In this document: positions 1 to 54,604 of the stretch, piece by piece
Position numbering within the stretch: position 1 is the stretch's first letter
How the letters are laid out: each line of letters starts with the position of its first letter
Assembly: GCF_004010195.1 (NCBI RefSeq)
Contig: NC_057746.1
Coordinates: 1,171,882-1,226,485, forward strand
DNA length: 54,604 nucleotides
Direction: 5' to 3'
DNA from: Chiloscyllium plagiosum
Lineage: Eukaryota
The notes under the pieces: model-generated
The model's database searches: none
What the model saw: only the letters and a program-made list of their open reading frames with translations
Told to the model about the DNA's origin: nothing
Program-made: the position numbers and the translations under genes

Positions 1-1361
1 TGGATGTCCATGGTGAAGATAAGGCGTTGGGGACCGGGGAAGCGAAAATCATGGAGGAGGTGGCGGGCGTGGGTGGTGTCCCGAACGTAGGTGGGGAGTT
101 CTTGGACTAAGGGGGACAGGACCGTGTCGAGGTATGCAGAGATGAGTTCGGTGGGGCAGGAGCAGGCTGAGAGAATGGGTCGGTCGGGGCAGTCAGGTTT
201 GTGGATTTTGGGCAGGAGGTAGAAACAGGCAGTGCGGGGTTGTGGGACTGAGGTTGGAGGCAGTGGATGGGAGATCCCCTGAGGTGATGAGGTTATGAAC
301 GGTCTGGGAGATGATGGTTTGGTGGTGGGAGGTGGGGTCATGGTCAAGGGGGCAGTAGGAGGAGGAACTGGTCCTCACCCTGAAAAATCTTCCTTTCCCG
401 CCGTACCAACCAGTACCCTTCCACTGACACCCTCCTTTGACTGACTGAACTGGTCCTCACCCTGAAAAGGACACCTCCTCCTACTGCCCCCTTGACCATC
501 ACCTCCAAATGGACCCCACCACCAGGGATATATTTCCCTCCCCTCCCCTATCAGCGTTCCGAAAAGACCACTCCCTCCGTGACTCCCTCGTCAGGTCCAC
601 ACATCCCACGAACCCAACCTCCACTCCCGGCACCTTCCCCTGCAACCTCAAGAAATGCAAAATTTGCGCCCACACCTCCCCCCTTACTTCCCTCCAAGGC
701 TCCAAGGGATACTTCCATATCCGCCACAAATTCACCTGCACCTCCACACATATCATCTATTGCATCCGCTGCACCCGATGTGGCCTCCTATATATTGCGG
801 AACGTTTCAGAGAACACCTCTGGGACACCCGGACCAACCAACCCAACCACCCTGTGGCTCAACACTTCAACTCCCCCTCCCACTCCACCAAGGACATGCA
901 GGTCCTTGGACTCCTCCATCGCCAGACCATGGCAACACGACGGTTGGAGGAAGAGCACTTCATCTTCCACCTGGGAACACTCCAACCACAAGGGATGCAC
1001 TCAGATTTCTCCAGTTTCCTCATTTCCCCTCCCCCCACCTTGTCTCAGTCAAATCCCTCGAACTCAGCACCGCCTTCCTAACCTGCAATCTTCTTCCTGA
1101 CCTCTCCGCCCCCACCCTACTCCGGTCTATCACCCTCACCTTCACCTCCCTCCACCTATCGCATTTCCAATGCCCCTCCCCCAAGTCCCTCCTCCCTACC
1201 TTTTATCTTAGCCTGCTGGACACACTTTCCTCATTCCTGAAGAAGGGCTTATGCCCGAAACGTTGATTCTCCTGTTCCTTGGATGCTGCCTGACCTGCTG
1301 CGCTTTTTCAGCAACACATTTTCAGCTCTGATCTCCAGCATCTGCAGTCCTCACTTTCTCC
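1..1361. mobile_element. Penelope-like element, rearranged: RT fragment on minus (1-~365), GIY-YIG endonuclease region and terminal repeat on plus (~490-1361)
   Basis: ORF 509-1081 reads GTFPCNLKKCKIC...FTCTSTHIIYCIRCTRCGLLYI...RFREH...HPVAQHFNS, a PLE GIY-YIG signature with a small deletion. Minus ORF 193-378 matches the same RT region seen at 54330-54500. Terminal repeat with hammerhead core at 1237. Confidence 0.85.
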
Positions 1362-2635
1362 TGGGCATTGCATTAATCAACTCCAGCCTCCCCACTACTC
1401 TTGACTCCAATTTGCCTATCGGACCAACAGATCCACGTCAGGTGCCACATCACTTCCCCTTCACTCCTTCCTAGAACATCTTGACACCAAGAACATCTAC
1501 ATAAGAATCCTACTCATTGACTACAGTTCTGCCTTCAACACTGTTTTTCCCTCGAGACTGATTACTAAACTTAGTGATCTCAGACTGACCCCCACTCTCT
1601 GCAACTGGATCCTCACTTTCCTGACCCACAGGCCACAATCAGTGAAGACTGGGGCCACAGGCCACAATCAGTGAAGACTGGGGACAATATTTCATCTTCA
1701 CTAACACTCAACACTGGAGTCCCCCAGGGATGCGTACTCAGTCCCCTACTGTACTCACTGTATACCCATAGCTGCGTCACCAAATAGCAGACTAATGTCA
1801 TTTACAGGTTTGCTGATGACACCAGTCGGTCGAATCTCAGATTGTGCCGAAACAGACTACAGACGGGAGATGGAAGATCTGGAAAAATGGTGTACTGAAA
1901 ACAACCTAGCTCTCAATGCCAGCAAAACCAAGGAACTCATTATTGACTTTCGGCGGGATGTTACTCATGACCCCCCCCCCACGCACTAACAACACAGAGG
2001 TGGAACAAGTGGAGAGTGTCAAGCTCCTGGGAGTGATCATCCACTTCAAGCTTTCTTGGACTCTTTATGTGGACGCACTGATTACAAAGGCCCAACAACG
2101 TCTCTTCTTCCTCAGGCAGCTGAGAAAATTCGGCATGACGGCGAATACCCTTGCCAACTTTTATAGGTGCGCCATCGAGAGCATTCCGTCTGGATGTATC
2201 ACTACCTGGTATGGCAACTGTACCATTCAAGATCGAAGACTGTTACAGAGAGTGGGGAACTCGGCCCGGACAATCACAAAGGCCAACCTCCCATCTATAG
2301 AATCCATCTACCAGGTCCACTGTCAAGGAAAGGCTGCCAGCATTCTCGAAGATCCATCCCACCTTGGCAATGTTTCTTTACAACCTCTATCATTGGAGAG
2401 AAGGTACAGAAGCTTGAACACACGCACCAGCCGGTTTTGAAACAGTTTCTACCCGATTGTTGTTAGAATACCGAATGGACTCTCAAACTCTTAGCATTCA
2501 CCTATACCTGTATTTTTGTTTTGCCGCTGTTTACCTATTATTTACTTATCTATGCTATTTAACTTTGTGATCTGCCTGTATTGCTTGCAAGACAAAGTTT
2601 TTCACAGGTGACAATAAATTCAATTCAATTAAATT
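1362..2635 (+). mobile_element. Degenerate non-LTR retrotransposon RT and 3' end, probably Rex1/Babar clade
   Basis: IDYSSAFNT (~1517), GVPQGCVLSP (~1716), FADDT (~1809), KTKELIIDFRR, KAQQRLFFLRQLRKFG, ITTWYGNC; AATAAA plus (TTCAA)n tail at ~2612-2635; 29-bp tandem duplication 1626-1654/1655-1683. Confidence 0.8.
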
Positions 2636-3751
2636 CAGAGTGTGACTTTAAATCGAACTACAGAAAGTTAAACACATAGAATTGCAATGAAAACAGGGCA
2701 TTTGGTGTTTATACTTAACACAAGCCTCATTTCTCTTCATCTCACCCCTTCTGTTCCTTTCACCCTCACATGCTTGTCTGGTTTCCCCTTAAAGGCATAG
2801 CTGTTCTTCATCTCAGTCACTGCACACTGCGATGGGAAATTTAACATTATTTGGAATTTGAGGAATAGGATTAAAATAAAAACATGAAAATTTTCAGTTT
2901 GTCCTAGAACCCCAAAAATTGGCCTTCAGGGAAACAGAACCTGCTACAACTGCTCTGTCTGGCATCATGTGACTCCAGTCCCACATAACATGGTTGATTC
3001 TGAACGTTTCTCTGAAACGGCCGAGCAAACAATGCTAAACAATCACTAAAGCGTTCATGATAAGAGAAAAATCAGAGAAATCTGGATAAGCCTGATGTAT
3101 CAGAATAAGATGATGATCTCAGCCTAGTGAAAGCTGTAAAGTCTCTCCTACCAAAGTCTGAAGACAAGCCCCCATGGGAGATATCCCACAGACTGTTCAA
3201 GTAGCTATGATGCTCACTGAATCGTATCAATATAGAAACATCCCAGACCTCTCCATCACCTTCCCTGGGAATGATTAGAGTGGTGCTGGAAAAGCACAGC
3301 AGGTCAGGCAGCATTGGAGGAGCAGGAAAATTGACATTTCTGGCAAAAGCCTTTCATCAGAAGCCCCATTCCATTGACAGGTGGGGAAGTCCTCAATATT
3401 GACTCCATGGAGTCATATAACTGAAGTCAAACAAGTTCACTTTAGAATCCAGTCAATGTATCACAAAGGGCGACATGTAGGTTAAACACCAAGAGTTTAA
3501 TAGGTAATAAACAAACCAAAACAGCTCCACAACCAACAGATCAGAATTCAGCTCTGTAATCCTACCACAGCTTGTTGAGAATTGTGGACAACCACAGGAG
3601 AAGCAGCTCCATGAACACCTCTACTCACAGCGATGCTGGAGCCCAGCACATGAGAGTGAGACACCATGGCAAAGTTCTTGAGGCAGAAATATATCCAGAG
3701 GATGATCCTCCTGAGGAGCAGGGAGAACTCCCCTCCAAACCACTGCAATCC

Positions 3752-3879
3752 TCCTGAAGAAGGGCTTATGCCCGAAACGTCGATTCTCCTGCTCCTTGGA
3801 TGCTGCCTGACCTGCTGCACTTTTCCAGCAACACATTTTCAGCTCTGATCTCCAGCATCTGCAGCCCTCACTTTCACTC
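3752..3879 (+). mobile_element. Short Penelope-terminus-derived repeat with hammerhead motif
   Basis: Near-identical to 1235-1361; CTGAAGA-A-GGGC-TTAT-GCCC-GAAACGTC at 3754-3781; flanked by direct repeat CAATCCTC. Confidence 0.75.
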
Positions 3880-4189
3880 CAATCCTCCACCATGTTGAGA
3901 AGGTTTAAATCGGGGAGTGTGGTGATCACTTTCCAATGACACGGATGGGAACCTCTGGAACAACAACGAACTGTCTGGACACCTTCAGGAACACAGCAGT
4001 GTCTCAGATCAGGACCTCCACCACTGGACCCAACCCATTGTATCATTGACACTGTGTGTCCAGTGATGTTACATCACCAGAATGTTCCTTCACAACAAAT
4101 ATTCAGTCCTGAACATTATTAACAGCCATTTTTGCCTCTGCTCTTGTAGCCAGAGAACAGTTGATTTTCCAATCCCAATTATCAGTTGG

Positions 4190-4612
4190 GAATGGCGATG
4201 ACTGAGGTGCGAGGGAAAAGGGGATAAACGGCTGCGATGCCGGCTCGCGCCGTCAGAGGCTGCTATTTAAACGAGCGCACCTCCAATTGCAGCGCAGCTC
4301 GCGCGCTCTCAGATTTAAATTCCCGAACATTGGGCGCCAAGCGGATCAGAACTACATCTCCCGGCAGGCATCGCGGGTATGCCCTCCCTTGATTCCATAC
4401 AGTCTCCACTCACTACGCAGGCGCGCGGCCGACATGCGGCATGGGTAATGTAGTTCGGAGCGGAGTTGCGAGCGGTTTGGGTGATTTGAGCTGAGTCCCT
4501 GTGGAGATTTTAAACAACCTCAGTGAAGGGGGAGTTTTCTGGGCTTGGGGCCCAGAGTCCAGTCACGTTTAAGGAGATGGCATGTCCCTCCCTCCGTCAA
4601 ACACAGGTAGGT
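4190..4612. promoter_or_regulatory. CpG-island promoter with two inverted ZNF143/Staf-type motifs; candidate plus-strand first exon ending at 4606
   Basis: The densest non-repeat CpG patch I found in the window. ACTACATCTCCCGGCAGGC at 4351 (+) and ACTACATTACCCATG at 4454-4440 (-); NRF1-like GCAGGCGCGC ~4417; donor-like CAG|GTAGGT at 4607. Confidence 0.7.
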
Positions 4613-5273
4613 ACTTCCAGAGAAAATCTCTCCAACATTTTCTCACCCGATGTGAGTTTTTGCTGCAACGTCCGAGGTATTTCTGGAGATGTTGGGTTCT
4701 CACAAGATTTTGGGACAGATCTGATAAATGTTGACAACTATTCTTCTATTAGAGATATTATTGTGTCAATATAAAACATTTTAACACTAATTACAGGAAC
4801 ATTTTGTGAGGAAGGAGTTGAAACTTTCAGTTATTTTGAATGTCGGACAGACTTGCCAGTTGCAGATCATCGTATAAAAAGGACAATTTAATGACTTATT
4901 TTCACTTGTATTTAAGGGAAGTACAGTGAAAATCTCGAACAAGTAGCGAAGTAAGTACAAAATTGGCTAAATGGTAGAGAACAGAGTGACGGTCAATAGG
5001 CACTTTTTCAGCTGGAGGAAGATTTTTGTTCCCCTCCCGGATTGATTTTTAATTTTTTTTCTTCCCCGCCCCCGACTGCAGTACAGCAGGAGTGCTTATA
5101 TTCCCCAGCACCCGTGTTGTATGTGTATGGGTGCAACACACAGTGAAAACATCAACTGTAAATAACTTTACTGATACTCCACCAACAGAAAAGTAAACCC
5201 CATGTGGCCCAGGAACTAGTGACAAGCGAAGCCCAGAGCGAGCAATGCTTACGTGAACCAAAGGTGAAGGTTG

Positions 5274-7452
5274 TGATTTGGAGATGCCGGTGTTGGACTG
5301 AGGTGTACAAAGTTAAAAATCACCCAACACCAGGTTATAGTCCAACAGGTTTAATTGGAAGCACTAACTTTCGGAGCGCTGCTCCTTCATCAGGTGATTG
5401 TGGAGGATACAATTCTAAGGCACAGAATTTATAGCAAAAATTTACAGTGTGATGTAACTGAAATTATACATTGAAAAATATCTGTTGAGTGTTTCTTCTG
5501 TTTGAATACCTTGATAGTTCCACTTCTTTCATGTGTAAATCACTATACACACACATATACACTCTCTCTGTAACAATGTAACTCTACAAGTATAAATTCA
5601 CCCCACAAAATATATGTGCATGTGGGTCTTTGTGAGTTGTGAGTGTGAGAGAGAGTGTATGTGTGTGTAGTGAGTATGGAGTGTCTTAAGTCTCTGAGAG
5701 GATGCCTGCGTGAGTGTGGGAGTGTGTGTGTCTGTAAGGGTGTGTGTGTGTCTGTGTGTATCTGTGTATATGTGTGTCCGTGTGTGTGTGTATAGGAGTG
5801 CCTATGTGTGTGTGCGCGCATAGAAGTGTCTATGTGTGTATAGTGCAATGGTGGTCACCTGTAATGTGACATGAAGCCAAGGTCCTGGTTGAGACTCTCC
5901 CCATGGGTACTGATCTTAGCTATCGGCCTCCGCTCAGCCACTTTTCGCTGCTGCCTGTCCTGAAGTCCGCCTTGGAGGATGGTCACCCGAAGATCCGACG
6001 TTGAATGTCCTGGACCACTGAAGTGTTCCCCAACTGGAAGGGAACACTGCTGCCTGCTGATTGTTGTACGATGCCCTTTTAATCCTCATCTGAGCAGTGA
6101 CGGGAACCTGGAAGTACTCAGGGATGCCCTCACAAGAATGGGTACGATGCTCAGCTCATTGACCGCCAGTTCTGACGTGTCACAGCAAGGAACCATAATG
6201 ACCTCCTCAGGAGACAAACATGTGCTACAGCCGACAGGGTACACTTCGTTGTTCAATACTTCCCAGGAGCTGAAAAACTACGCCATGTTCTTCGTGATCT
6301 GCAACACATTATGAATGAGGATGAGCACCTCGCCAAGACCTTCCCCACACTTCCACTGCTTGCCTTTAAACAACCGCCAAACCTCAAACACATCATTGTT
6401 TGTAGCAAGCTGCCTGGCTCTCAGGACAACGCCATACAACCCTGTCACGGTAGGCGCTGAAAGACATGTCAGAGTGTGAACATGGATACCGCCATTACAC
6501 GTGGGGACACCTCCCACCTTGTACGTGGTAGGTACTCATGTGACTCAGCCAACGTTGTCTATCTTATACGTTGCAGGCAAGGCTGCCCGGAGGCATGGTA
6601 AACCGAGCAAAGGCTACGACAACAGATGAATGGGCACCACACAAAAATCAACAGACAGGAGGGTTCCCTCCCAATTGGGGCCACGTCAGTGGTCCAGGAC
6701 ATTTGACCTCGGCCCTTCGGGTGACCATCCTCCACGGCGGACTTTGGGATAGGCAGCAGCAAAATGTGGCCGAGCAGAGGCTGATAGCTAAGTTCGGTAC
6801 CCATGGGGAGGGCCTGAACTGGGACCTTGGGTTCATTGTCACACTACAGGTGACCACCATTGCACTATACACACTCACAGACACTTCTACACATGCACGC
6901 GCACACACAGGCACTCCTATACACACACATACACACGGATACACGTATACACAGACACTCACACAGGCATTCTCTCAGACTCTTGGACCACCCTATACTC
7001 ATGCACGCACACATACACTCTCTCTCACAGACACTCACAACCCCCCCACCCCAGACATGCGCACACACTCACACATGCACCCCCCTGCAGACTTAAGAGA
7101 CTCAACACTCACAACACACACATATACACTCTCTCTCGCACTCACAACCCCCAACCCAGACAGACACACACACACACTGACACAAAGACCCACATGCACA
7201 CATATATTTTGTGGCGTGAATTTATACTTGCAGAGTTACATTGTACTTTGCTCAAAAAGTGCATGGATTCATGTAAAACTCTGTTATCTCAATTTTTAGA
7301 CTTGAATCAATCTAAACATCATAGCATAGACAGAGAACACATGGGGCTAACACCTTCAACATATTGCCTAGTTAACATCAATTGTTACAGCTAACCTGAG
7401 AATGCAACTTTTTAAAAAAGGTTTTGTGATTTACACATGAAAGAAGTGAAAC
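5274..7452. mobile_element. Penelope-like element with inverted 3' copy (5274-~6075 minus; ~6076-7452 plus) and (CA/GT)-rich tails
   Basis: Plus arm encodes YSCDSANVVYLIRCRQGCPEAW, LRQQMNGH and AEQRLIAKFGTHGEGLN (GIY-YIG, frameshifted); 5850-6070 is the reverse complement of 6640-6870; hammerhead core on minus at ~5365-5393. Confidence 0.8.
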
Positions 7453-7453
7453 T

Positions 7454-8470
7454 TTAGGGTGTAGGTTTGCTGGCTGAGCTGTAGGTTTGATATCCAGATG
7501 TTTCATTACCTGGCTAGGTAACATCATCAGTGGCGACCTCCAAGTGACGCGAAGTTGTTGTCTCCTGCTTTCTATTTATATGTTTGTCCTGGATGGGTTT
7601 CCTGGGGTTTGTGGTGATGTCATTTTCTGTTCGTTTTCTGAGGGGTTGATAGATGGTATCTAGATCTATGTGTTTATTTATGGCGTTGTGGTTGGAGTGC
7701 CAGGCCTCTAGGAATTCTCTGGCATGTCCTTGCTTAGCCTGTCCCAGGATAGATATGTTGTCCCAGTCGAATTGGTGGTTTTTTTCGTCTGTGTGTAGGG
7801 CTACGAGGGAGAGAGGGTCGTGTATTTTTGTGGCTAGCTGGTGTCTGTGTATCCTGGTGGCTAACTTTCTTCCTGTTTGTCCTACGTAGTGTTTGTGGCA
7901 GTCCTTGCATGGAATTTTGTAGATGATGTTGGTTGTCCGTGGGTTGTACTGGACAAAACCAACATCATCTGCAAAATTCCATGCAAGGACTGCCACAAAC
8001 ACTACGTAGGACAAACAGGAAGAAAGTTAGCCACCAGGATACACGAACACCAGCTAGCCACAAAAAGACACTACCCTCTCTCCCTCGTAGCCCTACACAT
8101 GGATGAAAAAAACCACCAATTCGACTGAGACAACATATCTATCCTGGGACAGGCTAAGCAAAACATGCCAGAGAATTCCTAGAGGCCTAGCACTCCAACC
8201 ACAACGCCATAAACAAACACATAGATCTAGATACCATCTATCAACCCCTCAGAAAATGAACAGGAAATGACATCACCACAAACCTCAGGAACCCCATCCA
8301 GGACAAACATATAAATAGAAAGCAGGAGACAACAGCTTTGCTTCACTTGGAGGTTGCCACTGATGATGTTACCTAGTCAGGTAATGAAACGTCTGGATAT
8401 CAAACCTACAGCTCAGCGAGCAAACCTACACCCTAAACACCTGAGCTACAAGCCTTCACAAACCTTGCAA
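7454..8470. mobile_element. Fold-back Penelope-like element of a second family, nested in the tail of the previous element
   Basis: Both arms encode NII(Y/C)KIPCKDCHKHYVGQTGRKLATRIH (GIY-YIG); arms ~7454-7938 (minus) and ~7951-8437 (plus); AAGAAGTGA at 7441 and 8469 flanks it. Confidence 0.85.
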
Positions 8471-8477
8471 GAAGTGA

Positions 8478-8977
8478 NNNNNNNNNNNNNNNNNNNNNNN
8501 NNNNNNNNNNNNNNNNNNNNNNNNNNNNNNNNNNNNNNNNNNNNNNNNNNNNNNNNNNNNNNNNNNNNNNNNNNNNNNNNNNNNNNNNNNNNNNNNNNNN
8601 NNNNNNNNNNNNNNNNNNNNNNNNNNNNNNNNNNNNNNNNNNNNNNNNNNNNNNNNNNNNNNNNNNNNNNNNNNNNNNNNNNNNNNNNNNNNNNNNNNNN
8701 NNNNNNNNNNNNNNNNNNNNNNNNNNNNNNNNNNNNNNNNNNNNNNNNNNNNNNNNNNNNNNNNNNNNNNNNNNNNNNNNNNNNNNNNNNNNNNNNNNNN
8801 NNNNNNNNNNNNNNNNNNNNNNNNNNNNNNNNNNNNNNNNNNNNNNNNNNNNNNNNNNNNNNNNNNNNNNNNNNNNNNNNNNNNNNNNNNNNNNNNNNNN
8901 NNNNNNNNNNNNNNNNNNNNNNNNNNNNNNNNNNNNNNNNNNNNNNNNNNNNNNNNNNNNNNNNNNNNNNNNNNNNN
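8478..8977. other. Assembly gap of exactly 500 N, probably a placeholder scaffolding gap
   Basis: Round length; the other gaps are 34587-34781 (195 N) and 47347-48152 (806 N). Confidence 0.9.
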
Positions 8978-9031
8978 ATACTCCAGTTCCAGGTTTTACT
9001 TTATGTGTGAGACATTGAAACTGTTACTTAC

Positions 9032-9280
9032 ATTTCGGTTCCGGGGAGCCGCGGGACAGGTTCTTCCAAACATTTAAATTCTGTTTCATGATGGCGATAT
9101 TGGCTGAGATCCCCGCCTCTCCTCCCTGCATGACATGATTGTTAAACTCAGGGATCCGGGCCACCTCCTTCTTCAGGTTGAAATCCATGTATAAAACCTC
9201 ATCTCCGTCATCCTCCAGGTCAAACTGTTTATCGGGGCTGCTGTCCTGAGCCATGAAGACCGAGAGCTGTTCATGTTGGT
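9032..9280 (-). CDS. MHC class II alpha chain, exon 2 (alpha-1 peptide-binding domain)
   Basis: 249-bp phase 1-1 exon with (CT)n-CACAG acceptor and T|GTAAGT donor. Translation (Y)QHEQLSVFMAQDSSPDKQFDLEDDGDEVLYMDFNLKKEVARIPEFNNHVMQGGEAGISANIAIMKQNLNVWKNLSRGSPEPK contains the class II alpha DGDE..Y.DF, PEF and N62/N69 hallmarks and resembles nurse shark class II alpha as I recall it. Confidence 0.95.
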
Positions 9281-9939
9281 CTGTGAGAGAGAGAGAGGGG
9301 ATCAGACACTGAGAGAGTGACCCCGGGAGAAAACATCATTCAACAAGATCACCAATGAACACACATCAAACCCAGATAAAACTCCAGGAGGGAATGTTCT
9401 GGAAACATCCAGACTGATCGGGGATGTGTTATATCTCCACCTGTACCAATATCTTTGTGAACGTGGTTACTATCGGAGTTACTGTGGTTCATGGGGGGGA
9501 ATCATTATCCCCTCCAAATCAGGCAGGGACAACACACAGTGCCCTTAAATACTGAAACAAAAACAGAAAAGGCTGGAGAAACCTAGGAGGTCTGGCAGCA
9601 TCTATGGAAAAAGAGACAGAGTTAACGTTTCAGGCCCAGTGCTATAGGAGTGAGCATTTGAAGGGACTAACAGCCAGGAGCGGCAGAAAAGGCTTGGGCC
9701 TTTCTGTGCCCTAATGCAGTTCAGAGTAAACATCAGGGTAAGTATTACTCCTTGAAATACTTTATTTAGTTGAATACAATCAAGCAGTTTTTAATCTTAT
9801 TAAAAAAAACATATTAGACATAAATAGCTGGATTCAAATGAACTTCTTGAACAGTATAAAAAGTGTAGGGCATTCTCAAGAGGGATATCAGGAAAGCAAT
9901 GAGATAGCCTTGGCACATAAGATTAAGAGAAAATGAGGA

Positions 9940-10250
9940 ATGTAGATGCTGGAGAGATGGAGTCGAAAAGCACAGCCAGTCAGGAAGCATCCAAGGAGCA
10001 GGAGAATCAACATTTCAGGCATAAGCCTTTCATCAGGAATGTGGGTGGGAAGAGGGCTGAGAGATAAATGGGAGGGTGGGACTGGGAGGTAGGTAGCTGG
10101 GAAGGCAATAGGTAGTTGCAGGTGGGGGTGATGGTGATAGGGTGGAGTGGATAAGTGGGAAGGAAAATGGACAAGTTTTGAAGGTGGTGCCAAGTTGGAG
10201 GGTTGGATCTGGGATAAGGTAGGGGGAGAGGAAATGAGGAAACTCTGGGA
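9940..10250 (-). mobile_element. Penelope-like 3' tail fragment
   Basis: Reverse complement resembles 1015-1350; degenerate hammerhead core at ~10007-10036. Confidence 0.65.
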
Positions 10251-10269
10251 TGGGCATTGGCGACTGTGG

Positions 10270-13200
10270 GGCCCTCTATAGAATAACACTTGGGGCAGGG
10301 CTCTTGTTCCTACACTGGAGTGGTTGCAGCCTCTGTGTTCCCTGTACCTCCAAGGGCTTCATCGCCCTTTTCTCATTTGACCAAAATGTTCGGAGTGCAA
10401 TGTTCCGTTCACACTGAAGTGAGCACTGGGGCATGTGCAGCGCTGCATCGAACATGTAGAGGAAGGCAGTGTTCTTCCTGAAGAGTGAGTGGGTGGTGCA
10501 CCTCTCCCTGGAGAAGGGGCTTAGTGTCAGTGGCACGTTCTTGCCTGTCGACCCTCTGGAAGTAGTTGTTCAGAGGGTCATTTTATCGAACGTTCCACCC
10601 ATTGATGGTGATAGGGTGGAGTGGATAAGTAGGAAGGAAAATGGACAGGTAGGACAGGTTTTGAGGGTGGTGCCAAGTTGGAGGGTTGGATCTGGGATAA
10701 GGTAGGGGGAGGGGAAATGAGGAAACTCTGGGATGGGCATTGGCGACTGTGGGGCCCTCTATACAGTAACACCTGGGGCAGGGCTCTTGTTCCTACACCG
10801 GAGTGGTTTCAGCCTCTGTTCCCTGTACCTCCAAGGGCTTCATCACCCTTTTCACATTTGACCAAAATGTTCGGGGTGCAATGTTCCATTCACCCTGAAG
10901 TGAGCACTGGGGCATGTGCAGCACTGCATCGAACATGTAGAGGAAGGCAGTGTTCTTCCTGAAGAGTGAGTGGGTGGTGCACCTCTCCCTGGAGAAGGGG
11001 CTTACTGTCAGTGGCACGTTCCTGCCTGTCGACCCTCTGGAAGTAGTTGTTCAGAGGGTCATTTTATCGAACGTTTCACCCATTTTACCATCTGAGCTGC
11101 TTCTCTCCCACATCCACAGTTTGGGGAGGTGAGCTCTGGTGTGATGAAGCTGTTGCTGTGTCTGAAGGAGGCCCACCTGAGACATTTACTCCTTCTGATG
11201 GGTTTTTGTCTGTTGGCCCAGGGAGAGGTCTTGGAAGGTGTGTTTACAGTAGAGTAGTATTAGGGTGAGGCTTACTGGGTGTTCATGGAGGGTATGCGGT
11301 GTCACTATGGAGGAACTGGCATCCCTCGAAGGGCTGCTGCCAGCCCCCCCGAGCGTTCACGGCTGGCACTGTTACCTGTCCTCTCACAATACCACCTCAG
11401 CTTCCTGCGAAAGGAGCTACCTCGGCCCAGGATGCCAGGAAGATTCCCTGGGTGACCCTGAGACTTCTGGGACTCAGTATGGTGCGACTTCCCTTCTGGA
11501 GGATAGCGATCCCCAGGCCTGTCGAGAAATTGTGCGTTTTGGAGCCTGGCCTGAGGCAGATATGACTGGAAGCGGTAGAGAATTCCACTGGTCCATATAC
11601 AACTGGACTCTGTCTCAGTTAAAACTGCTTTAAAAACTCCTGGAGTTCCCCGATGGGGATGAGGGAGACCTGAGGCCCGTCGATGATAAATATGAGTGAA
11701 CGGGCAGTGCCCCCCAGCTTCCCCAGTCCCTCCCTTATCCTAAAACTTGTGAAAGAAAACAGAGGGAGGATGGTTGAGATGGGTGGGGTAGCAGCGAGAC
11801 AGTGGAGAGTTGGAGATGTCTCTTGTTCCCCACCCTCTTGGAAAAGGCACCATTCCTCAGGGTTAGAGGGACAGGGGAATCCGGTACTAACAACACCTCC
11901 CCACGGGTGAGGGAGTAGTTTCCCCTGGAAACCCCTCTCCCTCCTCACCAGGGGAGGAGGACATGAACACCCCCAACCCCCACCTATAGTTCATTGCAAC
12001 CAGATCAGGCCTCTCAAGGGTGAGGTGGGCGTGGCAGCTGAAGTCTTGCTGACGCCACAGGAACTGGAGGCTCTTGAGGTTTTCAGTGTGCCTACTGGGG
12101 ACTGAGGTGGACATTGTTACCCTGAGGTTATCCTAGATTGTAGCGCTGAAAGGGCAGGCCTCCCTGCTCTCCTAGGCCTTTATTTTAGGCTCCTCTGCCC
12201 TTACTACAGACCTTTATCCAGACACAGAGCCAGGAGTGGAGCAGGTTTCCAAACTGATGCCACCCAGAGGACCTGACATTTTAATCAACGTTTTAGTTGA
12301 GCCTGGTGTCATCCAGAACTTCGAGGGCTCTGCAAGGGATCCTGCTGCTGCTGATCCTATGGATGGGGTCAAGGCAGGGGTATGTCTAACCGGTGACCCC
12401 CTCGCCCCGCACCCGCTGTGGGGGTAGGGGTCAGTGGTCAGAGGCAACAATCTGGAGGAGCAGTGGGTGTTGGTTGGGAGCACTGCTGAGTTAGACAGAG
12501 CGGAGGGAGACGTGGTGCTCGTAGACAAGGTCTCCTTCATCCTCATCGGGGAACTCGAGTTTTTAAAGCAGTTTTAACTAAGACAGAGTCCAGTTGTATA
12601 TGGACTAGTGGAATTCTCTACCGCTTCCAGTCATATCTGCCTGGCAGCTATTGGCAGGCCCTGGAATGGGCAAGAACATAAAGAGGCTGTACCAGGGATT
12701 CCTTATCAGCATCCTCAGAGTGGAAGGGAAAAAGAGCCCTTTTGCCCCTGCTCAGTAAGTTAGGTTTCATTGTTTTAACTGGTGATGGTGGTGGTACATA
12801 CTGCAGCCATAAAGCCTCAATGTCAATGGCAGCAGAAAGGCCTGGCACAGATTTGGTATGCTCTTGCTCCTTGGGGAATGGGAGTATGCAGTGAGCCTCC
12901 TACAAGAAACCCCATACCGTTTCCGGAGATCAAGCTGCACAGTTCCTGGAGTGGCAGTGGAAGGGTCTTACTGAGTCACCTAGCTTCCAGTTCTGGCAGG
13001 GATGGCTACCTTGTTGGTCCCTTTCTTTCAGGTGGAGATTGAGGGTCAAGGGATGTGTACCAGGCCCGTGTGCTCCAGCTTATGCTTCATTTCAGAGACA
13101 TGTGAATGTATGTGTGCCTTGTATGGGACCTGACTAGACCACATGGTTCTTCGAGGAACTGTCTAATCTTCTTAGCTCCATCGATGAGGGCAAACTCATC

Positions 13201-15870
13201 TTCTTTGGGAGAGATTTCACTTGTACCCTGAGCAGCAGGACTGTGGTGGTACCTAGAAGAGCTCAGCATCGGTGGGGAAGCTGAGGGACTTGGTTAAAAC
13301 CTTTGACTTGGTAAATGTCTAACAAGCTCTCCATCCTGACTCCATCACCTTCACCGTCGTGAGGCCTGGAGTCAGAGCTCCAGAGTTGATCACCTGTACA
13401 TTTTGCGGGTGTACACCTCCTCCTTTCCGGTGGCCTCCACGCAGCAGGTGCCGTGCACGGCCCATTACCTGGTGTGAGCGGAGGTCCTACCATTTGGCAC
13501 CCACCTCGGATCCACATACTGGCACTTGAACAACCTGTTGCTGGAGGATGAGCACTTCCGGGACTCATTTCGTCGGTTCTGGGCCGGCTGGAGAAGGGAG
13601 CGGGGAAACTTCCCTTCCCAGAGGCTATGGTAGAAATCCAGGATTGAGGAGTTGGGGAAGGAGGTGTTCGACCTGGAGTCATGTCTCGGTCAGCCCGATG
13701 TGGACCCACCCTGTAGGGGGTGTACAAAGAGAAGAAGGCCGCGCTCCAGGACTTGCAGCTTGTTGGGTCCTGGGGCACATATGTGAGATCATGGACCAAT
13801 TCCTTCGGGATCTCCACTACAGCTCCCCCACTTGCACGGAGTTCTCCAGCAGAGGGACTGTTATATGGCTCCCTTCTCTCCAGATCCATCCAGTGAGGAA
13901 GCTGACAAAGTCCTGTCGCAGGTCAGCCCTGAGGGTGCTGAGAGGCCTGACTCCCTTCTAAGGCTAGAGGAGCTGACCAGTGCCCTCAACTGTCTTTCCA
14001 GGGGCAAGACACTGGGACTGGACAGGCTGACCGTGGAGTTCTGGAATGTTCTGGGAGGGTGACTGTGTGCAGATCTTGGAGGACTGTATCGTGACCGGAG
14101 AGATGCCCCTTTCTTGGAGCAGGGCCGTCATCACTCTGTTGCCTAAGAAGGGGGACCTCCGTTTGTTAAAGAATTGTTGGGAATGACCCATCTCCCTCCT
14201 CAGCATGAACTACAAAACCTTTGTCAGGGCACTTTGGATTCCCATTGGTACTGTGCTGGACCACATGATCCACCCAGACCAGTCCTCACTGTCCTGGGCC
14301 AGAGCATCCACAACAATATCCACCTGGTGCAGGACATGATCTATTAGTCTCAAAGGGCTGGTGAATCAAGCATATTCTTCTCCCTTGATCAAGAAAAGAC
14401 GTTCGACAGAGTGGATCACGAGGATCTGCTAAGGAGTCTGTGAGCTGTTGGATTCAGGATCCTAGTGCGTAGTGAAAGTCAACAGATCCCTGATGGTGTC
14501 CCTCCCCTTTGGGAGAGGTGTACGTCAAGGCTGCCCCCAGTTCGGCCAGCTGTATTTTCTACAACTATGATTTTACATCGAGCCTCCTCTTAGGATTTGA
14601 ACCCTGATGAGGTAATCTTCCATCAGTTGCACAGTCTCTATTACAATATGCAGTTCGTGTTCATGGAGAGGTCGCAGTCTTGGGTCTTTCTCCTAGAATT
14701 GCCTGACTTCCGTCTAGTAGGACTTATACACTTAATGGGAAGGTCCTAGGGAGTGTTGCTGAACAAAGAGACCTTGGAGTGCAGGTTCATAGGAGAGGCT
14801 GAACAGGCTGGGGCTGTTTTCCCTGGAGCATCAGAGGCTGAGGGGTGACCTTATTACGAAATTATGAGGGGCATGGATAAATAGACAAAGTCTTTTTTTC
14901 TGGGGTGGGGGAATCCCGAACTAGAGGGCATAGGTTTAGGGTGAGAGGGGAAAGATATAAAAGAGACCTAAGGGGCAACTTTTCCACGTAGAGGGTGGTA
15001 CGTGTATGGAATGAGCTGCCAGAGGAAGTGGTGGAGGCTGGTACAATTGCAACATTTAAGAGGCATTTGGATGGGTATATGAATAGGAAGGGTTTGGAGG
15101 GATATCGGCCGTGTGCTGGCAGGTGGGACTAGATTGGGTTGGGATATCTGGTCGGCATGGACGAGTTGGACCGAAGGGCCTGTTTCCATGCTGTACATCT
15201 CTATGACTCTGTGGAACTGATTGCAGTCTGGGACACGGTCGGCTCATGCCTGAACTCTCCCTCTATGGGAACGGCTGACCTCGCCAGGTTCCTCCTTGAG
15301 GGAGGAGAGAGCTGGGGATGCAGGGTTGACTAGAGTCTGGGATGGCTGGGTGACAGAAGAGCAGGCTGAATGCTGACCCCTATCCATCCGGACGGCAATA
15401 TCGATCTGCGCAGCAGAACCTTTCTCGTGGTGTGCTGCCTCACAAACTGAGCCACCTCAGACATAATCTCCTGATGCCCTTTTGCATGGCATCATTTGTA
15501 CGGGTTGATGCTCCACACTCTCTGATGCTGTGCTCTTACCCACCACCCAGACACACCTTAACACTTTGCCCTCCAACAGCAGAGATCCCCTGTTTAGGGC
15601 CCTCTTATGTCAGGGATTTGGGGTGGAGAGTGCGACATGTGGCGGTCCCGTGAAACTGGTGACTGAGCACGTTTGCCAGGTGCCAGGCTACGTTCACCTT
15701 CTGGTGCCTGCAGGAGATGGTGTTTCACATTTACGTTGAGTGTGTTTGTCTGCAGCCCCGTTTTGGTTCTTTGAGGGGGCTGCTGTTGAAATTTTGGCTA
15801 CATTTCAGCCCTACACTCCTCTGGATCCTTGGGTATCCGGTGCAGGGAAGCGTGGACAAGTCTACAAACC
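10270..15870 (+). mobile_element. Decayed L1-superfamily Tx1-like retrotransposon (ORF1 and ORF2), with internal duplication, inversion and a CR1 insertion
   Basis: ORF1 motif AVFFLKSEWVVHLSLEKGLSVSGTFLPVDPLE..QRVILSNV (twice). ORF2 motifs WHLNNLLLEDEHFRDSFRRFW (~13520), GLDRLTVEFW (~14015), SLDQEKTFDRVDHE (~14380), GRGVRQGCP (~14511), LLKFWLHFSPTLL (~15781). Confidence 0.8.
14717..15210 (+). mobile_element. CR1/HER1 LINE 3' fragment
   Basis: RLNRLGLFSLE..RLRGDL, SRTRGH, RVVRVWNELP; ends in CTCTATGACTCT tail. Confidence 0.85.
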
Positions 15871-15889
15871 TTTTTGTAGCTTTTTTGTT

Positions 15890-16855
15890 TAAAAGAGGTG
15901 GAGGGTTGTTTCTCAGACTGGAGGTGTGTTCCCAGCGGTGTTTCATAGGGATCTTGCTGGGTCCACTTTTGTTTGTCATTTATACAAATGATTTAGATGA
16001 GAATATAGAAGGCGTGGTATGTAACTTTGCAAATGACACCAAAATTAGTGGTATAGTGAATAATGAAGAAGGTTCTCTAAGATTACAAAGAGATCTTGAT
16101 CAAGTGGGTCAATGGGCTGAAATTTGGATAAATGTGAGGTATTATATTTTGATAAAACAAACAAAGGCAAGACTTATACAATTAAAAGTAGGGTCTTGGG
16201 TAGCCATGACTTGGAGATGCCGGTGGTGGACTGGTGTGGACAAAGTTTAAAAAATCACACAACACCAGGTTGTAGTCCAACAGGTTTATTTGGAAGCATT
16301 AGCTTTCGGAGCACTGCTCTGTCATCATTCATCGTATAATTGTGATGAACCTGATGAAGGAGCGGTGTTCCGGAAGCCAGTGCTTCCAAATAAACCTTTT
16401 GGACTATAACCTAGTTTTATGATTGTTTATTTAGTCTTGGGTAGAGTTGTAGAACAGAGACCTAGGGGCTTAGGTACATTAATTTTTTTGAAGTTTGCAT
16501 CACATGTTGACAGAATGCTTAAGAAGGCATTTAGCACACTTGCCTACATCACTCAGATGTAGGTATGAGTAAGGTGAATGGCAGGGGTATTTTCCCTTGG
16601 TTGGACGCTTTCAAGAATTGGAGGCATTTTTTAAGGTGAGAGGAGAAAGATTTAAAAGTAGTGGTTCATCTGTGGAATGAACTTCCAGAGGAGGTGGTGG
16701 GTGTGGGTACCATTACAACATTTCAAAGGCATTTAGGTAAATACATGAATAAGAAATGTTTGGAGGGATATGTGCCAAGCGCAGGCACATGGGCCTAGTT
16801 TAATTTGGGATTATGGTCAGTATGGACTGGTTGGACCATGCTGTATGACTCTATA
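15890..16855 (+). mobile_element. CR1 LINE RT fragment with nested short Penelope-derived hairpin (~16204-16433)
   Basis: LLGPLLFVIYTNDLD, FANDTKI, KCEVLYF; insertion flanked by duplicated GTCTTGGGTAG. Confidence 0.75.
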
Positions 16856-17169
16856 ATTAGCCAAGATAGACACATTAAACAATATATTTATAACCTACAA
16901 TGATTAACCTTTAATATAATGGAAGACAGGCAAAACGAAGCAATATCCCACAGAAGATGAACCAGTGTAAGATCTGAAATCCTGCCTCATCCATGGCACT
17001 ATGTGAATGGTGCTGGATAATTAAATATCTCACTGAACAAATTCAATGATGTTATCATCACACAATCAATATCCATTCACCAGAAACTGAACTAGACTAA
17101 CCACTTTGGGTATGAAAGCAAGTCAGCTACTGGGAATTCTGTGGCAAGTAATTCACCTCTTGACTTCCC

Positions 17170-19910
17170 AAAGCCTGTCAAGGAAACATAGAAAATCCTG
17201 AGAAAATGTAGGCCATTCAGCCCTTTGACCCTGCTCCACCACTCAATGCACTCATGGCCGATCATCATTCTCAGTAATTTGCTCACACTTTCTCTCCATA
17301 CCATTTGATACTTTAGCCCTACAAACTAACTCTAACTCTATAAAAACATTCCATGTTTTGGCCTCAACTGCCTTCTGTGGCAGCAAGTTCCACAGGCTCA
17401 CCACTCTCTGGGTGAAGGAATTTCATTGTCTTATAGAATCCCTACACAGTGGAAGCGGGCCATTTGGCCCATTGAGATCATATCGACCCTTTGAAGAGCA
17501 TCACACCCAATTTCTATAACCCTGCATTTTCCATGGCCAATCCATCTAATCTGCACTTCTTTGGACTGTGAGGGGAAACCAGAGCACCCAGAGAAAACCC
17601 ACGCAGATACAGGGAGATAGTGCAAACTCCCCACAGACAGAATGTGGAGGCAGGAATTGAACCCAGGTCCCTGGCACTGTGAGGCAGCAGTGTTAACCAT
17701 TGAGCCACCATGCCACCCCAGCAAAATAAGTATTTCTCCTTATTTCAGTCCTAAATGGTTTATTCCATAACTTTGAACTGTGACACCTGGTCCTGGATTC
17801 CCGAGTCACCTGGAACACCCTTCCTGTGTTTACCATGTCTGTTAGTGTTTTATAGGTTTCTGTGAGATCCTTCCGATCCTCATTCTTCTAAAACCCAATG
17901 ATACAGTTGTAACCGATCCAGTCTCTACTCATATTGTCAGTCCTTATCATCCAGGAATAAGTTTGGCAAACCATTGTGTATGCCTTCCATAGTCAGAATA
18001 TCCTTCTTCCAGTAAGGAATGCGAAACTATTCACAATATTCCAGGTATAGTCTCATCAAAGCCCTGTACAATTGCAGCAAGATATTGGACTCGATTCCTC
18101 TCACTATGAATGCCAACACATTATTTGTCATCTTCACCACTTGCTGCACTGAAACTCTTAGTTTCAGCAATTCGAGCACAAGGACACCCCAGTCTCTTAG
18201 TTTCTACCCCCTTTCCATATTTGTCACCATTCAGATGATCATCTGTCGTCTTGCATTTGCTACCACCGTGGATAACTTCTCATTAATCCACATTAGACAT
18301 CACATGCCATGCATTTGCTAATCACGCAACTTGTCCATATCACACTGAAGCATCTCTGCATCCTCCTCATAGTCCACACTTCCGTTCAGCTTTGTATCAT
18401 TTGCAAACCTGGAAATGGACATTTAGTTCCTTCGTCTAAATCATGAAAATATATTGTGAATAGGTGGAGTCCAAGCACTTAACTTTGCTAAACCCTGCTG
18501 ATCACTGGCTACCACTCAGAAAATGACACTGTATTCCTACCCATTGTTTCTTATTTATCAAACAGTTCTCTTTCCATGTCAGTACTCTCTCCTCAATCGC
18601 ATGCACTTTAAATTTTACACACTGATCTGTTATGTGGGACACTATTGAAAACCAACTGAAAGTCCAAATAATTCACATCTGCAGACCAATTCGACTAGTT
18701 ACAGCCTTTGAAGAATTCCAGTAGTCATAAAGTCATAGAGAGCTACAGCACAGAAAGAGGCCGTTAGGCCCAACAATTCTGTACCAATTGAAAACAGCGA
18801 TCAAAAATTCTAATTCCCCCCTTGGCCCACAGCCCGTGTGCCTTGGCACCGTGCTTCTAAATGCTTTTCAATGTTAGAGGATTTCTGTCTCTACCATCCT
18901 TTCATACTGATTCCCACCATCCTCTGAGTGCAAACCTTTATCCTCATCTCTCCATAGATTTATCATGTGTGATTTCCCTTTCATACATCTCTGACTTTGT
19001 CCAATCCTATCACTTTCTTATTAAATCTTTGATAATTGACTCCATCATTTGCACAACTACCAATGTCAGGCTAACTAAGTGTCTAATTCCCTTTTTTTTT
19101 CTCTGCCTCCCTTTTTGAATAATTAGCAACCCTCTAATCCATAGGATTTGTTCCAGATTGTACAAAATTTTGAAAGATGACCACCAATGAATCCACTCTT
19201 TCCAGGGCCATTTTGGAAAATATTGTGGAATATGGATGATCAGGCCATGAGGATTTATCAATCTTTAATTATAAGATTTCCCAACACCATTTCTTCACTA
19301 ATACTGATTTCTTTAGTTCCTCCCTGTCACAAGACCCTATGTTCCCAACATTTTTGAGACATTATTGGTGTTCTTCTTTGTAAAGATGGAATCAAAATAT
19401 GTATTTAATTAGTTTGTCATCTCTTTGTTCTCCATTATAACTTTCCTATTTGTGACTGTAAATAACTTATATTTGTTGTCATCATTTATTTTCACTTCAT
19501 GCACTTATAAAAGCTTTTACAGTTAGTTCTGTAAGTTCTTTGCAAGCTTATTCTCGTACTGTATTTTACCTCTACTTTATTTGGCCAATTTGTACATCCC
19601 TTCCTTGGATCTAATACTATCTGTAATTTCCCTTGCTAGTCATGGCTAGGCCATCTTCCCATTTTGTACCAGACCGGAAAGAACAATTGTTGCAGTTCAT
19701 CAATGCATTCTTTAATTGTTTCCCATTTTCTATTCTCTATCATCCCTTTGAGTATGGTTCCATAACTTACCGTAGCCATCTCGTACCTCATATCTTAGTT
19801 TCCTTTATTTGGATTCAGGACCCTCATCTTAGAATTGACGCTGTCACTGTCCATCCTAATGAAGAATTATGTTCACTCCTCATAAAGGGTCTCGCAAAGC
19901 CAGATTGCTA
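17170..19910 (-). mobile_element. Degenerate CR1-type LINE fragments
   Basis: Minus-strand RT remnants such as LVSLTLVVVQMMESIIKDLI and a FANDTKL-like motif near 18390-18410; CR1-like 3' end near 17190. Confidence 0.65.
17432..17722 (-). mobile_element. HE1-type tRNA-derived SINE
   Basis: tRNA-like head GGCATGGTGGCTCAATGGTTAAC...GGGTTCAATTCC (A/B boxes), central GTTTGCAC...TGCGTGGGTTT core, CR1-like tail. Confidence 0.85.
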
Positions 19911-22280
19911 ATGATCCCTTTTATTTTCACCAACTACAAGCTAGGAAGGAATACTCTCCACCCTGCCTGGATGAATGTCACCTCACTAAGTTTGCAGATG
20001 TTGAAGGCCTGTGTTAATGGGTATTGAGGCTGAGGTTGAACAGAGATGGGTATTTTGATGAAACTAGAATTAGGTTGAGTTTGGGTATCAGCTCAGCATC
20101 AATGATAAAAGCATCAAACTGTTATTTTATAAGCACTATTACACAATTAAGTTTTCAGTGAGAATTAAACTATTGCTCAATACTGCAACTTTGACATAGT
20201 TTGACTTTACAAGTCGATATTTGTTGATATGACTGGTGTTAACCTCGAGAGTTTTATTATTAATTCCAAGTCAAAAGATTTTTTTTCTCATGGAGACAGG
20301 ACCTGGCTATTCGCTTTCTGTTTAGTATTGTATCATTGTAGTCAATAAAAATTACCATCATCCATCCTTGCACTGTAAGATGTTACAGGATGTACAGCTA
20401 GGACAGATATTAAGGTCAATAAATGGAGGCCAGTCAAATTTCAAAAGCAATTCCTGCTTGAAATATGCTAACCAATCCTCTTGTCTCCAAACAGATCTGG
20501 CATATAAAATATACACTGTGTGGCTACTAGGTACTGGATTCTTCACTGTCAGTGTGAAACATTTGCAACTCAGATTTAACTTAATGGCAGCAACATAACA
20601 AACAAATTCAACCTCTTCTATGCCAAGTATCTTGTCACCTGTGAACAGAGCTAATGGCTGGTGAACAGTTTTTAGGAGCTATGTCAAGGCCTCCCAACAC
20701 CAACCTGTCTCTGAATCTGATTCACTTGTCTCATCACTTCCTGTCCCTTTCTCTCAAAGGACTTTATCTTCCAAAATCTAAATGTTAGATTTAGATGTAT
20801 CACAATAAGGAAAGACACTGACTAACTGAGGGATGTGAATCTGTGTAATTCTTTATTGCAGAGGGCTGTTGAGGCAATCAGTGTATTCAAGGCTGAGTTA
20901 GATTTTTGATCAGCAAAGGAATTAAGGGTAATGGGGAAATACAGGAAAAAGAAATTGAGGATTATCAGATCAGCCACAATCTCATTGAATGACAGGGCAG
21001 ACTCAATGGGCTGAATGGCTTACATCTGCTCTATGTCTAATTGTCTTATGGTGTCCCACACTGTTACCTCTGGGGTTGCTGTGGTGAGTGGGATAAATGC
21101 ATTTAAAGGAAAGCTACTTAAGTATATGAGAGAGAATGGGATAGAAGTAGAGAAGGAAGGATGAAATGAACTTGAGTAGAACATGACTCATTTGGCTGAA
21201 TGATGGATTCTGTGTGGTATATGGTACCCTGTTGTGTGATTTATTCCTCTTATTTATGTGCTCTTCCTTGTCAACATCACCCTAAAATACTGCATTAAAT
21301 TTCCACATGTAAACTGGCAACCTGCAGCTTAATCTCACCAACACCTCTTTGCCATCCTATCACTATCTCTGATTTGTCATGTTGCCTGTCCGACGTCCAG
21401 AACTGGATAACCAGAAATTTTCTTCAATTAAATTTTAGGAAAATCAAAGCCATTAGTTTCAGTCTGTGATGTAAATATAATTTTCTGACTACTGACTCCA
21501 TTCCCATACCTGACCACACACTGAGACTGAACCAGACTTTACACAGATATGTGTCTTACATAAGCCAGAGCTGATCTTCCAATCCTATGCCTTCTCCATC
21601 ACTGAGACTGTCCACTTCTATCTCTGGAACTTCTCCTGCTTCAGCTTCGTCACCACACATTCCACCTTTAAAATCTGAACTTTTCCAAAAGTCTGCTGTC
21701 TGGATCCAAACTCACATGAAATTCAGTTTACCTGAGCTTGTTGATCTGCATTGATTCATCTGGCAATACTTCAAGTTTAAACTTCTCATCATTGTATTCA
21801 AATTAGTTCATGGCTTCATTATTCCCTATTTTTGTAACCTCCTCCAGCTTAACAATCCCCTCACAACTCTGCATCCCTCCAACCATTGGTGGAAATCTCC
21901 TTCTAAATCAATTCTTTGATCAAGCAGGTCACTCCTTATAGAATTCCTTCTCGGAAACAAGTTTTACTCTGATTATATTTAGTGAAATACCTTTGGGTCA
22001 TCATGCCATGTAAAAGGCACTATTTAAATGCAAGTTGTAGTACAGTCTAAGTTACACACAGTGAATGGTATGGTTCAGATCTGATGTAACTCATGTTCTT
22101 CCCAAATGTAGGATCTTAGCTCATTGTCTTTTGATGCTTTACCTGAAGGTGTTTTGTTGGCTGTTTCTGTCCGTGGTGGTTTGAAATTACCTTCCACTCA
22201 GAGGGAAAGGGTGACTGGATAAGACTTTGATTTACAACAGCCAAAACACAAATTAAGCCAATGCTTTTTGGCATTATTGA

Positions 22281-22466
22281 GGGTGGCACAGTGGCTCAGT
22301 GGTTAGCACTGCTGCCTCACAGCACCAGGGACCTGGGTTCGATTCCATTCTCGGGCGACTGTGGAGTTTGCACATTCCCCCTGTGTCTGCGTGGGTTTCC
22401 TCCGGGTGCTCCGGTTTCCTCCCACCGTCCAAAGATGTGCAGGTTAGGTGAGTTGGCCATGCTAAA
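22281..22466 (+). mobile_element. HE1-type SINE, 3'-truncated
   Basis: GGCACAGTGGCTCAGTGGTTAGCAC...GGGTTCGATTCC head plus core. Confidence 0.85.
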
Positions 22467-22740
22467 TAAAAATCCTGGAACTGGATTTTCGGCTTCAGTG
22501 TGGGAATTGGGAGGTGGATCATTTCCCAGCATCATGATCCTGCTTCTACCCAGACAGTGGATTTTCAACAGAGGGAGCTGGGGCAGGAATGGAGCCAGGC
22601 CGGAACAGCAACACTGAAGGGGGATGGTTTAAGCAGAACTGGGTCAAATGGGCTAATACAGATTTGTCTCGATGTCATCTTCATATTGCAAGAAATCCAA
22701 GCTCTCCACTGAAGGAAGTATTACAGTTGGAACTCTATTC

Positions 22741-23049
22741 TGGGCACAGTGGCTCAGTGGTTGTTGCTGCTGCTTCACAGTGCTAGGGACCCGGGTTCGA
22801 TTCCAGCCTCAGGCAACTGTCTGTGTGGAGTTTGCACATTCTCCCCGTGTCTGCTTGGGTTACTTCCCACAGTCCAAAGATGTGCAGGTCAGGCGAATTG
22901 GTTATGCTAAATTGCCCGTAGTGTTAGGTGCAGGGGCAAACATAGAGTATTAGGGTGAGGGAATGAATTTGGGTGGATTACTCTTGGAGGGTTAGTGTGG
23001 ACTTGTTGGGCCGAAGGGCCTGTTTCCACATTGTAGGGATTCTATGATT
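22741..23049 (+). mobile_element. HE1-type SINE, part of the left arm of the inverted duplication
   Basis: A/B boxes, core and GTAGGGATTCTATGA tail. Confidence 0.85.
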
Positions 23050-23417
23050 ATTGTGAACCAAAAGCTTGCTGTTTATCCAACTGAAGTAACCAAGCCCTAC
23101 AGCACAAATACCTAGGCAGTAAACGATATAATGCAGCCACATTTTTATACACTTACAAGTTTTTATTTTCAAGAACTCATTGTTATTATTGTGTATGTTA
23201 TACCACTTTTGGAACTCATAACCAATTAATTGCCCCAGTTGAAAGAGATGTTATTACCACACTGAAACCAAAACAATCATTTCATCCCCAGTTAATAACC
23301 AATACTTGAGTGTAATTAAGCACCCAGTTAATAAACAATTAATGACACTGTACCGAGCCCAGTCATGTCATATATTAATATCCATATATCATTACATTTT
23401 ACAGTTTTATAACTCAC

Positions 23418-23484
23418 ATTTCACAGCCAAGGTTCCTTGAAGTAAAACCAGCATTAATATAGTAATGTAACATCCAGCTTCCAT
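23418..23484 (-). CDS. MHC class II alpha chain, exon 1 (signal peptide)
   Basis: AGAATGG start context; MEAGCYITILMLVLLQGTLAVK plus T then GTGAGT donor (67 nt, phase 1). Splicing to exon 2 makes T+AC = Tyr and keeps the frame. Hydrophobic leader directly downstream of an X-Y-TATA promoter. Confidence 0.92.
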
Positions 23485-23618
23485 TCTGCTTGCGGATGTA
23501 ACCAGATTTCACCCTCTGGAGAGCTCTTAATCTGTTGTGAGTGTGCTCTCTCTCTGTGCGAAGTTCAGTTTCTGTCTGACTGTAGTGAGCATTACTTGGT
23601 AATTGACAGATGTTGTAT

Positions 23619-23690
23619 TATTTATAAACCAATCACCAATCGAGATCTCCTTCATCAGCTGTTTCCAGGTGAAATTCAAACTTGTTCTGT
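23619..23690 (-). promoter_or_regulatory. MHC class II alpha proximal promoter (S-X-Y and TATA)
   Basis: Minus strand: weak S-like AGAAC ~23688; X1 CCTGGAAACAGCTG 23669-23656; 19-nt spacer; Y GTGATTGGTT 23636-23627, preceded by a second GATTGG; TATAAATA 23626-23619; about 140 bp upstream of the ATG. Confidence 0.88.
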
Positions 23691-23789
23691 ATTACTCTGA
23701 CTGAGGAGAAAGTGAGGTCTGCAGATGCTGGAGATCAGAGCCTTGCGTTATGTTTACTTGAGAAAGAATTGCAGTCAGATGGATATATG

Positions 23790-24310
23790 CTCCGAATAGA
23801 TATTTTAGGATTATTATAGGAAAGATATTATTAAACTTGAAAGAGTGCAGAAGAAATTTACAAGGATGTTACCACGACTCAATGATTGAGTTATAGGGAG
23901 AGGTTGGACAAGCTAGGACTTTCCTCTTTAGAGTATAGAAGACTGAGGGAGGTTCTTATAGAAGTGTTTGCGATCGTGAGAGGCATGGATAGGGTGAATG
24001 CACGCAGTCTTTTTCCCAGGGTCTAGGACTAGAGGGCATCCGTTTAAGGTTAGATAGAGGGGAATGAAAAAAAGGGAACCTGAGGGGCACGTTTTTTACA
24101 CAGAGGGTGGTACACATATGGAATGAGCTGCCAGTGGACATGGTTGAGGTGGGTACATTAACAACATTTAAAAGGCATTTGGACAAATACATGGATAGGA
24201 AAGGATTAGAAGGATATGGGCCAAGTGCAGGGAAATGGGGTTAGCGCAAGTGGACATATTGGTCGGTATGGCCCAGTTTGGGCTAAAGGGCCTGTCTCTG
24301 TTGTAGGACT
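23790..24310 (+). mobile_element. CR1 LINE 3' fragment
   Basis: KDIIKLERVQKKFTRMLP, ERLDKLGL, RTRGH, FFTQRVVHIWNELP. Confidence 0.8.
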
Positions 24311-25289
24311 AAACAGTTTCTGTTTTACTCTGCTTCTAATGTCTCCTGCTGTCCTCCATTTCTATTTCATATTCCCAGCTGAAACCCTTGCGTTTACTTT
24401 ATTTGATTCAATCAAAGTGTCTCTATAGAGAGAAATATGGTTTCCAATGTTTCATTGGGTTTTACCTCTGAAAGTTCAGGATATTGAGAAATTGGAAACT
24501 AAAACCTATCTCTGTCGTTTTTGCTGTCTTCTTCTCCTTTCCCATTTTTTATAGGTGTAGAAAAAATAAAGTTAAAACAAAGGGTTAGAGTGTCAGTTAC
24601 TGAAGTCAATCATAATCTCACAATGTTTGAAAAGTTAGAGTTCACAGTTCGGGACTATACTGCTTTTAAGTAGTCAGGTAGACGAAAGTGAGGACTGCAG
24701 ATGCTGGAAATCAGAGTCAAGATTAGAGTGGTGCAGCATCCTAGGAGCAGGAAAATCGGCATTTCGGGCACCTGCTGGGCTTTTCCAGCACCACTCTAAT
24801 CTTGACTCTGCTTTTAGTTAGTGCCTCTGCCGTCAGCATTACCCAATCTTCTCAAATTAGACCAAGCCTCAAGACAAGGGTGAGGACACAGGTCTTGTTC
24901 ACTCCTTCACCCTGATAATAAATTCTGGTTGGTTTGACACTGTTTACTGTCAGACTCCCCTCACCTTCTGAACACAGGGTATTCAGTTGCAATGATCAGA
25001 TCCTGTATACTCCCAGGGCAGGAACAGAATGTGTATCAGATTGATTTAGATTCATGCATTATTACACATTGCCTGTTTGAACAGCATCTGAAAACCATAT
25101 CTGTGTCTCAGTGAATGATAAGAGTGACCGCGATGATGCCAGTATTTCAATATAATGTGTTTTGCTGCAGCTTGTGATTGGGAAATGCTGATTGTTCCTC
25201 CACATGTCACAGAGTGAAAATTTCCCAACTAACTGGTGCTATTTGAAAATGTCTCTAATTGCTGTGTCAATGGTTGAGATCAATCCATA

Positions 25290-25333
25290 AACCAATCTGA
25301 TCACAGCCTGACTGACCATCAGCTGTCTTTGGG
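25290..25333 (-). promoter_or_regulatory. Distal X-Y module in the same orientation as the alpha gene
   Basis: X1 CCCAAAGACAGCTG 25333-25320 (continues ATG, as in the proximal promoter); 20-nt spacer; Y CAGATTGGTT 25299-25290. Confidence 0.65.
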
Positions 25334-25525
25334 TCAAGTGCTGAAAGCTTAAAAATGTGTTGCTGGAAAAGTGCAGCAGGTCAGGCAGCATCAAAGGAGC
25401 AGGAGAATCGACATTTCGGGCATAAGCCCTTCTTCAGGGATCAAGTGCTGAAACTCAAGCAGAATGTTCAGTTAAACTTCAGCCTCGGTCACACATACTG
25501 CCTTTACAATGTCTCCCCCTGCAGG

Positions 25526-26250
25526 AGTTATAGAGATGTACAGCACGGAAACAGACCCTTGAGTACAACTTGGCAATGTCAACCAGATATCCCAACCCAA
25601 TCTAGTCCCTTTTACTAGCATTTGGCCCATATCCCTCTAAACCCTTCCTATTAATATACCCATCCAGATGCATTGTAAATGCTGTAATTGTACCAGCCTC
25701 CACCACTTCCTCTGGCAGCTCATTCCATACACGTACCACCCTCTGTGTGGAAAATGTTGCCCCGTAGGCCCCTGTTAAATCATTCGCCTCTCACCATAAA
25801 CCTATGCCCTCTAGTTCGCGATTCCCCCCATTCTACCAACCCTGGGATGAGTCCTTGTCTATTTATCCTGTCCGTGCCCCTTATAATTTTATAAACCTCT
25901 GTAAGGTCGCCCCTCAGCCTTCGACGCTCCAGGGAAAACAGCCCCAGCCTGTTCAGCTTCTCTCTATAGCTCAAATCCTCCTACCCTGTTGTGGTTCTGT
26001 TCACCGAGCTGGGAATTTGTGTTGCAGACATTTCGTCCCCTGTCTAGGTGACATCCTCAGTGCCTGGGAGCCTCCTGTGAAGCGCTTCTGTGATGTTTCC
26101 TCCGGCATTGTCACCTAGATAGGGGACGAAACGTTTGCAACACAAATTCCCAGCTTGGCGAACAGAACCACAACAACGAGCACCCGAGCTACAAATCTTC
26201 TCCCAAACTTTGTCCTCCTACCCTGGCAACATTCTTGTAAATCTTTTCTG
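25526..26250 (-). mobile_element. CR1/HER1 3' fragment with nested fold-back Penelope-derived insert (~25987-26212)
   Basis: ORF 25780-25974 SYREKLNRLGLFSLERRRLRGDL; insert bounded by duplicated TCCTCCTACCCTG. Confidence 0.8.
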
Positions 26251-27049
26251 AGAATTAATTTCTACCATTAACCCAGGAACAAACATTAGGGGAGATTAGT
26301 CTACATCAGGGGCTGGAGTTTTCAGTCCCCAGATGGGACAAACTGGGTCAAACATGGTGGCTGGGGCACCACCTAGAACTCTCTCACTGTCCCATTTCTG
26401 GTACTGGTTATCTACATCAAAGTGATCTGAGGGAATTGATCAGCTCAGTTTATAAAAATTCATTTACAGATGAGGGCATTGCTGGTCAGACCAACATTTA
26501 TTTATCTATTATAATTGCCGTCAGAGGGCAGTTAAAAGTCAACTACATTGGCTATGGGTCTGGAATATGTGTAGGCCAGACCAGGTGAGGATGGTTGTTC
26601 CCTTCCCTGAATAAGATGGGCTTCTCAAACAATTGACAATAGTTTCATGGTCATCATTAGATTCTTAATTCTAGATTTTTATTGAATTCAAAATCTACCA
26701 TTTGCCATGATGGGATTTGAACCTCTGTCCCCAGAACTTTACCTGTGTCTTTGGATAACTGGTTTTTGATACAGAGAATATCAACAGCGCGGGCTCAATT
26801 CCAGCACAGGTTGAGGTTACCATGAAGGTCTCTCCTTCTCTCACCTCTTGTGAGATAGCAGCCTATGGTCTGGTAAGACTATGGTGACTTTATTGACAAG
26901 GCACAGGGGTTCCAGCAGCTTGCAAAGAACCTAAGGCCTGTCGGATGCCCTGCTAAATTGACAGCTGAAGCAGGTATAATTTTGTAACTGTGACAACAAT
27001 GTGCGGTCTCTAACCACAACAACAAAGCACCATCAGGAACGGAATGGCA

Positions 27050-28250
27050 GACCATTTATCAGTTGGCAGGAAGGTTCTGGAATGCGTCAAGTGCATGAGC
27101 AAACCATTGCTGTAAAGTGAGCTAGGAAGGTATGGGAGTTACGTAGGGGGAAGGGAGAAGAGGTGGGGGGCGAACTCCAAGAACTCAGACGCCACTTAAA
27201 TATCTGCCACCAAGGAGGCACTCGACTTGCAAATTGCCACCCTAGGACAGAAATTGAAGCACTGAACAAGGATTCTGTGCACCTGGCCCACCACAGCAGG
27301 CTCATTTCCCTGGAGATGTCTGAGCCACCTTAATGATGAATTAGCACCGAGAAACACCCTAGCGACAGGCTCTCCCAAGTGAGCATTCACTGTTACCGTG
27401 GCCCATGAAGTCTTCAACTCAAGTTCATCCGAGGGTTCTTTTGCTAAGCTGTGTGGGATATCCCAGTCGTTGTAGCATCCATGTAGTTACAGATGTCCTC
27501 TTCACAAGTGTCTCTGACTGGATCAGCCTTTCAAAAGATACAGCTTCACAACAGTACAGGACAATGGATTTTGCATCAGTAGCTGGCTTCCCAAGGGGCC
27601 AGGGCTTTATAGACTGAACCCAGGAGCCCTGAAGAACTCAGCGGGTATGTTCATTAACAGGAGAGTCTACCATCAGTGCTCAGCCGGAGTGTGACCATCA
27701 ACAGAGTTTCCTACAGGATTAGGCATCCTTGCCATGCAGCTCCCTTTACACGGACTCCGGGCTGACTCTGCATTTTCACCTGACCCCTCTGTTGGATAGT
27801 GGGACTCCAGTTGCCTCCAAACATTCCTGTGAGGATTCCAAACTGAGTCCCAGGACATTACAGCAAGGGTAACCTGGACACCAGGACACTCTTTGAACAG
27901 ACTGTATACCAGAGGCCTACTCAGGGAGATTTTGATGCCTTGAGCACACTCTGGTGCACCAATGCAATATTCATCTTTTTGGGTATCCAGATTGGTTGAT
28001 ATGTGCTGCATGCTACACAACACTGTACAGCAGTGGAGTGCTCTGCTAAATGAGATGGTCAACAAAGGAGGCCCTGTATCCTTGGAGGATGAAGTGGTGC
28101 ATGATTAGGAAGAAGGGCAGGGACTCAGATGCAGAGGATTCTGATGTTCAGGGTGGATTGCGACATCATGATGCTGGGGATGTGAAGGTGGATCCAGGCT
28201 GGCTTGCTGCGACCTACTGCATGTTCACAAAATAGACAGCAGGTGAATGC
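27050..28250 (+). mobile_element. Decayed PIF/Harbinger transposase (HARBI1-like)
   Basis: FASVAGFPRGQGFID (~27569; cf. AGFP..xGAID), FINRRVYH (~27650; cf. NRKGxHS), SGAPMQYS (~27950), MCCMLHN (28001; cf. ACCxLHN), in the expected order with stops and frameshifts. Confidence 0.7.
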
Positions 28251-28424
28251 AGACATTAGCTGGATCAGCAGACCATCAGTATTCTGTTTTCTCAGGCAGC
28301 AGAGCAACAAGTCTTGGGAATGTGGGATGATTGTGATTTTACTGAGGTTCACTTCACGCTGGGCCAGTTTAAAAGGGATATCAAACATTTATCCAACAAC
28401 GAGATAAACTGTGATAATAACTAG

Positions 28425-28770
28425 AATCATAGAATCCCTGCAGTGTGGAAAAAGGCTCTTTGGCCCAGCAAGTCCACACCCACCCTCCGAAGCGACTTTC
28501 ACCCAGACCCATTCCCCTATAACTCTACATTTACCTCTGACTAATGCACCTAACCTACACATCCCTGAACACTATTGGTAATTTAGCATGGCCAATTCCC
28601 CTAACCTGCACATCTTTGGACTGTGGGAGGAAACGGGAGCACCCGGTGGAAACCCATGCAGACATGGGAGAATATGTAAACTCCACACAGACAGTTGCCT
28701 GAGGCTGGAATCGAACCCGGGTCTCTAGCACTGTGAAGCAGCAGCGACAACCACTGAGCCACTGTGCTCA
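28425..28770 (-). mobile_element. HE1-type SINE, part of the right arm of the inverted duplication
   Basis: Full head, core and tail on the minus strand. Confidence 0.85.
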
Positions 28771-29889
28771 GAATACAGAGTTCCCACTGTAATATTTCCT
28801 TCAGTGGAGAGCTTGGATTTCTTGCAACATGAAGATGACACCGAGGCAGATCTGTATTAGCCCATTTGACCCAGTTCTGCTTAAACCATCCCCCTTCAGT
28901 GTTTCTGTTCCAGCCTGGCTCCATTCCTGCCCCAGCTCCCTCTGTTGAAAATCTACTGTCTGGGTAGAAGCAGGATCATGATGCTGGGAAATGATCCACC
29001 TCCCAATTCCCACACTGAAGCTGAAAATCCAGTTGCAGATATTTTGAGAGAAGAGGTCATGGAGATAACCAGACTGTGCTGCATTCCCTGGCACTTCCCT
29101 GCACAATCAGACTCCACCTACTTGGTCTGAGAACTAAGATTGACAGTTCATTGTTCTTGCTGCATACTCAATGCCAATGATGCCCCAAACAGGACTATCT
29201 TCTCATTCTGGATAAAATGGGGCTCTTATTTTTTTCCCAAGTCTATGTCTTGTGTCCTAGTTCTAGTGAGTGCAAGCCAGAAAGTTTCAACTTCTCACCT
29301 TCTTTGAGACTTAAGATTTTAGTTTCACAAATTAAACATTTATGTTCCGCCTTCCCCGTTGCTGCACCTTTGACTCAGTCATACAGAGCCTCCTGAAGGT
29401 CTGTGGCTATGAATTGCTTGTCTTGTCAGTAGTGAGGACAGGTGTAGGGATACAATACTGGGGGAGTACTCCGTACCGACCAGTGCAAGAACAAAGGCAG
29501 AATAAGATTATAACAGATAGGAGTCAGAGAACACCATGTTACCTTATCTTCATTCTCCTGTCTGCCTGCAATAAACCTTGATGTCCTGTAGATTCAAAAA
29601 TCTTTCTACAGTACCCAGCCTGCACTGCCTTCCAGGGTAAAGAAATCCAAAGACTCTGAGAGAAAAAGAGGTGAAGGATTCCTGAATGTGTACAGGAGAA
29701 CTTCCCAAATGGTGTGTTTTTCTACTGAAATGTGGGTTATTTAATAAATAACTGAAATGATGGACATCACTGAGACCCAGATCCTGGGATCATGTCATAT
29801 ATAGCTGGAGTGATGAAGGGCACTGAGGTTAGAACACAGGAGATATTTAATATCTGGTTGGTGGTTATATTGAAAGGATACTTTTCACA

Positions 29890-30168
29890 GAATCAAAGAA
29901 TCCCTACAATGTGGGAAGAGGCCATACTTTCCATCAAGTCAGCACCAACGATCTGAAGAGCCTTTGAACCAGATCCCGACACCCCCACTTTTTCCCTGAA
30001 AACCAACCGTCCTGACCTGCACATCTTTAGATTGTGGGAGGAAACCAGAACACCCAGCAGAAATTCACACAGGGAGGACATGCAAACTCTGTGCAGTCAC
30101 ACGAGGCTGGAATCCAGCCTAGATCCCTGGCACCGTGAGGTAGCAGTGCTAACCACTGAGCCATTGTG
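29890..30168 (-). mobile_element. HE1-type SINE
   Basis: GCACAATGGCTCAGTGGTTAGCAC head and GTGGGAAGAGGCC-type tail. Confidence 0.8.
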
Positions 30169-30499
30169 CAACTCTGTCTTGCTGGAGCTCTGAAACCAGG
30201 ATACAAAGTGGTTCAAGGGCCTTGTCAATCTGAATATACCTGAGGTTCTGTTTACATTTGTAGAAATCCTAACCATTACTGAGAGTTTCTCATTTCCCTG
30301 TATCACTGGCACAGTAATTGTTATTCATTGGGATATGGATGAGACGTGTGGGAGGGAGCATTTGAGTGACCTCCCTTTCCACTATGATGTTAACACTGAC
30401 TACATCTTCACATTCCCACTTTCCCCATTTCACCTTCCCAATACAAATCCTTATCCTTTCCCCAACCTTCGCACAGTTGTATGAAGTAATTCATTATTG

Positions 30500-30690
30500 T
30501 GGTACTAGAGGGCGCCATGACATTACCGTGCTGTACAGAAAAATGAGACTATCCCAACAAGTTCACCCAGAGACAGGTGACTCTTCAGGAAGCTGGATTG
30601 TTATTGGCCAGCGCCAGGATTTAAGTCGGTTTGTATTTATTTTTTGTGTGTACTTCTCGTCTGTGGTTTCACTTCTGGGGACTTTCCAAA
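30500..30690 (+). promoter_or_regulatory. Inverted distal S-X-Y module with upstream CTCF-like motif and downstream RUNX, IRF-like and NF-kB sites
   Basis: ACTAGAGGGCGC 30504-30515; S-like GAGACT 30545-30550; X1 CCCAGAGACAGGTG 30566-30579 with X2 TGACTC; 20-nt spacer; Y GTTATTGGCC 30600-30609; TGTGGTTTCACTT 30662; GGGACTTTCC 30678-30687. Confidence 0.8.
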
Positions 30691-30859
30691 CCCTCAGCGC
30701 CTCTGATAAATCACAATGAAATGTAACCCTATCCAATCCTTAGATCACTGCTGTCCTGTGAGTACTCTAATTATAGCCTGAAGTTTCCAGCCACTGGTTA
30801 CCTCACTTCGTGAAGTGTCTATTCACCCACATCAACCCCAGACTGACTGTAGAGCAATG

Positions 30860-32530
30860 CTGTCCATTAATGGAGAACTTGAGTTACTAAAGTATTAGGT
30901 GCAACACAAGCCAAGTTGTTCCAGTACAGTTACAACACTGCTATCGACCTGACAATGTGAAAAATTGCCCAGGTATGTTCTGTATACAGAAAGCAGGATA
31001 AATCCAACCTGGCCAATCACTGCCCCAACAGCCTCAGGCGACTGACTGTGTGGAGTTTGCACATTCTCCCTGTGTCTGCGTGGGTTTCCTCCCACAGTCA
31101 AAAAAAAGTGCAGGTCAGGTGAATTGGCCATGCTAAATTGCCCGTAGTGTTAGGTGAAGAGGTAAATGTAGGGGAATGGGTCTGGGTGGGTTGCACTCCA
31201 GCGGGTTGGTGTGGACTTGTTGGGCCGAAGGGCCTGTTTCCACACTGTAACTAATCTAATCTAAAAGATGGTCTACTCTTCATCATCAGTAAAGTGTTGG
31301 AAATTATTGAAGTGCTGTCAAGTGGAACTTATACAGCAGTAACCTGCTCAATGACACTCAGTTTGGGTTCCACCAGGGCCACTCAGCTCCTGACCTCATT
31401 ACAGCCTTGGTTCAAACATGGACAAAAGAGCTGAATTCCAGAGACAACCCTTGACATCAAAGCTTAATTCAACCAGGTCTGGCATCAAAGGAACCCTATC
31501 AAAGTTAGAGACAATGGGAATTTGGGGGCAAATTCTCCACTGTTTGAGTCATCAGAAAATGGATTGTTGGAGGTCAGTCATCTCAGCTCCAGAACATCTC
31601 AACAGAAGTTCCTCGAGTTAGAATCCAAGACCCAACCATCTTCAGCTGCTTGATCAATGACCTTCCCTCCATCATAAGATCAGAATTAGGGATGTTCACT
31701 TATGATTGCACTCCTGAGACACTGACGCAGTCCATGTTCAAATTAAGGAAGATCTGGAGATCATCCAAGTGTGGGCTGTAAAGTGGTAAGTAACATTTGT
31801 ACCACATAAATACCAGGCAATGACCATCTCCAATAAAAGAGAATCTAATCACTGTCCCTTGACATTCAGTGACATTGCCATCACTGAATCCTCCACTATC
31901 AACACCCGAGGGAGGGAGGTTACTGTTGACCAGAAACTGAGCTGGACTAGCCATGTAAATAAAGTAGCAACTAGAGCTAATCAGAGGCTATCAACATTGC
32001 GATGAGTAACTTCTCTCCTGGCTCCTTAAAGCCTGTCCACCATCTACAAGGTGCAAGTCAGATGTGTGATGGAATATTCCCCACCTCCCTGGATGGTTGC
32101 AGCTCTAACAACATTCAGGAAGCTTGACACCATCCAGGGTAAAGCAACCCACTTGATTGGCACTGTATATACAAGCATCCACTCCCGTGACTACCAACGC
32201 TCAATAGCAGCAGTGTGTAGTGGCTACAAGATGCACTACAGAAATTAAATATAGATCCTTAGACAGCTCCTTCCAAACCCATGACCACTTCCTTCTAGAG
32301 GGACATGGGTAGCAGATGCATGGGATCACCACCCCCTGCAAGTTCCCCTCTAAGCCACTCACCCTCCTGACTTCTTGTTCCTGGAACTCCCTTTCAAGGG
32401 CATTGTGGGTTCACCTGCACCACACTCTTCGACTCTAATCTCCAGCATCTGCAGTCCTCAGTTTCTCAAGGAGGCAGCTCACTACCACCTTCTCAGGGGC
32501 AACTGGGGATGGGCAATAATACTGGCCCAG
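30860..32530 (+). mobile_element. CR1/L2-group LINE fragment interrupted by a 5'-truncated HE1 SINE (~31030-31264)
   Basis: PTIFSCLINDLPSII, IYKVQVRCVMEYS, KLDTIQGKA; SINE ends in (CTAAT)n. Confidence 0.7.
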
Positions 32531-33459
32531 TTAGTGACACCCATGTAACACTAGAAGAAAAGTCAGATTTGCATTCCCTCTCAGTGTATTATTTTTGAAG
32601 GTTAACCACCTATTTAAATGTTGGAAAATCTGATATTCAATTTATATAAGTCTTATGTTGCATTGATTGGGGGAGGAATTGTGCCTGGAATACTGATATC
32701 AGTTGTACATTAATTGTTGCATTATATACAGCTGGCATTAAATGGAGATTCACTTCTCACCTTTCAAACAGGTGCAATCTATTTGGTTGAAAATGTGTTG
32801 CTGGAAAAGCGCAGCAAGTCAGGCAGCATCCAAGGAGCAGGAGAATCGACGTTTCGGACATGAGCCCTTCTTCAGGAATCTATTTGGTTGTTTGTTTGCA
32901 ATGTGTAACTCTATAAATCAAGAAGATTGGATCCAGTTCTTTTTGACTAACTAGATTCCTCGATCACAATAACATCGAAGCGTTCTTAGTTTCTGTTTAA
33001 GAAGGTTTATGTTACCTGGACAGGTGATTAGGACCTTGGTATAAATTCTATCCACAGGGTGGCCCCTCCTGACAGTTCTTCTATCCAGTGTCCCCAGGTG
33101 GGTAATTTCCCCAGAAACCTTTAATGACAGTTTCTGAAGTGGTCAAAAGGGACATTAAATGGAAAGGCTTGTTTGATGAAGCTATTGCAATCTGTGTCAA
33201 AGTGTGATGCTGGAAAAGCACAGCAGATCAGGCACCATCTGAGGAGCAGGAGAGTCAATGTTTCAGGCATAAGCCCTTCATCAGGAATGTGTGGAGGGCA
33301 AGGGGGCTGAGAGATAAATAGGAGGGTGAGGGGTGGGGGGGGGTGGGGGTACATGGGAAGGTGATAGGTGGCTGCAAGTGGGGGGTGATGGTGATAGGTT
33401 AGTCACAGTTTTTGACTCTGGCTCTCCAGTATCTGCAGTCCTCACTTTCTCCAAGTTGC

Positions 33460-35130
33460 AATATGTGGACCAGCTTCTTTGAGGATCAGTAATGCTTTGA
33501 TTGCCAATTAAACTGACTTCTGTTATTCATTAAAGAAACTGTGTGCTGGCCAGTGTTAGATTTAGCAACCTATCATACAAGTGACCAGGCGTTAAAAAAC
33601 AAAAGCATGGCTGAGAACTATGAGTCTTATTGACTGCATGTTCAGATTAATATCTGAGTTAGGTTATATGAAGAAGACTTCTGAGGTTCTTTGGGAGACA
33701 TGGCGGGGCATCTCATCCACATTATGAATCAAGAGAATGACATCGCTGAGAGTTTTATGCAATGTTTCAATTCCCAATACTTACATCCTCTTGTCAGAAT
33801 TACTCTACTTAACCTTTTCAAATTAAGTTTTCCCAGGTTGCTTCTGTAAATTTCAAAACTTTTGCCTCTGTGCTTCAGGGACGGAATCATATTTACAATT
33901 ATATCTTATTTTTGCAGAATCATAACCTTTATAACCTTCTCCCACAATGAAGCAATAACTTCCTGTGCTTCACCTGTCAGCTTGCTCTGCATAGGCAATG
34001 TCCAGTTTTCCTTTGGCCACTTCACCTGTTTTGCTATTTCCGCAATTCATAAAAGGAATGCTTCCGCAATGTTTCCCCCAGTCTTAAAATAAATTCCACT
34101 CAGGAAATGTTTATGACCAGGATTTATTTTATGACTATGTCTCCCCTTTGGAACCCTCTTTCACTTTGTGCCCTTTTTGAATTGTATCATTTCAAACTTA
34201 AAATATTTATCTTTTTCTCTGAGTCTTGCACATTTCTAGTTCTGGTCTTTTCATTTCACCCTTTTCAATTCCATCTCTCTGTTCTGTAGCTTTTAATAAT
34301 GTCTAATGCCCTTTCCTTATCTTTTTCTGCTGTTTGGAATTCCATTTCCAGCCTTTTCATCTTTTTCCTCACACTGAAACTGCTTTGATTCTAACACAAT
34401 ATGAACTGATTCTGATGTCTCCCTGGATGAATTACCTTGTCTCTCCTATATCTCTGAGGAGAAAGTGAGGTCTGCAGATACTGGAGATCAGAGCTGGAAA
34501 TGTGTTGCTGGAAAAGCGCAGCAGGTCAGGCAGCATCCAGGGAACAGGAGAATCGACGTTTCGGGCATAAGCCCTTCTTCAGGAATNNNNNNNNNNNNNN
34601 NNNNNNNNNNNNNNNNNNNNNNNNNNNNNNNNNNNNNNNNNNNNNNNNNNNNNNNNNNNNNNNNNNNNNNNNNNNNNNNNNNNNNNNNNNNNNNNNNNNN
34701 NNNNNNNNNNNNNNNNNNNNNNNNNNNNNNNNNNNNNNNNNNNNNNNNNNNNNNNNNNNNNNNNNNNNNNNNNNNNNNNNNCTGTTCCCTGGATGCTGCC
34801 TGACCTGCTGCGCTTTTCCAGCAACACATTTCCATCTCCTATATCTCTGTTAAGTCCGAACGTTATGCTAGCCTTTCAATTATTAATGCTGCCTTCGTTT
34901 TGGCAAACCGTTCCAATTCTCATTTATTTGTCAGTTCTGTCAGCTTGGCTTTTGAGTTCTTTTGTATGAGATATTTCTTCCAGCAGCAGCAAGACTTTAG
35001 CAGTTTTTAGTGCCATCTTCTCTATTAGAGTGTAAAATGTGTTGTTTTAGTTTATTCTTTTATAACTGTACACCAATTCTAGTACAGTACTGAGGAAAAT
35101 TGGGTTGCTGTATCATCTTTCAACTGAACT
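33460..35130 (-). mobile_element. Decayed Gypsy (Gmr1-like) LTR retrotransposon gag with possible integrase scraps
   Basis: Minus reading ~34050-33830 gives IAKQVKWPKENWTLPMQSKLTGEAQEVIASL then, after a shift, YDSVPEAQRQKF*NLQKQPGKT, matching the SCAN-related gag of Gmr1-like elements. Interrupted by a Penelope-derived hairpin at 34456-34840. Confidence 0.65.
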
Positions 35131-35139
35131 GTGCAGGGA

Positions 35140-36376
35140 CAAGTGTTTTTGCAAATCATATAAACAGGGAGGTAGAGAGGGCTTTAAACTCAACAATTGG
35201 GGGAGCTTTCAAGCTTGGTAGACATCACAAATCAAGGATAGAGTCAAGGCAATACAGCAAAATATTAATTTAGGAGATAAAGCTCAGAGATTGGTAGGCA
35301 GGGACAGAAAGAATAAAATGAAGTACACGCCAACAGTCAAGACTAGATGTTCCAAAGATAAACAAAATATAAAATTAAAAGCATTTTAATACATGTAGCA
35401 TTAACAACAAAGTAAACAAATTCATGAAGCAGGCCCAAAGGGTGGAATGGCCTACTACCACAGCTATTTTCTATGTTTCACAGCTGACATTGAAGTAAAC
35501 GAATATAATTAGATTAGATTACTTACAGTGTGGAAACAGACCCTTCGGCCCAACAAGTCCACACCGACCCGCCGAAGCGCAACCCACCCATACCCCTACA
35601 TTTACCCCTTGCCTAACACTACGGGCAATTTAGCATGGCCAATTCACCTGACCTGCACATCTTTTGGACTGTGGGAGGAAACCAGAGCACCCAGAGGAAA
35701 CCCACGCAGACACGGGGAGAATGTGCAAACTCCACACAGTCAGTCGCCTGAGTCGGGAATTGAACCCGGATCTCTGGCGCTGTGAGGCAGCAGTGCTAAC
35801 CACTGTGCCACCGTGCCGCCCACAATCTGATAGTCATTACAGGTGCATGGCTGCAGGATCCAAGGATAGCTGAATATTGTGGAGTACATGACGTTCAAGA
35901 AGAATAGCTATCTGGTGTAAAGTGAAGGAGTGTCACTGATGATCGAGGGTGACATTAGTGCAGTGGTTAGAGATGATCTTGGTTCAAGACATCAGGACAG
36001 AAAGGAAGTAAGGCAAAGATGTCACGACAGTGAAAGGTCTACAGACTGCCTAAAAGTAATCACAATGTAGGACATGTATACAAGGACAAATACTGGGTGC
36101 TTGTGAGAAAGGGCCAACAATAATCTTAGGAGGTATAAAAGATTATTGTACAAAATGAAGGTTTCCAATATAGAGTTAACATATTAATCTATGTTTAAAT
36201 TAGAAAAAATCAGACTGGCAATGATAGCCTTTTACCCCAAATATTTTCTGCTAAATCTGGAGCCAGCTAGAGAGTAGGTTATCCTATGCTTGGAAACAAA
36301 ACAGAAATTGATGGAAAAACTCGGTAGGTCTGGCAGAATATGTGGACAGAAAGTAGAGGCAGTGATCCTTCTTCAG

Positions 36377-36412
<36 letters not shown>

Positions 36413-37940
36413 TGGTTCAAAGCTGCCTTGGCCCTCAGTACCATTTCATCCTCTGGCTCATAAGGATCTCTGGACTTGAAATGTTAACTCTGTTTTCTCT
36501 CCACAGATGGTGCCAGACTGGCTGAGTGTTTCTAGCTACTTCTGTTTTTGTTTCTGATCTCCAGCATCTGCAGAACTTTGTTTTTTTTTGTAAACTGTGT
36601 TTGGTATTGTTTAATGTGACAGGATTAATTAATAACCTCAAGTTAACCTACCTCTAGGTAGCAATGATCATGTGATTAACTTTTACATCCAATCTTAAAA
36701 GGGAGAAGAGTGGGTCTAAGACTAATATTTTAAACTTAAATGGGTCTAAAAGCTGGACTAGCTGAAGTGAACTGAGACAGAAAACTGGGGACCAGAATCA
36801 TGAGAGAAGCCTTGGTAGATATTTAAGGGGAAATTTCAGAATACTAATTTAATACTAACTTAAAACTTCAGAGTAAGTATGTTCCTACTATAAATTCTAA
36901 AAGGAAACCCATCATCCCTGGTCAATGAAACAAATTAAAGAAAGAATCAGATTTAGGGAAAAAACATACAATTGTGAGGGGAAGAGTGGGTGAACTGATG
37001 ATTAGACAGAATATAAATTGTAGAGGGAATGAAAGAATTATCAGGAGAAATAATTGAAGTATGAGAGGAAGCTAGCTAGAAATGTAAAAAATAGACAACA
37101 AGAATTTCTACAAATATTTTAAAAGGATAAAAGTCAGTAAATGAATGTTGGTCTTCTCGAGAGTGAGAATGGAGAGTTAATAGTTGATAATAAAAAATGG
37201 CAGATGAATACGTTTTCGTTCTGTCTTCACTATAGAGGACGCAAAGAACACCTCAGAAATATCTGTAAATCAGCAGGTAGAAGCAAGGGAGGAACATAGT
37301 AAATTACAGTTGCTGATCAAACTGATGGGGCAGTGGGCTCTAGTTGAACTGCCCGAGGGTCGTAAAATAAACTGCTGGGGAGATTTTAGATGATTATAGT
37401 TAGTTTTCCAAAATTGCTTCAATTCAGGAAATGTTCCATTGGAATTAAAAGGATCAAATTTAACTCCTCTATTCAATAAGGGAGGGATTGAGAAATCAAA
37501 GAAGCCACAGGCCAGTTACCTTAATATCTGTCATGAGGAAGATGTTAAAATTTATCGTGAAAGATATTGTAACAGGTAACTTAGGAAAACTCAAGGTAAT
37601 TGGGAGTAATCAGCATATACTTTGTGAAAGGGAAATTATGTTCAGTCAATTTAAGTGGAGTTTATTAAAGGAGAAACATGCAATGTGGACAAAGGGGATC
37701 TTGTAGAATACTGTACTTAGACTGAAAGCATTTGATAAGGTGACACATTAAAGATTATTGTACAGAATTAAAGCTCATCCTGTAGAGGGTAATGTAGGAG
37801 GGATAGAAGATTGACTGACACAAAACAGAGTGTACTTAAATAGTACATTTATAACACAATTACTGATTGGTATGACGTGATTAATTAAGTCTTGGAGATG
37901 CCTGTGCTAGGGATTTAGTTTTCTGCAAGTTATGTCAATC
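35140..37940 (+). mobile_element. Degenerate CR1 LINE (endonuclease to RT) with nested SINE and short repeats
   Basis: RPVTLISVMRKML, KAFDKVTH and FRSVFT motifs. Confidence 0.65.
35508..35823 (-). mobile_element. HE1-type SINE, well preserved
   Basis: GGGCGGCACGGTGGCACAGTGGTTAGCAC head, CpGs retained, (TAATC)n tail. Confidence 0.9.
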
Positions 37941-38699
37941 ACTAGGGAGGGAGAGGCATTGTGTTGCTCTTTCAAGGAGCCATCGCATGTCCCGTCCGCC
38001 TCATGGGTGTTCTGTGTCACTGCACAATGTCTAAAATTCGTTCTAAGGATTGCGGTGCTGTGGTCAAGACCTGCATTCGTTCCCCATCCCTAATTGCGTA
38101 GAAAGAAAAGGTCATTCTCAATGCAACTACATGGTGTTGTTGCTCCTTTCGAAAGGAAGTCAAGAGCAGCATGGGTGTGCATTGTTAGTCCATGTAAACC
38201 AAACCTGACAGATTTCCTTCCATAAACCAGCAGTTTTTAAACCACAGTCAGGTATTTTATTGCCATCTTTACTATTGCTAGTTCTTTTATTCCCGATTTT
38301 TATTAAATCAGTTGAATTTAAATTAAGGTGGAATTTGGTCTCATGCCTCCAGATAATTAGACCAGATCTCTGGGTGAGTTCTGAAGAAGTGCGAGATCAG
38401 ATTTGAAATATTAACTCAGTTTTTTCTGTCTGCACAGGTGTTGCCAGACTTGCTGAGTTTCTTCAGCATCATCTTTGTTTGCTTTGGCCAGTCTGAGCCA
38501 TTAATATTAAATCATTGACCAAAGACAAGTTTTGGAGGTTTGACTGAAGTAAAAGAGACACTGCAAGGAAAAATCCTTTACACTATGTTAAGATGTGATT
38601 AGCTGATGTAAGATTGGGTTAACTACAGACTTTATAAAGATTAGACAGCCTGCCAACAGGCCGTGCCTTTTAATATTTTCCATTCCATAAATATCCAGA

Positions 38700-39020
38700 A
38701 TCAAACCTTCACCAGCCTAATCTACCCAGTGACTGATGACTCCTATTTGTGATTGGCCGTGTGGTAACCACAGTAATGTTTACATCCCATGACGGTGTCA
38801 GTCAGACTGTATAATGTGGAGTCAGGTTGATAGGGACTTTCCAAATCCATCTCCAACTGTGAACACACTAAATAAACCACAAGAGTCAGTGTTAATCCTC
38901 AATCCAGTCTCAGGAACAGGGACTTTCCAACGAAACCGTGAATTACCGGTAAGACATAACCTGCCTCTCCCCCAACACTAAACAAACCATATTTATCTGC
39001 TGTCACCAAAGGAAGTCAAT
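38700..39020 (+). promoter_or_regulatory. Inverted distal S-X-Y module with 10-bp X-Y spacer and tandem NF-kB sites
   Basis: S-like CAAACCT 38702-38708; 16-nt spacer; X1 CCCAGTGACTGATG 38725-38738 with X2 TGACTC; Y GTGATTGGCC 38749-38758; RUNX palindrome TGTGGTAACCACA 38760; GGGACTTTCC at 38833 and 38919; AAAGGAAGT ~39008. Confidence 0.72.
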
Positions 39021-39764
39021 GTCAATTCTCATGCTGCAAAGGCTGACATTCATTCTCCACCCATCATTGCCCTTATAGCATTTGGTGATAACAACACAGA
39101 ATGGAATGAGGCTATTTGGCCGAATGAAACTGCATCAGTATTTTCAAACAGTAATCTAGTTATTCACACCCACCTATCTTTCCATTATTCCCTGCATTCT
39201 TTTCTCTTTTTTTGAGTATTTATTTTTTTCCCTTTTGAAAGTTACCGTTGAATCTGCATCCACTGCCCTTGCAGACAGTACATTCCAAATCCTAACCACA
39301 CATTGTGGATAAAGTAAGGTTTCATCTTGCCTTTGGCTTTTTACCCACTTATTAACCCTATATTGCCATTTGAAGCCATTTTTCCTTTTAAACTCCCTTT
39401 GACCCCTTAACTTTAAACCTGCTGAGCGTTTCTAGTATCCTTTATTTTTATTACAGATTTCCAGTTTTGGTTTTGTACAGTCAGTAAGCTGCAGCGTGCT
39501 GACCTTTGCTGGGCGACAATTCCAAGCTGACTTTACCCAGTAATTCAAGGATACTCTGCAGGACTCAGTAGTTAATTGGTCAAAACTGGCTAAGTATTGT
39601 TTCAACCGCAGTTTGATTGAGTAACAAGGGCGATGTGAGCAGTGATATTGAATGGGAGCCAGGGCCTTTCACATGAAACCGTTCCTAACTGTTACACACC
39701 CATTTGCTAGCGCTCTGAGTCTCCCAGCAAATATAGAGCAGTGAACATCAATATCCATGTGGAT

Positions 39765-40125
39765 TATCGAGGGACATGGATAGGATAAATAGACAAAGTG
39801 TTTTCCCTGGGGTCGGGGAGTCCAGAACTCGAGGGCATAAGTTTAGGGTGAGAGAGGAAAGATATAAAAGAGACCTAAGGGGCAACTTTTTCACACAGAG
39901 AGTGGTACATGTATAGAATGAGCTGCCAGAGGATGTGGTGGAGGCTGGTACAAATGCAACATTTAAGAGGCATTTGGATGGGTATATGAATAGGAAGGGT
40001 TTGGTGGGATATGGGCCGGATGCTGGCGGGTGGGACTAGATTAGGTTGGGAAATCTGGTTGGCATGGACGGGTTGGACCGAAAGGTCTGATTCCATGCTG
40101 TACATCTCTGTGACTAGATGACTCT
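39765..40125 (+). mobile_element. CR1/HER1 3' fragment
   Basis: Near-identical to 14865-15208. Confidence 0.85.
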
Positions 40126-40449
40126 ATAATCTCAAATGGCAATCTACACTCTCCAACAGACTGAACCTCTAACCCTTCATTGTACATACTGTACATCAGT
40201 CTTTACTGAAAAGGTTCATTCAATACAATACAAATCCTTTTTACCAACAGCTCAAAAACACAAAACATTCTAGCTATGATCAGGAATGGGCTATTCTGCC
40301 TGTCAAACCTGCTGTCCCATTCAGTACAATATGATTGCTCATAGGCCACCAGCTCATTTTCCCACCTACTTGCCAAATCCATTGACTGTCTCAGAGGTCT
40401 AAATTCTTTCAGTCTCAGTCTTTACATTAAAAGACAGCACGTTCACAAA

Positions 40450-42180
40450 CTGCTAGCACCCACTTGGGAAATGCCCAGGTGGACAGAGTGGGCCACTTCC
40501 CAGAGGACTGCCAGAGGAAGCCTCCAGACCTGGGAAGCCTGGTCCAAGGTTGGCGCCCAGGACCAGCTTATTACAGGATATGACAGCCAGGACGAGGTCA
40601 AATAGGGGGAGTATGACATTCAGCTCATCACCCTTCCAAAGTGAGAATCCTGGCTCTCGCAGAGGATCAGGACTGCAAATGTAGGGTTGCTAGGACATCC
40701 TTATCTCTCTAACTAAGTACCACTCTGCAATCCACTGCAACCCTGCTGTCAGTCTCATTCATTGCTCAGCACTTCCAACCCGTGACACCTTCAGTCTGTT
40801 GTGTCTTGCAGGTACAGCCAGTATTTCCATAAACTCTGTGGAGACGCGCCTGACTCTCCCAGAGTCACCCCCTCACCCCCGATCCCTGGGGACAAAAGTC
40901 CCAATGTCTCAGAGAAGCAAGGCTGCTGCATACCTAGGTGGGAACCAATGCTCCCTCTAAGCTGCCCGGCTGTGCGTGCACACACAGCTGTTCTAAGGAT
41001 CTGCACAACACAGGTCAGCGGTCAGCCAACACCGTTCACTGTACTAATCTCCTCGTCAGGAATCAGTGTCACACACACACACACCCCTTGGAAATCAGGG
41101 GAAAGCTGGAGGGAATGTTGTGCTGAGAGAGTGGGAACACATTTTAGTGAGCTCCTCACTATGACAGCTCCTCAGCTGGCCCAGGAAGACATGCTCCAGG
41201 TCACTGACACTAGGAGGGCTGGCAGAAACTGTGCTGGAAACTGGGCACTGACATCTCAGGGTACACTCCATTTCTCTCTCCCTCTCTCTCTCACACACAC
41301 ACTCACCATGTTCAAGGACATTGGCATCTAACATGTAAGAACCCTCATGGCATTACCTTTCAGCCACTTACAGGGCACTCCTATACTTCAGTGCTGGTCC
41401 TCAGACTGCACTGGCAACTCTGAGTGTAACACTGCAGCAAGGTCAGTTTGTGCTCAGGGACACACACCCAGCTCATAGACTGGAACAGGCTGCAGCTGTG
41501 GGCTCTTCATCATTGTCATAGCACTAACTCAGTCTGAGGATACTCACATCATCCCTGCCTTGCATTGGCTTTACCTTGCCTTTTTGCGACCTCATTCAGA
41601 GATACCAGGTTCATTTCACATGTGTCCAGTTGTGCTTTTTAGTACATACACAAGGCCAAGGAGTTTGTCAGAGTTGTCAGTGGTCCTCAGTCATGGCAGA
41701 GATCTTCACTCAGGCATTCCCAGCACAAACTCAAGGGCAACCTCAGGTTACCAGTCCAGGTCTTGCTTGGGGGTGTCAGAGTCAGGATCCTCTCCTTATA
41801 AGAGGTGAGGAGTTGAATGTCAGGCAGCACGCTCCCTGAGTTGGGTATTTCTGCCGTATCGTGGGCTGTTTTTGTCCAGGACAGAGAGGCAGACAGGTAT
41901 TTCAGAAGGTGCAAGTAATTCTGCCAGTTATTATTATTGGTGCAGGTGGTGAGATGTCCTGGGTGAAAGAGTAGACAGCACAGAGGAGATGCCGGGTTTA
42001 TAGTGTCAGGGATTGGGGAGGGTGAGAGTGAGTGAGGGAAGGTGCTGCAGGCAGTAGTGAGAATGGTTGAGTGTGTGCCTTGGTGAGAGGTGGGTATATT
42101 GTCAGGTGGATGGTGAGTGTGAGATATCGGAGAGAGGATCTTACTGTGGTGCACTGGAGAAAGGCATTGAGCAGATGGCA
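40450..42180 (-). mobile_element. Possible decayed Harbinger Myb/SANT-like accessory gene region
   Basis: Minus 41877-41775 reads KTAHDTAEIPNSGSVLPDIQLLTSYKERIL, resembling the 'TGGG..LTPxEERxL' segment that follows Harbinger Myb/SANT domains. Weak similarity only. Confidence 0.4.
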
Positions 42181-42373
42181 GGTTTTAATGGATGGTATTG
42201 TCACTTTCAGTTCCAGATTTGATGACTTGAATTTAAGTTCCACCAGGTACAGAGCTAGATTTGATCCCATGTGATCAGATTATCAGCCTGGGCACAGGGA
42301 TTACTAGCATGGTAACATGACCACTTCACCACTGTCTGCCTTATTCCTCCTTCCTAAACATCATTGTAAAAAT

Positions 42374-42440
42374 ATGAACTCACTGAGAGAGTTCTCTCAG
42401 CAACAGATGACAGTCTGTGTTCTGCTGATCCTATTGGTTG
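42374..42440 (+). promoter_or_regulatory. S-X-Y module, either an inverted distal enhancer or the promoter of a divergent gene
   Basis: S-like TGAACT 42375-42380; 15-nt spacer; X1 CTCAGCAACAGATG 42396-42409 (HLA-DRA X1 is CCTAGCAACAGATG); 20-nt spacer; Y CCTATTGGTT 42430-42439. Confidence 0.8.
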
Positions 42441-42905
42441 ACGGTGTAGCTGCCTGAGCTTGTCTCCAGTGGGGTTGGTCAGGTGAACAAACAGAAGCTG
42501 TGGCTTTAGTCTGTTACCCTTGTCTTCTCTCACACACAGTTCACATGGACTCTCTCCAAACTCTGACGCATGCAACACACAAATGCTTATTTGGTAATAT
42601 TCTTTGAAACAGTTTTGATTCAAACAATACTAAAATTAATTTCAGTTTCAGCCATCAAACTCACTTATTTCTGGTGGTAAAGACACAGTCTGAAGTCAAG
42701 GTGAAGAGATGGTCATGTTACTCTGACCCCCATTAAGGTATGGACTGAAAAGTGATAAATTACATTGACCTGGTCATCTCCAACATGAGAGATACTTATC
42801 ACTGTCTCTAAGTATTCAATAGCATTATCATCACTGAATCCTACACTGTATTGAGGGCATAAACTAGGGGTTATCTCTGAATAGAAACCAACATCACAGC
42901 ACATC

Positions 42906-43128
42906 TTCAGTACTGACTCTCTGACAGTGCAGCATTCCCTCAGTACTGACCCTCTGACAGTGTGGCATTCCCTCAGTACTGACCCTCTGACAGTGTGGCA
43001 CTCCCTCAGTACTGACCATCTAACAGTGTGGCACTCCCTCAGTACTGACCCTCTGACAGTGTAGCACTCCCTCAGTACTGACCATCTAACAGTGTGGCAC
43101 TCCCTCAGTACTGACCCTCTGACAGTGC
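42906..43128. repeat. 33-bp minisatellite, about 6.7 copies
   Basis: Unit CTCAGTACTGACCCTCTGACAGTGTGGCACTCC; units 4 and 6 share the variant CCATCTAA. Confidence 0.92.
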
Positions 43129-43129
43129 A

Positions 43130-46100
43130 GAGTGGATGGGGTTCCTTTGTACATAAGGAATGAAATTAAATCAATAGTAACAAACAAAGTAGGGTCAGAT
43201 GGTGTAGAATCTGTGAGGGTTGAAATGAGGAACTGCAAAGGTGGGAAAACCATAATTGGAATTATGTACAGGCCTCCAAACAATAGTGAGGAGATGAGGC
43301 GCAGGAGATGGGAAAGATGTGTAAGAAAGGCAAAGTTACAGTGATCATGGGGGAATTTCAATGTGCAGGTGGACTGGGAAAATGAGGTTGGTCGTGGATT
43401 ACAAGAAAAAAAATTGTGGAATGTCTATGAGACGGCTTTTTGGAGCAGCTTGTGGTGGAGCTCACCAGGGAACAGGCAATACTGGACTTAGTGTTGTACA
43501 ATGAGGCAGACTTAATAAGGGAGCCTAAGATGAAGGAATCCTTAGGAGGCAGTGGTCATAACACAATCAAATTTACTCTGCAATTTGAGAGGGATAAGGT
43601 AGAATCAGAGGTAACGGTTTTACAGCTAAATAAAGGCAACTACAGAGGCATGAGGAAGACGCTGGAGAGTTGACTGGGAGAGGAGCCCAGCAGGAAAGAC
43701 AGTGGAACAGCAATGGCAGCAGTTTCTGGGAGTAATTCAGGAGACAGCAGAGATTCATCCCGAGGGAAAAGAAGGATGGTACAGGGAGGGTGAGGCAACC
43801 ACGGCTGACTAGGGAAGTCAGGGATAGCACAAAAGCAAAAGAGAAAGCATATAATGTGGCAAAGGGCAGTGGGAAACCAAGGGATTAGGAAGCTTAGACC
43901 AACACAGGTCCAAGGAAATGGCTGAGGAACTGAATAATTACTCTGTGTCAATCTTCACTGTTGACCACACGAGTAATATCCCAAAACTTTTAAAGAGTGA
44001 GGGGGCAGAGTTGAGTATGGTGGCCATCACCAAGGAGAGGATGCTAGAAAAACTGAATGACCTGAAGGTGGATAAATCACCTGGACCAGATGGACTAAAC
44101 CCCAAAGTTCTAAGGGAGATAGCTGAAGAGGAGGTAATAATGGTGATCATTCAGGAATCACTAGAGTCGGGAAGGGACCCAGAGAACTGGAAAATCACTA
44201 ATATGATACCTCTATTCAAAAAGGGAGTAAGGCAAAAGATGGAAAATTACAAACCAATTAGCCTAACCTCAGTCATGGGTAAGATCTTGGAATCCATTGT
44301 GAAAGATGAAATTTCTGAATACTTGGAAGTGTATGGTAAAATAGAGCTGAAAATGTGTTGCTGGAAAAGCGCAGCAGGTCAGGCAGCATCCAAGGAGCAG
44401 GAGAATCAACATGAGCCCTTCTTCATGCCCGAAACGTCGATTCCCCTGCTCCTTGGATGCTGCCTGACCTGCTGCGCTTTTCCAGCAACACATTTTCAGC
44501 TCTGATCTCCAGCATCTGCAGTCCTCACTTTCTCCTCTATGGTAAAATAGAGCAAATTCAGACTGGTTTCATCAAGGGGAGGTCATGCCTGACAATGTTA
44601 GAATTCTTTGAGGAAGTAACAAGCCGATTAGACCATAGACAGCCAATGGATGTTATCTGCCTGAGTTCAAGAAGGCCTTTGACAGGGTGCTGCACAGGAG
44701 GCTACTGAGTAAGATGAGGGCCCATGGTGTTAGAGGCAAGGTGCCAGCATGGATAGAAGCTTGGCTGTCTGGCAGAGAGTGGGGATAAAAGGGTCCTTCT
44801 CAGGATGGCAGCTGGTGACAAGTGGTGTTCCGTAAGGCTCAGTGTTGGGATCACAACTTTCCACTTTATATATTAATAGAGTCATAGTCATAGAGAATCA
44901 TAGAGATATACCAACACGGAAACAGACCCTTCAGTCCAACTCGTCCATTCCAACCAGATATCCTAAATTAATCTAGTCCTATTTCCCAGCACTTGGCCCA
45001 TATCCCTCTAAACCCTTCCGTACACCACCACCCTGTGCATGAAAAAGTTGCCCCTTAGGTCCCTTTTTATATCTTTCCCCTCTCACCCTAAACCTATGCC
45101 CTCTAGTTCTGGACTCCCCGACCCCAGGGAAAAAACTTTGTCTATTTACCCTATTCGTGTCCCTCATGATTTTATAAACCTCTATAAGGTCACCCCTCAG
45201 CCTCCAACGGTCCAGGGAAAACAGCCCCAGCCTATTCAGCTTCTCCCTGTAGCTCAAATCCTCCAACCCTGGCAACATTCTTGTAAATCTTTTCTGAACC
45301 CTTTCAAGTTCATTACATTCTTCCGATAGGAAGAAGACCAGAATTGCACACGACATTCCAAAAGTGGCCTAACCAATGTCCTGTACAGCCACAACATGAC
45401 CTCCCAACTCCTGTACTCAATACTCTGACCAATAAAGGAAAGTATACCAAACGCCTTCTTCATTATCCTATCTACCTGCGACTCCACTTTCAAGGAGCTA
45501 TGAACCTGCACTCCAAGGTCTCTTTGTTCAGCAACACTCCCTAGGACCTTACTATGAAGTGTCCAAGTCCTGATTTGATTTGCTTTTCCAAAATGCAGCA
45601 CCTCATGTTTAACTCCATCTGCCACTCCTCAGCCCATTGGCCCATCTGGTTAAGATCTCATTGTAATCTGAGGTAACCTTCTTCGCTGTCCACTACACCT
45701 CCAATTTTGGTGTCATCTGCAAACTTACTAATCATCCACCATCACTCTCTGTCTTCTACCTTTGAGTCAGATCTGAATCCAAATGGCTAGTTTTCCCTAT
45801 AGTTCTAGTTGAAGGAACTGAGGGCATTCTGGCTAAGTTTGCAGATGACACAAAGATAGTCGAAGGACAGGTAGCATTCAGGAGGCAGGGAGGCTGCAGA
45901 AGAATTTGGACAGATTAGGAGAGTGGGCAAAGACATGGCAGGTGGAGTACAACATGGGAAAGTGTGAGGTCATGGACTTTGGTTGGAAGAATAGAGGCAT
46001 GGACTATTTTCTAAATTGAGAGAAAATTCAAAACTTTGAAGTACAAAGAGATTTGAAAGTCCTAGTTCAGGATTCTCTCAATGTAAACTTGCAAGTTGAG

Positions 46101-46610
46101 TTAGTAGTTAGGAAGGCAAATGCAATGATAGCGTTTATGTGAGGGCTTGAATATAAAAGCAGGAATGTAGTTCTGAGGCTCTATAAGGCTCTGGTCAGAC
46201 CACATTTGGTGTATTGTGAGCAGTTTTGGGCCCTGTATCTCAGGAAGGATGTACTGGCCCTGGAATGTGTTCAGAGGAGATCCATGAGAACGGTCCCAGG
46301 AATGAAAAGCTTAACGTATGAGAAAGATTTGAGGACTCTGGGGCTATACTTGATGGAGTTTAGAAGGATGAGGGGGGGATCTGATTGAAACATACAGAAT
46401 ACTGAATGGCCTGGACAGAGTGGATGTTGGGAAGATGTTTCCATTGGTAGGAGAGACAAGGACCTGAGAGCACAGCCTTAGAGTAAAGGGAGATAAGGAG
46501 ATACTTTTTCAGCCAGAGAGTGGTGAATCGATGGAATTCATTGCCACAGAAGGCTGTGGAGGCCAGGTCATTGATTATATTTAAGATTGAGATAGATAGG
46601 TTCTTGAGTA
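43130..46610 (+). mobile_element. CR1 LINE ORF2 (endonuclease and RT), degenerate, with nested insertions
   Basis: MYRPPN, ILDLVL, KSPGPDGL, NYKPISLTSV, KFADDTK, LYKALVRPHL. Nested Penelope-derived hairpin 44348-44537 and HER1 fragment ~44878-45790. Confidence 0.85.
44878..45790 (-). mobile_element. CR1/HER1 3' fragment nested in an older CR1
   Basis: ORFs 44979-45356 and 45254-45625 (LYRTLVRPLLE, LERVQKRFTRMLPG). Confidence 0.85.
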
Positions 46611-47067
46611 TCCTCACTGGGATATATTTTAGTTGTGAAGAATTGAGTAGCTCCTGAAACAACTGCCACTGTTCATCCACTGTCTTACATTTTGGCCTTC
46701 CTGCCCAATCTACTTGGGCCAAATCTGTCCTCATGCCTATGTAGTTTCCTTTGTTTAATTCCAGAATACTATTGGGTCTCCAGTTTCTTACTCCCAAACT
46801 GAATTTTGAATTCTATTGTACTATGGTTACTATTCCCTCGAGGATCCTGAACTATGATGTCATCAATTGATCTCTCCTCATTACACAATACCAAAACCAG
46901 AGAAGCCAGCTGCACAACATACTGCTCAAAGAAACAATCTCTATTACATCCAATGAACTCTGTCTCTAGGCTGCCCTTGCTAATTTGATTCTTCCAACCA
47001 GTTGTTTATTTGTCTACTAACATTTACAATTGGATGTGCATAGCTTAAATCTGATCTATTGTGGAAT

Positions 47068-48998
47068 TAGTCATAGAGATGTACAGCATGGAAACAGACC
47101 CTTCGGTCCAACCCGTCCATGCTGACTAGATATCCCAACCCAATCGAGTCCCACCTGCCAGCACCCAGCTCATACCCCTCCAAACCCTTCCTATTCATAT
47201 ACCCATCCAAATTCCTCTTAAATGTTGCAATTGTACCAGCCTCCACCACATCCTCTGGCAGCTCATTCCATACACGTACCACCCACTGCGTGAAAATGTT
47301 GCCCCTGAGGTCTCTTTTATATCTTTCCCCTCTCACCCTAAATCTANNNNNNNNNNNNNNNNNNNNNNNNNNNNNNNNNNNNNNNNNNNNNNNNNNNNNN
47401 NNNNNNNNNNNNNNNNNNNNNNNNNNNNNNNNNNNNNNNNNNNNNNNNNNNNNNNNNNNNNNNNNNNNNNNNNNNNNNNNNNNNNNNNNNNNNNNNNNNN
47501 NNNNNNNNNNNNNNNNNNNNNNNNNNNNNNNNNNNNNNNNNNNNNNNNNNNNNNNNNNNNNNNNNNNNNNNNNNNNNNNNNNNNNNNNNNNNNNNNNNNN
47601 NNNNNNNNNNNNNNNNNNNNNNNNNNNNNNNNNNNNNNNNNNNNNNNNNNNNNNNNNNNNNNNNNNNNNNNNNNNNNNNNNNNNNNNNNNNNNNNNNNNN
47701 NNNNNNNNNNNNNNNNNNNNNNNNNNNNNNNNNNNNNNNNNNNNNNNNNNNNNNNNNNNNNNNNNNNNNNNNNNNNNNNNNNNNNNNNNNNNNNNNNNNN
47801 NNNNNNNNNNNNNNNNNNNNNNNNNNNNNNNNNNNNNNNNNNNNNNNNNNNNNNNNNNNNNNNNNNNNNNNNNNNNNNNNNNNNNNNNNNNNNNNNNNNN
47901 NNNNNNNNNNNNNNNNNNNNNNNNNNNNNNNNNNNNNNNNNNNNNNNNNNNNNNNNNNNNNNNNNNNNNNNNNNNNNNNNNNNNNNNNNNNNNNNNNNNN
48001 NNNNNNNNNNNNNNNNNNNNNNNNNNNNNNNNNNNNNNNNNNNNNNNNNNNNNNNNNNNNNNNNNNNNNNNNNNNNNNNNNNNNNNNNNNNNNNNNNNNN
48101 NNNNNNNNNNNNNNNNNNNNNNNNNNNNNNNNNNNNNNNNNNNNNNNNNNNNTTCCCTGGCTTGTCTTTACTGCCCTTCTTAAACAGTGGTACCATGTTT
48201 GCCCACCTCCATTCTTCCGGCACCTCACCTGTGACTATCGTTGATACAAATATCTCAGCAAGAGGCCCAGAAATCACTTCTCTAGCTTTCCACAGGGTTC
48301 TTGGGTACACCTGATCAGGTCCTGGGGATTTATCCACTTTTATGTGTTTCAAGACATCCAGCACTTCCTCCTGTGTAATCTGGACATTTTGCAAGATGTC
48401 ACCATCTATTTCCCTACAGTCTATATCTTCCATATCCTTTTCCACAGTAAATACTGATGCAAAATATTCATTTAGTATCTCCCCCATTTTCTGTGGCTCC
48501 ACACGCCTTGCTGATCTTTGAGGGGCCCTATTCTCTCCCTAGTTACCCTTTTGTCCTTAATATATTTGTACAACCCCTTTGGATTCTCCTTAATTCTATT
48601 TGCCAAAGCTATCTCATGTCCCCGTTTTGCTCTCTTGATTTCCCTCTTACGTGTACTCCTACTTCCTTTATACTCTTCTAAGGATTCACGCGATCTATCC
48701 TGTCTATACCTGACATATGCTTCCATCTTTTTCTTAACCAAACCCTCAATTTCTTCAGTCATCCAGCATTCCCTATACCTACCAGCCTTCCCTTTCACCC
48801 TGACAGGAATATACTTTCTCTGGATTCTTGTTATCTCATTTCTGAAGGCTTCCCATTTTCCAGCCGTCCCTTTACCTGCGAACATCTGCCTCCAATCAGC
48901 TTTCGAAAGTTCTGGCCTAATACTGTCAAAATTGGCCTTTCTCCAAATTAGAACTTCAACTTTTAGATCTGGTCTATCCTTTTCCATCACTATTTTAA
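47068..48998 (-). mobile_element. Young CR1/HER1 LINE spanning the 806-N gap
   Basis: ORFs 48472-48990 and 47333-48502 (LNEYFASVFT, KSPGPDQVYPR, ANMVPLFKKG); 3' end at 47068-47346. Confidence 0.85.
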
Positions 48999-49706
48999 AT
49001 TGCTTAATTCTGTCTGTTGCATGCTGCTCCTGATGTTTGACAGTCCTTTGTTCGAGCCTCTGCTACAGTTAATGGTGTCCAGAACTTCACGTTTGCTCAG
49101 TTTTACGTTTTTGAAACTATTATTGATTGATTCCATGTAGCCTGGTTGTTGTGCCTCACAACACGATAAATGATATGTTCAGTGCAAAATTAGGATTCAT
49201 TTTTACAAGAACTGTACTTTGCTTACTCTGACCAATGCTGTGATGGACAGATGTGGAGGAGCCGGTGTTGGACTGGGGTGGACAAAGGTAAAAGTCACGC
49301 AACACCAGGTTATAGTCCAACAGGTTTAATTGGAAGCACTAGCTTTCAGAGCGCTGCTCCTTTGTCAAGTAACCTCGTGGGACAGGATCAATTCAGCGTC
49401 CTATGATCCTACCTGACAAAGTAGCACTCCGAAAGCTTGTCCTTCCAAACAAACCTGTTGGACCATAACCTGGTGTTGTGTGATGGCCAGATGTATCAGT
49501 AACACGTGAATAACTAAGGGTATGGTGCAGTGGTACTGGTGGATTGGAGGAATGTTTAGAAAAGGGGTGCACTGATAAATGTGACCATTTCAGGACATTC
49601 AGTCAGCCTTAAGGACAGTTTTAGAGTCAGTAATCTGGAACAAAATAAACACCCACCAATGATCACTCTCTACAGACTATGCTGATGTTGTAATCTCGAG
49701 TATCCA

Positions 49707-50190
49707 AGATTTGGAGATGCCGGTGTTCTACATAAATCTGCTCAAAAACTGCATACGTTCATGTAGAACTCTGAGCTCAAAAACTGCATGAATTTATGTA
49801 AAACTCTGTTATCTCACTTTTTAGATTGGAATCAATCTAAACATCAGGTCATAGACAGAGAACACAGGGGGCTAACACCTTCAACATATTGTCTAGCTAT
49901 CATCATTGTTAACAGCTAACCCGAGAATGCAACTTTAAAAAAAGGTTTTGTGATTTACACATGAAAGAATTGAAACTATCACTGTATTCTAACAGATGAA
50001 AGGTTTAACAGGCAATCAATTTTTCAATGTATAATTTCAGTTACATCACACTGTAAATTTTTGCTATAAATTCTGTGTTACGATCGAGCCCTCCACAATC
50101 ACCTGATGAAGGAGCGTCGCTACGAAAGCTAGTGCTTCCAATTAAACCTGTTGGACTATAACCTGGTGTTGTGTGATTTTTAACCTTGAG
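49707..50190 (+). mobile_element. Penelope-like 3' tail
   Basis: Matches 7245-7452 and the reverse complement of 5310-5540; hammerhead core CTGATGA at 50103. Confidence 0.75.
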
Positions 50191-51689
50191 TTTCCAAATG
50201 CAACTTTCACAAAGACATTCTGCCTGGCAACTGATGACACATTATAGTTGTGTAATTTCAATGGTTGGAGCATGTTTCTCTCTATAAAATTAATGACACT
50301 TGGCAGATTGAGGCGCTGGGGTGGACCTGTTTGTTTGCTGCTCTGGTTGGGGATTTTCCAGTCAGGCCCTTCCCCCACCCTGTGTATTAGAACCTGAGTG
50401 AAACGACCTTTGCTTGCTGTATTTCTCAGTATATTGTAACCATACTTACATCTTAATAAACTTCTCATGTGCCATCCTGCCTATCTGATTTTGTTCTCTG
50501 CTGAACAACTTATCTTACAACTCCACTCAGTTCCTCCAGATAAAGGTGTTGCCTGGGTGCCTGCCTTTTTGTGGGATATCTGGAGTGTTTCTTGTTCTTA
50601 TGCCTCCTCTCTCCCCCCCCCCCCCTCTCTTTTCCAGTACATTGATGACTCTATCAGTGCCATTTTCTGCTCTTGCCCCAAGGTGAAAGTTTTATTGGCT
50701 TTGTCTTGAAAGGAAGATCTCTCAGTCTCCTAGTTCAAGTCTCCACCATGAGAAGAAACACTCACCTGATATCTACCCTATGCAGTGCCCTCAGGATCTC
50801 ATGTTTCAGCAAAATTACCTCTAATCTTCAATGGGTAAAGGCCCAAACTGTTAAACCTTTCTTCATTAGATAAGATCTTCATTCCAGATCTTCTCTGAAC
50901 TGCTTCTAAAGCAATAAATACATACTTTGTACAGTTTTAATCTCCAAATTAAACAGTAGTATAGATTTGATCTCACCAATGCCGCATTAAGCAGTAAATA
51001 CCGTATTTCTGTATTCCATTCCCAATGCAGTAAATCAATATCCCATTTATCTTACCCTACTGTTGCTGTACCTGTACACTAATATTTTGTGGTTCAGAAA
51101 CATATTAATAAATATTCATTAAAAACAGTGACTCCCAGTTTCCTCAACTACTTTCTCATATTCCTCTTCCTGTACAGACTAGATTCATTTCTCTGTTACA
51201 TCTGCTCTGACAGTAGTACCTGATCGAGTCTGTTTCACTAGTTAATATAAATGTGGCTGAACTTTGACCTCAACTTCACAATCTTTGTGTGGTCTTGTGG
51301 AAAGTAAATTGGATAGGCCTGAATGTATCTAAGAGAAAGTGAGCACTGCAGATGCTGGACATCAGAGTCGAAGAGTGTGGTGCTGGAAAAGCACAGCCAG
51401 TTAGACAGTGTCCGAGAAGCTGTAAAATCGACTGGTCGACTTTCCTGCTCCTCAGATGCTGCCTGACCAGCTGTGCTTTTCCAGCACTACACTCTTCGAC
51501 TCTGAATTTATCTAGAAGCCTCTGCTTTGTGTCGTCAGCCACTAGGTTTATAAAGAGATGACGATCAATAATTTTTGCAGCAATTATTCTCCCTTTATCA
51601 CAGTTTGAAGGATATTAATGATGACACAGCCTCCAGTTTATTCCAATCCAGTATTACTGGTGGATGAGTTTCCATCCATTAACCAATGG

Positions 51690-52515
51690 AGGTTACTGTT
51701 TCTGAATTGTTATACGTGACAGGCTGTTAGTAACTGATACCCGCAGGCATTGTATATTTGGCGACCAAGCAGACGCTATGTCAATGGACACTGCGCAACA
51801 ATCGCCCAACAGGAATGTTCCCTGCCAGTGGGGGATACTTCAGTGGTTAGGGACATTCAGCCTCTGACCTTCGGGTAAAAGTCCTCCAAGGCGGCCTTTG
51901 AGGTACACTACAACCCAGTATCACCAAGCAGAAACTGATAGCCAAGTTCCATACCCATGGAGACAGCCTCAACCATGACCTAGGGATCATGTCATATTAC
52001 ATGTGACCCCACCCCACCTCACTGTTCTGTGTCTGTAAAATCGTCCTTACTGTATTGACACCATCACCTTAATAAATTGTTATGATTTCTCTACCTTACA
52101 TAACACACACTGTCCTCCTCCACATCTCCCTCTAGAATATCTGGTAATTCTGAATACGATTGTGGGGATGATTTGTTTAGTTTGTGCAGTTTTGGATTAC
52201 TTATTACTTTGGTCAGACCCTCAGCATGTGACTCTGATACTACCATGTTATTCCAGGGATTTGGTTTGTCTCCAGAACCACCTTGGTTTTATTCGTTTTG
52301 TAATTATCCCACTGCCTCTTTAATCGGATTATAGGTCATTCCTTCACTTGTTATTCAGCAATTGACACGTTACTCTCACCATCTAACATTTTTGATCACC
52401 TGCAAAGACTTCACCTGACAAAGTGGCAATGCTCCGAAAGCTTGTGATTTCAAATAAACCAGTTGGACTATGACTTGGTGTCTTGTGAATTCTGATTTTG
52501 TCCACCCCAGCCCAA
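51690..52515 (+). mobile_element. Degenerate Penelope-like GIY-YIG region and tail
   Basis: ALYIWRPSRR/ETKQ-like remnant and KQKLIAKFHTHGDSLNHDLG; homologous to 6540-6860. Confidence 0.7.
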
Positions 52516-52699
52516 CACTGGCACCTCCACATCATGACAGTGAACATGTTATTCTATCACAAACAGACAAGAAATAGCACTTCTTTAGTTGGGCGTGAAT
52601 GTAATGTTGTTTGGAAGATTCTCCTGTGTTGGACCAAATTTCCTGTTTTATCTCATTTTCACTTCCTCGTTCCAAAGAAAGAGGATTAGAAATCACAAC

Positions 52700-52723
52700 T
52701 GTGTGTGTGTGTGTGTGTGTGTG
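52700..52723. repeat. (TG)n microsatellite
   Basis: About 12 TG units. Confidence 0.9.
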
Positions 52724-53539
52724 TAGGTAGAGGAAGGTTTTACACCTGCACTAAATATGCTTTTGCAGTTATTGTCTATTGTCAGAGTTGTGTCAAGTTG
52801 TTGGATGCTGCATATTGTCATTGATTTACATTGAATGTTGCCTAATTGCCCCTTCCCTTCACATTCTGGTCCAGTGGGGATTTCCTTATCTGCTTTCCCC
52901 TGCCTTCCCAACCCACCATTGACACAGCATACTCTGCTCCCCTCCACATCTCTCTCCAGAATATTTGGTTTCTTCTGAATAAGATTGTAGAAGATATTGA
53001 GGAGGATTTAATTGATATCATGGCTTTGGGGAAAATGTGGCTTATACATAGCAAAAGTTTTCTCTTAATAAAACCTCTCCATCTGCCCAGAGGTTCCACC
53101 ACCTGCTGTGCCCAGGCCACCACAGTGGCAGTGTGTCCCTTATCACCTAACCATCTTTATCTTTTCTCAGTTCCTCTGGTATACCTTCTCCTTCTTTGAG
53201 TTCCTCAATATATTCCACCACCCCTTCCCCCCCCAGCTCTGTTATAAAGTCAGTGCTGTTGGCTGCACCACCTCCAAACTCCATCTTGAGTTTGTTTCTC
53301 TGAAGTTTCCTCAATGCAATCCACTTTCAGTATCTGCACTGATACTTTATCCAGAGTGTTTCAAACCACTCTCAACTCGGTCGGTCCTCTCTCTTCTGAT
53401 GTCCACCACTCCTGAAGTTGCCTTTCCCATGAATCCTGCAGATGAGACAATCTGTAACTACATCCTTATGAGCCTAGGTTTTAAAGGAGGTGGTTGCAGA
53501 GATAGTGGAAGCACTGGGTTAAAGTATTCCAGAATTGGC

Positions 53540-54604
53540 TGGATGGAAATACCACTCATGTGATGTCCCTGTTCAAGAAATGGGGGAGATAGAAAGCAGG
53601 AAACGACTTCCGCCACCCCTATTGCCGTGTCTGCCACCACTTCTGCCCCCACCAGCGCCACTCACCTGCATTCTGCTGACACACCCCCCCACAGACCGCA
53701 CTGTCACTATCCCTACCCCCCCAGAACCCCGAGGGGAACACTACCCCTGCTCATGCCTCCACCCCCATTCCCTCCACCATCACACCCACTCCAGGTGCTG
53801 GCTCCGACCCCACTCCCAGCTCCACACCCACACCAGATCCCAGCTCCCAGCCCTGCCGAGTTTTCACCATCCCTCTCCAGACCTCCCACTCACTGAGGAC
53901 GAACGATCAGTCCTCAGCAAAGGACTCACCTTCGTCCCCCTCCGTCCACGCATCAATGAATTCAATACACGCTGTGACGTCGAACAATTCTTCCATTGCC
54001 TCCACCTCCGAGCTTACTTTCACAATCAGGACTCCCGCCCACCTTCCGAGGACCCCTTTGTCCACCTCCAACACACTGCATCCACCTGGACACCCCGCGC
54101 TGGCCTATTACCTGCCCTCGACCTCTTCATTTCCAACTGCCGCCGGGACATTAACCGCCTCAACCTGTCTACCGCCCTCCCCCACTCCAACCTCTCACCC
54201 TCACAATGCGCAGCCCTCCAATCCCTCTACTCCAATCCCAACCTCACCGTTAAACCAGCGGATAAAGGGGGCGCAGTGGTAGTCTGGCGCACTGACCTCT
54301 ATACAGCTGAAGCCAAACGCCAACTCAAGGACACCTCTTCCTACTGCCCCCTCGACCATGACCCCACCCCCCATCACCAAATGTCATCTCCCAGACCATA
54401 CAGAACCTCATCACCTCAGGAGATCTCCCACCCAGAGCTTCCAACCTCATAGTCCGGGAACCCCGCACTGCCCGGTTCTACCCCCTTCCCAAGATCCACA
54501 AGCCTGACCACCCTGGCCGACCCATTGTCTCAGCATGCTCCTGCCCAACTGAACTCATTTCTACCTACCTCGACACTGTCCTATCCCACCTAGTCCAGGA
54601 ACTC
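53540..54604 (+). mobile_element. Penelope-like element N-terminal and RT region, running off the window edge
   Basis: LTEDERSVLSKGLTFVP, VKPADKGGAVVVW, then after a frameshift RFYPLPKIHKPDHPGRPIVSACSCPTE. Confidence 0.9.

Follow-up and report, generated by a model that had tools for sequence, protein, structure and literature searches.

Locus control regions are recognised by a cluster of tissue-specific DNase/ATAC hypersensitive sites, by CTCF-bounded looping to promoters and by position-independent, copy-number-dependent transgene expression. The distal S'-Y' element of mammals stands in inverted orientation, and the distal S'-Y' enhancer of HLA-DRA and further distal S-Y modules were reportedly described by Masternak 2003 and Krawczyk 2004. 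The available portions of several papers present the HLA-DRA element as a distal S'-Y' enhancer or class II locus control region accompanied by further distal S-Y modules (PMC2677874, PMC1802633, PMC1904273, PMC7866136), and mammalian distal S-Y/XL elements as binding RFX and CIITA and acting as enhancers (PMC7866136, PMC2677874). The HLA-DR/DQ super-enhancer between DRB1 and DQA1 (see also PMC7041702) carries distal X-Y boxes, with RELB sites noted, in the accessible parts of PMC13653327; according to these, deletion of two distal DR/DQ X-Y boxes in human B cells abolished CIITA binding and left transcription unchanged, so that distal X-Y boxes need not be essential. CIITA regulation is tied to whole-turn phasing in the sections available of PMC4381081, which demonstrate no functional turn-short module, and excerpts of PMC8455134 report both CIITA and NLRC5 from the whale shark. 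The distal X-Y class II enhancers that we found described in the literature are all mammalian; we found no description from sharks.

The window, a stretch of 54,604 nt from the shark Chiloscyllium plagiosum, is part of an MHC class II locus, and the X-Y module at 23669 is the promoter module of a class II alpha gene. Judging from their sequence, the four modules upstream of it form, with somewhat better than even probability, a CIITA-recruiting distal enhancer cluster with RFX, CREB/ATF, NF-Y and NF-kB/IRF input. The features, in window positions, are:

9032..9280, minus strand: MHC class II alpha exon 2 (alpha-1 domain), with AG/GT borders and PF00993
23418..23484, minus strand: MHC class II alpha exon 1, signal peptide MEAGCYITILMLVLLQGTLAVK, with a phase-1 GT read as splice donor
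23629..23669, minus strand: module 1, promoter-proximal X-X2-Y belonging to the alpha gene, whose ATG follows after 185 nt
25216..25333, minus strand: module 2, distal X-X2-Y facing the gene, 24.1 bits with the promoter-trained matrix
25347..25440, plus strand: SINE-like insertion with a 13-bp target-site duplication, running through the S-box position of module 2
30372..30809, plus strand: module 3 island, with X at 30566-30579, ATTGG at 30603-30607, ISRE-like GGTTTCACTTC at 30665-30675 and kB site GGGACTTTCC at 30678-30687
38516..39306, plus strand: module 4 island, with S-like AAACCTT at 38703-38709, X at 38725-38738, ATTGG at 38752-38756 (one helical turn short) and kB sites at 38833 and 38919
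39466..39679, plus strand: decayed sixth module, with a degenerate X (39536, three mismatches) and ATTGG at a gap of 25
42347..42704, plus strand: module 5 island, with X at 42396-42409 and ATTGG at 42433-42437, 15.8 bits with the matrix
50201..50359, plus strand: X-X2 box (50223) with S-like CAACTTT and kB-like GGGATTTTCC at 50350, Y box absent, status uncertain

Among sharks and rays, alpha exon 2 has 21 class II alpha homologues at 66-86% identity, and exon 1 matches P0002 in 21 of 22 residues; no exon 3 was found in the searched scaffold, which has a 500-N gap at 8478-8977. Among the 24 sequencing runs listed, nine contain at least half of the promoter's words, and none of the runs containing them is recorded as RNA, a count that is silent on expression, chromatin and other species. 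The distal modules lie 1.7-18.7 kb upstream of the alpha gene, flanked by its exon 1 and by a beta TM exon (window +68.2 kb). The beta and alpha genes are arranged head-to-tail here, whereas those of human DR/DQ are divergent. A second alpha gene, on C101167, has the same promoter module as 23669 (71% over 350 bp), and the X-to-Y gap in shark alpha and beta promoters is 22-23 nt. Among the beta genes, which were located by tblastn, G000:C37:1007082 is the sole one with a promoter apparently devoid of an X box, an array of Y boxes; a general lack of X boxes from shark beta promoters was considered and rejected, as two others contain two X-Y modules apiece and a beta pseudogene one. RFXAP is encoded in this genome. 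The assembly is gappy, with class II exons spread over scaffolds and small contigs, and B2M-like and class I-like exons occur on C37, 0.3-0.7 Mb distant.

The initial annotation had proposed an array of five X-Y or S-X-Y modules as a candidate class II locus control region. Its five X-like 14-mers with ATTGG boxes were recovered at the same coordinates, strands and spacings; the gaps of 22, 23, 23, 13 and 23 nt from the end of X to ATTGG equal its 19, 20, 20, 10 and 20 nt to a 10-bp Y box. Every X1 box has at most one mismatch to CCYAGNRACNGNTG, which we take to be the X consensus and used for the scans, and an X2 half-site TGA(C/T) overlaps the X end in all five. The Y-box gap matches that of the shark alpha and beta promoters in four of the five, the module at 38725 being shorter by 10 nt; three of the four distal modules face away from the alpha gene. 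The S boxes, three of which had been placed 15-16 nt upstream, fared worse. Against GRACCYT, presumably the S (W) box consensus and expected about 15-17 nt upstream of X, only 38725 has a match (one mismatch, 15 nt); 42396 has two mismatches at 13 nt, a level of two or fewer that is reached at 12% of random positions, and the other three modules have three to four. The shark S box may differ from this motif, since the true alpha promoter fails to match it too. Nor are the islands free of recognisable repeats, as had been held: the SINE-like repeat, a 94-bp insertion, stands 13 bp upstream of the X box at 25333, and similar sequence, in a short piece, starts ~30 bp upstream of the X box at 23669. 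What stands of the original proposal is the class II locus, the alpha promoter and non-random distal modules under apparent constraint; the S boxes are mostly absent.

In common with the HLA-DRA S'-Y' element, the shark locus has X-X2-Y motifs with promoter-like spacing, kilobases upstream of an alpha gene (2.3 kb in HLA-DRA) and in several modules per locus. Unlike HLA-DRA, its S box is mostly unrecognisable, kB and ISRE-like sites follow ~110 bp downstream and one module is a helical turn short; the likeness is one of motif layout. The DR/DQ super-enhancer, as far as the available parts of its description go, is similar as an intergenic regulatory block stretching from a class II beta to an alpha gene with distal X-Y boxes, but the human boxes score below promoters and are dispensable, whereas the shark B modules, introduced below, score close to promoters. 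The MHC class I promoter (enhancer A kB, ISRE and SXY; PMC4374748, in the portions available) combines the same motif types as modules 3 and B; in the shark, unlike there, Y comes before ISRE and kB, and the modules are not followed by a class I exon.

All five X-Y modules are genuine and exceed chance expectation by far. Within the window, four matches to the X consensus (one mismatch at most) have a gap of 22-23 nt, compared with a mean of 0.02 and a maximum of 1 in 150 dinucleotide shuffles, none of which equalled the observed count. The same consensus and gap gave no match in 262,899 bp of real flank or in 105,938 bp from ten other contigs. Genome-wide (3.56 Gb), the strict form of the assumed consensus has nine matches (four for a reversed control), two of them being 30566 and its copy; a post hoc pattern has 19 sites, of which seven fall in this region, within 113 kb, and one more belongs to the second alpha promoter. 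Five of the 19 share a repeat-like context, two of these having been read. A matrix trained on five shark class II promoter modules only ranks, over 412 kb, eight canonically spaced distal modules (15.8-37.4 bits) directly behind the promoter, with a runner-up at 12.4 bits; the best untrained site in seven other sequence sets reached 10.3. With this matrix, the surroundings of a third class II region (C37 9.98-10.03 and 10.53-10.60 Mb) and the DNA upstream of the second alpha promoter gave no distal modules. A motif scan of metagenome contigs had no match, as expected for vertebrate DNA.

Overlooked in the initial annotation was an association with NF-kB sites. Over 412 kb, 10 of the 12 strict sites (GGGA[AC]TTTCC) fall within 450 bp of a module, with 0.29 expected, these ten representing only three independent module families (3, 4 and B); they stand just downstream of the modules, some adjoining an ISRE-like site. 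In the window alone three kB sites are seen, a number that 2 of 100 shuffles reach. Altogether, NF-kB-type sites accompany three of the four distal modules: module 2 has a degenerate kB-like GGGAAATTTTC at 107 nt from X, a variant put into the scan by eye, and the island of module 5 has no kB site. The X and ISRE-kB blocks are common to 30566 and to all four copies of the related module B.

About 120 kb away, the block recurs as an inverted, diverged copy that is alignable only in small islands. Just six stretches of the window between 26000 and 54604 (15,886 unique bp) align to it, each of them at module 3, 4 or 5 or at the decayed module of 39536. Module 3 and its copy (G000:C37:1089569, minus strand) are identical at 53 of 55 motif positions versus 197 of 274 in the rest (Fisher p 2e-5), and module 4 and its copy (G000:C37:1081900, minus strand) at 30 of 32 versus 98 of 138 (p 0.006), that is, 94-96% in the motifs and 71-72% in the surroundings; the module 4 copy retains the short X-Y spacing and both kB sites. 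The 39536 module is 62% identical to its copy over 154 bp and 85% over 48 bp, the copy having an intact X/X2, a kB-like site and an altered Y. In the copy of 42396, a loss of 8 bp runs through X/X2 and Y reads GTTGG (motifs 22 of 32, rest 252 of 307), and the island, 82% identical, was thus not retained for X-Y in both copies. CTCF-like sites (two mismatches) at 30502 and 42168 are among 15 in 412 kb, and the former is not preserved in the copy. The four B islands are 96-98% identical and alike across about 375 bp, beyond the motifs, with low-copy flanks at 78-80%; gene conversion could be the source of part of this identity. Constraint between diverged copies within this one genome is apparent, by sequence comparison, for modules 3, 4 and B, and not for module 5. 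For module 2 no second copy was found elsewhere, and its homology to the B modules or to DNA upstream of the second alpha gene was unsupported by comparison. The search found at least two copies of module 3 and at least four of B, all in this region, these counts being lower bounds as very common words were skipped; an LTR or transposon origin of B was rejected, its copies being local and not those of a dispersed repeat.

By analogy with mammalian work, the modules would bind RFX at X, CREB/ATF at X2 and NF-Y at Y, and the enhanceosome so formed would recruit CIITA, open chromatin and loop to the alpha and beta promoters, while the NF-kB and IRF sites downstream may give added input. Likely they are long-range immune enhancers, as in mammals, because four X-Y copies are present besides that of the promoter, kB sites stand beside three and two are preserved in the diverged copy. 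The array probably grew by local duplication of one X-Y-(ISRE)-kB unit, copies decaying on either side; since the shark modules are alike among themselves, local duplication in the shark lineage accounts for it no less well than descent shared with the mammalian enhancers. Established here are the sequence and spacing of the modules, their position between the beta 3' end and the alpha promoter, their selective preservation in diverged copies and the co-location of kB sites. Against the enhancer reading count the mostly missing S boxes, the SINE-like sequences next to two modules, the decay of the copy of 42396, the lack of a copy of 25333, the SINE through its S position and the turn-short spacing of 38725, as well as the few module families behind the ten kB sites, the share of island identity that gene conversion could explain and the human distal X-Y deletions that left transcription unchanged (PMC13653327).

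It is unlikely that the modules bind the enhanceosome and add little to class II transcription, as redundant copies alike partly via gene conversion. The human DR/DQ boxes, which bind CIITA yet are dispensable in the portions available of PMC13653327, the complementary decay at 42396 and 39536 and the likeness of the B islands beyond their motifs would all suit such redundancy. At 30566 and 38725, however, identity is highest on X, Y, ISRE and kB and lower around them, a pattern of selection and not of conversion tracts. That the modules are orphan promoters of lost or unassembled class II or class I genes, or of non-coding RNAs, appears quite unlikely. The gaps and scattered exons of the assembly leave room for such genes, and ISRE, kB and X-Y are together the components from which a class I promoter is made (PMC4374748, in part). 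As the initial annotation had observed, however, only the first module has a clear exon behind it: tblastn with seven shark class II proteins found none behind modules 2-5, no clear leader-like first exon follows them (a few hydrophobic ATG frames were judged by eye), they align to alpha and beta promoter sequence in nothing beyond the motifs, and Rfam has no match in 20000-54604. Very unlikely is that the ISRE-kB modules are NLRC5 or interferon-type elements for genes of the MHC class I pathway and not CIITA-type class II enhancers. ISRE-like and kB sites are typical of class I promoters, NLRC5 shares the RFX platform, with the S box selecting for it (in the accessible parts of PMC4374748), and the B2M-like and class I-like exons are on C37. 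The modules, however, cluster solely at class II genes with high scores for the class II-promoter matrix, and nothing exceeds 10.3 bits in the 29 kb upstream of the B2M-like exon. Chance matches, or motifs borne by a transposable element or LTR, can practically be dismissed, as the repeat-like context of the five genome-wide matches is outweighed by the shuffles, the regional copy counts and the matrix ranking, which already largely refute them.

Doubtful is a wider form of the enhancer reading, that a duplicated super-enhancer, assembled from a composite unit of X-Y, ISRE and NF-kB, runs the shark class II genes, unites the regulatory logic of class II with that of class I and is older than their separation, giving CIITA control even to the X-less beta gene; if true, class II genes would have been under long-range control since the origin of jawed vertebrates. 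For long-range control of antigen presentation of the CIITA type, the apparently constrained shark cluster itself suggests either that age or repeated origin by local duplication. To shark immunology the modules offer precisely defined elements that can be tested, and the pairing of kB with ISRE gives a handle on the divergence of class I and class II regulation.

The cluster of X-Y modules upstream of the MHC class II alpha gene is real and apparently constrained. The genome comprises 3.56 Gb, and the window occupies C37:1171882-1226485; it was examined together with 250 kb to its left and 150 kb to its right. All five modules claimed by the initial annotation, at window 23669 (-), 25333 (-), 30566 (+), 38725 (+) and 42396 (+) (modules 1-5), match their description; its S boxes and the claimed freedom from repeats mostly did not hold up. 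Module 1 is the alpha promoter and modules 2-5 are distal. Signed positions below count from the window start.

window 23484-23418, minus strand: MHC class II alpha, exon 1
window 9280-9032, minus strand: MHC class II alpha, exon 2
window +68.2 kb, minus strand: 3′-terminal exons of a class II beta gene (tblastn, seven shark proteins)
window -164.8 to -148.5 kb, plus strand: complete class II beta gene, C37:1007082 (tblastn, seven shark proteins)
C37:1094783, 1133765, 1147978 and 1164833, left of the window: the four copies of an additional module, termed B

All 21 returned homologues (39 candidates) were class II alpha chains, those with names coming from sharks and rays. The beta 3′ exons at +68.2 kb share one scaffold with the modules, which thus sit between the beta 3′ end and the alpha promoter. 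Joins of 500 Ns at window 8478 (8478-8977), -61665, -106165 and 85759 make the scaffold order uncertain. Alpha exon 3 is absent from the window's scaffold and was found only at +116.6 kb (C37:1288448), +181 kb (C37:1352717) and 9.4 Mb away; its location on other scaffolds, in both orientations, suggests that scaffolds are misordered in this region. A low-copy segment of ~270 bp (window 22475-22742 and 28769-29038) forms an inverted repeat flanking modules 1 and 2. MHC linkage has been published for sharks, and the positions of B2M-like and class I-like alpha-3 exons (L031 at C37:722625, L033 and L036; named by eye), 0.3-0.7 Mb from the class II genes, agree with it. Divergent Ig-C1 exons on contigs C90121 (L026) and C96786 (L029) presumably resemble W-category MHC alpha and beta chains.

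The number of modules is far above chance. A scan for an X consensus allowing up to 1 mismatch, followed by ATTGG at a gap of 22-23 nt, gave 4 matches in the window, against a mean of 0.02 and a maximum of 1 in 150 shuffles, and none in 262,899 bp of flank or in the 105,938 bp sampled on ten other contigs. Genome-wide, the strict X consensus matched 9 times (control 4), twice in the cluster, and a pattern loosened after the modules had been seen matched 19 times (control 2), with 7 matches inside 113 kb of this region, 1 at the second alpha promoter and 11 elsewhere. To avoid circularity, a matrix was trained on five modules, all of them from promoters (two of alpha genes, two belonging to a single beta promoter and one to a beta pseudogene). 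The eight distal modules with canonical spacing scored 15.8-37.4 bits, and the best remaining site within 412,109 bp reached 12.4; at one-turn-shorter spacing, the module at 38725 and its copy ranked top, with a third site at 16.4. Module-type X-Y pairs within the 454 kb examined are confined to -90 kb to +42.4 kb. Modules 3, 4 and 5 each have an inverted copy left of the window, where B also lies; B consists of X-Y-ISRE-kB islands inside segmental duplications, and no genes were found in its four islands. Copies found genome-wide number four for B and two for module 3. CTCF-like sites, each differing from a consensus at 2 positions, lie at window 30502-30515 and 42168-42181, upstream of modules 3 and 5.

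NF-kB-type sites accompany the modules. Ten of the 12 GGGA[AC]TTTCC sites in 412 kb fall within 450 bp of a module (expected 0.29), representing three independent families rather than ten events; the window itself has 3 sites, a number attained by 2 of 100 shuffles. The distance between the X start and the first kB site is 108-120 nt in modules 3 and 4, in the copy of 3 and in B; in module 3 and the B copies this site is directly preceded by TTTCACTTC, which we take to be an ISRE-like motif. Module 2 has a degenerate kB site, and modules 1 and 5 have none.

Copies of modules 3 and 4 differ less in their motifs than around them. Six stretches align between the 15,886 unique bp of window 26000-54604 and the inverted block, a diverged copy ~120 kb away. 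Each of the six falls at one of modules 3-5 or at 39536, where a decayed module keeps its Y in the window and its X in the copy. In module 3, 53 of 55 X, Y, ISRE and kB positions are identical, compared with 197/274 in the surroundings (Fisher p 2e-5), and in module 4, 30/32 motif positions compared with 98/138 (Fisher p 0.006). Motif identity is low in module 5 (22/32; surroundings 252/307), because its copy lost 8 bp through X/X2 as well as its Y. The B islands are 95.5-97.8% identical in ungapped comparison in 6/6 pairs, their low-copy flanks 77.7-79.5% with gaps counted, two pairs having flanks of only 73 and 141 bp. Conversion may contribute to the likeness of copies. Shark class II lineages of great age that segregate as alleles do are reported to occur (PMC8010645); the inverted block is either a paralogue or a divergent haplotype, and the constraint argument is good for both.

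Beta promoters on contigs C75909 and C85018 (L105:1072-1450 and L106) each carry a pair of X-Y modules separated by 128 bp. The pair lies 310-440 nt upstream of the ATG, and extra Y boxes follow it (10 ATTGG in total). Unlike these, the beta gene C37:1007082 lacks any X-Y pair over the 1,950 bp preceding it; its promoter (C37:1006800-1007080; L104:1330-1520) contains 7 ATTGG in ~25-bp tandem units, most with CTGATTGG. This gene may rely on the distal modules, may be silent or independent of CIITA, or its assembly may be faulty. Two copies of beta exon 1 (L107 and L108; C37 at ~10.00 and ~10.58 Mb) are split by one shared inserted element of ~700 bp and are likely pseudogenes; one retains an X-Y module, and alpha exons 3-4 lie near L108. 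A long degenerate minisatellite (C101167:22000-35200) lies upstream of the second alpha promoter, beginning ~8 kb from it; a similar repeat fused ahead of the alpha chain in the database protein P0001 is probably a gene-model artefact.

In teleosts, the promoters of class II genes carry S-X-Y boxes. For sharks, the titles and abstract openings searched, mostly outside subscription journals, described neither the promoters of class II genes nor distal X-Y modules; promoter work on nurse shark or teleosts may be printed in subscription journals. The words 'promoter' and 'CIITA' are absent from the main text of two main papers on shark class II (PMC8010645, PMC10751288).

In mammals, X1, X2 and Y are reported to be bound in phase by RFX, CREB and NF-Y, which recruit CIITA (PMC4381081). 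Distal S-Y and XL elements are described there as RFX- and CIITA-bound with enhancer activity (PMC7866136), one of them 2.3 kb upstream of HLA-DRA (PMC2677874). RFXAP is present in the C. plagiosum genome, and CIITA and NLRC5 have been reported from whale shark (PMC8455134). The strongest caution on an enhancer reading comes from two human distal X-Y boxes, described as CIITA-bound yet deletable without effect (PMC13653327). The likeness of the shark cluster to mammalian distal class II enhancers is one of putative role, and the kB/ISRE addition is a feature of the shark cluster; homology to the mammalian elements is hypothetical, as is a function of the cluster as a locus control region. On balance, we infer that the distal shark modules would do the job of the mammalian distal S-Y/XL elements, with NF-kB and IRF input in addition.

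Follow-up and report, generated by a model that had tools for sequence, protein, structure and literature searches.

The window, by which we mean the whole 54,604-nucleotide stretch analyzed here (C37:1171882-1226485, C37 being contig NC_057746.1), belongs to the shark MHC class II cluster. Exons 1 and 2 of a class II alpha gene lie inside it on the minus strand, together with the gene's own X-Y promoter. Exon 1 (23418-23484), which encodes the leader, has an ATG at 23484 and a splice donor and is identical to P0040 at 21 of 22 residues, while exon 2 (9032-9280) encodes the alpha1 domain (PF00993, E values of 2.3e-10 and 7.5e-14). The proximal X-Y pair of the alpha promoter (23629-23669, minus strand) has a 22-nt gap and is also kept in a second alpha promoter, on C101167. 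A second, weaker X-Y module, for which a paralog search returned nothing, lies 1.7 kb further upstream than the proximal pair, in the same orientation as the alpha gene (25292-25333, minus strand). Positions 8978 to 34586 contain no N gap, and the alpha promoter and the distal module that is the subject of this report (module A) therefore stand on continuous sequence.

At 13 kb past the right end of the window are the 3′ exons of a minus-strand beta gene, and a neighboring beta-2 exon matches class II beta proteins of Chiloscyllium at 95 to 99% identity. The modules described below are thus placed between the 3′ end of beta and the 5′ end of alpha, in an interval with several gaps. The alpha2 and transmembrane exons expected to the left of exon 2 were absent from the 220 kb examined there, and the order of the locus is doubtful wherever a gap intervenes. 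Over C37 1.18 to 1.35 Mb, class II exons are dispersed and lie in either orientation, with alpha2 exons at 1288 kb (+) and 1353 kb (−) and beta 3′ exons at 1240 kb (−), a pattern pointing to mis-ordered contigs. At window positions ~4200 to 4500, to the left of a 500-N gap (8478-8977), the minus strand is CpG-rich and promoter-like, with motifs that resemble ZNF143 and NRF1 sites; such a stretch beside the gap, where alpha intron 2 is expected, suggests a scaffold join.

Several minor features were recorded in the same sequences. Degraded stretches that to the eye resemble Harbinger-type transposon remnants lie at 27000-28400, which is low-copy by read depth, and at 40450-41850; a Pfam search of the frames of both stretches gave no match. 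Positions 10129-11084 hold a 481-bp duplication in tandem (94%), and 42907-43127 a minisatellite with a 33-bp unit (6.7 copies). On C92835 (L134), class II beta exons (−) lie ~5 kb from class I-like exons (+) that contain stop codons. A genome search with the PF00969 profile gave no match even though beta genes are present, which is a miss of the profile, and an Rfam search also gave none.

Motifs of module A

Module A is a conserved island (30437-30730, plus strand) whose X box lies 7,082 bp upstream of the alpha ATG without an intervening gap. It is oriented opposite to the alpha gene and directed away from it, in agreement with the earlier note on this DNA, which had called it inverted. Its X1 box, CCCAGAGACAGGTG (30566-30579), is a predicted RFX site with no mismatch to a degenerate class II consensus; the earlier note placed it one mismatch from the HLA-DQB-type 14-mer. 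X2, TGACTCT (30578-30584), is a predicted CREB/ATF site that overlaps the end of X1; a TGA at this position occurs in all six copies of the module, although the X2 motif is degenerate and hence weak. The Y box, an inverted CCAAT and predicted NF-Y site (30600-30609), has its ATTGG core at 30603-30607. The distance from X1 to ATTGG is 23 nt, compared with 22 nt in the mouse H2-Eb promoter according to the primers given in PMC4374748, and the spacing had rightly been described as canonical.

On the 3′ side of Y, a RUNX-type core, TGTGGTT (30662-30668), overlaps an IRF/ISRE-type site, GTTTCACTTCTG (30666-30677), within which TTTCACTT occupies 30667-30674. The RUNX-type core is the weakest element of the module. 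The IRF-type site is kept in the paralogs and is abutted by a kB site, GGGACTTTCC (30678-30687), which ends 80 nt after the Y core. The X box, ATTGG, TGTGGTT, TTTCACTT, and GGGACTTTCC were all found on the plus strand where the earlier note had placed them. The stretch known as the H-2K ISRE has the 12 letters of the IRF-type site. These letters recur in the H2-K promoter fragment printed in PMC4374748. Beyond the kB site, a conserved block (30688-30730) contains TGATAA (GATA-type, 30704-30709) and AAATCACAA and is identical at 27 of 30 positions between the two A copies. All six modules carry AAATC(A/G)CAA 3′ of kB (30707-30715 in the window), ~20 nt away in A and 5 nt away in B, which is possibly a further site, of GFI1- or C/EBP-like type.

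The S box of the proposed S-X-Y arrangement did not hold up. At the S position, 15 nt before X (30545-30550), module A has GAGACT, identical in both A copies, which matches neither GACCTG of H2-Eb nor AACCTG of H2-K. The B modules have GCACTG or GCGCTG there, as against GACCTG of H2-Eb, and the mammalian S box is likewise absent from the S position of the shark proximal class II promoters.

The motifs of the module are real and beyond a chance match. The window contains three zero-mismatch and four one-mismatch X-Y pairs, whereas 150 simulated windows averaged 0.0 and 0.04, under a consensus that was slightly loosened once the shark modules had been seen. A zero-mismatch pair occurred in none of the simulated windows, nor did X-Y plus kB within 125 nt. 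The kB pattern has four matches in the window, against 0.68 expected, and TTTCACTT shows a marginal excess (7 versus 3.6). The RUNX 7-mer taken by itself, by contrast, is present at the level of chance (21 versus 22.5). In the 3.56 Gb of the genome, the pattern X-N22-24-ATTGG occurs 15 times (reversed control, 2), seven of them within one 113-kb stretch, namely the six modules and the alpha promoter, and the IRF-kB composite has eight matches (control, 0), six of which are the A and B modules; because both patterns were fitted to modules already seen, these counts measure rarity elsewhere and not independent discovery. In 408 kb of called sequence, 10 of 15 kB-pattern sites fall in A, B, or E2 modules, eight of them flagged by script and two, in the E2 copy, placed from the alignment of that copy.

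Paralogous copies and their conservation

Six copies of the module, two of type A and four of type B, lie within 113 kb of the class II cluster. Module A aligns over 305 columns, at 75% identity, with a paralog located at C37:1089397-1089697 (minus strand), while the flanks of the two do not align; besides itself, its 241-bp element matches the genome only once, at C37:1089.5 kb (76%). B1 to B4 are at C37 1094.8, 1133.8, 1148.0, and 1164.8 kb; they are 92 to 98% identical to B4 and account for four genome matches. The A and B modules are alike in their motifs alone: between A and B4, the blocks X, Y, and IRF-kB are identical at 49 of 58 positions and the spacers at 27 of 122 (Fisher p 1e-15, for blocks picked after inspection of the modules). 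This restriction of identity to motifs is the same pattern as in the mammalian class II X-Y boxes, in which spacer length is fixed and spacer sequence is free, as stated in a section of PMC4381081.

The X box keeps 22 or 23 of 23 positions within families and 19 or 20 of 23 between them. The IRF-type and kB sites are conserved as well as the X box across all six copies. The X-ATTGG gap is 23 nt in every copy and the distance from Y to IRF ranges from 55 to 67 nt; a TGTGGT core is present between Y and kB in all six, at no fixed position. These copies represent two sequence families and not six independent cases, the independent evidence being the contrast of A with B and the comparison of A with A. 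An AP-1 site, TGACTCA, is present 5′ of the IRF block in B1 and B4, altered in B3, and deleted in B2 (L065-L068).

DNA read depth over 30496-30752 is 22 in organism A and 18 in organism B, like that of other unique bins, while repeat bins reach 10^4 to 10^6. Single contigs cross the module in DNA runs of both organisms; the run labeled X1 is perhaps not independent of the assembly, and the organism B contig over 30135-30938 has 28 differing letters and 15 gap letters. At single-copy depth, the module is not a high-copy LTR, the finding that would have spoken against the earlier proposal; A has two genome matches in all. The element is low-copy, selectively conserved, and of regulatory type.

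Module A is one of three window islands (30437-30730, 38689-39306, and 42347-42704) that are duplicated collinearly, in inverted form, at C37:1089.7, 1081.9, and 1073.7 kb; between the islands, no unique sequence could be aligned. Island E2 (38689-39031, plus strand) has an X-like box (38725-38738) followed 13 nt on by ATTGG, two kB sites (38833 and 38919), and RUNX-type cores; the X-like box and both kB sites are identical in its paralog near C37:1081.4-1081.9 kb. The 13-nt gap, one helical turn under the usual 23, occurs in both copies (38725-38756 and L148). Island C (42347-42704, plus strand) has X at 42396-42409 and, after 23 nt, ATTGG at 42433-42437, without kB. Its paralog, C37:1073327-1073668, shares 82% identity with it and shows a deletion of 8 nt in X and a substitution in the Y core.

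Neither the A copy nor the B modules had an alpha exon 1 beside them in the sequence searched, and the gaps around them leave their target genes uncertain. At the second alpha locus, C101167, the proximal X-Y is present, but the 32 kb upstream of it, including 4.4 kb of N, contained no such distal module. A linkage of C101167 to B1, considered on the basis of a 76% match, was dropped: the match ends in what is by eye a LINE-like tail, with no B module beyond it.

Comparison with class I promoters and mammalian distal enhancers

The combination of kB, ISRE, and SXY is described in passages of PMC3837245 as the class I set, and the same source treats kB and ISRE as characteristic of class I and missing from class II promoters, which are switched through CIITA. 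According to the primers in PMC4374748, the mouse H2-K promoter reads GTTTCACTTCTG, AACCTG, 15 nt, and X, while H2-Eb has GACCTG, 15 nt, X, 22 nt, and ATTGG; in the part of that study that deals with specificity, the S region sets that of NLRC5. In the shark, X-Y units are present upstream of four of eight class I loci examined; upstream of the other four no X-Y promoter was found, including in the 50 kb above C37:5.74 Mb. AACCTG stands exactly 15 nt 5′ of X in four of seven shark class I units (five tabulated and two read from a separate scan) and in none of 12 class II units, module A included. The units that carry it, often in tandem, are L100:3988 and 4092 (−), L104:1093 (−), and L107:5808 (+). 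This distribution suggests that the NLRC5-type S box is as old as the jawed vertebrates.

Module A has class I kinds of site but neither the class I order nor the class I S box. The likeness to the class I and B2M promoters (enhancer A kB, ISRE, and SXY, under NLRC5) extends to the same three kinds of site and to an IRF-type 12-mer that is identical. However, the ISRE-type site is 5′ of X in H2-K and in the shark class I promoters, while in module A the IRF and kB sites are 3′ of Y and AACCTG is absent. Its X core, ACAG, is the one seen in class II units, whereas the five tabulated class I units have ACTG, TCTG, or CCTG. Class I elements are, moreover, proximal, while the shark module is distal, with no coding start found 3′ of it. 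In one shark class I promoter (L104), a kB site separates tandem X-Y units. The description of the module as class I-like is thus correct for the kinds of site it contains and incorrect for their order and for the S box.

The distal elements of HLA-DRA and of mouse Ea are inverted with respect to their genes. Distal S-Y and XL enhancers are established in mammals, as is the DR/DQ super-enhancer, according to parts of PMC7866136 and PMC7041702. Like the mammalian S′-Y′ enhancers (HLA-DRA at −2.3 kb; Ii S′-Y′ and Y″-S″; sites #2, #4, #6, and #8; XL), the shark modules are additional X-Y modules with canonical spacing that lie kilobases upstream of a class II alpha gene or scattered among class II genes, and some of the mammalian elements are inverted, Ii Y″-S″ being an example in Table 1 of PMC1802633. 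The shark module differs in that it has no recognizable S box, lies farther out, at 7 kb, and in each A and B copy carries an IRF-kB block 55 to 67 nt after Y. The HLA-DRA element is bound by RFX and CIITA; in the shark module such binding is predicted. Module A most likely behaves like a distal S′-Y′ enhancer, judged by its arrangement, although it lacks the S box of that class in the strict sense. The likeness to the HLA-DR/DQ super-enhancer is that predicted CIITA platforms are clustered between a beta and an alpha gene; in the account given in PMC7041702 the latter is defined by H3K27ac, CIITA ChIP, deletions, and looping, and the shark cluster by motifs.

NF-kB binding has also reportedly been described, in a 1989 paper, in the upstream B-cell control region of E-alpha. 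Part of PMC2187825 describes a kB-like enhancer required for optimal induction of mouse A-alpha. These mouse elements, at A-alpha and E-alpha, resemble module A in setting an NF-kB-type input beside a class II X-Y pair, but they are single, whereas the shark has a repeated, selectively conserved IRF-kB composite on distal X-Y modules. In the literature covered, which lies largely outside the subscription journals, no title or abstract dealt with a shark class II promoter or enhancer, and the words "promoter" and "CIITA" are absent from the main text of PMC8010645.

A probable distal inverted enhancer and its alternatives

We consider it probable that module A is a distal, inverted RFX/NF-Y/CIITA enhancer with IRF and NF-kB input. 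The sequence-level basis consists of its motifs, spacing, orientation, linkage to the alpha promoter, motif-restricted conservation, and low copy number. Position, paralogous conservation, and single-copy depth lend good support to the class II enhancer that the earlier note had predicted, and the inflammatory input it proposed is a fair reading of IRF-type and kB sites that are kept like the X box. Alpha exon 1 is the gene start nearest to the module and its likely target. The inverted orientation is compatible with an enhancer role, given that the S-Y module of RAB4B is active in both orientations (PMC1802633), and the distal S′-Y′ of HLA-DRA at −2.3 kb is bound by RFX and CIITA in results contained in PMC2677874 and PMC1904273. 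RFX5 and RFXAP domains were found in the genome. In a run guessed to be RNA (X15), contigs cover the leader exon (23494-23530, depth of 72.5) and none lies in the module bin; a contig at 30143-30325 (depth of 3.8) could reflect DNA or upstream transcription. A raw-read RNA run (X22) had no reads anywhere on the whole stretch, and neither run weighs for or against the enhancer.

By analogy with mammals, RFX would occupy X1, CREB/ATF X2, and NF-Y the Y box, forming a platform that may recruit CIITA rather than NLRC5. IRF and NF-kB factors on the abutting sites could supply a direct cytokine or danger-signal input, making the module inducible or stronger in antigen-presenting cells; both the binding of factors and the inducibility are modeled on mammalian elements. 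Eviction of a nucleosome and then looping to the alpha promoter, and possibly to the neighboring beta gene, would follow as they do in mammals, and inflammatory signals might thereby directly boost antigen presentation through the module.

Module A could instead be the proximal promoter of an unannotated plus-strand transcript, either a noncoding RNA or a short-exon gene whose start would lie 50 to 100 nt after Y, a reading we regard as unlikely. Canonical X-Y modules do lie 50 to 100 bp upstream of start sites, as described in portions of PMC2677874, and the block 3′ of kB is kept between the A copies; the IRF and kB sites would then sit at or just past the start. However, the B copies carry a different 3′ sequence, short ATG frames 3′ of the module are not alike between copies, and neither a leader nor an exon 2 of class II beta was found 3′ of it. 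Pfam gave no match in 85 frames of the window and right flank, these being frames of at least 75 amino acids, which short exons escape, and in the region of the paralog 148 frames of the same minimum length gave only retroelement or subthreshold matches; these scans drew on 336 listed low-repeat frames, apart from those of L041, L042, L034, and L033 and some of those of the window and of L026. Quite unlikely, in our judgment, is a descent of the modules from duplicated class II promoters, of which they would be inactive relics that segmental duplication carried along. The X flank AGTTCA, together with the context of Y in B, does resemble the alpha promoter type, the B copies lie inside duplicated units of several kilobases, and the X box is lost in the paralog of island C. 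Relics should nevertheless decay evenly, yet what persists between A and B is limited to the motifs and the 23-nt gap. The IRF-kB block is, in addition, absent from the two alpha promoters and the beta proximal promoter examined and was thus not inherited from the present-day proximal promoters.

LTRs often contain kB sites, and the surroundings of module A are dense in repeats, so that the module might be part of an LTR or another mobile element and its kB and IRF sites incidental. All genome matches (two for A and four for B) nonetheless fall in the class II cluster, and depth is single-copy in DNA runs from two organisms, which makes this origin extremely improbable. An NLRC5-dependent element of class I type, transferred from or modeled on a class I or B2M promoter and acting within the class II region, would account for the 12-letter identity with H2-K, for the presence of the class I set of sites (passages of PMC3837245), and for the parallel with the kB site of L104. 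It is very unlikely all the same: the AACCTG of four of seven shark class I units is missing, the X core is of the class II type, the sites run X-Y-IRF-kB, and the mouse MHC has no NLRC5-bound intergenic sites in the results reported in a section of PMC4374748.

If the X-Y-IRF-kB unit is what the distal enhancer reading takes it to be, class II would be wired directly to inflammation in the oldest MHC-bearing lineage, and distal inverted X-Y enhancers would extend well past mammals. Together, module A, the four B modules, and islands E2 and C may make up a locus-control-like cluster in the interval from class II beta to alpha genes. It is tempting, but at present doubtful, to see here a locus control region of repeated X-Y-IRF-kB enhancers whose wiring, like the distal inverted X-Y enhancers 5′ of alpha, was ancestral to jawed vertebrates, in keeping with the ancestral state that the earlier note held possible, and was pared down in mammals, the S box having already separated class I (NLRC5-type) from class II; shark class II would then answer to NF-kB and IRF directly, like class I. 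The 150-bp elements, their natural variants (A, B, E2, and C), and class I promoters of the same genome as controls offer material on the origin of CIITA and NLRC5 specificity and for dating long-range control of class II.

A beta promoter at L038:4940-5135 (C37 ~1006.8-1007.0 kb) has about eight tandem CCAAT boxes and no X-Y match. The idea that beta promoters lack X-Y and rely on distal modules was dropped, as three other beta promoters have X-Y. In L136, L137, and L141, the X-Y pair is followed by several CCAAT boxes.

Follow-up and report, generated by a model that had tools for sequence, protein, structure and literature searches.

An MHC class II alpha gene of Chiloscyllium plagiosum has five S-X-Y-type modules upstream of the one at its promoter, and one of these, with its X box at position 38725, joins perfect X and Y boxes across a spacer one helical turn shorter than in its sisters and is followed by two perfect kB sites. 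All positions refer to the window, the whole stretch of 54,604 nucleotides that was analysed. Judging from its sequence and setting, this 38725 module is likely to be a real enhancer, and one that may be inducible if its kB sequences alone are a guide. Our preferred interpretation, to which we would give about an even chance, is that it is a distal, inverted enhancer of S-X-Y type derived from a canonical module, and that its protein assembly would be weaker or CREB-free and its capture of CIITA reduced, the deficit being buffered by its surroundings.

The labels S, X, X2, Y, kB, RUNX, IRF and NFAT, as we use them in the window, are assignments by motif resemblance. The element occupies 38703-38930 of the plus strand, from an S-like hexamer to the second kB site. 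The hexamer, AAACCT (38703-38708), was found by motif scan exactly 16 bp before the X box, but its label is a weak one, taken from a short motif that is poorly matched in the sister modules (RRACCY has a frequency of 0.002 per position). The X1 box (38725-38738), a predicted RFX site, was recognised by an X-box consensus and by a matrix built without it. The X2 position, TGACTCC (38737-38743), offers only a CRE/AP-1-like half site, in the same register as the TGAC or TGAT of all five sister modules, and a spacer of 10 bp (38739-38748) separates the X box from the Y box, GTGATTGGCC (38749-38758), an inverted CCAAT with its full flanking consensus and a predicted NF-Y site. Directly 3' of the Y box lies an inverted pair of TGTGGT motifs of RUNX type (38760-38772), with a third copy at 38876-38881, all of them candidates from a motif scan. 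The spacings of 16 (S-X) and 10 (X-Y) are those described in the initial annotation of this DNA, and the exhaustive motif count that it had proposed, now run, agrees with it on the positions of the X, Y and kB sites.

The X box of this module is the sole match without mismatch to the X-box consensus in the window, where 0.02 would be expected and 2 of 100 shuffles gave one. On a matrix trained on four other modules of the window, which had themselves been chosen with that consensus, it scores 15.1 and ranks seventh in the window, or third outside the training set. Simulated windows contain 0.47 X matches scoring at least 15.1 and 0.03 that also have an ATTGG at a spacer of 5-35, and none of 60 combined such an X match with a Y box at a spacer of 9-11. 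The full CCAAT consensus is not enriched across the window (6 found against 10.89 expected, the copy at 38749-38758 being one of the six), and a nearby ATTGG is a weak criterion, being true of 13% of window positions. A better X box 10 bp upstream, which would restore a spacer of 20 bp, was sought at the module and not found, and no ATTGG stands at a spacer of 19-20 from the existing X box.

The decamer GGGACTTTCC, which we take to be the consensus kB site, occurs three times in the window, as had been claimed, and always on the plus strand; 0.13 copies are expected and none of 100 shuffles reached three. Two of these copies form kB site 1 (38833-38844) and kB site 2 (38919-38930) of the 38725 module in the decamer count, each with a trailing AA, and the motif scan likewise confirmed GGGACTTTCCAA at 38833 and 38919. 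The AA follows directly after all three perfect sites (30678, 38833 and 38919), which has a probability of about 4e-4 by composition, and their flanks are unrelated; on the reverse strand, kB plus AA reads TGGAAA, presumably an NFAT-type site. The further claim that the perfect sites lie downstream of a Y box on the same strand is also correct, the distances being 68, 74 and 160 nt, and the three sites amount to only two independent clusters. Looser kB matches show no enrichment in the window (13 against 10.15 expected). The three perfect sites and one GGGATTTTCC sit 108-194 nt 3' of an X box, in three of the four plus-strand modules; the remaining nine of the 13 looser matches have no X box at a comparable distance upstream. 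Recent duplication was considered as the origin of the common 12-mer and rejected, since 18 comparisons between the flanks of four kB sites all failed to beat shuffles (107 of 1000 shuffles for the best comparison); homology between the flanks of kB site 2 and those of kB site 1 is not detectable.

The class II alpha gene was identified from two minus-strand exons. The coding part of its leader exon (23419-23484) is identical at 21 of 22 residues to P0002, an annotated class II alpha chain of Chiloscyllium punctatum (E 5e-15). The alpha-1 exon (9033-9280) lies in the minus-strand frame 9027-9335, which matches Pfam MHC_II_alpha (E 7.5e-14), and its core of 84 residues resembles 26 proteins at 63-81% identity, those that are named all being elasmobranch class II alpha chains. 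The phase-1 donor of the leader and exon 2 together give the K-Y-Q junction seen in P0002, across a first intron of about 14.1 kb (9281-23417) that is packed with retroelement pieces. The alpha-2, membrane and later exons were not found in the readable window, which has a gap of N at 8478-8977. Downstream of these exons we noted an inverted repeat at 7453-8437, of retroelement origin, with arms of about 480 nt that are 95% complementary around a 22-nt loop, and, about 4.6 kb past the alpha-1 exon, a stretch rich in CpG and containing GCGC repeats (4200-4460), which resembles the promoter of another transcript.

Six X-Y modules were found in the window, one promoter-proximal and five upstream, spread over 27 kb between 23627 and 50359. 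The promoter-proximal module (23627-23669, minus strand) has a spacer of 19 and stands 185 bp from the ATG; a second ATTGG is present there at a spacer of 12, so that a short X-Y distance occurs in that module too. The first sister module (25292-25333, minus strand, spacer 20) is 1.8 kb upstream in the gene's own orientation. Three further sisters are on the plus strand with spacers of 20, those at 30566-30687, which includes the third perfect kB site at 30678, and at 42396-42437 both being inverted, and that at 50223-50359 having a Y box with one mismatch and then GGGATTTTCC at 50350. Only the 38725 module has a spacer of 10, against 19-20 bp in the other five. Chance would supply 0.03 combinations of X and Y at a spacer of 20 in the window, where four modules match. 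The ATG of the gene is 15,241 bp from the 38725 X box, and this module lies upstream of the gene, inverted and facing away from it, as do all four distal modules, the two nearest to the gene facing towards it. The distal module of HLA-DRA is inverted as well.

Outside their motifs, neither the modules nor the kB flanks have detectable homology to one another, so the modules are not recent duplicates. When the modules at 30566 and 38725 were compared, no comparison of upstream, linker or spacer sequence beat shuffles; the whole modules score 40, where shuffles reach at most 36, but the motifs themselves account for this. The arrangement suggests that the shark class II alpha gene has upstream control built from several modules, as in the mammalian distal S'-Y' system, and three of the modules have kB sites next to them. 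In the 30566 module, an IRF/EICE-like GAAGTGAAA on the minus strand (30667-30689) lies immediately next to the perfect kB site, and on this account the 30566 module is a better enhancer candidate than the one at 38725. The module with the one-mismatch Y box is followed by TATAAAA at 50283, a short hydrophobic frame that starts with ATG, and GGGATTTTCC; by its sequence, this stretch (50223-50400) might act as a promoter or be what decay has left of a first exon. A 33-bp minisatellite (42866-43160) lies near the 42396 module.

We regard the class II alpha gene as the likely target of the 38725 module, its promoter being the nearest. All four plus-strand modules point away from this gene, and alpha and beta genes are described as lying close together in elasmobranch class II regions, with one to four copies of each, in the accessible part of one paper (PMC10751288); the modules might thus serve a class II beta or other gene to the right of the window, instead of the alpha gene or besides it. 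We consider this possible but on the unlikely side, and it is compatible with the other interpretations discussed below. Against it, a Pfam search of 54 reading frames out of the 154 listed (at least 80 aa, from 25.3-54.5 kb) turned up neither class II beta nor any other family, so that, sequence gaps apart, no such gene was seen within 15 kb to the right.

The arrangement has parallels in other species. Modules of the distal S'-Y' type near HLA-DRA, in Ii and elsewhere in the human class II region bind RFX and CIITA, examples being DRAe at -2.3 kb, the S'-Y' and Y''-S'' of Ii/CD74 and sites #2, #4, #6 and #8 (available sections of PMC2677874 and PMC1802633). Like these, the shark has additional S-X-X2-Y modules kilobases from the promoter, several to a locus, and the 38725 module retains the order of the boxes and, with its putative S box, an S-X distance of 16. 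Unlike them, it belongs to a cartilaginous fish, it has an X-Y distance of 10 rather than about 20, its binding of RFX and CIITA is a prediction, and it carries two perfect kB sites within 200 bp at a distance of 15 kb from the gene. With the promoter-proximal class II S-X-Y, on which RFX, CREB, NF-Y and CIITA form an enhanceosome (PMC4381081 and PMC2278383, in the portions accessible), it has in common the order and orientation of X1, X2 and Y; canonical promoter-type spacing belongs to the 23669 module and the four other sisters and not to the 38725 module, which is off the promoter and has an XY length about 10 bp below the 47-49 bp of MHC-II genes (PMC4381081, same portions).

In the MHC class I system, enhancer A consists of kB sites. 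The class I region, which combines enhancer A, an ISRE and an SXY acting via NLRC5, resembles the shark element in placing SXY beside inducible elements and in an S-X distance of 16, if the shark hexamer is an S box, and offers a precedent for odd X-Y spacing, in that NLRC5 targets have X-Y distances of 20-22 with 48 bp at H2-T10 and H2-T22 (accessible text of PMC4374748). The shark module differs in that its neighbour is a class II alpha gene, its odd spacing is shorter and not longer, and its kB sites are on the Y side. Elsewhere, and within the parts of each source open to us, SXY motifs are present in opossum (PMC1351924), X-Y distances of 16-25 are given for bats (PMC5437515) and an NF-kB motif is given for DQA promoters (PMC6155461). 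X-Y spacing was looked for, and not found, in the accessible parts of PMC3868913 and PMC2192087, and the word 'promoter' is absent from the main text, supplements apart, of PMC8010645, PMC10751288, PMC7677710 and PMC4219347. In the literature searched, which took in few subscription papers, we found no account of shark class II promoters, S-X-Y or distal modules. A metagenome collection, in which shark DNA is not to be expected, gave 0 matches to X plus Y at spacers from 3 to 30, a result that is uninformative. An E-box/CCAAT geometry of 10-12 bp (PMC4889920, available excerpts) was considered as a parallel and not adopted, there being no CACGTG at the module and the side of the E-box not being established.

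By anatomy, the 38725 module has X1, Y and the half site of X2, and by position it is a distal element, with 15.2 kb between it and the ATG of a class II alpha gene whose own module stands 185 bp upstream; its X-Y spacing of 10 bp is outside the 19-22 bp or so that defines the S-X-Y module, however, and we therefore treat it as a variant rather than a member. Rigid spacing is commonly illustrated by the X-Y distance in the class II enhanceosome. With 10 bases less, and 10.5 bp to the turn, the boxes depart from phase by 17 degrees, so that helical phase is preserved, as the initial annotation maintained. The X2 half-site and ATTGG are only 8 bp apart, compared with 18 bp in the modules with 20-bp spacers, and the retention of phase consequently does not guarantee room for the proteins. 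In the structure of NF-Y on DNA the histone-fold part spans about 13 bp on the side facing X and would overlap X2. As this is more than the 8 bp available, a weaker or CREB-free assembly and reduced capture of CIITA are to be expected.

In the mechanism that we prefer, the 10-bp spacer would be what remained when a canonical 20-bp module lost one helical turn, an event that may be recent in this lineage. RFX is predicted to occupy the X box, NF-Y the Y box and NF-kB both downstream sites, and the element would loop to a class II promoter and add a signal-responsive drive to it. With one turn lost, RFX and NF-Y would remain on one face of the helix while the X2 site becomes crowded; as a probable result, the proteins would assemble less cooperatively and CIITA would be captured less well than at the sister modules. 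The short spacer would be tolerated because the sister modules and the kB sites supply function.

A different view, which we think somewhat unlikely, is that the 10-bp spacer is old and selected, with RFX and NF-Y one turn closer, probably without a CREB-type X2 factor, in a compact complex coupled to NF-kB. The shortfall is indeed one turn, 17 degrees off phase, and selection for phase would be expected to retain a deletion of exactly that length; X and Y are perfect matches, and the S-like hexamer keeps its distance of 16 from X. A recent deletion would leave the boxes just as perfect, however, and the histone-fold footprint described above would leave too little space before X2. Among occupied sites, those with 48 bp between X and Y at H2-T10 and H2-T22 are non-standard (PMC4374748, as accessible), and RFX5 occurs at other distances from CCAAT besides its peak at 29 bp (PMC4889920, available excerpts). 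No functional one-turn-short class II module, and no functional X-Y spacer of 10 bp, is described in the literature searched, within the same scope of few subscription papers and with several sources accessible only in part. In a human survey, so far as its text was accessible, XY boxes measure 47-49 bp in MHC-II genes and 46-50 bp in CIITA-regulated genes, with one at 63 bp; sites that are bound but unregulated vary widely in length, and the model used has a minimum of 39 bp, which places one-turn-short sites at its edge (PMC4381081).

Four sequence runs were compared with the window over 38100-39700. In run X1, from the same species, one contig spans the stretch with two substitutions, both outside the module, and no gaps, and repeats the short spacer. 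The absence of gaps argues against an assembly slip; the run is possibly the source of this DNA and hence not independent. Depth over the module corresponds to one contig in runs X1 and X17, and to one plus a partial second copy in run X14, against hundreds to thousands over the adjoining repeats, which excludes an origin from a transposon or LTR. A single-cell RNA run, of which about 2 parts in 100 were read, had depth in 5 of 30 bins, all of them repeats and none on the module, and is too thin to count.

In species C, 7 of 268 positions are substituted over 38681-38948, against 72 of 1358 in the flanks (one-sided Fisher p=0.036), the flanks being the six other listed contig pieces on the unique path, with a seventh, repeat-derived piece left out. 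This points to modest constraint on the module core in species C, on a marginal, post hoc result of one test in one species. The same contig of species C has 23 inserted bases somewhere within 38681-38948, in or around the module, and a contig of species B has the same net excess of 23 bases over 38336-39036. An adjacent contig of species C carries 22 bases that fail to align immediately ahead of 38933, suggesting an indel directly after kB site 2. Gap-cost arithmetic lets only 8-13 of the 23 bases fall after kB site 2, with 10-15 then elsewhere in 38681-38932, under three of five schemes, and allows all 23 to fall outside the spacer under the two lenient ones; it is a hint only, since it depends on the scoring scheme and the two contigs of species C are possibly different haplotypes. 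Relative to species B or C, bases are also missing in this lineage at about 38205, 39036 and 39674.

The second copy in species B (run X14, record 13) aligns over 38620-38739 with 15 differences in 120 positions, about 87% identity, stops at 38739, the first base of the spacer, and matches again over 21 letters that start at 38833, at kB site 1; it thus retains the S-X part and the first kB site. To judge from this alignment, species B may have a further class II locus, or an old haplotype, that carries a separate version of the element. The position at which it stops, and the 23 extra bases that the relatives have somewhere in the interval, speak against an old, selected short spacer. In a comparison that has no outgroup to polarise the indel, it appears about as likely that the turn was lost recently as that the short spacer is old.

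The initial annotation had proposed a real inducible enhancer with altered RFX/NF-Y geometry. Its enhancer part is supported by context: the location upstream of a class II alpha gene, the five canonical sisters, the single-copy depth, the modest constraint on the core and the second copy in species B. Altered geometry as a working design is so far no more than a possibility, given the 23 further bases that species B and C have in or near the module and the lengths of CIITA-regulated XY boxes noted above from the accessible part of PMC4381081.

An improbable alternative holds that RFX/NF-Y/CIITA function has been lost altogether by recent deletion, and that whatever activity is left would stem from the kB and RUNX-type sites alone. 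The order, orientation and spacing of S-X-Y are termed highly or strictly conserved (PMC2278383 and PMC1802633), and strict conservation of spacing in functional modules can also be cited from PMC4381081, as far as each of these is accessible. Redundant canonical modules lie on both sides, and bases are missing at several nearby places of this lineage within 1.6 kb. Yet X, Y and both kB sites are without decay, the same-species contig is identical inside the module and helical phase is preserved; moreover, CIITA targets with imperfect S or Y boxes (PMC2278383), and others without clear S or Y boxes (PMC2278383 and PMC1802633), are known from the available text of these papers. That the whole is a chance cluster of motifs, an assembly slip or a transposon or LTR promoter is very improbable and largely refuted. 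The window is indeed rich in repeats and has many CCAAT and loose kB matches, but by depth the module is present once, the contig of the same species is free of gaps and shuffle expectations are 0.02 to 0.13.

Of the two results, the six-module array is the firmer; if one lineage has recently lost the turn, as our preferred reading would allow, the array is also the main result and the 38725 element only a minor variant. The more ambitious possibility, which we think unlikely, is that sharks keep a conserved S-X-Y compacted by one turn, where RFX and NF-Y would bind together with no X2 factor and which, linked to tandem NF-kB sites, would be the member that responds to inflammation among six modules controlling class II genes. 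Were it true, the enhanceosome would tolerate a geometry shorter than that reported for CIITA-regulated genes in the literature searched. In any case, a natural module that is one turn short, with perfect boxes and five canonical neighbours, is a ready test of phase against absolute distance and of whether the X2 factor is dispensable. One minor observation concerns the sequence runs themselves: runs X1, X3, X4 and X5, which belong to one study and have 122-195 million letters, contain 81-94% of the words of 38400-39400, matching far larger sets, and may be enriched libraries.
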